A stretch of DNA of 64,000 bases from Nageia nagi (Eukaryota; Plantae; Pinophyta). Under the pieces are notes generated by a model. It was given only the letters and a program-made list of their open reading frames with translations, searched no databases and had not been told where the DNA came from. The DNA lies in NCBI GenBank assembly GCA_050084985.1, contig JBITNC010000001.1, positions 141,236,001 through 141,300,000 of the forward strand, in the 5' to 3' direction. The position numbers and the translations under genes are program-made. This document shows, in pieces, positions 1 to 64,000 of the stretch. The stretch's first letter is position 1. Every line of letters starts with the position of its first letter.

Positions 1-89
1 GCTTTTGAAGTTGAATGAGAAGGTAGGCTTGGATTCTAGGGCTTTGCATGATCAGCTATTAAAGCCAGGAGAGAATTTTAGGAGCCAAA

Positions 90-500
90 ACAAGGCATGA
101 GGAAAGATCTGGCCTCTGGCCTTCCAATGAGAATAAAGATTCAATACATGATTTGAAGGTAGTTGAGAAGGACAATAAAATAACACAAATTTCAGAAGAA
201 ATTGTGAAGTATATTGTAGATTTTGAGAGGCGTGCACTAGTGATCTCGATGAAGTCATAGGGGGCATAATGGATTGCGCTCACATCTCCTAAATTAGCAT
301 CACCTTCACAGCCTTTGCTTAGAGCGACTTTTTCAGAGTTTGGCTTGAGGCAGTTTGCTCGGTTGCCTATGAATCCAGCAATAACATTGTGATTAATCGC
401 TAGGGTAATGTATTTATCTATCATCATTATGGCTATAGGAGTAAAGATGAAAACCCATGTGGTATTTGGAATTGGAACATGGCTATTTGGATAGGTACAC
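90..500 (+). pseudogene. Degenerate LINE ORF1 (DUF4283-like) remnant
   Basis: Broken + frames give EEIVKYIVDFERRALVI and GNVFIY...KDENPCGIWNWN, resembling plant LINE ORF1 N-terminal motifs; contains stops and frameshifts. Confidence 0.35.
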
Positions 501-3137
501 TACAAATACACCTTGAGTTGCACAAAACGTGGAAACGTTTCCAAGTTTCGGAAATGAGTACGCGTGGAAACGTGCCCCGCCCAAATGGGCATGAAATGTG
601 GAAATACTATATATATATATATATAAACAACATTTTAGAAGCATCACCATGTTTATCTTAAATACCATAGATGATTACATGATCCAAAATTAGCCTTTAT
701 ACATGGCTGGTCCTGGTACACATGAAATAAAACAGTCCTAAAGACATAACAGAGCTGGAAATGAAAAAAATTCAGAACTAAAGGCAGTCTGATCAGAATT
801 ACATATTATGATAATCAATCATCCTCATCATCAAAAATTGAACAAGATGCTTGTTCAATAGATCCTGTGCATGCAATGGAAGAAGAGGCAGCTCCGCTTC
901 TGCTTGCAATTGCAACACTAGGATCACCAATGTCAACAGCAGCAAGAGAGAGATAATAAGCCTGGGTTCTTTAGATCCAATTCCCAATCTTTATGAGGCC
1001 CACTTGTATATTCTTCACCCCTATGAGACAGAAGACGTAGGTTGTTATGCACATATACAAGATCCTCAGCGTTCTGTGATCCCTACCTATTTCAATATAT
1101 GTAATAATAATTACATTACAATCATCTTCCATATAAATTTTAATACCAGTAGTTTCACATTAAAATTCATAGTTACACAAACTTAAAAATTTAAAATCCA
1201 AATTTCAAGTAAATTTTTAAATACTTGTTCCTCTTCACAAAATGAATCCAACCATAGCTGCTCCAATTCCTTTCGGCTGATGAAGAACTTGCCACTTGTG
1301 ATGGAATACGAGTGGCAATGTTTTGCTAATATACTCCACTTGCCCCATGACAAGTCCACCATTTAATTGGGTTCATAGTCCTCCTCTCAACTAAAGATGG
1401 TATGTTTGCAAAATCCTCCAAACCAGCAACAATAAAAGCAAATTCTTTCCTCACTTTAGTTTGTATATCAGCTAGAAACAACCTAAGGAAAGTCTTCTTT
1501 ACTCCAATTGCCACCTCCTTGTCGTTGTGCGGGGCCTTCCTCTTCCCATTACTTTGAGCAATGAGTTCTTCATCATAAAATCTTGGGATTAGAACATGTC
1601 CCAAATAGTGCTATGGAGTGTCAAATCCATTCCACCTCGTAACCATGATGGTCCTCAGCTGCTCTGCATAATCAATATTAACAAAATAAAGAGTACGAGC
1701 CTCTTGTGTAATAATGTCCATGGTTTTCTCAACCATGGTATCCATACCATCATAAACCTCTCCCAAGAAAGGTCTCTTTGTGTTTGCTTCTCGAAGAAGC
1801 TCAAAGAAAGGTGATGTGAACTTGATCAAGAAATCTATCTTGATCCACCAATCCTCATCAATCAAGGTCCTCCACACCATAGCTCCCCTCTCTGAATCTG
1901 ACTGTCTCCACTGAGCCCAAGTAGCACCCACCACCATACTCATCAATGCTGATTTCACATGAACAAGCCGCCTCAACATGATGACGTTTGAGGCATATCT
2001 TGTCTCAAAAATTTTGAACAACTTCAATTTGGAGTATTCTCAAAATATTGCTCGAGGCAAGTGATGGTTAGTTATGAATTTAATGATCTCCCTTGCTTTA
2101 CCTATGAGCTCCTTGATCCATTTAGTTTTAGACTCAATCTCTTCTAAAATCAAATATAATTTATGTACAATGCATGGAGTCCAAAAACTATGGTTGTATC
2201 TACTCTCAACAATCAAATCAGTAGCTTCGCAAATAGGTGCAATCAGCATCTTCGCAAATAGGTGCATTACCAGTGATAACTTGCACATCTTTACTTGGGC
2301 CTACTTGCTCAAGGATTAGGCTATCCTCCAGGCAAATTCAATCACATACTTTGGGGGTATATCCTGTAAGTCTTGGGGGTATATACCTCAAATCAGCCAA
2401 AATCAATCAAGTTGGACAAATCAGGGCCAAAGTCAGCTAGATTCAAGAAGCCATTACCAATCCGAGCTTATTCCACCAATTTCCAACTGATTCTATACGC
2501 AACCCAAAGATGATATACCCCCAGAGTTTGTAATTAATTTGGTTGGAGTATAGTCTCTCCATTCTCAATGCCAGAAATTAAAATTTCAGCAATAAAATTA
2601 GAATCTTTTACCTTCCCTGAACAATCTTCAGCTTTAAAAAAAATTGCTCCTGAAGGTGATGCTGCAATGATATTAACCAATGGCCTATGTCTTGTATTAG
2701 TCCATCCATCAGAAATAATACACCCCTGATATGCTCCATGAGTTTCAAATGGGTTTTAAAACATCTTCAAGAAGATTCTTCTCTTTGTTGAGCAAAGTAG
2801 TTCTAACTTTTTCATAATTTGGTCCTTTAAAACCTTGAGGGGTTGTGTTAATTGTCCTCACTATATCCTGCCAATAAGGGGATCGAACCACATTGAATGG
2901 AATGTCACAAGCATAGATGGCCCTTGCAACTCTAGTCTCTGCATCTCTCTTGGCTGCTGAATATTTGATTAATCTGTTGTCTTTGCTTTGTGGATTAGAG
3001 GTGGATATGTCATCTTAAAGTGCTACCTTCCTCTTCCTTGCCTCATGTACAATCCTCGGTTCACTATTAGTAGCCAAGCGAGTATTTCCACTTTGGCCAA
3101 TCTTGCTTCTTTGTTCTTTCAGACTTTGTGCATCATC

Positions 3138-4019
3138 TGTAATGTCCCTGTTTGCGAATTTTCAGTAATTCCAACAATTAACAAAGAAAATGCAAGAATA
3201 CACCCAATATGGACGGCAAAGAATCAAATCTGAATATTTATTGCTCAAAATGATGAAGTACAATGCTCAACAAGCGTTCAAAGGGCCTCTAGGGCTGGAC
3301 AAATACTACAAAAGTTCAAAATGCAGGAACTATGACCAAAATGGCTCAATGTCTAGCTTATTGGCCAGATTTGGTGTCTCTACAAGCTGAATATGTCTCT
3401 CCAAGCCTGACATCACACTTCTGAGGCTACAACTAAATACTAAAGGTCTTCATAGGAGCTTGATGAGGCTCCACAATTAGCAGGAGCTTGATGAGGTTGC
3501 ACAACTGGCAGGAGCTTGATGAGGCTCCATCAAAGGGCATGAAAGCTTTATGAGGCTTCCAATCTAATGAACAAGAGTGGCAATGGCCAAATCTAACAAG
3601 AGAAAGTTCAAATGTACAAAGATATCCTCTAACCATACATCCACCTCCCTAAATAGCTGGACGTCACCCCTAGGAGCTAGACGTCACACCTAGGGATGTC
3701 TCCCTGTCCCTTGTGATCTCCAAACTTGGATGTTGCATCCTTGGGCTCAAGAATCGGCTTTGGGATCCACAAAATCACTCCTAGATGTCATAAAAATATT
3801 TCTAATTTACTCAAGAAGGGAGATGTCCCACTTGGGGCTTACAATTCGGTCCATGGGACCCATAACTTTCCTATCCTTGAGAATTAAATTAAATAATGAA
3901 GCATTCCTACACTTGTTAAAAGAGGGGCTTACAAATAAAATATCTCCTAAATTACAAATGACTCCTAATTAATACAAAAATATATTTTAATTGTGTAATT
4001 CCCATTTTGGTACATCACA
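3138..4019 (-). repeat. 3' LTR of the gypsy element (882 bp)
   Basis: Direct repeat of 7233-8085; TG...CA ends; adjacent to the PPT. Confidence 0.93.
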
Positions 4020-5222
4020 ATTTTGTCCTTCCTAAAATTGCTTTCCCTCAAGCAATTCCTGTATAAAAGGTACAAAATCTGGCCCTACATCATTGTCATC
4101 TTTCATGTCTTGCAAATGTGCTCTTGTCAATGGAGAAGGGTGTGAAGGCCCCCTCCTCATTCCAAGATATACCTCCCAAATCGTTCTTACTGCTGTCCTT
4201 GTTATTCCAAATAAGGTGATGAAAGAAACAAACATAAATCTGACCCCAAGCACAGACTTTCTTGCTGTCCATATCAATCCAAACCAATTGATGAGAAGAA
4301 ATCTAATCCCAAACATAGACTTCGCCTATTCAACCAAGGAAGATATCTCACGCATGTACCTCTTCAATACACCAAGCGTGGCCCCAAGGATGAACCAAGA
4401 GATGTTTCTCCATCCAAACGTGTGTGCAGCTGTCATTTCTGTCCAAAATGCAGTCTCTGATGTTATAACAGCAGTCAATATGATTATCAAAATCCCCAAT
4501 GTCATCCATAAAGGAGCCTCAAAAGATGGACAAAGCTGTCCCACCGTGGTCCCCATGAAGGCAGTCATTTTTTGCCCATGTGAAGCAGTCTTGACCAGCC
4601 AACAAGAATCAGACCTGATTACTCTTTCTGTCAACGAGAAAACAGTCTTAACTGTCTCCTATATAGTCTTGGCTATTAACTTCACAGCAAAAGAGGTTAG
4701 CATGCAGAGTGTAGACAAGACAGTCCACAAAAATACGAAAAATGCTAAAAGCAATTTGTTTTTTGTTGTCCATAATGTCCTCAGTGCGATGCACTTAGTT
4801 GTAACCGCCCCATGAAATGTTAGAATAGGAGTCCAACACATTGTGGCATATTTCTCCTTATTAACCCAAATGGCCACTTAAAAAAAACAACTAGGTGTAG
4901 AAAATGGGATCGAATACCTTGTTATTCCAGCAGTAAGGGACAACCATGTTCCCAACTTCATCTTCATGGAGGGGGTTGCTGAAGTGTCCCTAGCATGGCC
5001 CATCAAGTGTGCTGCTGCCCATGATGACTTTACTTGCTCCTTCTTGCATGTGCAAGTCCCCAAACTCATCCCTTCTACTCTGTGGGAAGACATTTGAGGA
5101 AAGTTCTCCTTGATTCCCTTTAGTGTGACCTCCTTGCTGCTTCAGTTGAACCTCATTTACAACGTTTGATAGTTGGAATATATCTCCCCTAGAGAGTACA
5201 ACCATCGAACTCCAAGGATCAT

Positions 5223-6322
5223 CTAAGGAGTTGCCCCCATGAGGTAGACATAGAATTCTTCTCTCACTACATGATCTTCAATCCTCACGCCCAATTTTTT
5301 GACAATTGTATCACAAATGGTGATTACTCCATTTGTGTTGGCTACCCTGAATCCCTCAAATCCTTTCGTTGGAAGGTTCTTCTTGGCAACAAATTGTTCA
5401 TCAATGTAATTATGGGTTGCTCCCCCATCAATCAAGACCAACACTTCTCCTATGGCCTTGCCACACACCTTCAAGGTAAAAATTATAGAAACACCTCTTG
5501 AAATGATGGCCAATGTCCTTTTGTAGGTGCTTGTGTGTGGATGTCCATGTTCTGGTTGTTTTGGATCTAGATCTCCAAGCTCCAATTCTAGATTTGAATC
5601 TTCTTCATACGAGATCACCTCAATCAAGTGAACCCCCCCCTTTCCTAAACAACAGTGACCACATTCCCATGTATTCTTGCAATTGAAAGACAAATTCTTC
5701 CTTCTCAACTTGCTACGGGTCTCCTTATCCAAGGTCTTAGCATTCAAACCTTTCCCAAATTGCAACGAACTCTTCTCCATGCTCACACCTCCCTTTTGTG
5801 ATGGTCCAAATGTGGTGGATTTGGACGTGGACGTCAATTGGGTCTTCCCCATAGATGGTTCTAGCGTCAATGCTCTTTTGATGGCATCCTGGAGAGACGT
5901 GGGGCCAAAAGCTTTCACCATTCCTTTCAATGGTTCTTCTAACCCTTCCATGAACATGAACCTCACCCTCTTATCCGAGACGTTAGGCACCATAATTGCG
6001 ATTCGTTGGACTCAACAATATATGATTCCACATTCCCCTTTTTCTTCACTGTGGCCAGATCCTGAAAGTATTCATCTTCATCTTTATGATCAAATCGGTT
6101 GATGAGTCTCTTGCCAAATGCATTGAAAGATCTGATTGAGCCATGGCCTTGCGTGGTTAAACCATGGTACCGCCAATCATGTGCTACACCATCCAGATAT
6201 AGTGTGGCAAATTGAATCGCATCTTCTTCAAACATAGGGTTGAGGGTGAAGTATGTTTGTAGTATTTGCATCCATGCTTTAGCCGTTATCTTCTCTCCTC
6301 CATTGTACATGGGAACTTGCAT
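5223..6322 (-). pseudogene. Gypsy gag-aspartic protease (frameshifted)
   Basis: VPMYNGGEKITAKAWMQ...FATLYLDGVAHDW (retrotransposon gag); RRKNLSFNCKNTWECGHCC (decayed zinc knuckle); VLIDGGATHNYID (protease). Confidence 0.88.
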
Positions 6323-7232
6323 TTTGCTTAGCCTCTGCTGTAGATTTCTCCTGTCTCCTCCATAATCCCCTACCTATGGGCATCCATCATCCATCTTCTT
6401 CCCCTTGATCCGTAGAAAACTCTCAAAATTCACGGTTAATTTGAATTATGAATCCATAGCTTGATCTGTTGGATAAGTGCATTCAACTCCATGGAATCCA
6501 CATGACTTGGATCCCTTGCTTGTCTTTCCTACCGTTGTATAAACATGGGCCTAGATGGCCATTGTATGGGTGGTTGATCCAGCTCTTTGGACAACTCATG
6601 AGTAATGTAGCCCTGTGCAAGCCATGGAGCACTCCTAAAGTCTTTCTCCCTTGATAAAAAATCCATGAATCCTGGCTGTACTTGCGTGGTATAGGCTTGC
6701 ACATGTGGTAGGGAGCTCCATCCTCCCCTTGGACCCAGTCGATCTCCTTATTCATCCTCTTTCTTCGAATCTCTTTCTCTTGCGTACCCACATCTGTGGA
6801 GTGATGGTGCCCTAGGCTCCTTTTCTTGCCTAGCTTCCCTTGTTGAGCTAGATCTTTGGATAAAAGGTGTTCTCTCTTCCATTTTTGGTGAAGGTTCATG
6901 AGCTCTTCTTTCTTGGGTGTTTGAGAAGCATTATGAGAATACCAATTGTGTCAATAGATCAATCAACAAATCAAACCTCTCTTTACTTTCTTTTGAAGCC
7001 GGGCTGAGGGATCTTCTTTTAACCGGAGGTGTTTTTACTTCTCTTGCGTCTCATCTTCCTTCCAAGGGTTATTTCCTCCCTCTGTGTGTCCAACCATCTC
7101 CTCTTGAATCTCCTCCGAATTCTCCTCTTGATGGGGATTGGATTCTGGATCCATCCTCTCTCTTCTGAGAATGGATCTATTGTTAAAGCAAGGTGACTTC
7201 TCAGGCTGGCTAGATCTTAGCTTTGATACCAT

Positions 7233-8085
7233 TGTAATGTCCCTTTTTAGGAATTTTCAGTAATTTCAACAATTATCAAAGAAATGCTAGAATACACCCA
7301 ATATGGATGCCAAAGAATAAGATCTGAATATTTATTGCTCAAAATGATGAAGTTCAATGCTCAACAAGCATCCAAAGGGCCTCTAGGGTTGGACAAATAC
7401 CACAAAAGCTCATAATGCAAGAACTTTGACCAAAATGGCCCAAGGTTTGGCTTACTAGCTAGATCTGGTGTCTCTACAAGATGAATATGTATCTCCAAGC
7501 CTGACGTCACACTTCTGAGGTTGCAACTGAATACTGAAGGTCTTCATAGGAGCTTGATGAGGCTCCACAACTGGAAGGAGCTTGATGAGTTTCCATTGAA
7601 GGGCATGAAAGCTTGATGAGGTTTCCGATCTAGACAAAAAAAGTGGCAATGGCCAAATCTAACAAGAGAAAGTTCAAATGTGCAAAGATATCCTCCAACC
7701 ATGCATCCACCACCCTAAATAGTTGGACGCCACCCCTAGGAGATAGACGTCACACCTAGGGATGTCCCCTTGCACCTTGTGATCTCCAAACTTGGACCAT
7801 GCATCCTTGGGCTCAAGACTCAGTTTCGGGATCCATAAAATCACTCCTAGATGTCATAAAAATATTTCTAATTTACTCAAGGAGGGAGATGTCCCACTTG
7901 GGGCTCACAATTTGGTCCATGGGACCCATAACTTTTCTATCCTTGAGAATTAAATTAAATAATAAATCATTCCTACTCTTATTAAAAGAGGGGCTTACAA
8001 ATAAAATATCTCCTAAATTACAAATGACTCCTAATTAATACAAAAATATATTTTAATTGTGTAATTCCCATTTTGGGACATTACA
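7233..8085 (-). repeat. 5' LTR of the gypsy element (853 bp)
   Basis: Direct repeat of 3138-4019; adjacent to the PBS. Confidence 0.93.
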
Positions 8086-8490
8086 TCATCACTCTTAGCT
8101 TTGAATTTGGCCCTCTCTAGTGCATTTTTGGTGAATGAACAACTATCAATTTCTTGAGCCCCTTCATTCAAAATATGAGCTTTGACTCTTGTGTAAGAGC
8201 CCTTGTATGTCTTCCCATTGTCACATAGCTTGCACCTCCATTCCCATGAACCCCCACCAGGTAGTTGTTTGATCTTGTTCACATACTTCTAGAGAGGATA
8301 GTATTTTGCTTGCCTACCTGCTTGAGAAGCTCTTGGGGCTGGAGAAGAGCCACTGTGAGAAGCCATGATACCTGCAATAACAAAGAAAGTGTGAGGAAAG
8401 TGTTGGCTGCCATGAAACCTGCAATAGTTGAACTGTTGAAGCTTTCAAATCTCCAAACTCTTCTTCTTGTTGCTTCTGTTGTAGAAAACC

Positions 8491-8976
8491 ATTCTTCTTG
8501 CTTTTGGAAAAGTGAGGAATGATGAAATGAAATGTAATAGGGTTTGTTTTATGCATAGTAGTGTTTAGTTAAATGTTTCATGAGGTTAGAATGGGACCCA
8601 CGACTTTTAGAAGGAGAAAAAAATAAAAAAATTGATTTTTTAAGTGCCTTTACACCTGAAATGCTGGCATGAGAGGGGGAAACGTGTTTCCAAATTGGGA
8701 AACCCCTTTCCATCTCGGGAAACATGATTCTGAAACATGATTCTTCTTGCTTTTGGAAAAGTGAGGAACGATGAAATGAAATGAAATAGGGTTTGTTTTA
8801 TGCATAGTAGTGTTTAGTTAAATGTTTCATGAGGTTAGAATGGGACCCACAACTTTTAGGAGGAGGAAAAAATAAAAAAATTGATTTTTTAAGTGCCTTT
8901 ACGCTTGAAATGCCGGCATGAGAGGGGGAAATGTGTTTCCAAATTGGGAAACCCCTTTCCTACTCGGGAAACACGT
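8491..8976. repeat. ~249-bp tandem duplication in the hAT subterminal region
   Basis: ATTCTTCTTGCTTTTGGAAAAGTGAGGAA... begins at 8491 and again at 8740; the copies are near-identical. Confidence 0.9.
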
Positions 8977-9554
8977 TTTCAAATTCATAAAAGTTCACCG
9001 AAATGCAAACTGGCATTTTGTGCCAGTTTCAGCATTTTGGAGGGTTTCCGAAACGGAAACTCTCTCTGGGGGAATTTCCTGCAACATAGAAATAATCTTT
9101 CTTTTAGAAGTCTAGAAATGATATACAGGTCCAGCTATAGGTAACTAAAAGTCTATATCCAGTATTAAAAGATGGACCAATTTTCTGACAGTTAAATCTA
9201 ATTGGCAGTTCAAGAAAAATTTTAAAGTTCATTTATCACTTATTTTCTTATTGGATATTTGTTTTTCCATCTGTATATATTGTTTCTGGAATTAACTACC
9301 AATCAGCAGTTGCCATCACAAACAGAATGTCAATGTGATGGAGGTGTACATAATCTTGAAAAAGGTTTCTAAACAATCTGCTTCCAGAGAAGAAAATTAA
9401 AATATACTTCCATGGTTTTCATTGCTTTTTTAGAAAGTGAAATCAATGCCCTGGAACTCCTTTGCTTTAAGACGCATTCTATGTAGAGGTATAGATTCAT
9501 GATTCATCATCTTAGATATAGTCATCACTTAGAATGTGTTCTTGGTCTTTGCAG

Positions 9555-10339
9555 ATTCTAGATATTGAATGGAAAAATGGAAGAGCACAGTTCAGTGTTT
9601 CCTTCATAGATGAAAATGGCAAAAGTGAGTTAGCTTTCTCCCAAACAGTAGTTTATTTCTTTAAATGGTAATATGTTCTTTTTTTAAGTAGAGCTCTCCA
9701 TGATCATTTGGATCTTTCTTAAGAAGCATTTGATTTTAGTTGTTCAAATTATCATGTGTATAGAGAATTTTTTGTTTTTGTTAATGAATTTCTCTTTGAA
9801 GTTGGTAAAATTCTTAAGAAGCATTAAGCATAATCTCTTCTAATGTAAAGTTAAGTGCAGACAGGAACTCAGTTATTGAAGAAGATTACACCAAGGACAT
9901 GGCATTAGTTGAAAATGGTCCTTCCATTCGACCAAGACCGCCAACTATGGTCTATCATGTTTCAGAAATTGGTGGAAACGAAGTTCATCCTTTAGTTAAA
10001 GACAGCTGGCAAGCTGGGGATATGGTAGAAGTGCGTTATGGAAGTTATTGGATACCTGGAAGGGTAGTTGAGATATCGTGTATCAAAGAAAAAATGGTGG
10101 GTGTTTTTTTTTTTTGGTGAAAATGTGGATCATTTGGTGACGTATATATTTGTTATTTCAGTGTTTGAAATACTGTTGAGACTAGATATTACATTAGTGG
10201 GATCTTATGCTAAATGGGATTGTTTTAGATATATTTTTATGATGGCTCAAGTATCAAAGTTGATTCAAGCGTGGAGATCAGGGCACAGGTTAACTGGATA
10301 GGAAAGAGCTGGTTTCTTGTCAATAATGACACACCTCAG
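9555..10339 (+). CDS. Agenet (plant Tudor-like) domain exons
   Basis: Spliced peptide ILDIEWKNGRAQFSVSF...IRPRPP...WQAGDMVEVRYGSYWIPGRVVEI...IYFYDG...EIRAQVNWIGKSW shows the IRPxPP, GDxVEV..W..GxV and LR...W..gkW hallmarks of tandem Agenet repeats. Confidence 0.8.
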
Positions 10340-13300
10340 GTAAGTGAGGAAGTATCTATTACCATTAATGATGGTCAGTTTCGTTGCTTTATAATAAAAG
10401 TAAAACTGTTGATGGAATACTAGTAGTAGAAAGCGGTTAGTAGGTTACTTCTCGTCTTTCTTTTCCTGGTTAGGGAACATCACTCATCTTTTCTTTAAAC
10501 GCTAGTGTTAGTTGACATTTCTTTATGTTGATTGTTTAGGTGCATGGTGAAAGCAAATTCATGAAGAAATTTAAACCATATGTTGGTGAAGGCCTGTTGA
10601 GTCCAAACAGAGAAATGGTCACAGAATTTGTGAGAGACATTTCCACTGAACACCCTTCATTTGCAAGGGCAATCCAAAAAAAGTCTCTCAGGCGTAATGG
10701 CAAAATGGCAAGTTTCTTTAGTGCACAAGTTTGTGATTTTTGGCTCTATATTTTATTCAACTTAGAACAACTTGTATAATGCAAACCTTTTTTCTAGCAA
10801 AATATTTGATCTGGAGTTTTCTGTGAATGCACTGCTTGCTTTACTTGGTTTTGTCAAATGCCATTTTCCATTTCTTTCTTATTTCACTTGATGTCAATCT
10901 TGAACACAGTCTATTTTTTGTTTTGCAGTCTTTCCCAGTAATGTTCATGACTAATTATCTCTCAGGATCACAAGGCACTGTGACATTTGAGGACAGTGAA
11001 GGGCATTTTTGGGTGGTAGACTGGACTGCATATATGCAATCTGGGCGAAGACTTGTGTTTACCACTGGATGGCCTGAGTTTGCTTCCGATCACAATGCAA
11101 AAGAGGGAGATGTTCTACTTGTTGAAATCTTGAATGCAAAGCAATTTAGGGTTCAAATTTTAACAACTGAAAGTGGCATGTGCTGTAGAGGGAATGATGT
11201 CCACATAAGTAAGAAAGAGGTTAGCTGTTCAGAAATTTTTATTATATGTTGAATATTTTTGGTAAAGATCATATTGGATTTTTTGTCATTCTTGATGGTA
11301 CAAGAGACTAAGTTTTAGCTATTCTGATGACTCTAATAAATCGCATATACTCTACAGTGTACGTGCATCTGGTCATAGATTAGATTTCACAATTATTCGG
11401 GCTGGAAAGAAAGTATAAATTAATTTTGTCAATGTGATATTTTGTCTAAACAATGCTGGTTATGCTTAGCATTAGAAGAGCCACAACGAACGCCAATTTT
11501 CCCGAGGGACTCAACACATGAGTGCTGCTCATAGTTGAGTGACTGGGGCTGAGGGGGCATGACTTTACTATCCTTGAAGGGTGCGTAGAGCAGCCTCTCA
11601 GGTCTCTTGTAACAATGGCAAGTGAACTGCTGATAATTGTCAATATGTTTATTTTGTTAGTTGGTAGAAGGGTTGATGAAAGGGCCCCAACCCTTTTCTA
11701 AAGTGGTATCATATGACATTTGAGACACATCACCATCATGTGGGGTGGGATTTGGTGGGATTTGAACATGGGACTCTCTTTATATCATTTGAGAGTTTAC
11801 ACACCCACCGTTCGTCCAACTCCCCTAACATTTCGTGATGTGATTGTCAATATGTTATGTTAAATAAGATTACATGATTTTGAGGCATAATTCTTTTTAA
11901 TTAGTTAAATTAAGTGTAATAAATGATATTCAAAAGTGTGCCTTGAATATTTCCCAAGATATTCATAATGTTGGCATTGATTCATTCCCATCTTTGTATC
12001 TGGCTAAGAAGAATAGCAACTAGATAGAATAGGGAACAGAGTTAGAATTGAAACTGAATATACCAAACTATAGAGATTTTTATGAGTGACCACATTCAAA
12101 ATTGGCATTATCTTATATCAAACTTAGTCAGGAAATTATTATTTTAATTTTGTTGGAACTTTGGCTGGAAAGGAATCAATGACTTCTTGAAAGAAAAAGG
12201 CAAATTTGGGAATAAAATTATTCATATGATATATGACATGGTCCAGTCTGCTTGCCTAGTGTTTTTGAAAGGAACACCAACAATTAGCACCAACTTATTG
12301 AACCTACCTAAACACTAAGTACGAGGAGGTTGTTTATGCTTCTTGAAAGAATGACATTCAAGCTAAGCACATATAGGAAGCTTTGGAATCATATTTTACA
12401 CTTAACCTTGATGCATGCATCATTATTATCGAGCATGGCAGAAGCAAGATGTTTAGCAGGGGATCATAAAGGAACTGCACTCATATGTTAGTTTATTTAT
12501 CTTGGAGTCACCAAGATTAGTGTGGTCCTGTAACTAACCCAATGCAAGTGGATTAAAATTGCCAAACCATCTACTATCATGTATCTAATGAAGCAATGTA
12601 TAAACAGTGGAAACAATCTTGCAGAAGGATGGCATGACTTTATTAATTATTAGACAGACCCAACTAAACTACTCGCATACTTCACATTGCTTAACATGGG
12701 TTAACTGAATAGAGCCTATATTTTAGGTTAATCTACCTTTCACTCACTTCCTCCAACCTGAAAACCTGAATAGACCGAGTTTTGTGTGGCAAACTTAAAA
12801 TTCTTCTAGTTGAGCAAAGGTTGATTGTCTTTAGAGTCTCCAAGACTATTGCTTGAAATGTTTAATATGTTCTTCCCATGTTCGCTGTACAACAAAATGT
12901 TATTAAAGTTCACAATAATGAATATTGCTGAGACTGTTGCAACGTTCAAATAAGAGTTCATCCCTCTCATACAAGCCTTACCATCAAGATGTAGTAAGAC
13001 TGTTGCGATGTCCAAAATCCAAGTAAGAGTACAATCCTCTCGTAGAAGCCTTACCTTGTTTTGAATGCGGTCTTGTGAGATTCTACCTTCTGTGATAAGT
13101 TTCGAGGTGTCCTGATTTCAGATCTAATTTATCAAGTACTTGGATTTTTGCATTTGATATAAAATGTGTCTATTTGATTTCTGGTGGACCTGAAATGTTT
13201 TTTGAGACCTTGATTAAGATTTTAAGGGTTCTGGAGGTATCAGGAAGTATTGAAGCAAAGGTGTTGCCAAATATCCCTAATTTGAGTGCTTGGGTCTATT

Positions 13301-16300
13301 TGGTTGATCCCTTAAAACTTTGATGAAACTATTGATGTCTCATTGGTGCATTATTCTTCTTTGTAGAGCTTTCAATCGCCATTAAGGTTTTTGAGATGCC
13401 TCTCGATGGCCTTTTGCACACTTCAAGGGTTGTCCTATGTGCTGCCATGGTCACTAATAACCTCCAATGGTCTCCATCCAAGCTTCATTGTTCGCTTTTT
13501 CCATTGCTTGTTTTCATCAATCTTTAAACTTCATCAAAACTTTTTCTCACATAAGAGAGATACTTCGGTATCAAAAATAGTATGGGAGTTTCTCATAATG
13601 GAACAATGTTGTTAACATTAATAGACCACTTTGTCGTATCAACTACATGGATTTGAGTAGAACTTGCAAACTTGAACTTGCTTGCTAATTAAATAATGAA
13701 TTCAAATGGCTATAGGTTGTCTCTCTTTGTGTATGCTTAGACATTAGTCTCATTGTTCTTGGTGGTACCCTCTTCTCTAATTTAGCTGTCCCTGCCTATT
13801 ATTAGTTCATCTTCTATATAGCAAACTTCATCTTCTCTAGTAGAAATTTGATGGGAGCATCCATGTGGTTTTCCCTTCAATACCACTTGTCACGGCCCAC
13901 AAACCATCAAACATAAATCTACGACTTTGTGCCTTGCCTTTACTTGGATTTAGTTCTCACACCATTGCTCGTGCTATTAGCAATGCCATTGCTCCTTTAT
14001 TTTAGACAATATCCATTGTAAGTCCTTTCAATCAAGACAAAATATATCTTTTTGTCTCGCACCTTGAGGCAACTTTTGAATCCGTTCTGCATCTCCTCCA
14101 TCTTTCCAAACCCATACCTTAGATTTATGTGCCATGATCTGTTGGTATGATGATGAATGTAAACCATTACATTGGAGATTTATTTTAGGTCATGATTTTG
14201 CTTAACAGAAGAGAATAATGTTGTTCTCTAAGGTAAAAAGTGAGAATTTCTTACCTTGAGGCATTATGAGCTTCTTGAGTTGTTCCACAACTTCCCCAAG
14301 CCTTTTGCTGCACCTTTACTTCCTAAGAAAAGTGTCTCTATGATTCAACTTCAAACTTGGGTCTCATATGCCAACTTCCTTTACAACCTCTTTGACGAGC
14401 TCATTGCTTGTGTTTCCTCTTCTCCTACATCTTGTTATTTTGTTAGCAAGGAAACTTTGTACTAGCAAGGCAACTGATTGTGAGGGAGTTCAAGTTGAGT
14501 TTATCAAGTTTGGCATTGATTCTCTTATCTATCTGACCAGCTATTTGCTTCTTCGCCTCTTTTTGGTCTTAACATATTATTGATCTAATCGACAAGTCTG
14601 GGTACAACATAAATGCTAATAACTATGGAACTATCATGATTGAACACATTTTTGCGAAGTTGTATGCCATAGCCTTGGATATAAGCTTTATGATTATTTG
14701 TAGCAAGCAAGTAGATTTTAAGAGTGATTACCAAACAAATGACCATATTTTTACTCTTCGAGCTATCTTGGAAAAATTCATTTTTGGTTGGTTATCTAAG
14801 GTATTTTTTTGACTTTAGGAAGGCCTTAATATAGCTAATAGGCACAAGCTATTTTAGGAGCTACAGGACATTGATATCTCGATGCTGTTCATCACCATGA
14901 TGATGAGATTATATAAGGTAGTTGATGGGTGTCATTGGCCTGCTTCTAGGTTTCCCATGGAGGTTAAAACTTAAGACTACTATTTGAGTTAGACAAGGAT
15001 GCCATCTTTCTCTCATCCTCTTTGGGATTTACATTGATGAGCTTGAAGACTTCATTTGTTAGAACACTCCTATCGAATATGGTTGTTCTCTCCATCTTCT
15101 TATATTTATTATGCTCTTTACTAATGATGTGGTTCTTCCTACAAACTTTATGATGACTTGCAACATCAATTGGATGCTCTTGCTCATTTCTAGAACTTCA
15201 TTATCTATGAAGTTAACCCTGATAAAACCAAAGGTTTTGATCCTCAATACCTAAAGTACATAAAGAGGGCTTGTACAAGAAAATTAAAACTCTTTTCCAA
15301 TGTGCAATCCATCGTAAGAGGATAGTTCTCCATAGTATATTGTTTGGATCAAGTTTCGTCTTCAATTAGGGAGCATTTCCAAGATCACTGTTCTTCGGAG
15401 GTTGAGGTCCATGGGTGATTGGAGAATGCGGTAGGGAGAAATACTCATGTTTGGCCCTCTCTTTGTTTGATTATTTTGCTTCTTAGAGACTTGGAGGACA
15501 ACATTGAGGGAGTTTTTTTATCAACCATTTTCTTCACATTATTAGTAACTCCATAAATTGATTTCTATTCATTAAATTATTTTATTTCCTACCATATATG
15601 AAGATTATTTATAAAGCAATCAAAGGACATATATTTGTAATATGTTTAAATCATGTGGGTCTCCCCATGTCAATCCCTTGGTCCCAAGATGGCATAATAT
15701 GTCCAAAATTTCTTTTCAATTGAAGATGAGATCATCACTAATTATATTAAACGACTTGGGACCCATGGCCTTAGGATCCCACTTGGCCAACTTTGAGTTT
15801 GTTCTCATCATTGTTGAGTTGAGACATATTACCACATTTCCAAGGAGGATAGGCTTCGTCATCTCTTCTCTATTTAGGAGGTGGGGAGGAGAAAATTTTA
15901 TCTTGAGGTACCAATGAGATTTGGAGGAGGTATTGCTAGATTAGAGATACCCAATACGGTCACTTGCTACCTTTTTTTCAGCATCCTGACCAAAGGTTCT
16001 TGGATTTGTACTTTTGGGAAGCATTTATGCACATGCCCCACAATATGCACGTCTTGAAAGATTCTAGATTAATCATTTACTTCTTGATTCTCATCTCTAT
16101 TATTGGTGCACCAAATGATCATTTGAGTCCATCAGGATCCAAGTTGATGAGGAAAGACATTCCTAGAGTTGTTTCTTGCTCAACATTTGTTCTCCAAAAT
16201 TAGGAATTTTCTAGTTTCAGATCTTTTACTAAAAATACAAATTTGCTATTTTTAACATTTTCTATTTTTACAGTGTTTTTTTTTTCTTAAATTTTAGTAT

Positions 16301-19300
16301 TTGCAAAAAATAGAGTTGTATAAAGATACAATTTATTAGCATGCTCAAGAATTCAAGTTTGTAATCCAAGTTTTAAAAAGAATTTTCTTGCTCAAGAATT
16401 CAGCCAAGGAATTCTCAAGCGTAGCAGTTTTTGGATTTATGTTTTGCAGATTTATCTACATAGAAATCTGCTATTGATACATAGTTTCTTTTGTTATTAA
16501 TGATTGCTGGTTATTCTACTTTTTGTGGATTTTTTCTCATTTATAGCTTGCGAGTTTGTATTGTAGAATGTTTGTTTGTTTACAGTAGTTACTTTACATG
16601 TTTTAAGTGTCTATTTGCCAGTTTTAAGCTACGTATGTATAATTCTACCTATCCAATTGTTGGTATTGGCACAATACCTTTTTGCATGCTGTTAGGTGAT
16701 GTGCTTGAGTTGCATGATGTTTTATTTGCGCTTAGATTAACAAATAATCTCTTGTTTGCCTTAGCTATCATTGATTAAAGTATAAAGTTGAGTTTGATAA
16801 GCAATAGTGTTTGATGAGAGATGTTATGATTGTTGGTAAAAGAAGTTTACGAAGGAGGTTTGTACAAGCTTCTTGCAAATATTGGAAAATTGAAGCATTG
16901 GTGCTTGACAATGACACGTTTTGTGAGCTTTGGCACAAATAATTTGGTCACTTGCACTATGGAGCTTTTCCTCTTCTCAAGAATATGGTGGAAGGACACT
17001 CGTAGACTTCAAAGTGAGGTAGAATGGTGTATGCCAAGGATATGTACTTGGTAAGCTCTCCAGTATTTCCTTTCCTACCCATGAGCAGAACTCAAGAGAG
17101 ACTCTTGAGTTGATCCATTCAAATATTTGTGGACCCATGTACTCACTCTTTTTGAAATGTAGTCTTTACTATGTTTCCTTCATTGATGGTTGCTCATGAA
17201 GAAGCTTGATTTATTTTATGAAAACCAAAGATCAAGTATATAGTTAATTCCAATTTCCAAGAGTTTAGAGCGTTACTTGAGAATCATACTAGAAAGAATA
17301 TTAAAATATTTGACTTAGACAATGGAATAGAGTATACCTTCCTTGAATTTGATTCTTGTAGGGAAGTTGGTATTGTGAGGAGGTTTACAATACCATACAA
17401 CCCACTACAAAGTGGGGTTGCAGAGAGGAAGCATAGATCTATCATTGAGATAGCTAAGCCTGTGATTCATGAAATGGACCTTCCTATGTTTCTTTGGGTA
17501 GAAGCATGTATACAATTGTCTACATCTTAAATAGATACCCTTATAGAATTTTGAAGGAAGATCAAAGGAGGAGGCCTTTTCTTAGGAAGAAGCCTTAAGT
17601 GTCTCATTTTTGTATTTTTGGTAGTCTTATTTACATTCATGTGCCTTTTGAGAAATGAACTAAGTTGGGGCCCTTTAGCATCAAAGGAATTTGGTTGATT
17701 ATTGTGAAAACTCAAAGGGCTACTCGATCTATGTTCATGCATGGCGGAAGACTGTGGTTATTAGGGATGCGAAGTTTGATGAATATACTTTGTTTTCCAA
17801 GTCTCAGGCCATGGATGTAGAGGACATCGATCAGCTTGTTGGTCTAGTTTCAGATCAAGAAAGTACAAAAGCCCTGTTGCTAATCAACCTACTTTTAGTA
17901 AGTTGATGGTTTTCCTGAACCTTGCAGGAGGCACAAGAGCAAGTTGGAGCACGAAGAACTTCTTTTCAGGTGAATCATCTACCTAAAAGGTTTCCAAATT
18001 ATATTGCTTTGATGATTTTTGTTCTTGATACGGAGCCACTTATTTTTGAGGAGGATAGTTCACAAGTATGGCATGATGCTATGGTTGAGGACTATAACTC
18101 CATTTTTCGAGAATGATGTTTGATAGATAGTTCCAAGACCTCAAGGGAAAACAATGATTGATTCCAAATGATTGTATAAGATTAAGCATGAGGTGGATGA
18201 TAGCATTGAGAATCACAAGGCTCACATTGAGGCAAGATGATTTTTCCAAAAAGAGGGAGTTAATTATGATAAGACTTATGCTTCAATTTAGAGTGATTTT
18301 AGCTTTGGCTTTATGCTTTGGTTGGTCCTTGTATTAGATGGATGTAAATATTGCTTTTGAAAATGGCAATCATTGTATAGCAGATATAAATAAAACAGCC
18401 AACAGGTGTTGACATCCATGGGCAAGATACCCATGTATGAAGATTGAAGAAAGCCCTTTATGGGCTGAAGTAGGCACCAGAGGCTTGATATGACCAGATT
18501 GATCAGTACTTAAGCAAGTTGGAATTTTTCAAGATTAGTGTTGATTCTAATCTTTATTTTTTGATTGAAAAACTTGATTTGCTTGTTTTAATACTTTATG
18601 TTGATGATCTTATCATTGCTAGGAATTCTAACATTCTTATTTGACGGTGCAAGATAATATGAAGGATATTGCCTTGTTGCATTACTTTTTGAGATTAGAG
18701 GTTTGGCTAATTGTAGTCAAAGTCTTCATTGGACAAGAAAAATGTACCTTGACTTGTGATAAGTTAGATTTGGTTGATCCTACTCTTTACAAGAAGCTGA
18801 TCGGATCGCTTATGTATCTTGTGAATACTAGGCTTGATATTTGTTATGCAGTTAATATCTTTGATTCAGTTCATGGTTGGGCCTAGATAATCTCGTTGGA
18901 AGGTTGACAAGCCAGAGCTTAGACATTTGAAGGGCACTTGTCATTATGGCATGCAATACTTAGGAGATGGTGAACTTCATGGCGTTGTTGATGTAGATTG
19001 TGCAAGAGATGCGGGCACATGGAATAGCACTTCCAGAGCTTAGACATTTGAAGGGCACTTGTCATTATGGCATGCAATACTTGGGAGATGGTGATTTTCT
19101 ACTTCATGGCTTTGTTGATTTAGATTGCGCAAGTGATGCGGGCACATGGAATAGCACTTTCGATTATTGTTTCAGCTTAGGATCATGTATGATTTTTTGG
19201 TCCAAAAAAGAAGTAGACAATTGTTGGCCTTAGTTTAGCGAAAGCTGAATATATTGCAACATCTTTGGCTAGTTGTATTGCAAGTGGACTGAAAAGTTGT

Positions 19301-22300
19301 TTGGTGAGATCTTCGAGCCCATGGTTATTCATTGTGATAATTAGAGTTGCATCAAATCATTTGAAAATCCAATTTTCTATGATCACTTTAAACACATCAA
19401 GATCAGATTACACTTTCACAGAGATAGAGTGTAGTGGAAAGCAGTGGTCCTGAGATATCTTCCTACAGATTTGCAAGTGGTCGATATTTTGACCAAGCCT
19501 CTTGAAAAAGGGAATTTTTAGTTGCTGAGATCCAAGTTTGGTTTGGTGGAGAACACATTCCTTGCAAAGAGAGAGTGTTAGCTTTAGCTGCTCAACATTT
19601 GTTCTCCAAAATTAGGAACTTTCTTATTTGAGAACTTTTACTAAAATTATATTTTTTCTATTTTCAGAACTCTTTTTTAGCATTTTCTATTTTTAGAGTT
19701 TTTTTTTCAATTTAGTATTTTTATTTATAGTACTGATATAAACAGAGTTGTGTATACATATGGTTTATTTTTTTTCTTGATAAGAGCCAGCTTGCTCTAT
19801 TGTAATCCAAGTTTTAGAAGACATTGTAAGAGATTTTCCTTGCTTAAGAATTTAGCCAAGGAACTCTCGAGTGGAGCAGTTTTTGGTTTTACGTTTTGAA
19901 AATTTGACTCCACAGAAATCTGCTTTTAATATGATTTAAGCTACACATGATTCAAGCTTGCTGAGATTTAAGCTACACATGATTCAGATTTATATGATTT
20001 TATATTTCTGAATTTATATTATGAAATTTCAATGTTGTTATCCCTTCTAGTTGCATAGGTCAAGGGAGTCCTTCGGCTATTTGTCAATCTAGGCCAACAT
20101 TACTTTCTCATTCACATGCTAGTCAATTTGGACAAACACGCTTTCATGATTCCTATCATGTTCTATGGGATTTTTGGTTTCGGATGGAAGAAGAATCATA
20201 GGGTGGAGTGCCCAACTGGGTATCCTCAACCCTGCCACTCCCATGAAGTATTCTCAATCATGTATTGGCTTTTTCATGTTGATTGATGATGACGATGATG
20301 TAACTTCTACTCTTTAGCACTTCAACATATAGATCCTTCTTTGCCTGGTGCAGCGTTCTGTGTGGAGCCTGAAGGTATCCCATGTTACTCAGATATATTT
20401 GTTGTATATTATTTTAATAAGTTCTGTTTACCTTTAAGTATTTTGTTTTAGAGCCCTTTTTGGAGTTCATGTTTTGAAAACAAACATTTTCTTGTTGAGT
20501 TCCATTGGCCTTGATCATTGGGCAATATTAATTTTTCTTTCCTTTCTCTTGATCGATGACTGTATTCAGTTCACTGGGTCTCTGTCAGCAAAGCTTCCAC
20601 TATCCACCTAGCTGTCGTCAATCTGCCTATTAATTATGGATTGATTCTCCTTGGTCAATCATACTTGATGTCCAGAAATGGGAGTTGGAACCCTTTCCTT
20701 CTCTTTGAGAATTTTGGATTGATGAGGTTACCTAAGTAATTGTCATTACCATTTTGCTAGTATGTTTTGTCTTTATCTCTTTGTTACAATTTGGTCAGTC
20801 ATTGAATGAAAACTGTCATTTTGGGGCTTCTTACGACAACAGATATCTTGGAAGTCTTTTGTGTTAATTAAAATTCATATAATTCCTCTCTTAATTCTCG
20901 TTTTATTCTTTTTCTCTCTTACTTATTCTCTAATGATAGAATTTTCTGTGTACTCTATTATTCAGTTTTGTGCTGTTGATGTCACTTATGCCTTGACAGT
21001 AGCATGGAAATAGCGTTGGCAAGTGCACAAGTATACACTCCGCATACTCATTCCATATGAACTTATGGGTGACTATCTTAAAGAGTATCTTTGTGTGGAG
21101 TAAAATATTTTGTGGCCAAATCTCAAAAGCAGACTAAGGTCTGCCTGCTGTAAACTCTTTTCTTTTATATAAGCTTCAGTAAATGGAAAGGCATCAGATC
21201 CCTTTGCCACGCATTAGTCTCCAAATGTTTAGACAACTACTGTTTCAGTACTTGGAATCTAGATGATGGTATGTGTGAGGCCACTGTGATAGATGTGCTA
21301 GCCTGTCCAACCTTCTTGACATATATCAGATGGTATTTTGGTCAAACGTTATAGCTTTCACTTTCTGTTTAGTTTCTTATATTTTTTTACAGGCTTAATC
21401 ATTTCCTGTGATCGTTACTGCAGGTAACCTCTAACATAAACAATATTTCAGATTTGGGGACCAAGGATTTTCAGCCAAGTTCACATTTGCATGTCGTAAA
21501 GAAGAAGTATGGCACCATTGACGGGATTCTTATGAAAAGGGAGGAGAAACTGCCTTGTTTTAGACATCCAAGGTATGGAACTTCACAACAAATAGCATAC
21601 AAAGTATTGGTGGTAATGTTGATGTTGATTGCATTCGAACAAAATTGTTGATTCTGAACATGCACTTGAGGGAAAAACTGTTTCACTATATTTTTGATAG
21701 TTACTCTGTAGTCAATGTAGCTCACTGAAGAAGAATCTGTGAACAGGGATTTCTTGGATTTTACTAAATAATTGTATAAAAATAGACCACTCCAACATTC
21801 AATGAGTGTATCAAAATGGAAATAATCAATTTGTATATTATTTTGAAGGGAAGGGGCTTCCTAGTTTGTTCTTGGTTCTTTCTACTAACATAGTTGTAAT
21901 TTATTCCCCATTATCCAGGGGCCTCCTATTAACCTGACTGAGCCTGTAGTGGGCAAACCATGAATTGTGCAAGGATTGAAACAAACTGATTTTTCTCTGC
22001 TTTCTAATTAGAGATGGCTCATGGGATCTAAAGAATAAGCATCGGGAAGTATCATTTTTTCATATTCTAACTTCTACTACTGTATATCAACATTCTTTCA
22101 GTGGTGGGCGTCAATTTGTTGCGTCTTTCTGCCAGTCCAGTATGGAGAAATGTTCGGAGTATGTACTTCATGGCTTTGGATTCTGCATGCTTCATATTTT
22201 GGAAGATCCTTCAGCTCCATATAAACAATGTGATTATATTGTCCTGAGTAGTGGATTGAGATGCAGATTTCCAGTTTCCCTTCACGTTGCAGATATGAGG

Positions 22301-25300
22301 TTTTTGATCTTTCCTTGATCCTTGTACACGATTTCTGTCTTTAGACCTTTATTCCTTTACTGGTTTGAGATATTTTTATGGAGTATGTTTGATTCTTCAC
22401 TTTGTTGGGTCTTTTCAAGTTAGTGTTAAGGTATTTTAATGTCATCTAGAGTTGTTATGAATGTGGAATGCAGTATGCCTAATTCTGCTGAGAGATGATA
22501 AACAAACTTTAGCAATAATGTAGATAGCATCTGTGGAAGGTCATATAAGAGATAACGATTGTTGGTTTATTTCCCTTCCAGATTTTGTCAGATCCATAGG
22601 CAGATTGGAATTCCGAATTCAAGATTTGAATGTGCCACTGATGAGGAGAATCATGGTTGCGGGAAAATGTCATTGTTAGTACTAGCAGCCACAGTTGCTC
22701 ATCATCATGTGGAACGCTTTGATTCTTCGCAACTGTGGGAACCTATGAAAAGTAAAACAATCTTGACTGGTGATACTTGTGGAACAAGTTCACTACCTGA
22801 AGTTTTGGTCTCTCCTCCATTAAACTTATCCTCAATAAATGTGGTACAACTGAAACAATTGCTGCAGGTTTGTGAACATGCACCAAGCAATGGACAGTCT
22901 GGAAAGGATTTGTCCCAGAGGAAAAATTCAGGCCATTGTAGTTCAGTTATTGTTCAGGATGGTTTGGATGTATTTGAGTCAAGCAATACCTCGGAAAGCA
23001 TAAGAGGTAACAACAATGGTACTGGAAAATGTTTTACTGAAAGTGGATATCAGCATGGTCCTAATTCTTCTTCTTTCAAGGATTTCATTGGTGAACATGT
23101 TAATCAGAGAACCACTGGTACAGTACCGTGTGACATAATCAAACACAAGAATGATGTTGAATGTACAAGCAGGGGTCTGTGCATGGAAGGACTCTCCTTT
23201 GAGAAAGAACTTTTTGAAAGAGATAACCCATGTCCAAATGCTACATCTTCGTCTCCATGGAACTCGTTGAGAGAAGGAACATGTCAGGTCTATAAGAAAA
23301 GTGTCAGGATTTTGTGGACCGCTCCATGTTTTGGACCCAGTGCTACGAGAAGGTATTCTTGGTTTCATGGTATGCCCCCTTTAGTGGAAGTAGGACCTAT
23401 TGATTTGATGAGAGTAGGATTGATGTGGACTCCTGCAAGATTGTTGCAATGTGATGTAAAGGATTCTTTAGCTAAGTGCCCTAATCAACTTTCAACACCC
23501 ATTGTAGATTTAGGAGAGATGGACTTGACAACCATGGGTTTGAAGTGTCCTGTTCGTGAGTCAAAAAGAAGTGTTGGAATCTTGAAGAAGCAGAGGCAAT
23601 GGTTGAATACTAAGGAATTAATCCCCAAGGGAGATGGTCGTCATGTATCCTTTTCTCGTTTTACTGGAGTAACAAGGCGACCTTACAGTGCTGAAACACA
23701 AACACTGGAGGGAAAGGGGCTTTGGTTGGGAACCTATTCCACCGAAGATGCAGCTTCTCATTTATATAATGATGCGGCTCACATTATTAGGTGTGAAGAA
23801 GCAGTGGCAAATGTTTCTCAGGGATCTGTAGCAGACTCTGTAATTCAACGTTCAAGATCCCTTAGGGAGCACGCAAATATGTTCAAGGCACCAAAGAGGA
23901 AGAGGTCAATGAATAGCAAAAAGAGAGAGAAATATCAGCTCTTAGGGAATCAGAGGGCAGCAAAGAAGTTTCAAAATCCTGCTTCTATTCTGAAAAGACC
24001 TCCTACGCCTCTTGATACTGAGTGCCCTTCGATATATGGAGATAAGGATACATCTCATCACCTTGATATGCATAATAAAAGCTCTATTTTTTTCAGATCT
24101 AGTCCAGTTTCTGAGGTTGAAGAGCAAACTTTCATCTCTGATGATCTTCATATGGGTACAGCTAGGGATGAACACTCACAAGAATTTCATAGTAAAAAGG
24201 ATGAAGAGTCAAAATTGGTAGACAGTTATAGAAGAGTGTATGATAAGAAACAAAAATTAAAGAAAACCATTCACCTGAATAATTCCAGCTTAAGTGTTTC
24301 TTTGCCGGAAAACATATTGGGTAGAGAAAAAACTGCAGATTCATATCATGGTGGAAGTTGTCAGAAACAACAATTGAGGTCCATTTCAACTGCTGTTACT
24401 GAAATTCCAGACATTGATCACTCTCCAGGGTATTCAAGTGGTACTGATAAACCAAATGATAATGACTTTGAACAAGGATATGATCACTCAAATTTGGCAG
24501 TTGGTGGTATAGACCCTCGTGAAGATTATTTAGATCAAATAGGGCAGGACAAGGCAATGACTAATAGTGACAGTAACTTTTCATCTCCAGAACAAAGTGG
24601 ATATCTTGCAAAGGTTGAGAATGAATCACACTTTTATGGTGTGAGAAAAATGTCTTCTGGCAGATTTGAGGCAAGTCTATATGATAGGAAAAGAAAGAAA
24701 AAAGTTTATGTTGGCATGTACGACAGTATGATTGAGGCAGCTCGTGCAAGAGACTGGAAGGCAATAGAACTGGGAGCTGCTTCTGTTCTTAACTTCCCAG
24801 AACTCCAAGAGCAAACTGATCTGGAAAATGAGAATAGTATGCAATCTGCATTGTATCAACATACCGTTAAAGCCGAGAAACATGCTATGCTTAACCTAGA
24901 GCAAAAAGTAAAAAGGCAGGCTGAAAATATCCAGAAGCTTCCTACAGCCAAAAGAAGTAAACTCAGTGTGCATTCTGACCTTACAAACAAAAAGGTCAGC
25001 AGCCTTCATGAGCCAAAGGTTGTGACATCTGAGGAGCAGAAGTCTACTTTACTGCAGACCGAGGAAGCAGAGGTGAAAGATGCAAATATTTGTTCCCTTG
25101 CTTTGATCTGTAATTCCTTGGAGTCTGGGAAAGATGGTCGTGATCTAGAGCATACTTTAGCAACCAAAGGAAAGAAGAAAAGGAAATCAATATCAGAATA
25201 TGCTGATATTTCTTTTAGCAAGACAAGTAGAATGAAAAATGGGCAAAAGTTGTCTCACTTCGGCAATCACTGTTCACATGTGCCACGGAGGGGTTTGGTC

Positions 25301-26745
25301 TCTGGATTTGATTCAGATCACATCATTGAGTCAGACTATGCTCGTGTATATAAAACAACATCTAAACGGAGGGCTATGCAAAGTAGGAGAGGTCTTGACC
25401 AGGTCAATGTTAATGAAAATGAAAAATTGGCTACAGAGAAGGAAATTATAGATAAGCATAATTGCAATGTTGCAGATGGAAAATTCAAATTATGTATGAA
25501 TAATTCAGAAGATGGTATTATAAGCCCTGTTAATCAAAAGGCAAATGCAAAATTCCACTCACTTTCAAATGTTGTTACTGGTAAGAATGACTGTTCATCA
25601 TATTTGAATGTGCATACATGTATTTCCGATTTGGAAGTGGAAATGGCTGAGGATGATATTTGCATAAATAACACACTGAAATCTGTGCAGCCTATTTCTG
25701 ATGTTGAACTAGAAAGGGATAAAGATCTTCATGTTCATTGTGAAAAAAAGGGAAGTTTATTTGCAATGCTTCCCAACACTAAAGTGAAGAAATTTAGGTC
25801 CCAAGAGGGTCAAATTTGAAGGATCTACACTCTACAGCAGATTATTCTATGCCAGATCAGAATTCACCAGAAGAAGCCTCTCCTATCATTCAACAAGACA
25901 CAAAAAGGTCCGTGAATTGTTCTCAACGATCTGGAAAAGCAGGAAGATCTCAAAAGTTCCATCATCCAGGGGCCCCTAAAAAATCAGGCTTCACAAAGTA
26001 CATGGATTACAGAGGTGTACATAGTAATGGAAAGAAATTTCAATCCATATATTATGATCCTGTGTCAAATAAGCACACTTACTTGGGAACATTTTCTACT
26101 GGAGAAGATGCTGCAAAGGCATATGATCAAGTTGCTTATGAACAGGTTGGGATATCCGGAAAACTGAATTTTTGTCCTACTATTTTAGAATCAAATGATA
26201 ATCAAGAGACAAACGAGGAAACTGAAATGCACCCTCAGCTGGAGCATATATCAGGTTTTCAAGAGGTTGCAACTTCTGGGAGTAGCCTTAATGATGGGTT
26301 TGTTTTGGAGAAAAATCAAGTAGATTATGAGAGAGAATCAGAGCTTGTGTTAGAAGATGAACCCTCAACAAGTGATTCTAATCATGACTATTTGCACCTG
26401 ACGAAATCCAACTTCAGGTTTACACTCGATAGAAAAGATATTCTTCAAAATGAAGAAAATGGTCCAGATGGAGATTCAATCCCGAGTCTTCTTAAGCCAG
26501 AAATAAGAGGATGCACGTCTTTAAGGGGTATGACCTTGCCACTTGAAAGGGGAAGCAAATCCAACTATTCTGACACACAGAACCCAAATCTTGTTGGCAT
26601 AAATGGTTTTGGTGGTGGGCCTGATTCTAGAGTTTGGGGTGAACCTTTGAAGGCCTGTAAAGTTTTATGCTTCTCAGAACAAACTGAGCCTTGTGTCTCA
26701 GGTTGTGAAACTTCACCTAGCTTGGTTGATACTGCAAGATCTTGA
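9555..26745 (+). CDS. Multi-exon Agenet/Tudor-like + B3 + triple AP2 domain protein (5' end outside the window)
   Basis: Exons 9555-9624, 9861-10096, 10229-10339, 10540-10707, 10929-11219, 21424-21572 and 22582-25819 all have AG acceptors and GT (one GC) donors with matching phases (1,0,0,0,0,2); total 4263 nt, divisible by 3. ORF 25816-26745 continues in the -1 frame with a third AP2 domain. Confidence 0.8.
10540..11219 (+). CDS. B3 DNA-binding domain exons (REM-like)
   Basis: HPSFARAIQKKSLRRNGKM|SFPVMFMTNYL...VTFEDSEGHFWVVDW...LVFTTGWPEFASDHNAKEGDVLLVEI, a canonical B3 pattern, split by a GC-AG intron at 10708-10928. Confidence 0.9.
11430..11635 (+). ncRNA. Candidate structured intronic RNA element (unidentified)
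   Basis: GC-enriched island in an AT-rich intron with three hairpins and a closing stem (see findings); matches no family I recognise. Confidence 0.35.
11650..11842 (-). mobile_element. tRNA-derived SINE
   Basis: 14-bp TSD ATTGTCAATATGTT (11636-11649, 11843-11856); - strand A-box-like TGGACGAACGG (11808-11818) and B box GTTCAAATCC (11758-11767); A-rich tail on the - strand. Confidence 0.8.
14610..15250 (+). pseudogene. Non-LTR (RTE-like) reverse transcriptase fragment
   Basis: Broken frames give NNYGTIMIEHIFAKLYA, DYQTNDHIFTLRAILE, DFRKA, RQGCHLSLILFGIYIDELE and LFTNDVVL. Confidence 0.8.
15260..16170 (-). mobile_element. Ty3/gypsy integrase-end remnant
   Basis: - strand KWDPKAMGP (GPY/F-like motif, ~15755-15785) in heavily decayed sequence. 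Confidence 0.4.
16177..19930 (+). mobile_element. Decayed Ty1/copia retrotransposon (gag deleted)
   Basis: LTR-like direct repeats GCTCAACATTTGTTCTCCAAAATTAGGAA at ~16178 and ~19590; 3' LTR starts TGTTAG at 19576 after a purine tract. Internal order: protease (VGIGTIPF..LHDVLF), integrase (LELIHSNICGP, PLQSGVAERK), RT (QMDV-like, LYVDDL), RNase H (TDLQVVDILTKPL). Confidence 0.9.
18912..19159. repeat. ~121-bp tandem duplication inside the copia RT/RNase H region
   Basis: CCAGAGCTTAGACATTTGAAGGGCACTTGTC... at 18912 and 19033. Confidence 0.9.
21424..21572 (+). CDS. Internal linker exon of the Agenet-B3-AP2 gene
   Basis: CTGCAG| acceptor, open in phase 0 (VTSNINNISDLGTKD...CFRHP), ends in phase 2 at AG|GTATGG, matching the phase-2 acceptor TTCCCTTCCAG| at 22581. 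Confidence 0.75.
22582..25819 (+). CDS. Large exon with AP2 domains 1 (~23657-23817) and 2 (~24626-24799)
   Basis: SRFTGVTRRP...LWLGTYSTEDAASHLYNDAA and HFYGVRKMSSGRFEASLYD...YVGMYDSMIEAARARDWKAIELGAASVLNFP; basic NLS-like clusters (PKRKR, RKRKKK, KKKRK). Confidence 0.88.
25816..26745 (+). CDS. C-terminal segment with AP2 domain 3 (-1 frame relative to the upstream exon)
   Basis: YRGVHSNGKKFQSIYYDPVSNKHTYLGTFSTGEDAAKAYDQVAYEQVGISGKLNF (~26005-26178); overlaps the upstream stop by 4 nt. Confidence 0.85.
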   Translation: MKDLHSTADYSMPDQNSPEEASPIIQQDTKRSVNCSQRSGKAGRSQKFHHPGAPKKSGFTKYMDYRGVHSNGKKFQSIYYDPVSNKHTYLGTFSTGEDAAKAYDQVAYEQVGISGKLNFCPTILESNDNQETNEETEMHPQLEHISGFQEVATSGSSLNDGFVLEKNQVDYERESELVLEDEPSTSDSNHDYLHLTKSNFRFTLDRKDILQNEENGPDGDSIPSLLKPEIRGCTSLRGMTLPLERGSKSNYSDTQNPNLVGINGFGGGPDSRVWGEPLKACKVLCFSEQTEPCVSGCETSPSLVDTARS

Positions 26746-28849
26746 GAAAAAAATAATTATTGTTTTGTCACTTGTAGCCTGAAGACTCATCATTACAAAT
26801 TTCAGAGTACCATCCATCCATGCTGCATTTTTTGCCAATTTAATAGAGGTTAAAGCATAAAGTTCCCATAATTAATTTGTTGTGGGATTGTCTTGTGGCA
26901 TTTTATGGATTAACACAGCCAATGTACAGATTCAATATGATGCTTAGGAGTATCAGAATTCGGGTTATCTATACAGCCATTGAATGCAATGTATATTGTT
27001 CTCAGGAATGATTAAGATCAGCAAACTGTACATGTTCATTTTAACAAGTCCAAACATGCAGATGTTGCTTAACTTTTTAAGATGCCTAGAAAAGTTAAAT
27101 ATATGCAATAGTGTGGGGCATGAGCGTCTATAATTCAGAAGTACAGTGCAGGTGTATGTATACTTTGTGCATCTTTGTAAGGAAGACCTTGATGCTGTCT
27201 TTAGCACTTTTCATAACTCACACTTTGCATATCTGTTTCTCTCTTGCAAATTTTTGGAAACTCTACTATCGTTGCCCACACTTGATTTTTCTTCTAAAGC
27301 AAGGAATTCAGACATTTGATGTACTTAAGTTACAATTATAGATTTACAGCTTTCTTTGGGACCAGTACTCGTTGCATTGAATTTAGATTGAAAGGAAAGA
27401 GCTTTTGCCAATCTTCTGCATGGTTATAGTCAACCTTGTGGTGCGAAAACTTGCTCTTATTTGCGTCAGTTGTTGATTGTGCATCATCAAATCACGTGCT
27501 TTTGTGATGCACTTTATGATATCTATTTTTTTCATTATAATGTCCATACCATTTTGAAAGGTGACAAAACCAAAAAGAAATTCTGAATTATCCGCGTCGC
27601 ATTTTACTTTGAAAGTTTGCTATCATCAAATGAATACGAGATTAAACGACTAGTGTGATGACTTCATTATTTGCAATGTATGGACTTCTTTTCTGGATGC
27701 TGGTGGTATTAATGGATAGGTAACCCATGTGATAAATTTGTTGCTGTTACTCTATTGCGAGAAGCATGCCCGATTAGCTCTACACTCCAGAAGGGAAACA
27801 ATCTCGTCCTTCCACCATTCACTCTTTATAGGAAATAAGCAAAGATGTAACAAACCAGAATGTGCAGGAGAAATAATTGGAGCCAGTAAGATTGATCAAT
27901 TGATATAAACTTGTGTCATGAGAGGATGTATTGCGAAGATATTAGGAATATTTGACGTATGTACCATTGTGTAAGAATATCCCCATTCTATCAAGGCTCT
28001 TGGATATGTCTGCAATTATATGTTTTCATTGTAGGGACGCTTCTGTTGTTTTTTTAGAACATAGTATTTCATCCGTAAATGGTTTCTTATCTATTAAAAA
28101 TTGCAGAGGAGTGCTTTTGTAGAACCACCTTTTCTAGGACACCGATTTTGCCAGCTTAGTTTTCTTTCAGCATCTTGAGATAGATTCAACCTAATTTTAT
28201 TATGGTTGGAAAACTAATTACATACAATGAGTTGTAGATAACTATTTATATAATCATTGTGTTAAAATTTAATTGGTTGGATGTTTTAATAACAGTGAAA
28301 TGACATTATTTTATTGGTTAATTCAATGTAATATGAATCCAGTATTGAGTTACTTCTAAACACGAGTTCAGAAAAGCCGCCTATTGATTCAACAGTCCTT
28401 GGCATGACTTTTAGAAAAAATGTTGATTTATTGACATTAATGACTATGGTACGACACTAAGACAATTATATCAAAATAAGAAATCAACAAGTGGATGTAA
28501 TTCGTAGAAGGCTTCAACTTTACTTTTTTGTACTTTGAATAGGCAAATTGAATCATCAACCTATCAATATGTAGTCAAGATAATAATGATTAAATTTTTG
28601 ATTATATGTGGAAAATTTGTGTTCATCAGATGGCATTTTTACTAATGAAAATTTTTTATTGGACAAGGTGTTGGAACCATGAGTGGGTCAATAGGATCAA
28701 CCTCAAATTGAATTACTAGATTTGATACGCTATTCAAACATGTTAAAACAATATTCTGGTATGTAACAGTAACTAAGGCTACGAACTCTAGTATAAAATT
28801 ATAAATATCTACTATATATAACTATCTTGATTGTAGGCCAAAAGTCTTT

Positions 28850-29690
28850 GGTTCCTACGATTCCTTCCGTACCGTTTTAGCTGAAAACACAACAACATGT
28901 TACCACGTAGTTATAACTGTGGAAGCCTCTATAATCATTTTACATTATTCAAAAGTTTCTTGTGAGTGCTTCGACTCTTGGCCCCATACAAACGAAGTGT
29001 TAAGCACTTTAGCCCATAAAGGACAGTCGGAAACCATGGTCACATCAACTACCTTGAAAACCTGTGAATAGATTGAAGTCAAATTAAGAAATCCAGAGGG
29101 TTTGGGATAAAATATTGTCACATTAAAGAGTTAGGTTCAAACGCCAGCAAACATGGAGCGTTTTCAGAAAGTTTGATTCGGATTTTAGATTTTATATGTG
29201 AAATCAAAGACTGCTTGCCCCTCTATATATATAAACAAATTCTAAAACATTGAATTCAGAAAAATTATTTTGAGTTTCATATTAAATTATGTAGGCTCTA
29301 TAGGTGAAATCAAAGACTGCTTACCCCTCTATATAAACAAATTCTATAAGGTAAACAAGGGCTTCATAATTATCTTCGATGCAAAAAAAACCAAAAGCGT
29401 AAAAGGGTTGGGAGGCCATTTGAAGTCTGTATTCGCCATGTAAACATGGGTTCCATCGTCTTTTTCAATGGTAGGCTCGTTGTGAAGGACTGAAATGTAG
29501 TCCAACAACTCAAAAGGTCTTGAGATCCTAAGAACCGCAATTGACAAAAATATCTTTGCGTCCTAAAGCACCGATACAACTTCTTGTTTCTTTGTTATCC
29601 AAACTACCACCCTACAACCATTATAGTTTTTTCGTCACCTTCACTACACGTCTGGTACTTGTTATGACTATTTGTAAGAAATACAGCTAG
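28850..29690 (-). pseudogene. Possible class-3 lipase / phospholipase A1 relic
   Basis: Broken - frames give ALGRKDIFV / IAVLRISRPFELLD (cf. LGRRDIxxAWRGT) and FVCMGPRV (cf. FGxPRVG). Confidence 0.3.
29198..29346. repeat. ~45-bp direct repeat pair
   Basis: GTGAAATCAAAGACTGCTT...ATAAACAAATTCTA at 29198-29244 and 29304-29346. Confidence 0.85.
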
Positions 29691-30334
29691 TAGGGTCTGT
29701 CTGTCCTTTAAAGAAATGCTAAACAGTTATATAAAATATGAATAATAGCGATATAAAATATATGAAATATGTTGATTTGTATTAACATTAGTTTAGTTAA
29801 CTTAGAGATGTATTTAAAAACGTTGAGAGATATCAATCTTGAGATGTTTAATTTTTTTTCTTGGAAGAATGATTTTCAAATAGATGCTTCAAGATTGATA
29901 CCTTTCGATATTTTTAGATATATATTTAAGATATCTAAACTAGTTTTTATAAATTGAATGATCTATAATAATAAAAAAAGATATAAAATCTATTATCAAC
30001 ATAATTCTAAAATCATATTTCTCATATTTATTTTCATACTTTTAACTTTTATAAAGAAATTATAAATTGTTTAATTTTATTCATAAAACCTTTAAATATG
30101 GAAATGATACTTTATTACTATTTACGATGTATGATTAATTATTTACAAGTAAAATTTAAAAATCTCATTATTGTAATTCGTAAATTTAGATGTTATTTTA
30201 GCTCTTCATTTGAAATTGATTTAAATGCTATTTCATACAAAACAAAAATATTTTTGTCGTAAATCTTGTGTTCTAAGAGTTTTTAAAGTATATACAAGGA
30301 AATTGTCTGCCCTCACATTGCAAAAATATAAATA

Positions 30335-33300
30335 GAAGCAGAGTTTTTGAAGTGCATGTTTTAGCGATACCAATACCGCCATCTTTGAGCTTGAGGGTCC
30401 TCTTGAGTGTATGTCACTACACTCGATCCTTGCATAACCACCATGGGAAATAATTACTACCATGATACGTATCTCAATGACACCATCTTAAAAGGTGTTG
30501 TTTCCTTTAATAATGTCTACCATTCAACTATCTCAATTGATGTTGAGCTCGTTGGAGGAAGCAATGATGCTCGAGAAATGTCCTCGCAAGTTTATTATAA
30601 AAGTTTTCCATTTTTGAAATTTGCATTCTGCTTGTGTGTAGTTTGAAAGCCATACTTTGGTGGGTTATTTTCTAGGTTAAATCCCAAATGACCCCTTATC
30701 CACACTTGGGTGCAACAAGTTTGGAGCCCTCATGGTATTAAGGTTGAGAATATTCAAAACCTCACTAAAGGGTATTTTTTGTCATTTCACTAACTCGTAT
30801 TATGCTCAAAGGGTCCTTGATAAGGGCCCATGGACTATCTAAAAACCCCTACTTATTATGCAAGCTTCCACTCGAGATTTTGTAGCATCTAACCAAGGTG
30901 ATTAAAAGTCTCAGTTTGGGTAGAGTTCCTTGGGTTGCCTATCCCTTTATAGGGTTTTTTACTAGAATTAGTCTCCTCTCTTGGTAAGTTCGTTTGTTTG
31001 GAGCCATAAAAATGGTTCTTTGTTCGTCTCACTAGAAGGGATTGTGTTAAAGTTGACCTCACCAAGGATTTGTAGGAGTATATAGATGTCAAAATTGGTG
31101 AACATACCCTACATCAAAGGATTCTTTATATCAATTTGCCAAACACTTATTACCGTTGTCAATCATCGATCCATAAGATCAAAGATTGCCCACTAATGGA
31201 GTGGAAATTCAAACAACCTCAAGGTTCCTTAGCTGTTCCTCTAGCTTCAACTAATGGAGCTAAATGAGACTAGGAGGGTTGGATAACTCTTCCTAACAAA
31301 TCAAATTGTTCGTAAAAGCAACCTGATAATGCTTCGTCTTCTCAATTGGTCGTCAATAATGCTACTCCTGCCATGTAGCTATTTTTTACCCTTGTTGTTC
31401 AACCACAACCCTCCAACCCGCCATCTTAGGTCACCTCCAATGCTCCTCTCATGCCCACATCGACCCCAACCATCATGTATGTTGCTTCCTCTTCACTTTA
31501 TGTTCCAAACTAACAGTCTTTTTCCAATTCCCTCTACTTTGGTCCTTTGTTTTCTATAGTTGTTGTTGATGCCGCCCCTCCCAAGGCTTAATTTTATCTC
31601 ATTTCTTTGAAGGCACTCTTGCCTTCAGTAGTTTTTGATCCCGCTTTGATGAGGAACTTGTGTACAAAGCATGTTGTTCTTGAAGCAGGAAAAGAGCAAA
31701 TGTTGATGCTATTCACGAGACTTTATTTAATAAACAATGTGCTAGAGAAGAGCTTCATTTCCAAACAACTCTTTTTGAAGGTGGTCATTTGCATGTCTCC
31801 AATTATTTCGGAGCCCTAGGTTCCTTGTGGGAAATTGAAGATGTCATGGATGTCACGAATTTTGACAATTCCTCATGATTTTTTTCTTGTGGAATGTTTG
31901 AGGACTGTTGAACCCAGTTGGGAAATATCAGGTCCAACATCAGTTGGGTAACACCTCTCACCTTTTTGGTAATGTTGACATCATATGTCTGCAAGAAGTT
32001 AAAATCGGTGATTTCATTTTATAGTGTACTTGTAACTTTTTATGGCTTAATGGTGCTTTTTTTACCACAAATCATTCACTTGGAAAAGGTGGTGTTTTCA
32101 GTATCTTTGCACCAAAGTGGCAAGTCCACATGGTATCTTGGGGTGTTGACCCCTCTAATTAAGCTATGTGGACTCTACTTGAGATTGGTGGTAAACCTCT
32201 TAGAGTTGTTGATGTATATGCTTCCATAAAATCACCTAAAAGGTGTTCCCTTTAGTGATGGTTGGCATTTCATCTGCTACACACTACTTGGGTCCTTTAT
32301 GGTGATTTCAATATGATTGAAAAAGCTTCTAATAAAGTCACTCCCCTATGCAATAAAGAGCTAGTGAATGCGAAGCTTGATTTTTTATGAAGAAAAAATT
32401 ACATCTTTATAACCCTAATTCTTACTTTTTTCCCTCTGACTTCCCACAAGAGTTGTGGTTTACCTAGTCTAATCTCCAGGCTGGCTCTATAAGAGTTTTG
32501 GAGTGTATGGATTAGGCCATGCTATCTGAATGCGACTTCTTTCATATCCCTTAATTCAAGCCTCACCTTCCCCATGTGTCTTCTATGTCCAATACAACCT
32601 TATCTAATGAGACTTAATAACGTTCCCTCTCCTTGTAATTTAATTTCAATGTTTCCTTCTTGTAAAGTTTTGGAATGAGAGCTCATATCTGTAGAATTTG
32701 AAATCATCTTCCCCAACCTTTTGATTCACAAGGTTGGATTATTTGGTGGAATTATGCCATTTTTTGAACCATTAAACTTTTAATAAGCCTAGGAATGGAG
32801 GTGGCCAAATGTAGATGAAGTCTAATCTTGCTCTTAACAATGAGTTAACCAAAACCAATATCAGGCTCGAGTCCTTCCCTTTTAATCCCACCCTATAACC
32901 TCATGTAGTAGCTTTTAGACATAAAATTTAGAAATTTGAAATTTATGGAGCCAAAGGAGCCCAACTTAGAGTTCGAATGCATTGGCTACAAGTTGGGACT
33001 AAAGTATCCAAGGATTTATTTAAAAGACTTTGACCTCTTGCTCAACAATATCAGTCTCAAACCTTTCAAATAGAGGAGGGAAGGCTCACCTCTCTTTCAG
33101 AGATTTCAAAAGTTTTTGTTAGGTATTATCAATTTTGTTTTTTACTTCTTATCCTCTTAATGATGATCGCCAAAGAGCATTAAGGGAATGCTATTATGTT
33201 GGTCCTACCAAACATACCCTTAAGCAGACATAACTCTGTGACAAACCTTTGACTCTAGAGGATCTATCTCAAGCCCTTTCTCAGATGGCTAATGATAAAG

Positions 33301-36300
33301 CTCTGGGTATTTACAGTTTTCCTTGTGAATTTTACAAAGAATTTTGGGACATGGTTGGCCTTGACCTTCTTCATGTGTATCAAGAAGCTATGGCATGTGG
33401 CTCTCTTGGTACTATTATCAACAAAGAAAATGTTTAGTTTATTCCTAAATCTGGGGATACTAAGGCCACCACTAATTGGAGGCCCATTAACTTTTTGAAT
33501 GTCAACTATAAAATTATTGCTAAGGCTTTGTACTTAAAATTTAGCCCTCTTTTACCTCTCATTGTTAGACTGGAGCAATCAGACTTTGTTTAGAGCAAAT
33601 ATATTCTTGTTGTATGGGAGGGAATGGAATGGGTAAGATCCTTTGAAAAAGATATGTTGTTTATTAAAATTTATTTTGAGAAGCATATGAAAAAATTGAG
33701 TGGTATTTCATTACCTCCATGCTTCAGGCTCTTGGCTTTTGCCAATATTTTATCAACTCTATTCACATGCTCCTTAAGGATGCTTCAACTGTTCTTACTA
33801 TGAATATAAGCCAATATGAAAGTGTTCTTCTTGGGAGGTCGATGAGACAAGGTTTCACTTTTGCTCCTTCTCTTTTTATTTTAGCAGTAGAGGCTTTTGG
33901 TTATCTTCTTGCCAATAGAGTTTCTCAAGGCCAAATTTGGGGAATTTCTTTGCCTAACTTTGATCAACACCTTGTCAATGATCACTTCATTGATGATTCT
34001 TTTTTAACCATGAGACAATATAAATAATTAATTTTTTTTACTATTGATTGTATGAATATTTTCTACCTTGCCTCTAGCTCTAATGTGTAATGGAGATAAA
34101 TCTCTTGCTATAGGTAGTCTGCTAAGCCATTACTAGCTTGGCTCCTTCAAACCCAATGGTCCTAGATTCAATATGGGAAAGTTTTTAAGTTTTTAGGTAT
34201 TCCATTTTCCTTTCAAGGATCACCTACTTAGTTATGGAAGTATGTGGTGCAAAAAATGGTGAAGAAGCTCTCTTATTGGTCTTCTAAGAAGCTTTCACTA
34301 GCAAGGAAATACTATGAATATAAGCCAATATGAAAGTATTCTTCTTAGGTAATCGATGAGACAAGGTTTCCCTCTCTCTTCTTCTCTTTTTATTTTAGCA
34401 ACATAGGATTTTGGTAATCTTCTTACTAATAGAGTTTTTCAAGGCCAAATTTGGGGAATTTCCTTGCCTAACTCTAATCAACACCTTATCAATGATCACT
34501 TTATTGGTGATTTTTTATTAACTATGAGAGAAGATAAATAATTAGTTTTTGTTTCTATTGATTGCATGAATAATTTCTACCTTGCCTCTAACTCTAATGT
34601 GTAATGGAGATAAATATCTTGTTATAGGTAGTCTACTAAGCCATTACTAGATTAACTCCTTCAAACCTAATGGTCTTGGATTCAATATAGGGAAGTTTTT
34701 AAGTTTTTAGTTATTCCATTTGCCTTTCAAGGATCACCTGCTTAGTTATGGAATTATGTGGTGCAAAAAATGGAGAGAAGAAGCTCTCTTATTGGTCTTC
34801 CAAGAAGCCTTCACTAGCAAGGAAATACCAAATTTGCTCTAAAATTTTGGCTTCTATGTATTCGACTATTCTTTGTGCTGGGTCCCTTCTAATGATTGTT
34901 ATAATAAGATTGAAAAGCTATATAAAGATTTTTTATGGATAAAGGATGCCATTAAATTTTTTTTTTTATCGAGTTTCTTGGGATATTTGTTATCTTCAAT
35001 AGTCTTATGGTGGGATTGGTCTTTTTGATTGCCAAAAATAAGGTTTCTCTTTATGTACCAAATGGATAATATGATCCTTTTCGGGTAATGAAGCTTGGAA
35101 GATCCTCATTATACATTATATTATACGAGGTATTGCTTATAGGAAAACATTTTTACTAGGGCTAAGCCTTCAAGCCATTATCACTGTCTTTGTTCCAATT
35201 AAAATCCTTGGGTCCTTTTTGATTAAGAGTATTTGGAAATCTTAGAAGCCATGAAAGCTTGGTTATCTTGAAGAAAAAATAGTCAAAATATTGGAGACTT
35301 TATCTCTTATATTAATGTTTGGTGGTCTCTTGCAATCACCTATCAAGGCAATCTACTCTCTCAAGTTTAGTGGGTTAGAGATAAAAGATTCTATAGGTGA
35401 GAAATTGCTCATATTTATGACTTTTTCTTGTTCACACCATATACTAGATTCCTTGGGAAACTTTATTTTTTTTTATGCTTTAGGGAAGATGATAAAGCCA
35501 CTTATGATGTGGTTATTGAACATATTCCCTTCTCTACCTGGAGGAAGATTGATAGACATTTTTAGAAACCTTAGTGGATAGATTGGTATTAGCCTAAAAC
35601 ACTCACTATGATTCAATATAAAGCTCATATTGGGTATCGTTGGCTTTCATCTCATAATCCCTTGTGGAACCAACTCAATGAAAGATGTGATTTAGTTTCC
35701 CCTCCTTCCAAGTGAAGTTACAAATTTAAAATGGCATGGTCATCTTATATTGAGCTAAAATAATAATTCTTTGCTTAGAGTATTCTGCATCAAGGGTAAC
35801 CTATTTTGAAAAACCTATATGTATTTTTTGTGGGCATTCTAAAGATATCATACACCTCTTCTAGAATTGTAGGAGAGCTGAGCTTACATGGGCTTGGATT
35901 CTTTTTTTTTTAAAGATAATTTATGCTTAATGCTTTTTCTTGGTCATATACTCTTTTGGGAAACCCCTTTGAGTTTGCAGATGATAATTATGAAATTTGG
36001 AATATATTCAAAATTAGTACTCTTCCATTTATGGAAGACATGTAACAAAGCCACTTTTGCACCACAAGATATCCAAATCTCCTTTTCTCTTGCTTATAAG
36101 TATGTTATTTTCTATGAATGTTGGAGAAAGTGAATGTGGAGCTCTAGCACATTCGAATTTCTCCTTACACTATGAGTCGTGTGCCTCCTAATTCCTAGCA
36201 AAATCATTCTAGATTGTAGTCTCAATCTAGTAGAGGTGCCTATTTATGTCCTCCATCGCTTGGTGATAGACATTGGTCTCAGTCTTCCCATTACTGGAAG

Positions 36301-36767
36301 CACCTACATATTGATGGAAGGACTTCTTGTCATTCCTTTGGATGGGATGTTTGTCCTGTATCCTTTGAAATTATCATTCGTTAGGGAGATAATGCAGCTA
36401 CCACTAATGCGTTTGTGGCTACCACTAATGAGTAGAGTGTTCAAGGCATTATTGAACCTGATATCCACATTGATGATGATTGTGATGTGTTAGTTAATAC
36501 TCAAATAAGGTTGCAATATGTGGATAAGAAGGATATTTCCAACCCATTAATCCTACTTACTCTCATGCTTAACTATTTATGCTTGTGGTTGTTATGACAA
36601 TTTAATACCTTTTTAGTTGTTCTATTTTTGGTACATGCATGCAGTGAACTTTTTAATTTTGGTTTCCTAAACCTCAGGTTAAGGGTTAATATGCTCATGG
36701 GGTATGCCAATTCCAACCAACCCTTTTTTGTATGATTAAGATTTATTATTTAAATTTTTTTATCCAA
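30335..36767 (+). mobile_element. Near full-length decayed L1-like LINE
   Basis: ORF1 relic (KGPWTI, zinc knuckle YRCQSSIHKIKDC ~31150); APE endonuclease relic (WNV*GL ~31890, YGDFNMIE); RT (DKALG..FPCEFYKEFW, NWRPINFLNV, RSMRQGF..APSLF, FIDDS); A tail; 13-bp TSD AAAAATATAAATA (30322-30334, 36768-36780). Confidence 0.88.
33796..34826. repeat. 514-bp tandem duplication in the LINE RT
   Basis: TACTATGAATATAAGCCAATATGAAAGT... at 33796 and 34310; both copies end GCAAGGAAATAC. Confidence 0.92.
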
Positions 36768-38669
36768 AAAAATATAAATATCTTCAATTCTTGCTATACA
36801 TGCAATAATTCATAAGAATAAAAGGGACGATAATATTAATACCATTCAGTAGATACATATTTCCTAAATGGCATGACATCATTAACAATATCAAAAGTTA
36901 TATATTTTCCAATATTAAGAAATGTACTTCAATACTGATATGCCTCTAACAAAGATAAGAGAAGCTATATAAAACCATAAGAATATATGAAGTTTAAGTA
37001 AGGAATCCTTCCACATAAGAATGCAATATTTATTTAAATGATCATAAATTAATTAAGCCAAAAGACATTTTACAATGATAACATAGAGGTAAGAGATTAT
37101 ATGTATTTTCCTAAATATTTTTAAAATTAACATAATCGATATTAAAAAAATTTAAAAATAAGCCGAGTCATATTTTCAAATAAATTTCTATAAAAGCAAG
37201 AATGAATATCATTTTCATGTAACTCTTTTGCTCTTATAGCCTACATTGCTGATAAATGAAAGTTTCAAATTGCCAAAGATGTCTTCCTCAACAAGCTATG
37301 ATTTATTTCATCAAATGCAACAAACAATAGTAGTAGTCTGCCCATATCAACTCACCTTTCCCAACATCCTCCAAGTGCACACCAAACTAGGATATATGCA
37401 ACAAGGTTTATATGAAATAATTATATATATTTTTCCAACTTGCTGCCTATAAATTTGAATATTTATATTTTATATATTATTTATTTATTTATTCTATTAT
37501 TCATTTATATTGAAGATCAAATTTGCCAAGTGATAATTTTGTTACTAAACATCACAAACAATAATGCGTATTCCACCAGATGAAATGAAATGAGGGGATG
37601 GGCTTACGGATCAGCTTACACTCCTCACAAACTAATAGATCAAATCAAAATATAGTGAAAAGAATGGAATGATAATTGAAATAACTCAAAATGGATTTGG
37701 TAAATGGCACACAAACTATTAACAAAATGCCTTGTCAAAAATGTAGATGTGCACTATAGTGATTGCAAGAACACACAAAAAAGGTCCACAAAGCAATAAG
37801 TATCTCCATAACAAGGTTATAACAGTTCTATGAAGACCAATATAAAGAGAAGTAAAATGGTAAGGCTTGAATCATGACCTTAATACATGTTACTCCAATA
37901 AGGACCATCAATTTTCAACAAAATAAAAGCAAAGTCCAGATCTACGAAGCCCATAGACACCATAGGGTTTGAATGCAATAAATCAACTAGATCTTATGCA
38001 CTAAGCATGCAAATATAAGTTAAACCTATGACCTAACCATATATATATATATAATTTTTTAATAAATAGCTAACTATATATTTTTAATTTTTGATAGAAT
38101 CCATTAATTGTTTAACATTTCACAAGTGACATCCCAACTCTCCACCTCCCCTTGTAGATGTGTCACCGTAATCAAGTGTTTTCATAATATATCAATTCTA
38201 TATTATCTTTTAATCTACTTATGATGAATACTTTTGATTTACTTTCTCCTTTTATTTCACTTGCTTATGATCTGGTTATTATTATTTTTTTGTTTTCTTC
38301 TTTTAGTATTTGTATTCAATCTTTGTTCTAATATGGTGATGATCTTTCATGTCTTCTAGTGATTTTTCAATTAATTATCATTTCATTACTCATCCTTGAT
38401 GATTCATTACTTGTTTTTTTTAGCGTAGTTCTACGTTCTAACCAAGAAATTCAACATAATTAGTATAGAATTCTCTCTTGCTAAGATTCTTCTAAACATT
38501 GTAACCTTGTCCTTAAGAATTTTATATTATAGAGTAACTTCATCATTTTTTTTTCAATTTTTATGTTTTTTATTGTAATTCAATCGTTAGTATTTTATTT
38601 ATTTCCTTTTAAAGTATTTATTTATTTTTTACTTATGATGGTTTACCACTTATTCATACATAAGATTTT

Positions 38670-38932
38670 TATAGCACACATTTGTATCTTGCAACGTTGC
38701 ATTTAAAAGAAAAAGTTGCACTAGGGCAAGCATATCCACACTCTCATTTACAATAAATTGAAATTTACGAAGATATATTTTTGCGCAACACCCTTCTCCA
38801 AAATGTATTTTAAATGTGGTAGCCTTATCAATGCTTGTGGCATTTTCAATAGAATGATCGAGATAGATGTTACTTGGAATGTCATGGTTGTAGCCTATAG
38901 AAAGTAAGGCCTTTCTGAGGAGACATTGAGAA
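38670..38932 (+). pseudogene. PLS-class PPR gene fragment
   Basis: GKHIHTLI...DIFLRNTLL/MYFKCGSLINACGIFNRMIEIDVTWNVMVVAYRK*GLSEETL, typical PLS PPR motifs with stops and a frameshift. Confidence 0.75.
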
Positions 38933-41900
38933 ATAGATATTTTTTTAGTTTTATTAGGTTTTATTTTGTTTTGATCAAGACTGATTCAATTTTTTTTAAA
39001 AAATTGGTTTGGAATGAACCTTGGATAGGCTCATCTGAACCTGGTAACTATGACAACAACAACTAATGCATGCACACATGTTGATGTTGGAGGATACAAT
39101 TTTAGTATTCAAATATGAATACAAGTGTATTCATGTAGAGATACAATGAATTAAATAGAATTCATTTTTATTACATTCTATAATAAATGTTTCTTCCAAC
39201 TATTTTTTTCTTGTAATTATCAAATGCATTCATAGACAAATAAGTAGATCAATATGAAATGCAATATAATGTACTAATGAGAATAACATAGAGGAATTTG
39301 TTTTAACAATAACAAGGTTAATAACTAAGTAAGAATTATTAAACAAGCTATTTAAACTAACATCATTTTCTCCACTAGACTAAACATTAGACAACAAAAT
39401 TAAAACACAAGTTTACATCTCCCCTATTTGGTATTCAAGATCATCAATTCACCCTTTCATTTTAATGAGGATCATTTGTGTTTTTTCTACGGATTTCCCA
39501 CCATAGCTTGTATCTTTAATCTGAAAGTTAGAACTTCTTCTACCATGGCTTTGTCTCATCTCAATAGTTTGAGTGTGTTATTTCCAAAGACCTTTAGAGT
39601 TTTTCCCCACCTTGACCATGTCTACCTCCATCAGGGTTTGAATATGGTAGGGAACTTCATCTCTATGCATGATACACTTCTTATTCTAAGATAGCTTTAT
39701 AGGATTTCTTCCATAGCTCTTAGTATCCTCCAATATCTCTTATCCTTTACAAGCCATAGGTCAAGTGGAAAATTTACATGGGATGAGCTTCCTCCTTAGC
39801 ACTTTAGATATAGAATCGGATTGTGCTACCAAGTGGGAGGGAGGTCAACGATACATGACTAAGCATGAAGCAACAATAGGTAGTTAACATAGACTTACCA
39901 GTGCATCAACTAGAATAATGTTTATAAAATTGATAAATTAAAAAATCAATTTTGGGCCAAATTTTAAAAATTGAAAAGAAATGTTTTAAAAATAGGCAAA
40001 AAATCAAAATTCTTAAAAATAATACATAGGAAAAAATCACAATTTTTAGAAAAAATTAATTGAAGGGAAAATTCATGATAAATTACAAAATCATGATTTA
40101 TTGGCAATTTTCTAAACATTGGGCCATAATCAACCACTTCCTGTAGACAGGAAAGCCCATCTCTACTCTACGAGATTCCTTGCTGTGGAGTCGATAGTTG
40201 ATACCTTGCTCCACATTTCACAATTTTTTATTTTATAAAAATTTTAATTTTTTTCTAATATTTTATCAAACATAATATAGGTAAAGTCAATGTTTAATGT
40301 CCTTTACACCTATTGGTTTGTAGGACATATCAAGAGCTTTTAAATATCACTAATTTAGGAGATGAGAGTAGAACTTGATACGTTCAATGAGGGTGCCTTC
40401 AAACATCACTTGCCTCCCAACTCCCTTGACAAGAGGTGATAACTTACTGTTTGGAGGTTTTAACAAACATCATCATATTGTGCTTGGTATGGTTTTAGAA
40501 TTTTGTTTTTATGATTTATTTTCATGAGGTGGTTGTGAGTGATTATGGTCAATTATCCTTGGGAGTATTCTTTTTTTTTTGGAATATCTATGCATTGTTC
40601 AATGTTTTTATTTATATGAGAAATAATAATTCAAATACTTAATTGATATATATTTACTTCTATATAAACTTTGATAGGTTTTACGAACCAAATGGTTTAA
40701 AAAGATGTTAAAAGATAAGTATCTATCTATCTATCTATTTTCCATACCTCATACACTATTTGATGCAATATGGCACTTCATTTGTATTCACTGACTAGAT
40801 TTTAATATGTCATTCAACCATCATTCAAGGTCATATTAAAACTTAAGGGGTCTTACAATGTATGTGCAATTTGGATATTAATCACATCATTGATACTATG
40901 AGAAATGGAAATTGCACCGCATTTAAAGAAACAAATAATTGGAATGATAGAAAGCTATAAATTAAAAGTATAAAAGCATGTTGAAAATTGGAAATTATAG
41001 GAAGCAAAATGAAGTTGGAAAACACACTTACTTAAAAGTAAAAAAACCAATCCTAAGGGTTAGAATTGGTGATTGCAGTCTCTAAAATACATAACATAAT
41101 AATATATATTTTTTTACATACAAGAATTACAAAAAAACATAGATACATGAAATTTGAATTGAACTTGAAAATATAACTAGTGAAAGAATTTGATTCAATA
41201 ATTAGTGGTGGGTGGATCCATACCCTTACCAATATCATATTCAACCTTTCTTAGAGAAACTCAAATTGGAATAAAAACTCTGTTATTTCTTAATTCAATA
41301 GAAACATGACATAACACCATATTCCTACAAGGGATGAACTTCAATTTGTTCTTTGCAACGATATCTATCATTCTATCTTTCTTCTATATTCCTAACTGAG
41401 ACATATCATCTATTTATACATGTTACATATAAGTTACAGATAATAGAATTGAAACCATATATAGTTACACATTGATGACAAACATGTTTGATTCTTTTAT
41501 TCCATTTAACTGAAAATGGTTTCTTAGCCATTTAATTGATCTTCTTCTTGAATAAAAGTGACTGCATCCTATTCTCTTTTGCAACCCCAGGTCAATCATG
41601 CTTTCCTCTCGATTTATGAATCAGCATCTTATGGGTGTATAACACTTAACTGCAAATTACTTTAGCCATTATACTAACTACAGGAAATTACAAGTTGTAT
41701 ACTAGTGCAAGCACACATTTTTACTGGTTTCAAAAGGAAACACAAATTTAAAAAGTGTACAAAAACTACATAATTCTATGGGTCATCATCTTGTTGAACT
41801 CTTATATGTTACATGTTCACATGCAACACCCCCATGCTTTTGTTGCACCATTTTGTTGAGGTCAAGAAGCCTCAAGTATCATTTTCAAATAGGCATGTAA

Positions 41901-44900
41901 TGCCCACTAAATATAGCTATTGCTTCCCACTTTGATCTCAATTCTGAAGATGTTGACATGTTAATCTCTATATAATGGGAAACATGGTACCATAAGTAGG
42001 GTTGGTGATATTTGGCTCCATACCATTCCAGATTATCATTAACCTCTAGTTCAACCTTCTATAGAGGGAACTTCATAATGGCCTTCTAGAAATTAGGTTA
42101 GGAGATTGGATCCCTTATTTTTAAAGTAAGAGGAAAAAAATAAAATCTATCCATTAGCATTGTCAAGGAATATTAAAAAATAAATTATATATTGGTTGAA
42201 CTTGTTGACAAACCTCACTTGTACTAACTTGATATTTTTGATTAGCTAGTAGTCTTAAAATTTGAAAAAGGTAAAATTGTTCCCTCAACATCAACGTATA
42301 TAGTTTTGGAGATGGCCTACATTTCCTCAATAGGGGAATCAACTATTCTATTATTTCTAATCTTTCTTTAGCATACTTATTTACCTACCTTAATATTTTA
42401 ATCTCTTCATATTCTAGGGCATTTTCTTCTCTTGAATTATTCAATTCCTCCCTCAATTATTAGTTTTTGCAAAGAAGTAATTTATTTTATTTTGCATTTT
42501 ATCAAAAGTATGTTTTCCACCTCTAATGATTCTAAGGAAAGAAATAACATGATCCATAAATGGAATTACTGTTACCTTAGGATTAAAAGGATGAATCAAT
42601 TCTTAGATTTGATTCAAGACTCTAGGACTCTTGTGAAGGGATCTAGGATCTATTCTAAGATTATAAATGGAAGGGGAATATCACTCACACTTAATAAAAG
42701 TGATGCAAGCTTTAAAGTATGATGCCATCAAGAAGTTGTTCACTTATGAAAGATACACAAAATCCCTTAACATCAAATGTATTAAGGATATTACAATGAG
42801 AGTTGTAGTCAAGGTGATTTATCAAAAGCTCTACTACAAAGTCACACCAACTTATTTTACAACCATTCAAGGAAAACTAGTTGATGATATAATGGTGGTT
42901 AGGAAGAGCTATCACTTGGATGACATATGTTTAATTCAACTCAAAGAGAATGATCATGAATGTAAACTACCAATTGGGAATGCAGATAAGGATTTTAGAT
43001 TCAATTATTTCCTTGTTATGGTAGTAATGTATTTTTTGAAATAAGTACTCAAATTGATGGGAAGAATAGTACCATATCCAACTAAAACTATGGTTTAATA
43101 ATTATTAAATAATGAAACTATCAACCAAACCATGTGGGAATGGGCTAACTATATCATCTCCCTGATCAAAGGCCAAGAGCAAATTCCCAAGAAGGTGATT
43201 TATGATTTCATGCTAACAAAACCAACCATACAATTTGAATTGGACATTAAGGATACTATGGTACAAAGAATAGTACTAGATATACCTCTTTTCATTATAT
43301 TTTTTCCATATTAAATTACCTACGATGTAGTAATCAACTTGTAACTTTGATCTAACCTCTCAATATTGAAGAAATGGAAATTAATCTATAAGGAGAAAAA
43401 ATGGTTTGGATAAAAATGAAACCCACAAATTATGTTCTTGATTAGTCTAGTTGTAAATCCCAAGGAATAACTCGCCCAAAAATAAAATACCAAAATAATT
43501 TACCCCCATTACTTTAGGATCCACTACCACTTCCTCCCATCAACCATTTGAATCACCTCCTCCATTGCTAAAACATAAAAAAATATCATATTTTATAGTC
43601 ACTAGTCAACTATAATATTTCTTTAGCATCAGGATATACCGTTATAGTTAAAATAATATAAATCCTTCCCAAATATTCACATAGAAATTATTGAATCATG
43701 TATGATGAAGAGGTACAATACCACCTAGATGTTCTGGTCTCTACCACAACCTTCATCAACACTACCATACCTAACTGGGCATAATCACCATCCCAATCAA
43801 CTATTGATCATGCCTTTCATCAAATAGAACATGGGATGATTGAAGAGGGAAAGAAGATTAACCCCATACTAGTGATACACAAGAGTCTATTTAGGAAGGA
43901 ATACACCAAGAGCATCTCATTGAGAAAAATTAGCAATTGAATCGAGCACAAGGTAGAAGTACACTAAAAATAATCTAGATGTTTATGAAGAAACACCACT
44001 ATTAAATTCAGTAAAAATACTTTATGGGACTATGGTGGAATAGTTCAAATCCCTAACATATCATCACCACTTGGTGAGACATAACAAGCTCTCACATCAT
44101 CTCCATCAAAAGCATCAACATTAATGACAACACTTGGATCTAAACCTACACCCATTCTTGACATATCAACATCTATGAGTTAAGCATCACTTTTTTCTTC
44201 AATTTACCAAATACCATTATTTACTACTTTTGGATCATAGTTGTAACCCATCTCAATTCCCACCTATTCTACTATATCCACCGTATGACAACATTCTACA
44301 TCCTTCTTATTTACTCAGCAATATGCCAACCATATTATACTTAAGCTATTTATCCCAACTAGATGGAAAACTCTCATATCTAGAAATGTACTAACCAAGC
44401 ATATTTCTATATTGAATTTCATAAGAAAAGAACCTTTCCTCTCCCCAACACAATTAGTGACCACAAAGGAGTATTAATATCTAGAGCCTACCAATACTAC
44501 AAGAGTTAATCTACCTATAGAGAGATAAAAAGTTCACCATATATCAAACCTTGTTAGTATAACAGGTCCAATACAACAATGTACAAAAATGTTATATTGA
44601 AATGTTACATAAAATCACCTAGATATTACCAAATATTCAAATCCCACTTGAATTAACAACCTATGATAAAATGAACCTACTTTTAGATAAGATAATTTAC
44701 TAGCCACAACAATCCATTAATCCATAAATGATGACCGTAGTCAAAGAGCATATTTCAAGGTTGACCATAGATGAAAACCAATCCAACACTGATACAATAT
44801 TATGGTCCACAATTGATACTCAAATGGTTTAAGAAAAGAAATTGGAGGTTGGGAAGCATGGAATAATGGTTGCAAAAGTTAATAAGTAATTGGAAAATTG

Positions 44901-45494
44901 CAAACTAGCATATGTAGATCTAAATGTGATTGTCAAAAATAATCCCATGGCTTAGTTTTGATCTAAAGAGATTGATGGCAAAATTTCCCAATATAAGATC
45001 AAAATTGATGAACTTCATAAAAATATATTAGTAGGAGAAGACTACCATTAGGATATAGTAGAATTTGATAGATAACTATTGAATATCAATACCAAGAAAT
45101 GCAAAATTCAAATCATAGCCAAAATTGTTTGCTAATATCTACAATATCTAGACAAGAAGCATGATTAGGAACTATTACTATTGAAAAAGGAGATCATCAT
45201 ACACTCCCAAGAATAAGACCAAGAAAAAATAATTGGAGGGCGTACTAATTTAAAATTCATCCTCATAAATATTTAGGACCACCTATCATTTTTTTGGGTA
45301 CAATAATGTTAGCTAGAAAATAAACACAAAGCAATCCACCTATCAATCTTCTTAGAAGCACTGATAGTTTATCTCCAAAATCCAATCATGCTTCCTCAGA
45401 AGAAAGATGGAATACTAGTGATTGATGCTAAGGTAGCAAGAAAGAATTATTTTATCCCTTAGTTCAGAATGAAGAAAAGTGTATAAAATATATA

Positions 45495-46003
45495 TGGTCT
45501 GATTGAAGGAACTAACACTAACAAGATAATTACTAAACAACCAAGATCACATGAGAGCTATCAATTCACATCTAACTATCACACAAAGCAATCTCACAAA
45601 GATAACACAAGATGTAAGTGGTTCCTCCAACTAGGAGTACATCCACTAACTAGATATTTACTTCAATCACAAATACAACTCTCTTACAATTCTCCTAACT
45701 CATCTCCTAAACACTATCCTATAGCATAACTTTACTCCACAGTTGGTGTGTGATCACAAAGAGGGAGCCTTCTATTTATAGGCCAAAATCCTTCTTTGGA
45801 TCACCTTTTTATCCAATGTACAAAAGCATGACATGCACATCCTTTTACCCAAGGGGCATGCTCATGACATGGAGTGTAGGAAAAATTACATTATCATATT
45901 CATTTAAATACTTAAGGTATCAAATGATACCCTTAACTATTAGTGAATTTACATAGAAGATTTAATACAAACCTTTACAATAATGCATTATACATTCCAA
46001 CAC
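45495..46003. repeat. Probable solo LTR (copia-like); related sequence at ~61900-62010
   Basis: Ends ...CATTCCAACA; shares the core GTGGTTCCTC...TACATCCACT with ~61970-62003; contains TATTTATA. Confidence 0.4.
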
Positions 46004-47792
46004 TGATGTGGTGAAATATTGTAAAGACATTGATTAACAAATATAAATGATTGTGTACCTCTTTTTGATAAAGGAAATAAATCAAAATAAGAAAATATAT
46101 TTTGTCTACTAATTTATATGATGATTAGAGTTTAAGATAAAAGAGGCAAACTAAAAAGAAACTAGATAAAAGAAATAAGAAAAAGATAAAATACTAAATA
46201 AAAGCTAAACAATAAAAACAAAGAGATTAATGATAACAAATAAAAAAGAACTTAAAATAAAATGATGTAATTGAAAGAAAAGAACCATTAAGGAAAATAA
46301 ATATTAAAGAAAAGAGTATACAAGTAAAATATTTTAAAACAAAATGAAGGATGAGGACTTCTTAAAATCCAATACTGGAAATAAGAAGCTGATACCTAGG
46401 AATCATCCTAAAATACGAGTTACTTCCCTATGGTATATTTTGCCCTAGGATTCTTATATGAACAATGTGAGGAGGTTCATAATACACAAGAATTATTTGC
46501 TTATTCATCAAGAAAATTCCATAGGATGTTCATATATCTATATGAATTATAGATTCTAATTATTCCAAAAAAATTCAATAAAAGAAATTCTTTAGGATAG
46601 AGAATGAAGATAGAACGAGATTATTTAAGATCATTGAGTTAATTTTCTTAGCATGTCATATGGACCATAATGATTCTTAATTATATTTCTATATTATGGA
46701 CTCAAAATGAGTTGGGGTATATGAGCTAAGTCACCATTATACATGAATCAAAGATACAATGGGTGATATACCACCTTCTTGAAAGATGATTGGTTTATGA
46801 CTAGAACCACACTTTGTAAGAAAGTATAGATTGAAACAAAATGATTTTTGAGAAGAAAAAATAGATTGAAAAAGAGACCCTTCAAAAGAAATGGTAAAAT
46901 ATCCAAAAACTCAATGCCATACTATAGAATAAATAAAATGAATAAGTATGGAGAAAGAAAGAATCATCAGAGATCAAGTGTATGTACAAACTTCTTATTA
47001 GATTTATCAAAGATCTTGGACCTTCCTTACAAAATCCAAGGTAAAATAGAGAAATATTTATTCAAATAAAGAAATTTTTATGGTTAGGAAATTATGATAC
47101 ATAATAAAAATCTTTTTATTTAAATAAATGCTTGACGAATTTCCTTAAAGGAAGAATCAAACCTAGAATTGGCAAGAAATGTACTTTTTCTATGGCCTTT
47201 ATTAACCCCACAAATAAATCTCTATTGCACCACAAATACTTGGTTTTGAAATTCTTATGAACTCATACCTATTAAATTTCTTGTACAATCACACAAAGTT
47301 AGATGGATTGTGGAATGGTTACCAAAAACTAAATTGATTTATGATTTGAGTAATTACTTTGTGTAGAATTATGATTAGAATATTACTTCCCCAAATAAAA
47401 GAAATAGACATGGATCATTCCAAAACTCTAAATTAATGAACAAAATAAGTTGACATCAACCTAAACAACTAGAGACATATTCAACAACCTAAACAAAATA
47501 CTGATAGAAAATAAAAAATAAATAAATATAAACAAGATTATATGTATTTTTTATTAGTTATAAGTATGTTTATTTTATTATATAATATATTTTAATCTAC
47601 ATTTATCTTTTACAACTAGTAGGTCTTAGTTACAACTTGCAAGTGATCATTATAGGATGGGATTACCTTTTTATTATAATTAAAATAGAGCTTTGGAAAG
47701 ATCTTAAAATATTTTACACCATCATAAAGATATTAAATCCATTTCTAAAATAAAATAACTATAGATGGATATAGTGGGAGTAATTATAAATC

Positions 47793-48602
47793 CATGGTTT
47801 TCACAGATTGAGGGATAAGGGGATGGGGAAATGAGGGGATGAGTCCCCAAGGATGATAGGGGATGACGACCCAATTTTGGGAAAAGTAGATATTAGATAT
47901 AGTTTGAATGTTTCATTCATCATTAGCATTCATGATTCATACATGGACCAATTTAAATATGTAACATACTTTTAAAATGAAAATCTATAACTACTAATAT
48001 ACTAATAAGTAACATGTAACATGATTATAAAATGAAATTCATAAATTTGAATCATAAATGATAAATCATAAAATGATGAATAAGAATAAGCTATAAATAT
48101 AGTCTAATAAACATAGTCAATAATAATAATGCCATCAAGTTTGAATATGCTGAGGCCCAAAAACATAGTCTTTGACATGAATATGTCAAATAAGTCAAAA
48201 ATGATAAATAAGTGTAAATAAAAAATAATTGCAATGTGAATATAAACACATATTTTTAGGTTTGAGGGGTGGAGACCCTTGTGGGACCCACCCCCTAAGG
48301 TTTATGAAATTATTTAAAAAAAAAAAGTTGAGATTTTTTGTTTTTTGTTTTTAGTGTGCAAGAGGGGGGGGGGGATGACTAGTCATATTTGGGGATGACC
48401 AATCATCCCACAGCCATCCCCTTTTCAAATTTTAAAAGGAAACATCCTCAAGGCCTTGGAAATCATCTCAAGGATGTCCGCTTCATATGCCCTAAAAAGG
48501 GGATGATGGGGAAACATCCCCTGAGGTATCACCAAGTCTTAGGGATGTGGGGAAAGGGGAAATGAGAAAAAAGGGTGGGGGATACATCCCTTGATAATGT
48601 TG
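47793..48602. mobile_element. Non-autonomous hAT MITE (~810 bp)
   Basis: 8-bp TSD TATAAATC (47785-47792) / CATAAATC (48603-48610); imperfect TIRs (CATGGTTTTCA / TGATAATGTTG); many GGGGAT/ATCCCC subterminal repeats; no ORF. Confidence 0.75.
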
Positions 48603-50483
48603 CATAAATCTACCTAGAAAAACATACTAAAAAGATATTAGTGCTTAAAATATAGTAAAAAAAAAAGTGACCCACTAGAGTATCCTTCAAGACACTCTTA
48701 GGATGCAATCTTTTCTTTTCCTTTGGAATATTTTGGGAAGAGAACACTAGGACTACCTCTTGGTCTTTTCTCTTACCATTTCCCATGGTATTCTATAGTT
48801 TCTTCACATAGAATAAATATAGTTGGGTAGCCTTAGTTCAAGACTTGAGGAGACCCTTAAGTCATCCTCTACCTTACGAAGTCTAATGAGGGGGATCACC
48901 ATGATCACCTTAGTAACCATCTAAATGAAAGGGCTCCCCTCACTTGATTCCTAAATAATATTCCTCTTTAAAGTTGGGCTTGGGTTCAAAGAATTCTCTA
49001 AACATAAATTAGCTTAGAATTTTAGTTTTCCTTCTTTGACCTCACTACTTTGACCATACTTTGATACATGAAGGATTAACCCTTTAAATCATGATGGAAT
49101 TATTTATTTTATATTTTAATCCCTTGGTAACTCCACTCTTTTTAGTTCATCTCATTTCCCTTGATAGCATAATGAGGAATCCTCTACTAGTGTTATAAAT
49201 TCTTCACCATCTCCAACATCCTTCTCTTTCGATCCTTCCTCCTATTTATTATGTTAAAATGGATCTTTGTACATTAACCATGATAAGATAATCATCTTCC
49301 ATTTCTTTGATACTATAAAATTAAAGAGAACATATAATATCCCTTGGTTCCTTAGGCTCTCCATTTTTCCCTTCTTAAATTCCCTTAAAATATTATGTAT
49401 GGATTTAAATAGGGAGTTTGGGATATTTAGCTCCTTTTCCATTTAAAAGATGTTAAAAAAGAACAAATAAAAGATCTAAATTATTAGGATATAATTATGC
49501 AAAGTGATGTATTGCATTATCATAGTAACCATAGTCTTTCATTTGAGTAAAAGTGAGTCACAATTGATACCTCCTTATAAACTTTATGGCCAATAAGTGC
49601 TTCTCCTAAATGATCTTATCTCCCTTGAGGGGAAACCTTATAACCTTGATAAGAAGTATCATGTTGATAATGAATGCAATCTATTAATCTTCTATATGTT
49701 CCTCATCCCATGAGAGCACAAAATCAAAAGCCAAGGTATAGTAATCCACTTGGAATCAATTGATAAAACTTATTAATCATACTCATTTTAGTCATTCCTT
49801 AGTATTTTTTCCACCATGAACACCTCAAATGCTAGATAATATGATATATCCACCATTTTTATAGCCCAAAATTCTTCAATTATAATAAATATTAAACTAA
49901 GTGAGCAAGTAACTATCACACAAGCCCCTTTAAAGTCTTTCCCATGTGAACTACTATCACTTCCTCAAATGCCTTTGTACTATCATAATCACAATTCTAT
50001 TATCTAAAATCTATTTTCTATGGATGACATAACTTTGCCACCACATCAGCTAGAGCTACCATGATATCCACTAACGAATACCCATATAAAAATTATTAGA
50101 ATAAATATTCCTTAGGTCCCCACATTCTCTTCGATCTCCTAAAAGTTTACATAAAAATGTGATCTTCAATTCCACATCTGACAAAAGATGGCATTTTTAT
50201 CATCACCTCCATGATATATAAGGGATTATCAAGCATGTACCCACATGGTGCATACCAACTTAGTAGCTAAATACTAAGTATACACATCATTTTCATTTGA
50301 TTATCTCTCTAGCACCCCTAGGATGGGGCTACATATTTCAGTTGTAAGGTTTTTCAATAATTTATTTAGATAAGTATTTATTTTTTTAAGTTTTATCTTT
50401 GAATGGACCTCCTTGTAAATTAGAAGAGGTTGATGTAACAATAAATATTTTTTTGTACATATACTAAAGAGAAAAAAAGGGTT

Positions 50484-53400
50484 TGTTGAAATTAGATCTC
50501 AATCAAAGACCATTCGAGTTGAAGATCAAAGTAATTGAAGATCAACTAGACTTGCAAAAATAGACTAGTAAAATTTGAGAAGGTATAAATTTATTTAGAG
50601 AATTTCCATTCAACCGATTCCTTTTTAATTGGATAGTTCTTGAAGATATCTTTCCAAAAAGTTATGCATGCCTACCTTTGTTTAAGGTTTGACCATCATA
50701 CTTGGCATTTTTTGATAAACTATTCAGTGCACTTAGTTCTTAGTATTTTGCATATTAGGTGCACAATGCCTAGCACTAGACACATCATGCCTAGAAAAAT
50801 ATGTACCAGGCTCACTACATCTCACACCAAGCATACCATACCTCATCCCTTTATATCAAATGTATTGCACCTAAAAATAGAGCCTAATGGGCCAATTTTG
50901 GCATGCGTGAGATTGCATTTTTTTCCTTCAATTTTAGTCTAGATATTGCTATTTTGGGTTGATGTTTCACCCGGTTGTCTCCTAGTATGATAGGGTAGAT
51001 TTAGCATGTATTAGTTTTCTTTTGCATTGGATTGTAACAAGTTGTGATCATGCAACTTGAGTTTATTTTTAGCGCATTCTACTTTTGGATTTGTCCAAAA
51101 CCTATATGTTTGTAATGATTTTGTTTTTCAAATAAATGAAAGTAGAATACTTCTCATTATAGTATCATAGATTTAAGAGGATCTATTGGATTAGAATTAA
51201 TCTTGTGGGTCCTTTCAATGATTTAATTAAACTCTTGCAAATTTTGGTCCAAATCATGTTGATTTTGTGCATTACAATGTTCTTGCAAATAATAACTCTC
51301 TACCAATCTACCTTTTGTAAGTGTGAATGAGTTACTTCTAGTTGAGAGTCAATCACAATGGAAGATTGTTGGATGGTCATTATGTTTGAGGGAATAGAGG
51401 TCCCAAAATTTTATGGTGAATATTATGCTTACCAGAGTATAAGAATGAAGACTTTCTTAATGGCCAAAGATCTTTGGAGCATTGTAGAATACAACTATGA
51501 AGAACCCCTCACATGGAGCATGCTTGGAAAAGAAGAGAAGTGGTTGAAGAAAGAGGAGTTATATCAAAATTGCTTGGATCTTATGGATTTAAGAAGAGTT
51601 ATTAAAAAGGTATTTTCCCACTAATTGCAAGTTATGTATTAGCTACAAGTGCATGGAAGATAATACAAGATTCTTATGGGTGTGATGAGGACACTCATGG
51701 AGATTTTTTGAGCAAAGAGAAGTCTTGTTTCAGACCAGAACACCATTTTAGAGAGTCTTATGTTCTTGTTATGGAAAGCCTTGCTCTTATTATGGGGAGG
51801 CATATATGTTTGAAGAGTGTTATGGTAAAGGCTCACGTGGAGACATGTATTATAAAGGCATGCATGGTGATGGAATATCCTTTCTTGAAGAGAAGGATGT
51901 TAGGGAGCCTAGTGTGAGGCCTTGTGCAACTCTTATGAATGAGAGTCATGTGGAGGAACTTCTTCCTATAGAGAAGAGAGGAGAAGGTGAAGCTTGGTAT
52001 GAAATCCTCATTGTTGGAGGCATGCATTATGATAAAGGCATGAATGATGAATTCTTTCTTTTAGAGGGAGGATATGTTGAAAAGAAAGATTATGTTGGTA
52101 AATCTCTTATAGGAATGGAATTCTTAGAAAGCATTCATATTACCCATAAGAAGAATGAATGTTTCATTAAAGAGACACACCTTCAACTTGTAGAAGAGGA
52201 GATATCATCTTAGACCTTTGTTGAAGAGTGCTTCATGGAAGAACACTGGCTTGACCAAGTTGAAGACCACCAAGATGAGATGGTTGATGAATATCTCATT
52301 AAAGAGATAAGTATTAAAGATTCATTATATGAGAATTATTGTCTGTTTGAAGACCATTCAAAGTGGATGTAAGCCACCAAGATGAGGTGGATGCAAATTA
52401 TCTCATAAAGGAGGGAGAAGATCAGAATTTTGATGATGGATTATGTATCATAGAGGAGCCATGTCATGAAAAATTTGAAGGAGATTCATATGATGAATCC
52501 ATACAACTTTTCATGCAAGAGTATTATTTTTTGGTTGCATCCTACTTAGATGAAATGAAATATCATTCATTTGGAATGATATATTGTGATTAACTAGATT
52601 GGAAAGCTCACTCATTTGGAGTGAAAGATTATCTTTTTGGAAAGGTAAGGGATGAATATTTAGGAGCCGATTACCCATATGTTAGAGTTCCTTTAAAGGG
52701 GGAGAAAAATAAAAGAAGAGGAGACACCCTTATGATGGAGTGGTTCTTTCTTGAAGACTATTCACATTGGGTGGATGGATATTGTGAAGCTCACTCATTT
52801 GGAGTGAATGATGATTATCTTGGAGAGGCACTATGGGATAATGATACAAGAGAGATTATAGATGAAGAGGAGATGGAAACTATAAGTTTCACGCTCAATA
52901 GAGAATCTCACTAATCAAGAGTGTAGGATTTATTGTATGATGAGAAGAGCACAAGACACTATCTCATTTGGAAGGAGAAAGATGCAATAGAAAATGAGAT
53001 ATAGAATGAAGATATAACCAAGGTTGGTGAAATTCAAGTTGTCATGAATATAAACGCATCAATTGTTGGAGATGAAGATCACTCATCAAGAGTGAAGATT
53101 ATTTTGTATAAGGAATACTAACTTAAGGGGGAGATACAACATAGTGAGATAGTCACTAATGGAATTCATGGTGTAATGGAGGAATCATCAAAAGAGATTG
53201 ATGATTGTATTGAAAAGAGAATTATGGATGAATATCACTCACATGGAGTGATAACAAAGAGTTATCTTGAAGAGGAAACATTATGCAAAGAGGAACCATG
53301 GGAGTTCCTTAATTGAAGAGATGGTTGCTTTAAGAGCAACATGGGATCCTACTCAAAATATAATCATTAGAGGTAAAACATTCTTGTTATTTATTTTATT

Positions 53401-54605
53401 GACTAATAATATTGATGATTTTTTGTTGAGTATATGTTTAAAGGATAACTTTAAGGCTATTATGAGTGAAGAATATAGTGTATGTATTATCAAGACATCA
53501 CTTGCATAACTTGAAGATTATCTCATGGAGATAATATTACTAAAGATTCTTCCTTGGGTGAAGAAAATGGAGGAGAGCTTAGGTCACTTGGACTCAAAGA
53601 TATTTGTATAGTTTAATCATCTATGTGAGATTGTTAATTATTGTGAAAACACTACTTGGGAAGAAAGGTGTACAAATATGAGAGAAGATGAGTAAGAATG
53701 GTTATTAAGAACCATTGCCATTGGTATTGATGGAATGTTAATACAGGAAGCTTTTGATGAAGGGGAAGTTTCTCATCAAAAGGAGGCACTCAATTATTTG
53801 CAAGGAGCAACATAAGAGATGGAGGAGATCCCACATCAAAGGTGGAAGGAGTGCCAATGTGAATATTTTGTGATATTTGATTTCTTGTTGAAAGATTGGA
53901 GGACACAAATAAGATTAAGTTTCTTCTAATTTTTTGATACTTCTAGACTTTTTAAAAAGTCCCTTTAGCATGAAGGGAGAGAATGTTGGAATTAGATCTC
54001 AATCGAAGACCATTCGAGTTGAAGATCAACTAGACTTGTAAAAATAGATTAGTAAACTTTGAGAAGGTATAACCTTTTGTAGAGACATCTAATTGAGCTG
54101 ATTCTTTTTGCATTGGATAGTGCTTGAAGATACCTTTCCAAGGAGTATACATATACCTACCTTTGTTAAAGGTTTGACCATCATAATAGGTATTTTTTAA
54201 CAAATATCCAGTACATTGAGTTCTCAGTAATTTACATACTAGGTGCACTATGCCTAGCACTAGATGCACCGTGCCTAGCAAACTATGTACTAGGCGCATT
54301 GTGCCTCACCTTTTTGTACCAGGTGCATTGTGCCTAAAAATAGAGGCTAATGGGCTAATTTTGACATGTGCAAGATTGTATTTTTTATCTTTGATTTTAG
54401 TCTAGATGTTGCTATTTTAGGTTGATGTTTCGCCCAGTTATCTCCTAGTATGATAGGGTAGATTTAGCATGTATTAGTTTTCTTTTGCATTGGATTGTAA
54501 CAAATTGTGATCATGCAACTTGAGTTTATTTTTAGAACAATCTATTTTTGGATTTGTCCAAAACCTATATGTATGTAATGATTTCATTTTTCAAATCAAT
54601 GAAAG
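50484..54605 (+). mobile_element. Non-autonomous Ty1/copia-derived LTR element with acidic filler
   Basis: LTRs start TGTTG(A/G)AATTAGATCTCAATC at 50484 and 53984; decayed PBS TAGTATCATAG at ~51160; PPT GAAGGGAGAGAA at 53972-53983; gag N-terminus VPKFYGEYYAYQSIRMKTFLMAKDLWSIVE (51358-51624); no pol. TSD not found. Confidence 0.85.
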
Positions 54606-56237
54606 CAATTTACATCCTTTTAAATTTGGTGATATTTCTGAAATAGGTTATATACTCCTCCTTAAGTCTTTTTCTATTTTATTCATATTTTTTCATTGTT
54701 TTATCTAATTTAACATGTATAAAATTATAAATCAAAATATCATTTTACTTCCACAAATCATCTTATACTATGCAAGTTTTAGGATTTTTTAGAGCTTATG
54801 ATTTTCTTTTAGTTTCCCATATTAAAAAATCTCAATAGAAAATCATGAGAATTTACTATTCTCATGTGAAGGGATTGGATCTTCTTCATCTCTTCACATA
54901 CCATTTTCAAATCCATAAATAATCTCTACATAGGTACTTATTCATCTACAATAATTCTATAATCTCTTGTAAGAACTTTCCATTCTTATTCTATGTAAGC
55001 GTACACCTTTAGAAAAATAGTTTAACAAATCTCAAGGATTAAGTTTGTACTCTCTTTATTGAAAGGCTAAAATATTCCTTTTTAATGATTTTACATAATT
55101 TATTTTTCTTTAACTCTTGAATTTCCTGAAGAGACTTATCTTTTGTTATCCTCTTTCTTTCCATTAGAAAAAATGATATTTTTATTTTCTTTACTCATGA
55201 ATATTACTTTATGGTATTCTATATTGAGAATTTGATTTTCAACAATAATAACTTAAGTGTCCTGATTTGATGGGATACAATATTAGTTTTTAAAGTAGAT
55301 TTAATATCTCTTCAAGTTGCAAGGTTATACAAAGAATAACATTCCAAACATCCAAAAGAATCACATTACAGAGTCCTTTATCTTTGAATATTATTATGGT
55401 ATAGTGAAGATACTAATATTGAACAACCTTTATTTTTTTAAAATTTCATTCTAACTATTTTATTTTTTATTGATGAGAATTAGATATGATTATCAAACAC
55501 ATCTCCTTGATAAAACCTATTAAAAATATTTTCCCTTTGCTGCTAATATGTATGGTGAATAGAAGATTGAATTCTATTGTTCTATATCTGAAAATAATAC
55601 TTTTATGATTGAATACTTAGAAATATCCATTTTCTTTTACTCATCTATCATACTCTTCTTTCTTTTAATTACATTAATAACTTTATATTATCTATTCATA
55701 TATATGAATTAATCCTAACAACAACACAATAATATGCATTTTAAAAAAAATATATATTAATTAATGTAAGGAAATAAAAAATAAAAATCAATAAATTGTA
55801 CTAATACAAATACAGTAATATATTTATGTAAAAATGCATAACAGGTAATCTGTCTTAATAAAAATACATGTATAACAGTATCTTGTGTGTGTATACAAAA
55901 TGTTAGTATAATTGATCTTGTAACTTGTAATTTAATTTTATCTTTCTCCAAGAACCAATCCTTCTTGTTTTAAATGATTTTTTTGGTCTGAGCTTTCTTT
56001 CCACGAAGAAAATATTGTTCTCTAATATCTTTGTATATCTTGAAAGCCTAATAAAAAGTTTTTGGGTATTCAACTTTTACATACATCAAATAATCGAACA
56101 TCCTTCGTAATCCAAAGCTGAATATGATCCTCGTGGATCAGTGTGCCAAGTGTTTGCCAAAATCCATCTACAAATATAAAATCTTATGTTATACAACATA
56201 TCAGGTATAAAAATTTTAAAAATAAAATTATAACAGA

Positions 56238-58330
56238 TTAGCATCCCTCCTCCCCATGAACTAAAAAAAACTTGGTCTGTTCCACCCTATAATTACAATG
56301 TTGATGGTTACCATACCTAGTCGAATTCGGTTGCTGTAGATCCATCATAGACTTAGAAGCCAATGGCCGTGATGATATCTGATCTTCACCGCTAATTTCA
56401 ACCGAAATGAGCTCTTTCTCGTCTGGCAGAGGAACTTGCCCTTCAAGTATCTGTAATGTTGTTCTGATGCTCAGCCTATTCTTAGGCTCAGGATCAGCAC
56501 ATATAAGCCCAACTCTCAGCACTCTCTCCACTTCTTCCTCACAGTATTCTCCATTCAGAGTTGGATCTACAGCATGCATGAGCATCCCCCTAGTATCTAA
56601 ATTCTTCACCCATTCAAACAAAACAAGTTGTTCTCTATCTTTGGACTGATCAATAGGCCTCCTTCCACACACAACCTCAAGCATAACAATCCCAAAGCTG
56701 AATACATCCGAGCTGGGAGTTATCTTCCCAGTGTTTGTAACTTCCGGAGCAATATACCCAACAGTTCCCACTACCCGAGTTGTTTCAGGATTTTGAGCAT
56801 GGTCATATAGACGAGCAAGCCCAAAATCCCCCAACTTGGCATTGAGCTCCGAATCCAGCAGCACATTGCTGGATTTGACATCTCTGTGCACAACCTTCCG
56901 ATCCCATTGCTCGTGAAGGTACAAAAGCCCATTCGCTATGTCCTTGAGGATAGAGTACCGTTGAGGCCATCTAAGAACTTGCTTAGGATTCTCAAACACC
57001 ATCTTATCAAGGCTTCCGTTTGGCATGAAATCGTAGACAATGAGGAGTTGCTTGTTTCTCCTACACCATCCTCTTAGCTGAACAAGATTTCGATGCTGAA
57101 GACGTCCTACGCTTGAAATCTCGGCTACAAATTCCTTCATTCCCTGCATGGAATCCTTGGTGATGCATTTCACTGCAACATGGAGCCCGTTTCTGGCAAA
57201 ACGCCCTTATAAACCTCCCCAAAACCCCCTTTCCCCAAAAGCTGCTTATCCTGGAAGCCATTCGTCGCATCCACGAGCTCTTTGTAAGGGATTCTGTGAG
57301 GCCAATACTCCAATTCCCATTCTTCAATACAGGAACTTCTTGCTCTCAATAATCTCAGCCACCGGCAAAAGAAAAACCCCGGTACCATAAGCCCTAGGGC
57401 ACATGCGATGGAAATAGCGGCGACCAAGCCTCCAGATCTTGAATTTGAGTTTGAATTCTTCCTTGTTTTCACTTGGGTGTTAGAATTAGGCTTCGGCAGA
57501 ATGGTGGAATTTAAGGGTAACGCCATTCCCTCAGTACTGAAGCTCCAACCCAGAATAGAATGCTCTTCTACCGAGGAATCGACTCCTGTAGCTGCAGAAA
57601 ATCCCACATACATTTCTTCTTTTACAACTTCCGCAAGACCGAATGTCTGAAGGCTTATGAGTGGTTTTAAGGGCTTCTCCATTTTCGCCCATGACACGCT
57701 CACGTTGAGCCGGTCCTGAACCTGGTCGTAATCAATCCAGGCCTGGAAAGTCTGCCCACTCTTGAGATTCAGGTGTTGGACGTTTGTATGATCGATCGAA
57801 ACCGCGGCCGTCTGGGATGTGACGGAGTTCAGCCCATTAAGATTGATACCCACATGATTGTCGTTAATGTCATTGAATTCTAAGTCGTAATGGGTGTCGA
57901 ATTCGACTGCAAATAAATGGTTGGAAGCTTGGTCGTTCGTTGTGATATTGAGAAGTCCCATGTATTGGGAATACGATGCTCCCATGAAGGATTTGAAGGG
58001 TGTCATGATGAAGGCGAGGCCATGGCCGCCTGAATTCCCCGGGGGAACAACAATGGTGAAGACAAAAGTAGTGCTGAATGAAAAAACTGTATTGCTGTTA
58101 TGGCTACTTTTTATTTTGATGGGTTTGGGGTATAGGGCTCGGCCTATGGAGCGTTGGGAAGTGTTGGTAAGGGTGAGAATTTGCTGAGATTGGATCGAAG
58201 CCTGCTTCATCAATAATATGTTTTCTGGGTTGAATTGGTGGAGTATGAATCTTTCGGCTTCAGAAAATGGGGATTGGGATACGAATAAAAAGAGGAGAAT
58301 AAGTGGGGAGAGCTTCTGAAGTGGAAGCAT
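56238..58330 (-). CDS. LecRK: L-type (legume) lectin receptor-like kinase, intronless, with one 1-bp frameshift near 57187
   Basis: Signal peptide; legume lectin motifs (FSTTFVF, GHGLAF, AVEFDT, NHVGINLN, YVGFSAATG); TM helix; EEWELEYWPHR; GKGGFGEVYKG; HRDVKSSN, DFG, GTVGYIAPE. Adding one G restores ETGLHVAVKCI. Confidence 0.93.
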
Positions 58331-61300
58331 TATTGCTTCTGAAGCATGCGAGAAGAAAAGTGCAGGAGGGGATTTGGGTCGGAATATAATCAGGTGCTAA
58401 TTACAGGTGATGGACAAAGTTAGGTGAAGACTACGTCAAAATGCAGAAGACTTCGGACATTATAGTGCCGAAAAATTTTCTGCAAATATTTTCCGGCTGC
58501 TGAAAAAGGAAAGTTCAATGAAGGGAGCCGAGATTTGGGATGGATGTAAATCGTTGGTTCCAGAAAATTGTTGGGGATGTTTTATCGTTGTAGAATATGC
58601 CGGAGGGAAATAGGGTTGACGAAGCATATTATACAATGATAAAATTTTAAGCTTTCAATGGTCTTCAAAGTTATTTTTCCCTTTCAAATAAAGGTGATCA
58701 GTGAAAAAAAAATTGAAGTATATAAATTTTGTTTTTATAGTTTAAAGGTGATGTTAAATTTAAAATTTCAAAAGAAGGGTAGACTTCAAAATAACCTTTC
58801 AGAGATTAATTTCAAAAATTAAATATATATTTAATATGAACTATAGTTAATATATTATAAAATATAAATTCATGTTTCATTATGATGATTCATGAGAATT
58901 GGTATGCACTATATTTTTCAATGGTGATTAGGACTAAATTAGTGATTGATAAATTGACGATCTTCCATTATTTCATCTCAAAGCATTAATTGGCAAGTAC
59001 CAAACACAACTTGTAAACTAAACCTTCCCTTTTCAAGAATCATAGACTCACAGTTCACATATAGTATATTTTTAATTTATAACACTAACAAGTAACAATA
59101 ACACATGGTATGGAAATAAGATCATAGGGTATCATTGAGTATCCCATACTAAAATAGCAAATTAACATAGTAGCAAGGTAATCAATACAAAGAGGTTGCA
59201 CCTTAGATACATAATCATTTCTATGGTCAAGTGATGCATGATTTGAGAAAGATCAAAACTCTTATCAGATTCAAACAAGATTATACTTGTAATAGATCTT
59301 ACAAACCCATTAAAGCCTAACACCAAAAAAATTTAAAAATATTTGCTATTCATATTTACCACTTCAAAATGAATGAGTGGATCAATTATTTGATGAATCT
59401 AATATAGAATTCTACTATTTGATAGACGAGGAGAAAAATCTTATATTTTAGTCCCTTTTTCCTAGAAGCATAAGGTTTGTAATGAAAGCCTTGCATTAAC
59501 AAGGGTCTAATGAAAGCCTTGCATTAACAAGGGTCTAGAAGCATTCATTATTTCTTGTCCAATTTCCATGTAGATGGTTTCATTCATTATTATAATTTGA
59601 TCAAAATAAAAACACTTTGTATTCCTATAAGTTTATATCAGGGGAAATTAAGCAAATATGACAATTAAAAGATGGAGAGAATCTAATAAAGTTACTAATG
59701 GTGTAGACCAATTTGCATGAGATGCAATAAAATATGCTACCAGGTTTATGCTAAAACCCCATCATATCATACCAAAAATATAATCTATTATTCTTTACAT
59801 CCTTTGCATGAGATAAATCAAATGGTAAACTTTAGGTAAGTACTGGAATACAAATATGAGGAACAACAATGTCATAATTGAAGTGATTTCTCCTCTTTTT
59901 ATGAGGTCTAGTAAAACTATCATATTTATTAAAAAAATCTAAAATCAAAATTGAAAGCCTTTTAATCACCTAAATTAATGCAGATTATTAGAACATGAAC
60001 ATAATAATGAACTTTATTAAACTTGAGTGATAGATAAACTATTGTTGACACCAGATTCTTGGCAAATTCATTTAAGTGTGATCTACAAAGTTCTTTACAA
60101 TAGAATAAATTAGACATATATATAATGTTTATGCTAAGACCATGTCATGTAAATATAATATCCAAGATAATTATACAAAATTCTTTCTAACATAGCCTTG
60201 AAGCAACTTACTAGATTAACAAGATATATATATTTCTTGACTGCTCAATTTTTATTTTTTATTTTCTAATAGCTTTCTTGTGTATTTTAAAAATGAAGAT
60301 GGTATATAAATAATCTGCTCTTACCTATGAAACTGATAGGATGATAAATATATCAAACTATAAGCCATCAAGGGATCCTAGATAATGGATGGCAATGAGC
60401 CTAGCATCCTAAAGTAATTTCCCACTTTTGAAAACAAAAGATTCCTTGGATACATACACAAGCTTTAGTTGCTAAAAAATATGATAAAACCGAAGAATAG
60501 CCACCATAAAAGAAAACCTTACATCTATGTATAGAAACAAAAAGTACTTGCATGATTCTTAAAAAACTTAATAAGATTTTATATATGATTTTTATGAAAG
60601 GTAATATTTTATAAACAATTCAAATAAAAGACAACATATTTTTTAAGCCTTCATTAAAGAAGGGCATCATAAAAATTCCTATAAAGTGGGTGGCTAATCT
60701 TGAGGAGACATCTTTCTCTCTCTAAAATTATAGGAATTTTTTTTTATTTCTTTACAAAATAATATATAACAATTCCTTACAGTAGTATACATTACTAATT
60801 CACATAAATTTTCCTCTCTCTATTTTTTTGATGAAAAGGTAAATTTAATTAATAATTAAAAAGATTTTACAATAAAAAGGTAGGTGGAACAAATTACACT
60901 TCATATGTTTTCATTATAATTCGAACTATGGGTTAGGAAATCGAAAAAATAAACTACAATTACATATATCAATATATTAAATAAAGGTCCATTGGTCGCT
61001 ATATAAAAAAAAAATCAAGTATGCATTTAAACAACATCGTGGGGGGATCCTTCATCACAATCCACCATGCATTGCCAATTATTATCCATAATAACTAGGA
61101 AGTCCCATCCATCTTTAGCATAGGTAATGCTGAGATCTTCCATATGATCCTTGCCCCAAACAACATGCTGAATAGGGGAGGCTATATGAGACTAGCCATT
61201 ATGGGAATAATCATCATCAATATCTTGATTAATCTATCCCATCATACCTCCAAAAGTTTTCGATGGCACATTTACCCTACCTGTTTGATGCGAATAACTA

Positions 61301-63212
61301 ATACCTGCATTATCAATCATTTCTAAATTAGATGTAACTGGGACCAATGGTAACTTTTAGGATATGAATAAACATGTGATGGAGTGTGTCGATGTGAGTA
61401 AGACAAAGAGAGATTTATAAAGAATGATCTGAAGCTACCCAACAAATTATGAATAGAGCGTTGCTCTAATACAAAGGTGTTAAAATTCCATAGCCATTTT
61501 GTTCACTTGGTCATAAATTTGTAACCACAAATCATAGAACACCTCTAGTTTATTAGCAAGAAAAAAATCTAGAGATAAGTCTACTTATGATTTGTAATCA
61601 CTTGTAAGTTATGCTATTCTGGGATCTTCAAATACATATTCTTTAAACATGAATTTTATTCAATAGCATAGATTCAAATTTCATAGCCAAAATTGATAAT
61701 TTGCCTAGCATCGATGCTAGATCCAGTGTTAATGCTAGTATCAACGTCAATGCTAATCTATACTAACATCTTGATTAAAATATCCATGCATTTATTTTTT
61801 AACTTACTATATAGTCTATTGATTATGGAAATACATCAAACCATTCAACATTACATATACAGTAACATAATTTCTATGCTCTTACATGTGGTTATATTAC
61901 TGAATCTCAACCTTGGACACAACCAACAAAATAAATATACACACACAAAAATGGAACCCAAATATTTATGGTGGTTCCTCTCAATGTGAGAATACATCCA
62001 CTTTAAGTAGCCTCTTATGATCAATAAATTGAATAGAGAGTTTTACAATGAAGAGAAATGGAGAAACATCACTAGCTTTAATAGCCAAATACTCCTTCTA
62101 TAGTTTGCAACCTCCTCAACTAGTTGTATCAAGTTTGTAACACTTTTTGAAGCCTCTCAACAAGGTTTTACATATTTATGCAAATTCTCCCAAGCCCTTT
62201 AAGCTCAAGAACATCAAAAAATTCATCTACAACCTTCCAAGACCTTTCAAGAACATTCTAGTTACAATAACATTAAGCAACCAAAATTCATACAAGTCCC
62301 TTCCCTTGACCCCCCATGATACTTTGGATCAGGTCCCCTTTCTACACACCAATTTACTTCTCAGTGTTAGTGCTACGTGTAGTGTTGATGCTATGATTTC
62401 TATAAGTATGTTTCAAAAAATAAAGAACAAAATACACCAAAATTCATAGGTTCATATCATCACCCAAGCATGAAGATCCTCTAGCTGATCCTCACTCATA
62501 GATAATTGATCCCCCAAATTACAATTTTATCAAGATAACACATTATTAAATATACCACACTAACACCAAGTGATCCTATCTCAACATACATTCACTATGC
62601 TATTATTAGAATAATGAATATAATAACATATAAAATTTACTCACACATCATATGCCACCATATCCATGAAATTGAAAACATACATGTCTCTTTCACTTAT
62701 AGCATGCTCTCTTAACATGGAAATGATTTACTAGAAATAAGAGGGTTACTACCAAAATCCAAACATTAAGATTTTTGGTTAAAGCCTCCACTCATAAAAT
62801 ATGGCCCTTCAATAGTCTGCACCACCATGTTTTGGAAAAAACTAATAAAAATAGTAGTAGTAACTTCATCATTCATCCATCACCATGATATTAGGATGTT
62901 TACCACCAACAACAACATTCTCCACTATTAATGTATAATTAAAAAATAGATGTATGATCTCATATGAAGTAGATCCTCACCATTTTTGGCTAGGTCTGCA
63001 TGACATGTGGTAGCAACTTGCCTACATTAAAAGGTTACCTCCTTTTCCTCTCTTAAATACACTCTTTCTCTTCCACATACTTATTGTTCTCCCACTTATG
63101 CTCAAATCAAGTCTCCTCAAGGATAAATAGGTAGAACGAATGTCTCAAGAAGAAAAATAGATCATCCAACCTCCTAAACAACTTAGGAATTCCCAAAAAT
63201 GTTCCATTTATT

Positions 63213-64000
63213 TGTTAGGATCCCACATCCTAACATTTTAGTGTTAGTATTAGTATTTTATTAAATTTTGACCTATATTATAAACCGTAATATTGTAATT
63301 GTAAGGGCAGGGTCCGATTTTACATTACTATTACGGTTAGGGTTAGTTTATTATAAATAGATAGAACTATGTGGATAAATGCATCTTGAACATTATTTTT
63401 CACTTTTGGAGTTGTAAGGAGGTAGCCCCCTCGAAGTGTGCTGTGATTCTATTACTATTTAGTAAAATCCTATCCTTATCTGCTTATTGTTGCTAATTCA
63501 TGTTCTATTTATTAGCGCATGCTCTATTATTACCACTAGATAGTTATCATTTTTCTATTTAAAATCAATATTCATTTCATTTTTGCAATATTTCCTATTT
63601 CATATTTGTAGCATTGTAACATTTGGTATCAAAGCTCTTTCCAAGGTCATTCTATTGCAAGAAAATAAATTTTTTTTTAGAGGTCTAAGCTAGAAACCTT
63701 GTACTAGGGGTTCTAAAATATCCAGGAGGATCTATCATTTTTGGCTAAGCACACTTACCCATAAAGCTATGTGTGAAGTGGGGTGCAAAAAATTCTACAC
63801 TAAAACCCAGGCCTCAGACAGAACCCTACATGGAATTGGACTCCATGTATTGAAAGGTATATCAAAGACTATCTAGGCTATAAATAAAAACTAGGTAGGA
63901 AGCTATGTCAATCATTTGTAAATTATAGTGCACCAGCAAGTGCCATTGGAAAGTTACTTATCACAAAAGCCATCTTTGTAGCCTCTTTCCTTATGAAAGT
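63213..64000 (+). mobile_element. 5' LTR (63213-63621) and PBS of an LTR retrotransposon extending past the window
   Basis: TGTTAGG...GTAACA boundaries; TATAAATA at ~63352; PBS TGGTATCAAAGC at 63624-63635. Confidence 0.75.

Follow-up and report, generated by a model that had tools for sequence, protein, structure and literature searches.

The closest described relatives of the gene studied here belong to the TcA3Bz1 clade of AP2/EREBP proteins, reported in 2019, in which TcA3Bz1 of Taxus chinensis and Gb_05581 of Ginkgo combine a B3 domain, a zf-C3Hc3H zinc finger and three AP2 repeats, and in which Marchantia PTQ32953.1 has the same domains plus an Agenet domain, located N-terminal of B3 and given for Marchantia only (PMC6781369). 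Pinus taeda PITA_21665, with an N-terminal B3 domain and three AP2 repeats, followed in 2024 (PMC11122039), and the clade is reported as absent from angiosperms (PMC6781369, PMC11122039). Our literature searches, covering Mapoly0093s0032 as well as studies of what TcA3Bz1, PTQ32953, Gb_05581 and PITA_21665 do, led to nothing beyond these two family surveys.

Four other systems share parts of this architecture. The RAV/TEM proteins (RAV1, TEM1) also have AP2 and B3 in one protein, but there a single N-terminal AP2 is followed by a C-terminal B3 in about 350 aa, with neither Agenet nor zinc finger. The AP2/ANT proteins likewise have several AP2 repeats per polypeptide, in their case two, joined by a short conserved linker. 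AGDP1/ADCP1 and AGDP3 (PDB 5zwx, 6ie4-6ie7, 7yta, 7yt9) are H3K9me readers, of which AGDP1/ADCP1 are built from Agenet cassettes and have no DNA-binding domain. KANSL2 and INO80D, finally, are subunits of the NSL acetyltransferase and of INO80 remodelling, respectively, having the zf-C3Hc3H module (PF13891) but no B3, AP2 or Agenet.

The DNA that we analyzed, hereafter called the window, is a stretch of 64,000 nucleotides from Nageia nagi. At 9555-26745 on its + strand lies, very probably, one expressed nuclear gene of this gymnosperm, orthologous to the 'A3Bz' gene TcA3Bz1 and to its relatives Gb_05581 in Ginkgo and PTQ32953.1 in Marchantia. The order of its domains is tandem Agenet, REM/VRN1-like B3, zf-C3Hc3H and the AP2 repeats R1, R2 and R3. 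A previous sequence-only reading did not recognize this architecture from any described family, although it has already been published (PMC6781369, PMC11122039); as judged by sequence comparison this is an ancient land-plant gene and a further member of an already described family, not a new kind of system. That reading had also set the gene apart from RAV, and rightly so, since the order is reversed, with B3 before three AP2 repeats, the B3 is closest to VRN1/REM, and there are extra domains.

Exon structure and transcription of the locus

The open reading frame pieces on the + strand between 9555 and 26745 could be joined into one reading frame by splicing, giving a gene model for the window with eight exons and 1,795 codons that is free of internal stops when a base missing from the assembly at 25799 is entered as N. 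All splice sites of this model are canonical, except for a GC-AG type donor on exon 4. The whole gene has at least nine exons, eight of them inside the window, with introns enlarged by retrotransposons; its protein measures about 1,825 residues, and the window accounts for 1,795 of them. RNA evidence came from four transcript contigs of 5.9-6.2 kb, originating from four independent studies, which together with the 1,795-codon model bore out the proposal that the scattered pieces form one gene with one mRNA. The junctions among exons 1-5 were placed using homology and contig-length arithmetic. A Taxus protein (KAH9308085.1, P0005) is collinear with every exon over 9552-23287 at 41-80% identity; this is a partial model, ending after the first 706 nt of exon 8.

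The first exon of the window (9555-9624), coding for the C-terminal half of the first Agenet domain (ILDIEWKNGRAQF...), has an AG acceptor and a GTGAGT donor and is 77% identical to Taxus aa 30-55. Exon 2 (9861-10096), where a linker leads into the initial strands of the second Agenet domain (WQAGDMVEVRYGSYWIPGRVVE...), and exon 3 (10229-10339), with the remainder of that domain (IYFYDGSSIKVDSSVEIRAQVNWIGKSWFLV), are collinear with Taxus aa 55-132 and 133-169, respectively. Exon 4 (10540-10707), which is 74% identical to Taxus and 66% to Diphasiastrum, codes for the N-terminal portion of B3 and for a conserved motif, KFKPYVGEGLLSPNRE, and ends in the GC-AG type donor (GCAAGT). Another candidate donor for this exon, a GT at 10712, was discarded for being out of phase with exon 5; the GC at 10708 has a suitable phase and agrees with both the Taxus protein and the contig-length arithmetic. 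Exon 5 (10929-11219) holds the core of the B3 DNA-binding domain, with 80% identity to Taxus, and its last 28 bases correspond to the loose-end consensus of all four contigs. By arithmetic, contig X2 starts 1 nt before exon 1, and contig X4 starts 1 nt before 10229, with 571 nt in the contig for the 570 nt of exons 3-5.

Between exons 5 and 6 lies an intron of 10.2 kb (11220-21423), and the junction 11219/21424 that had been predicted across it was recovered in all four contigs, each of which has the final bases of the B3 exon in front of 21422. Exon 6 (21424-21572), a linker with 43% identity to Taxus aa 320-380, is likewise covered by every contig. The predicted direct joint 21572/22582 turned out to be unused: all four contigs instead splice from 21572 to 22102 and from 22299 to 22582, at GT..AG joints, through an exon that the sequence-only reading had missed when counting seven. 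This exon 7 (22102-22299) encodes a zf-C3Hc3H domain of the KANSL2/INO80D type and is followed by exon 8 (22582-26745), which is one continuous piece in the four contigs. The zinc finger is completed there (RFCQIHRQ), and the exon further holds all three AP2 repeats, with long linkers rich in Ser and Lys, and a conserved motif, IIESDYARVYKTTS, at about 25322-25363, before ending with the stop codon (26743-26745). The 3' UTR (26746-27349) reaches at least to 27317, with two contigs extending past 27349.

The start of the gene lies 5' of position 9555. Exon 1 opens at a splice acceptor and transcript contigs run 114-337 nt further 5', so that at least one 5' exon is probably to be placed before the window; one half of the first Agenet domain is encoded outside it. 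When Taxus residues 1-30, as well as the Marchantia and Diphasiastrum N-termini, were compared with window positions 1-9554 using tblastn and Smith-Waterman alignment, nothing scored above shuffled controls.

The locus could in principle be two genes, one Agenet-B3 gene (9555-11219) and one zf-C3Hc3H-AP2 gene starting near an ATG at 22142, with the joined contigs representing read-through or a minor isoform. That ATG is in frame and stands just before the zinc finger, Physcomitrium P0002 has the zinc finger and AP2 without B3, isoforms of 1,061-1,088 aa are annotated in Diphasiastrum, and the transcript contigs are assemblies from which transcript starts, ends and isoform proportions are not readable. 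Against this, however, the contigs of all four studies join 11219 to 21424 and continue from there across the zinc-finger exon to the AP2 exon, single proteins of Marchantia, Diphasiastrum and Adiantum show the same order, the Taxus model, though partial, extends from Agenet to zf-C3Hc3H, and TcA3Bz1 is a single Taxus unigene (PMC6781369). A short isoform from an internal start could coexist with the long one and would not replace it. We thus consider two separate genes very improbable and keep to a single gene. This gene call is useful in itself: the 10-kb intron filled with transposable elements, the GC-AG intron and the base missing from the assembly would probably lead automatic annotation to split the locus.

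Agenet, B3 and zinc-finger domains

The B3 domain (Pfam PF02362) was matched at 10827-11252 with an E-value of 1.6e-12, and in exon 5 with 48 bits and an E-value of 1.2e-12. It is nearest to VRN1, and TEM1 and RAV1 are matched weakly in sequence (E 0.02); its exons at 10540-11219 stand on the N-terminal side of the AP2 repeats (23636-26190) in the same spliced mRNA. Between the two sits the zf-C3Hc3H domain (PF13891), found in exon 7 with 47.2 bits (cut-off 27 bits; E 2.7e-12) and 71% identity to Taxus, that exon being present in all four transcript contigs. The order Agenet-Agenet-B3-AP2-AP2-AP2 proposed from the sequence was correct in placing these domains on one mRNA but lacked the zinc finger. 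The likeness of the locus to KANSL2/INO80D concerns this zinc module only, encoded by 22102-22299 plus the start of exon 8.

Using Pfam on the single Agenet exons (9555-9623, 9863-10105 and 10232-10339) we found no significant Agenet match; exon 2 gave only weak matches, to chromo/SH3-like barrels. The Agenet assignment for the window hence builds upon 47-77% identity to the Taxus protein together with the domains of the orthologues, for which the Agenet profile (PF05641) gave 34.2-34.7 bits in Marchantia, above the 27-bit cut-off, and 19.4 bits in Taxus, below it. Comparing the Taxus orthologue sequence with PDB chains, only B3 proteins were matched and no Agenet. Its structural model, on the other hand, showed a predicted tandem Agenet fold at residues 5-163, the best match being NtAGDP3 AGD1-2 (7yta; Z 12.6, rmsd 2.9 A, 129 of 135 residues aligned, Foldseek E 2.8e-7), with 7yt9 at Z 12.1 and FXR1/FMRP at Z 8.5-8.9. 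AGDP1 and ADCP1 were the next best after AGDP3, and the Atlas agrees with a tandem Agenet fold. This fold test applies to the orthologue and not to the window protein, and the model has a mean pLDDT of 37, with 60-80 only in residues 1-165. The likeness to the tandem-Agenet readers, covering the N-terminal ~160 residues, is therefore one of predicted fold, with Foldseek E-values of about 1e-7 to 1e-6 and a sequence identity of only 14-22%. The 2019 paper gives Agenet for Marchantia only, whereas the gymnosperm members (Taxus and Nageia nagi) appear to carry it too, as a tandem pair, which would be a modest new detail beyond the published description.

The frame break in exon 8 and the three AP2 repeats

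Within exon 8 the assembly shows an apparent frameshift between open reading frames of 1086 and 309 aa, at 25799-25800 (+ strand) inside a run of C. The sequence-only reading had noted this as a last frameshift, but the four transcript contigs, from four studies, all carry one extra C behind 25799, fitting the shift from frame 2 to frame 1, and therefore have no frameshift; the base is missing from the assembly. A short intron from 25797 to 25838 was also tried as an explanation and rejected, as the transcripts run through this position without a gap, with a single C added.

Each AP2 repeat alone scored below the Pfam cut-off of 33.3 bits, with 18.3 bits for R1 (23636-23842; E 0.003), 22.7 bits for R2 (24608-24817) and 22.8 bits for R3 (25984-26190). 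R2 is of a divergent, family-specific type whose counterparts in P0163 and Diphasiastrum are 82% and 74% identical to it, respectively, and for R3 the identity is 52-56% when compared with the third repeat of Marchantia, Adiantum and Diphasiastrum. The best BLASTP pairs were R1-R1, R2-R2 and R3-R3 in Marchantia and Diphasiastrum, with the same pairing for R1 and R3 in Adiantum and for R1 and R2 in Physcomitrium. The locus shares with the TcA3Bz1 clade an N-terminal B3 followed by zf-C3Hc3H and three AP2 repeats, and each of these repeats has its own orthologue. Compared with AP2/ANT proteins, the locus differs by having three repeats, with about 250-400 disordered residues between them, and by the divergence of R2 and R3.

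R1 is degenerate in Nageia nagi, with a deletion of three residues (WGA) and R>T, R>Q and R>G substitutions at DNA-contact positions. Allen et al. 1998 reportedly identified seven DNA-contact residues in AtERF1, namely R150, R152, W154, E160, R162, R170 and W172. Only R152, E160 and W172 are retained in R1, so that four of the seven canonical contacts are lost, whereas six relatives keep all seven; R2 and R3 are also without the Trp pair of AtERF1-type contacts. Sequence-specific DNA binding by R1 has probably been lost in Nageia nagi, to judge from these residues, and this degeneration in its lineage would add a second modest new detail to the published description.

We also considered that the locus could be a decaying pseudogene that is still transcribed. 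The assembly lacks one base at 25799 and would end the protein before R3, R1 is without WGA and three contact arginines, contig X4 has an extra A behind 24326, and the AP2 scores in Pfam are lower than in relatives. However, with the extra C seen in all four transcriptomes the frame is open over 1,795 codons, a length unexpected without selection, and B3, the zinc finger, R2 and R3 have 80%, 71%, 82% and 56% identity, respectively, to their best relatives. The assembly has another frame break, in a LecRK gene at about 57170, and such breaks elsewhere point to homopolymer errors. A pseudogene is accordingly an extremely unlikely explanation.

Concerning function, the A3Bz protein would be a nuclear, chromatin-associated DNA-binding factor. 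By analogy with AGDP1, ADCP1 and AGDP3, its tandem Agenet may bind a histone tail carrying methyl marks, with the H3K9me1/2 type as the best candidate, with B3 and the repeats R2 and R3 contacting DNA and the zinc module perhaps mediating assembly with partners, as in KANSL2 and INO80D. The suggestion from the sequence that a chromatin mark could be coupled to DNA binding is somewhat strengthened by the predicted fold match to the H3K9me2-reading tandem Agenet. A more far-reaching and rather doubtful possibility is that A3Bz is an ancient land-plant reader of H3K9 methylation, lost in angiosperms, whose tandem Agenet had been overlooked in seed plants and that would bring DNA-binding and zinc modules to heterochromatin or silenced loci; on this view the disabling of R1, the only canonical AP2 repeat, in the lineage of Nageia nagi would mark a turn from sequence-specific to chromatin-guided targeting. 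A tandem Agenet in seed plants and a degraded R1 together provide a concrete hypothesis, open to testing in the genetically tractable Marchantia, whose orthologue is MARPO_0093s0032.

Conservation of the domain order across land plants

The order of domains is conserved across land plants. Marchantia P0006 contains Agenet (34 bits), B3, zf-C3Hc3H and AP2, Diphasiastrum P0151 and Adiantum P0011 contain B3, zf-C3Hc3H and AP2 repeats, and Taxus P0005 contains Agenet, B3 and zf-C3Hc3H. A homologue search at the protein level with the 1,078-aa open reading frame gave three matches only. That liverwort, lycophyte and fern relatives all have B3-zf-C3Hc3H-AP2, and Taxus has Agenet-B3-zf-C3Hc3H, implies that the fusion predates the divergence of the land-plant lineages, and the words 'chimeric' and 'lineage-specific' used in the sequence-only reading do not apply. 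The family instead represents a conserved protein of several domains, putatively binding chromatin and DNA, in land plants that do not flower. A recent chimera, formed by transposon-mediated exon shuffling that captured Agenet-B3 exons beside an AP2 gene, might be thought of since the locus is embedded in retrotransposon remains, but it is refuted by these same orthologues and its probability is close to nil. As for the remains themselves, a decayed Copia-type LTR element was found inside the 10.2-kb intron, with LTR remnants at 16177-16479 and 19589-19931 that form direct repeats, 82-87% identical and about 3.4 kb apart, and with an SH3_retrovirus match at 17691-17906.

A transcribed gene of eight exons in the window

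The plus strand between 9555 and 26745 carries short ORFs, a 1086-aa ORF (22559–25819) and a 309-aa ORF (25816–26745), which we joined in eight exons: 9555–9624, 9861–10096, 10229–10339, 10540–10707, 10929–11219, 21424–21572, 22102–22299 and 22582–26745, the last including the stop codon. Both this gene model and its family assignment are in our view very probably correct. The sequence-only reading had listed seven exons; the additional one, 22102–22299, was spotted on reading 21200–22760, and its phase fits both neighbouring exons. The junctions of exons 1–5 were placed by collinearity with a Taxus protein, canonical splice sites and contig-length arithmetic. The intron after exon 4 (10708–10928) is a GC–AG pair with the donor GCAAGT, a minority type often overlooked by gene predictors.

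Sequencing runs from several studies contained 97–99% of the big exon in a word search, and four runs, each from a different study, were compared with 21350–27349 (6,000 letters), with one contig of 5.9–6.2 kb per run (X1–X4, n = 4). The segments 21573–22101 and 22300–22581 were absent from every contig, with GT..AG ends at both gaps, and the contigs therefore represent spliced RNA. The contigs contained exon 22102–22299 in between, so that the direct junction 21572/22582 proposed earlier was not seen. The proposed junction 11219/21424, spanning a 10.2-kb intron, was on the other hand confirmed four times, since the 30 letters preceding 21422 were GAGGGAATGATGTCCACATAAGTAAGAAAG in all four contigs, identical to the window sequence ending at 11217, followed by an AG with which both the exon and the intron end. 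These joined contigs, together with the orthologues described below, contradict the alternative of two separate genes. An additional internal-start isoform could exist beside the long transcript.

Upstream of 21424, contig X2 reached 877 nt as compared with 876 nt for exons 1–5, and X4 reached 571 nt as compared with 570 nt for exons 3–5, showing that both contigs break exactly at exon borders. Contigs X3 and X1 extended 114 and 337 nt, respectively, beyond the 5′ end of exon 1, and at least one further 5′ exon must therefore exist. Its location is most likely upstream of the window, because residues 1–30 of the Taxus protein, forming the first half of Agenet 1, had no match in 1–9554 above shuffled controls, and that region consists of transposon remains.

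The frame change suspected near the last ORF was located at 25799, where all four contigs, from four studies, had one extra C within a C run, shifting the frame from the 1086-aa to the 309-aa ORF and thus joining both. With N for the base behind 25799, the model comprised 1,795 codons with zero internal stops (local count), and this open frame in the transcripts contradicts a pseudogene. The window assembly lacks one C of the run at 25799–25800. Single-base indels may be a recurring artefact of this assembly, so reads should be consulted before a frame break in this genome is taken as a sign of pseudogenisation. One contig of the four, X4, had an extra, frame-shifting A behind 24326, which could be a contig assembly error or a rare allele.

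Domain contents and age of the architecture

Domain and homology searches were performed one exon at a time rather than on the joined protein. Pfam identified B3 in 10827–11252 (E 1.6e-12) and zf-C3Hc3H (PF13891) in 22102–22299 (E 2.7e-12; 47 bits, the cut-off being 27 bits). AP2 matches in the 1086-aa and 309-aa ORFs were both under the family cut-off, and scored singly the three plus-strand AP2 repeats in exon 8 reached 18.3 bits (R1, 23636–23842), 22.7 bits (R2, 24608–24817) and 22.8 bits (R3, 25984–26190). The B3 domain was closest by sequence to VRN1 (E 2.4e-4).

No Agenet match was obtained with Pfam on the window's single exons. The tandem Agenet reading was instead supported at the level of predicted fold, by way of the Taxus orthologue, which is 47–77% identical to window exons 1–3. 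In the ESM Atlas its N-terminal 170 residues were placed with Agenet clusters (score 0.91), with TM 0.63–0.72 to tandem-Agenet proteins. An AlphaFold model of this orthologue, built from a 7-sequence alignment, had poor overall confidence (mean pLDDT 37) and displayed two beta-barrels at residues 1–165 (pLDDT 60–80). These barrels matched the tandem Agenet AGD1-2 of NtAGDP3 complexed with H3K9me2 (7yta) with Z 12.6 and rmsd 2.9 Å over 129/135 residues, Arabidopsis AGDP3 with Z 12.1 and FXR1/FMRP with Z 8.5–8.9, unrelated rows being clearly lower, and Foldseek ranked AGDP3, AGDP1 and ADCP1 at the top (E 2.8e-7 to ~4e-6). The B3 region of the same model resembled At1g16640, VRN1, FUS3, ARF1 and RAV1 in structure comparison.

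Relatives were collected by an exhaustive HMMER search with a 1,078-aa ORF as query, and their architectures were assigned by Pfam. Agenet (34 bits), B3, zf-C3Hc3H and AP2 were found in Marchantia polymorpha (P0006 and P0156, 2171 and 2255 aa); weak Agenet, B3 and zf-C3Hc3H in the partial Taxus chinensis protein (P0005, 793 aa); B3, zf and three to four AP2 in Diphasiastrum (P0151, 1784 aa); B3, zf and AP2 in Adiantum (P0011 and P0162, 1339 and 1359 aa); and zf and AP2 in Physcomitrium (P0002, 1755 aa). P0005 was collinear with all exons, starting at 9552 and running 706 nt into exon 8, where the partial model ends; identity was 80% for B3, 71% for the zinc finger and 41% for the linkers. R1, R2 and R3 of the window each paired with their own counterpart in other lineages. 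This repeat-by-repeat pairing and the Taxus collinearity indicate that the architecture is ancient; its conservation across land plants refutes a recent chimera built by transposons. Similarity of this degree would be in keeping with a gymnosperm genome.

The architecture, which the earlier reading did not know from described families, is already published. TcA3Bz1 has three AP2 domains together with a single B3 and a single zf-C3Hc3H, Ginkgo Gb_05581 and Marchantia PTQ32953.1 have the same domains, the latter also with an Agenet N-terminal of B3, and this type was absent from angiosperms and of unknown function in 2019 (PMC6781369, BMC Plant Biol 2019). Pinus taeda PITA_21665 carries a B3 at its N-terminus along with three AP2 domains (PMC11122039, 2024). 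The family is thus described rather than functionally characterised, literature searches having found no functional study of it.

A degenerate AP2 repeat and a tentative mechanism

Across six relatives that range from liverwort to the closest homologue, R1 had one common reading. The window differs from it, reading FTGVTRRP---YSAETQTLEGKGLWLGTY with a 3-position gap. The transcripts agreed with the genome in this region, with zero insertions or deletions. Allen et al. reportedly described in 1998 the AtERF1–DNA contacts as R150, R152, W154, E160, R162, R170 and W172. By this list, four of the seven are gone in window R1 (R150T, W154 deleted, R162Q and R170G), and we infer from the residues that R1 would lack canonical DNA binding in this lineage.

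The protein would be a nuclear, chromatin-associated, multivalent DNA-binding protein. Its tandem Agenet might bind a methylated histone tail, for which H3K9me1/2 is the most plausible candidate given AGDP1, ADCP1 and AGDP3, with B3, R2 and R3 contacting DNA. KANSL2 and INO80D offer an analogy for the zinc module, which would possibly provide an interface to partners. As a whole, we are far less sure of this mechanism than of the gene model and family assignment, and hold it as rather doubtful.

Repeats and a neighbouring receptor kinase gene

The 10.2-kb intron contains a decayed Copia-type LTR retrotransposon, with direct repeats at 16177–16479 and 19589–19931 (82–87% identical, ~3.4 kb apart) around integrase/RT remains at 17691–19453; a tandem duplication of ~121–127 bp lies within the Copia-like coding remains at 18912–19159. 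Upstream, direct repeats of ~600 bp at 3188–3781 and 7282–7847 (89% identical, ~4.1 kb apart) enclose minus-strand gag and aspartyl-protease remains (5223–6322), and represent an old Gypsy-type LTR element, truncated or non-autonomous, inside the first visible intron of the gene. Directly upstream of exon 1, a 239-bp unit is present in two tandem copies, 95% identical (8491–8978). Remains of a hAT-type transposase occupy 1300–2900 on the minus strand (DUF659, E 1.3e-8 at 2040–2288, plus adjacent ORFs).

An L-type lectin receptor kinase gene lies at 56238–58330 on the minus strand in two ORFs, 57170–58330 (Lectin_legB, E 1e-72) and 56238–57173 (Pkinase, E 2e-43), which share 4 nt and lie in different frames. 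The split is due either to a one-base frame break within the N-lobe of the kinase or to a further homopolymer error in the assembly.
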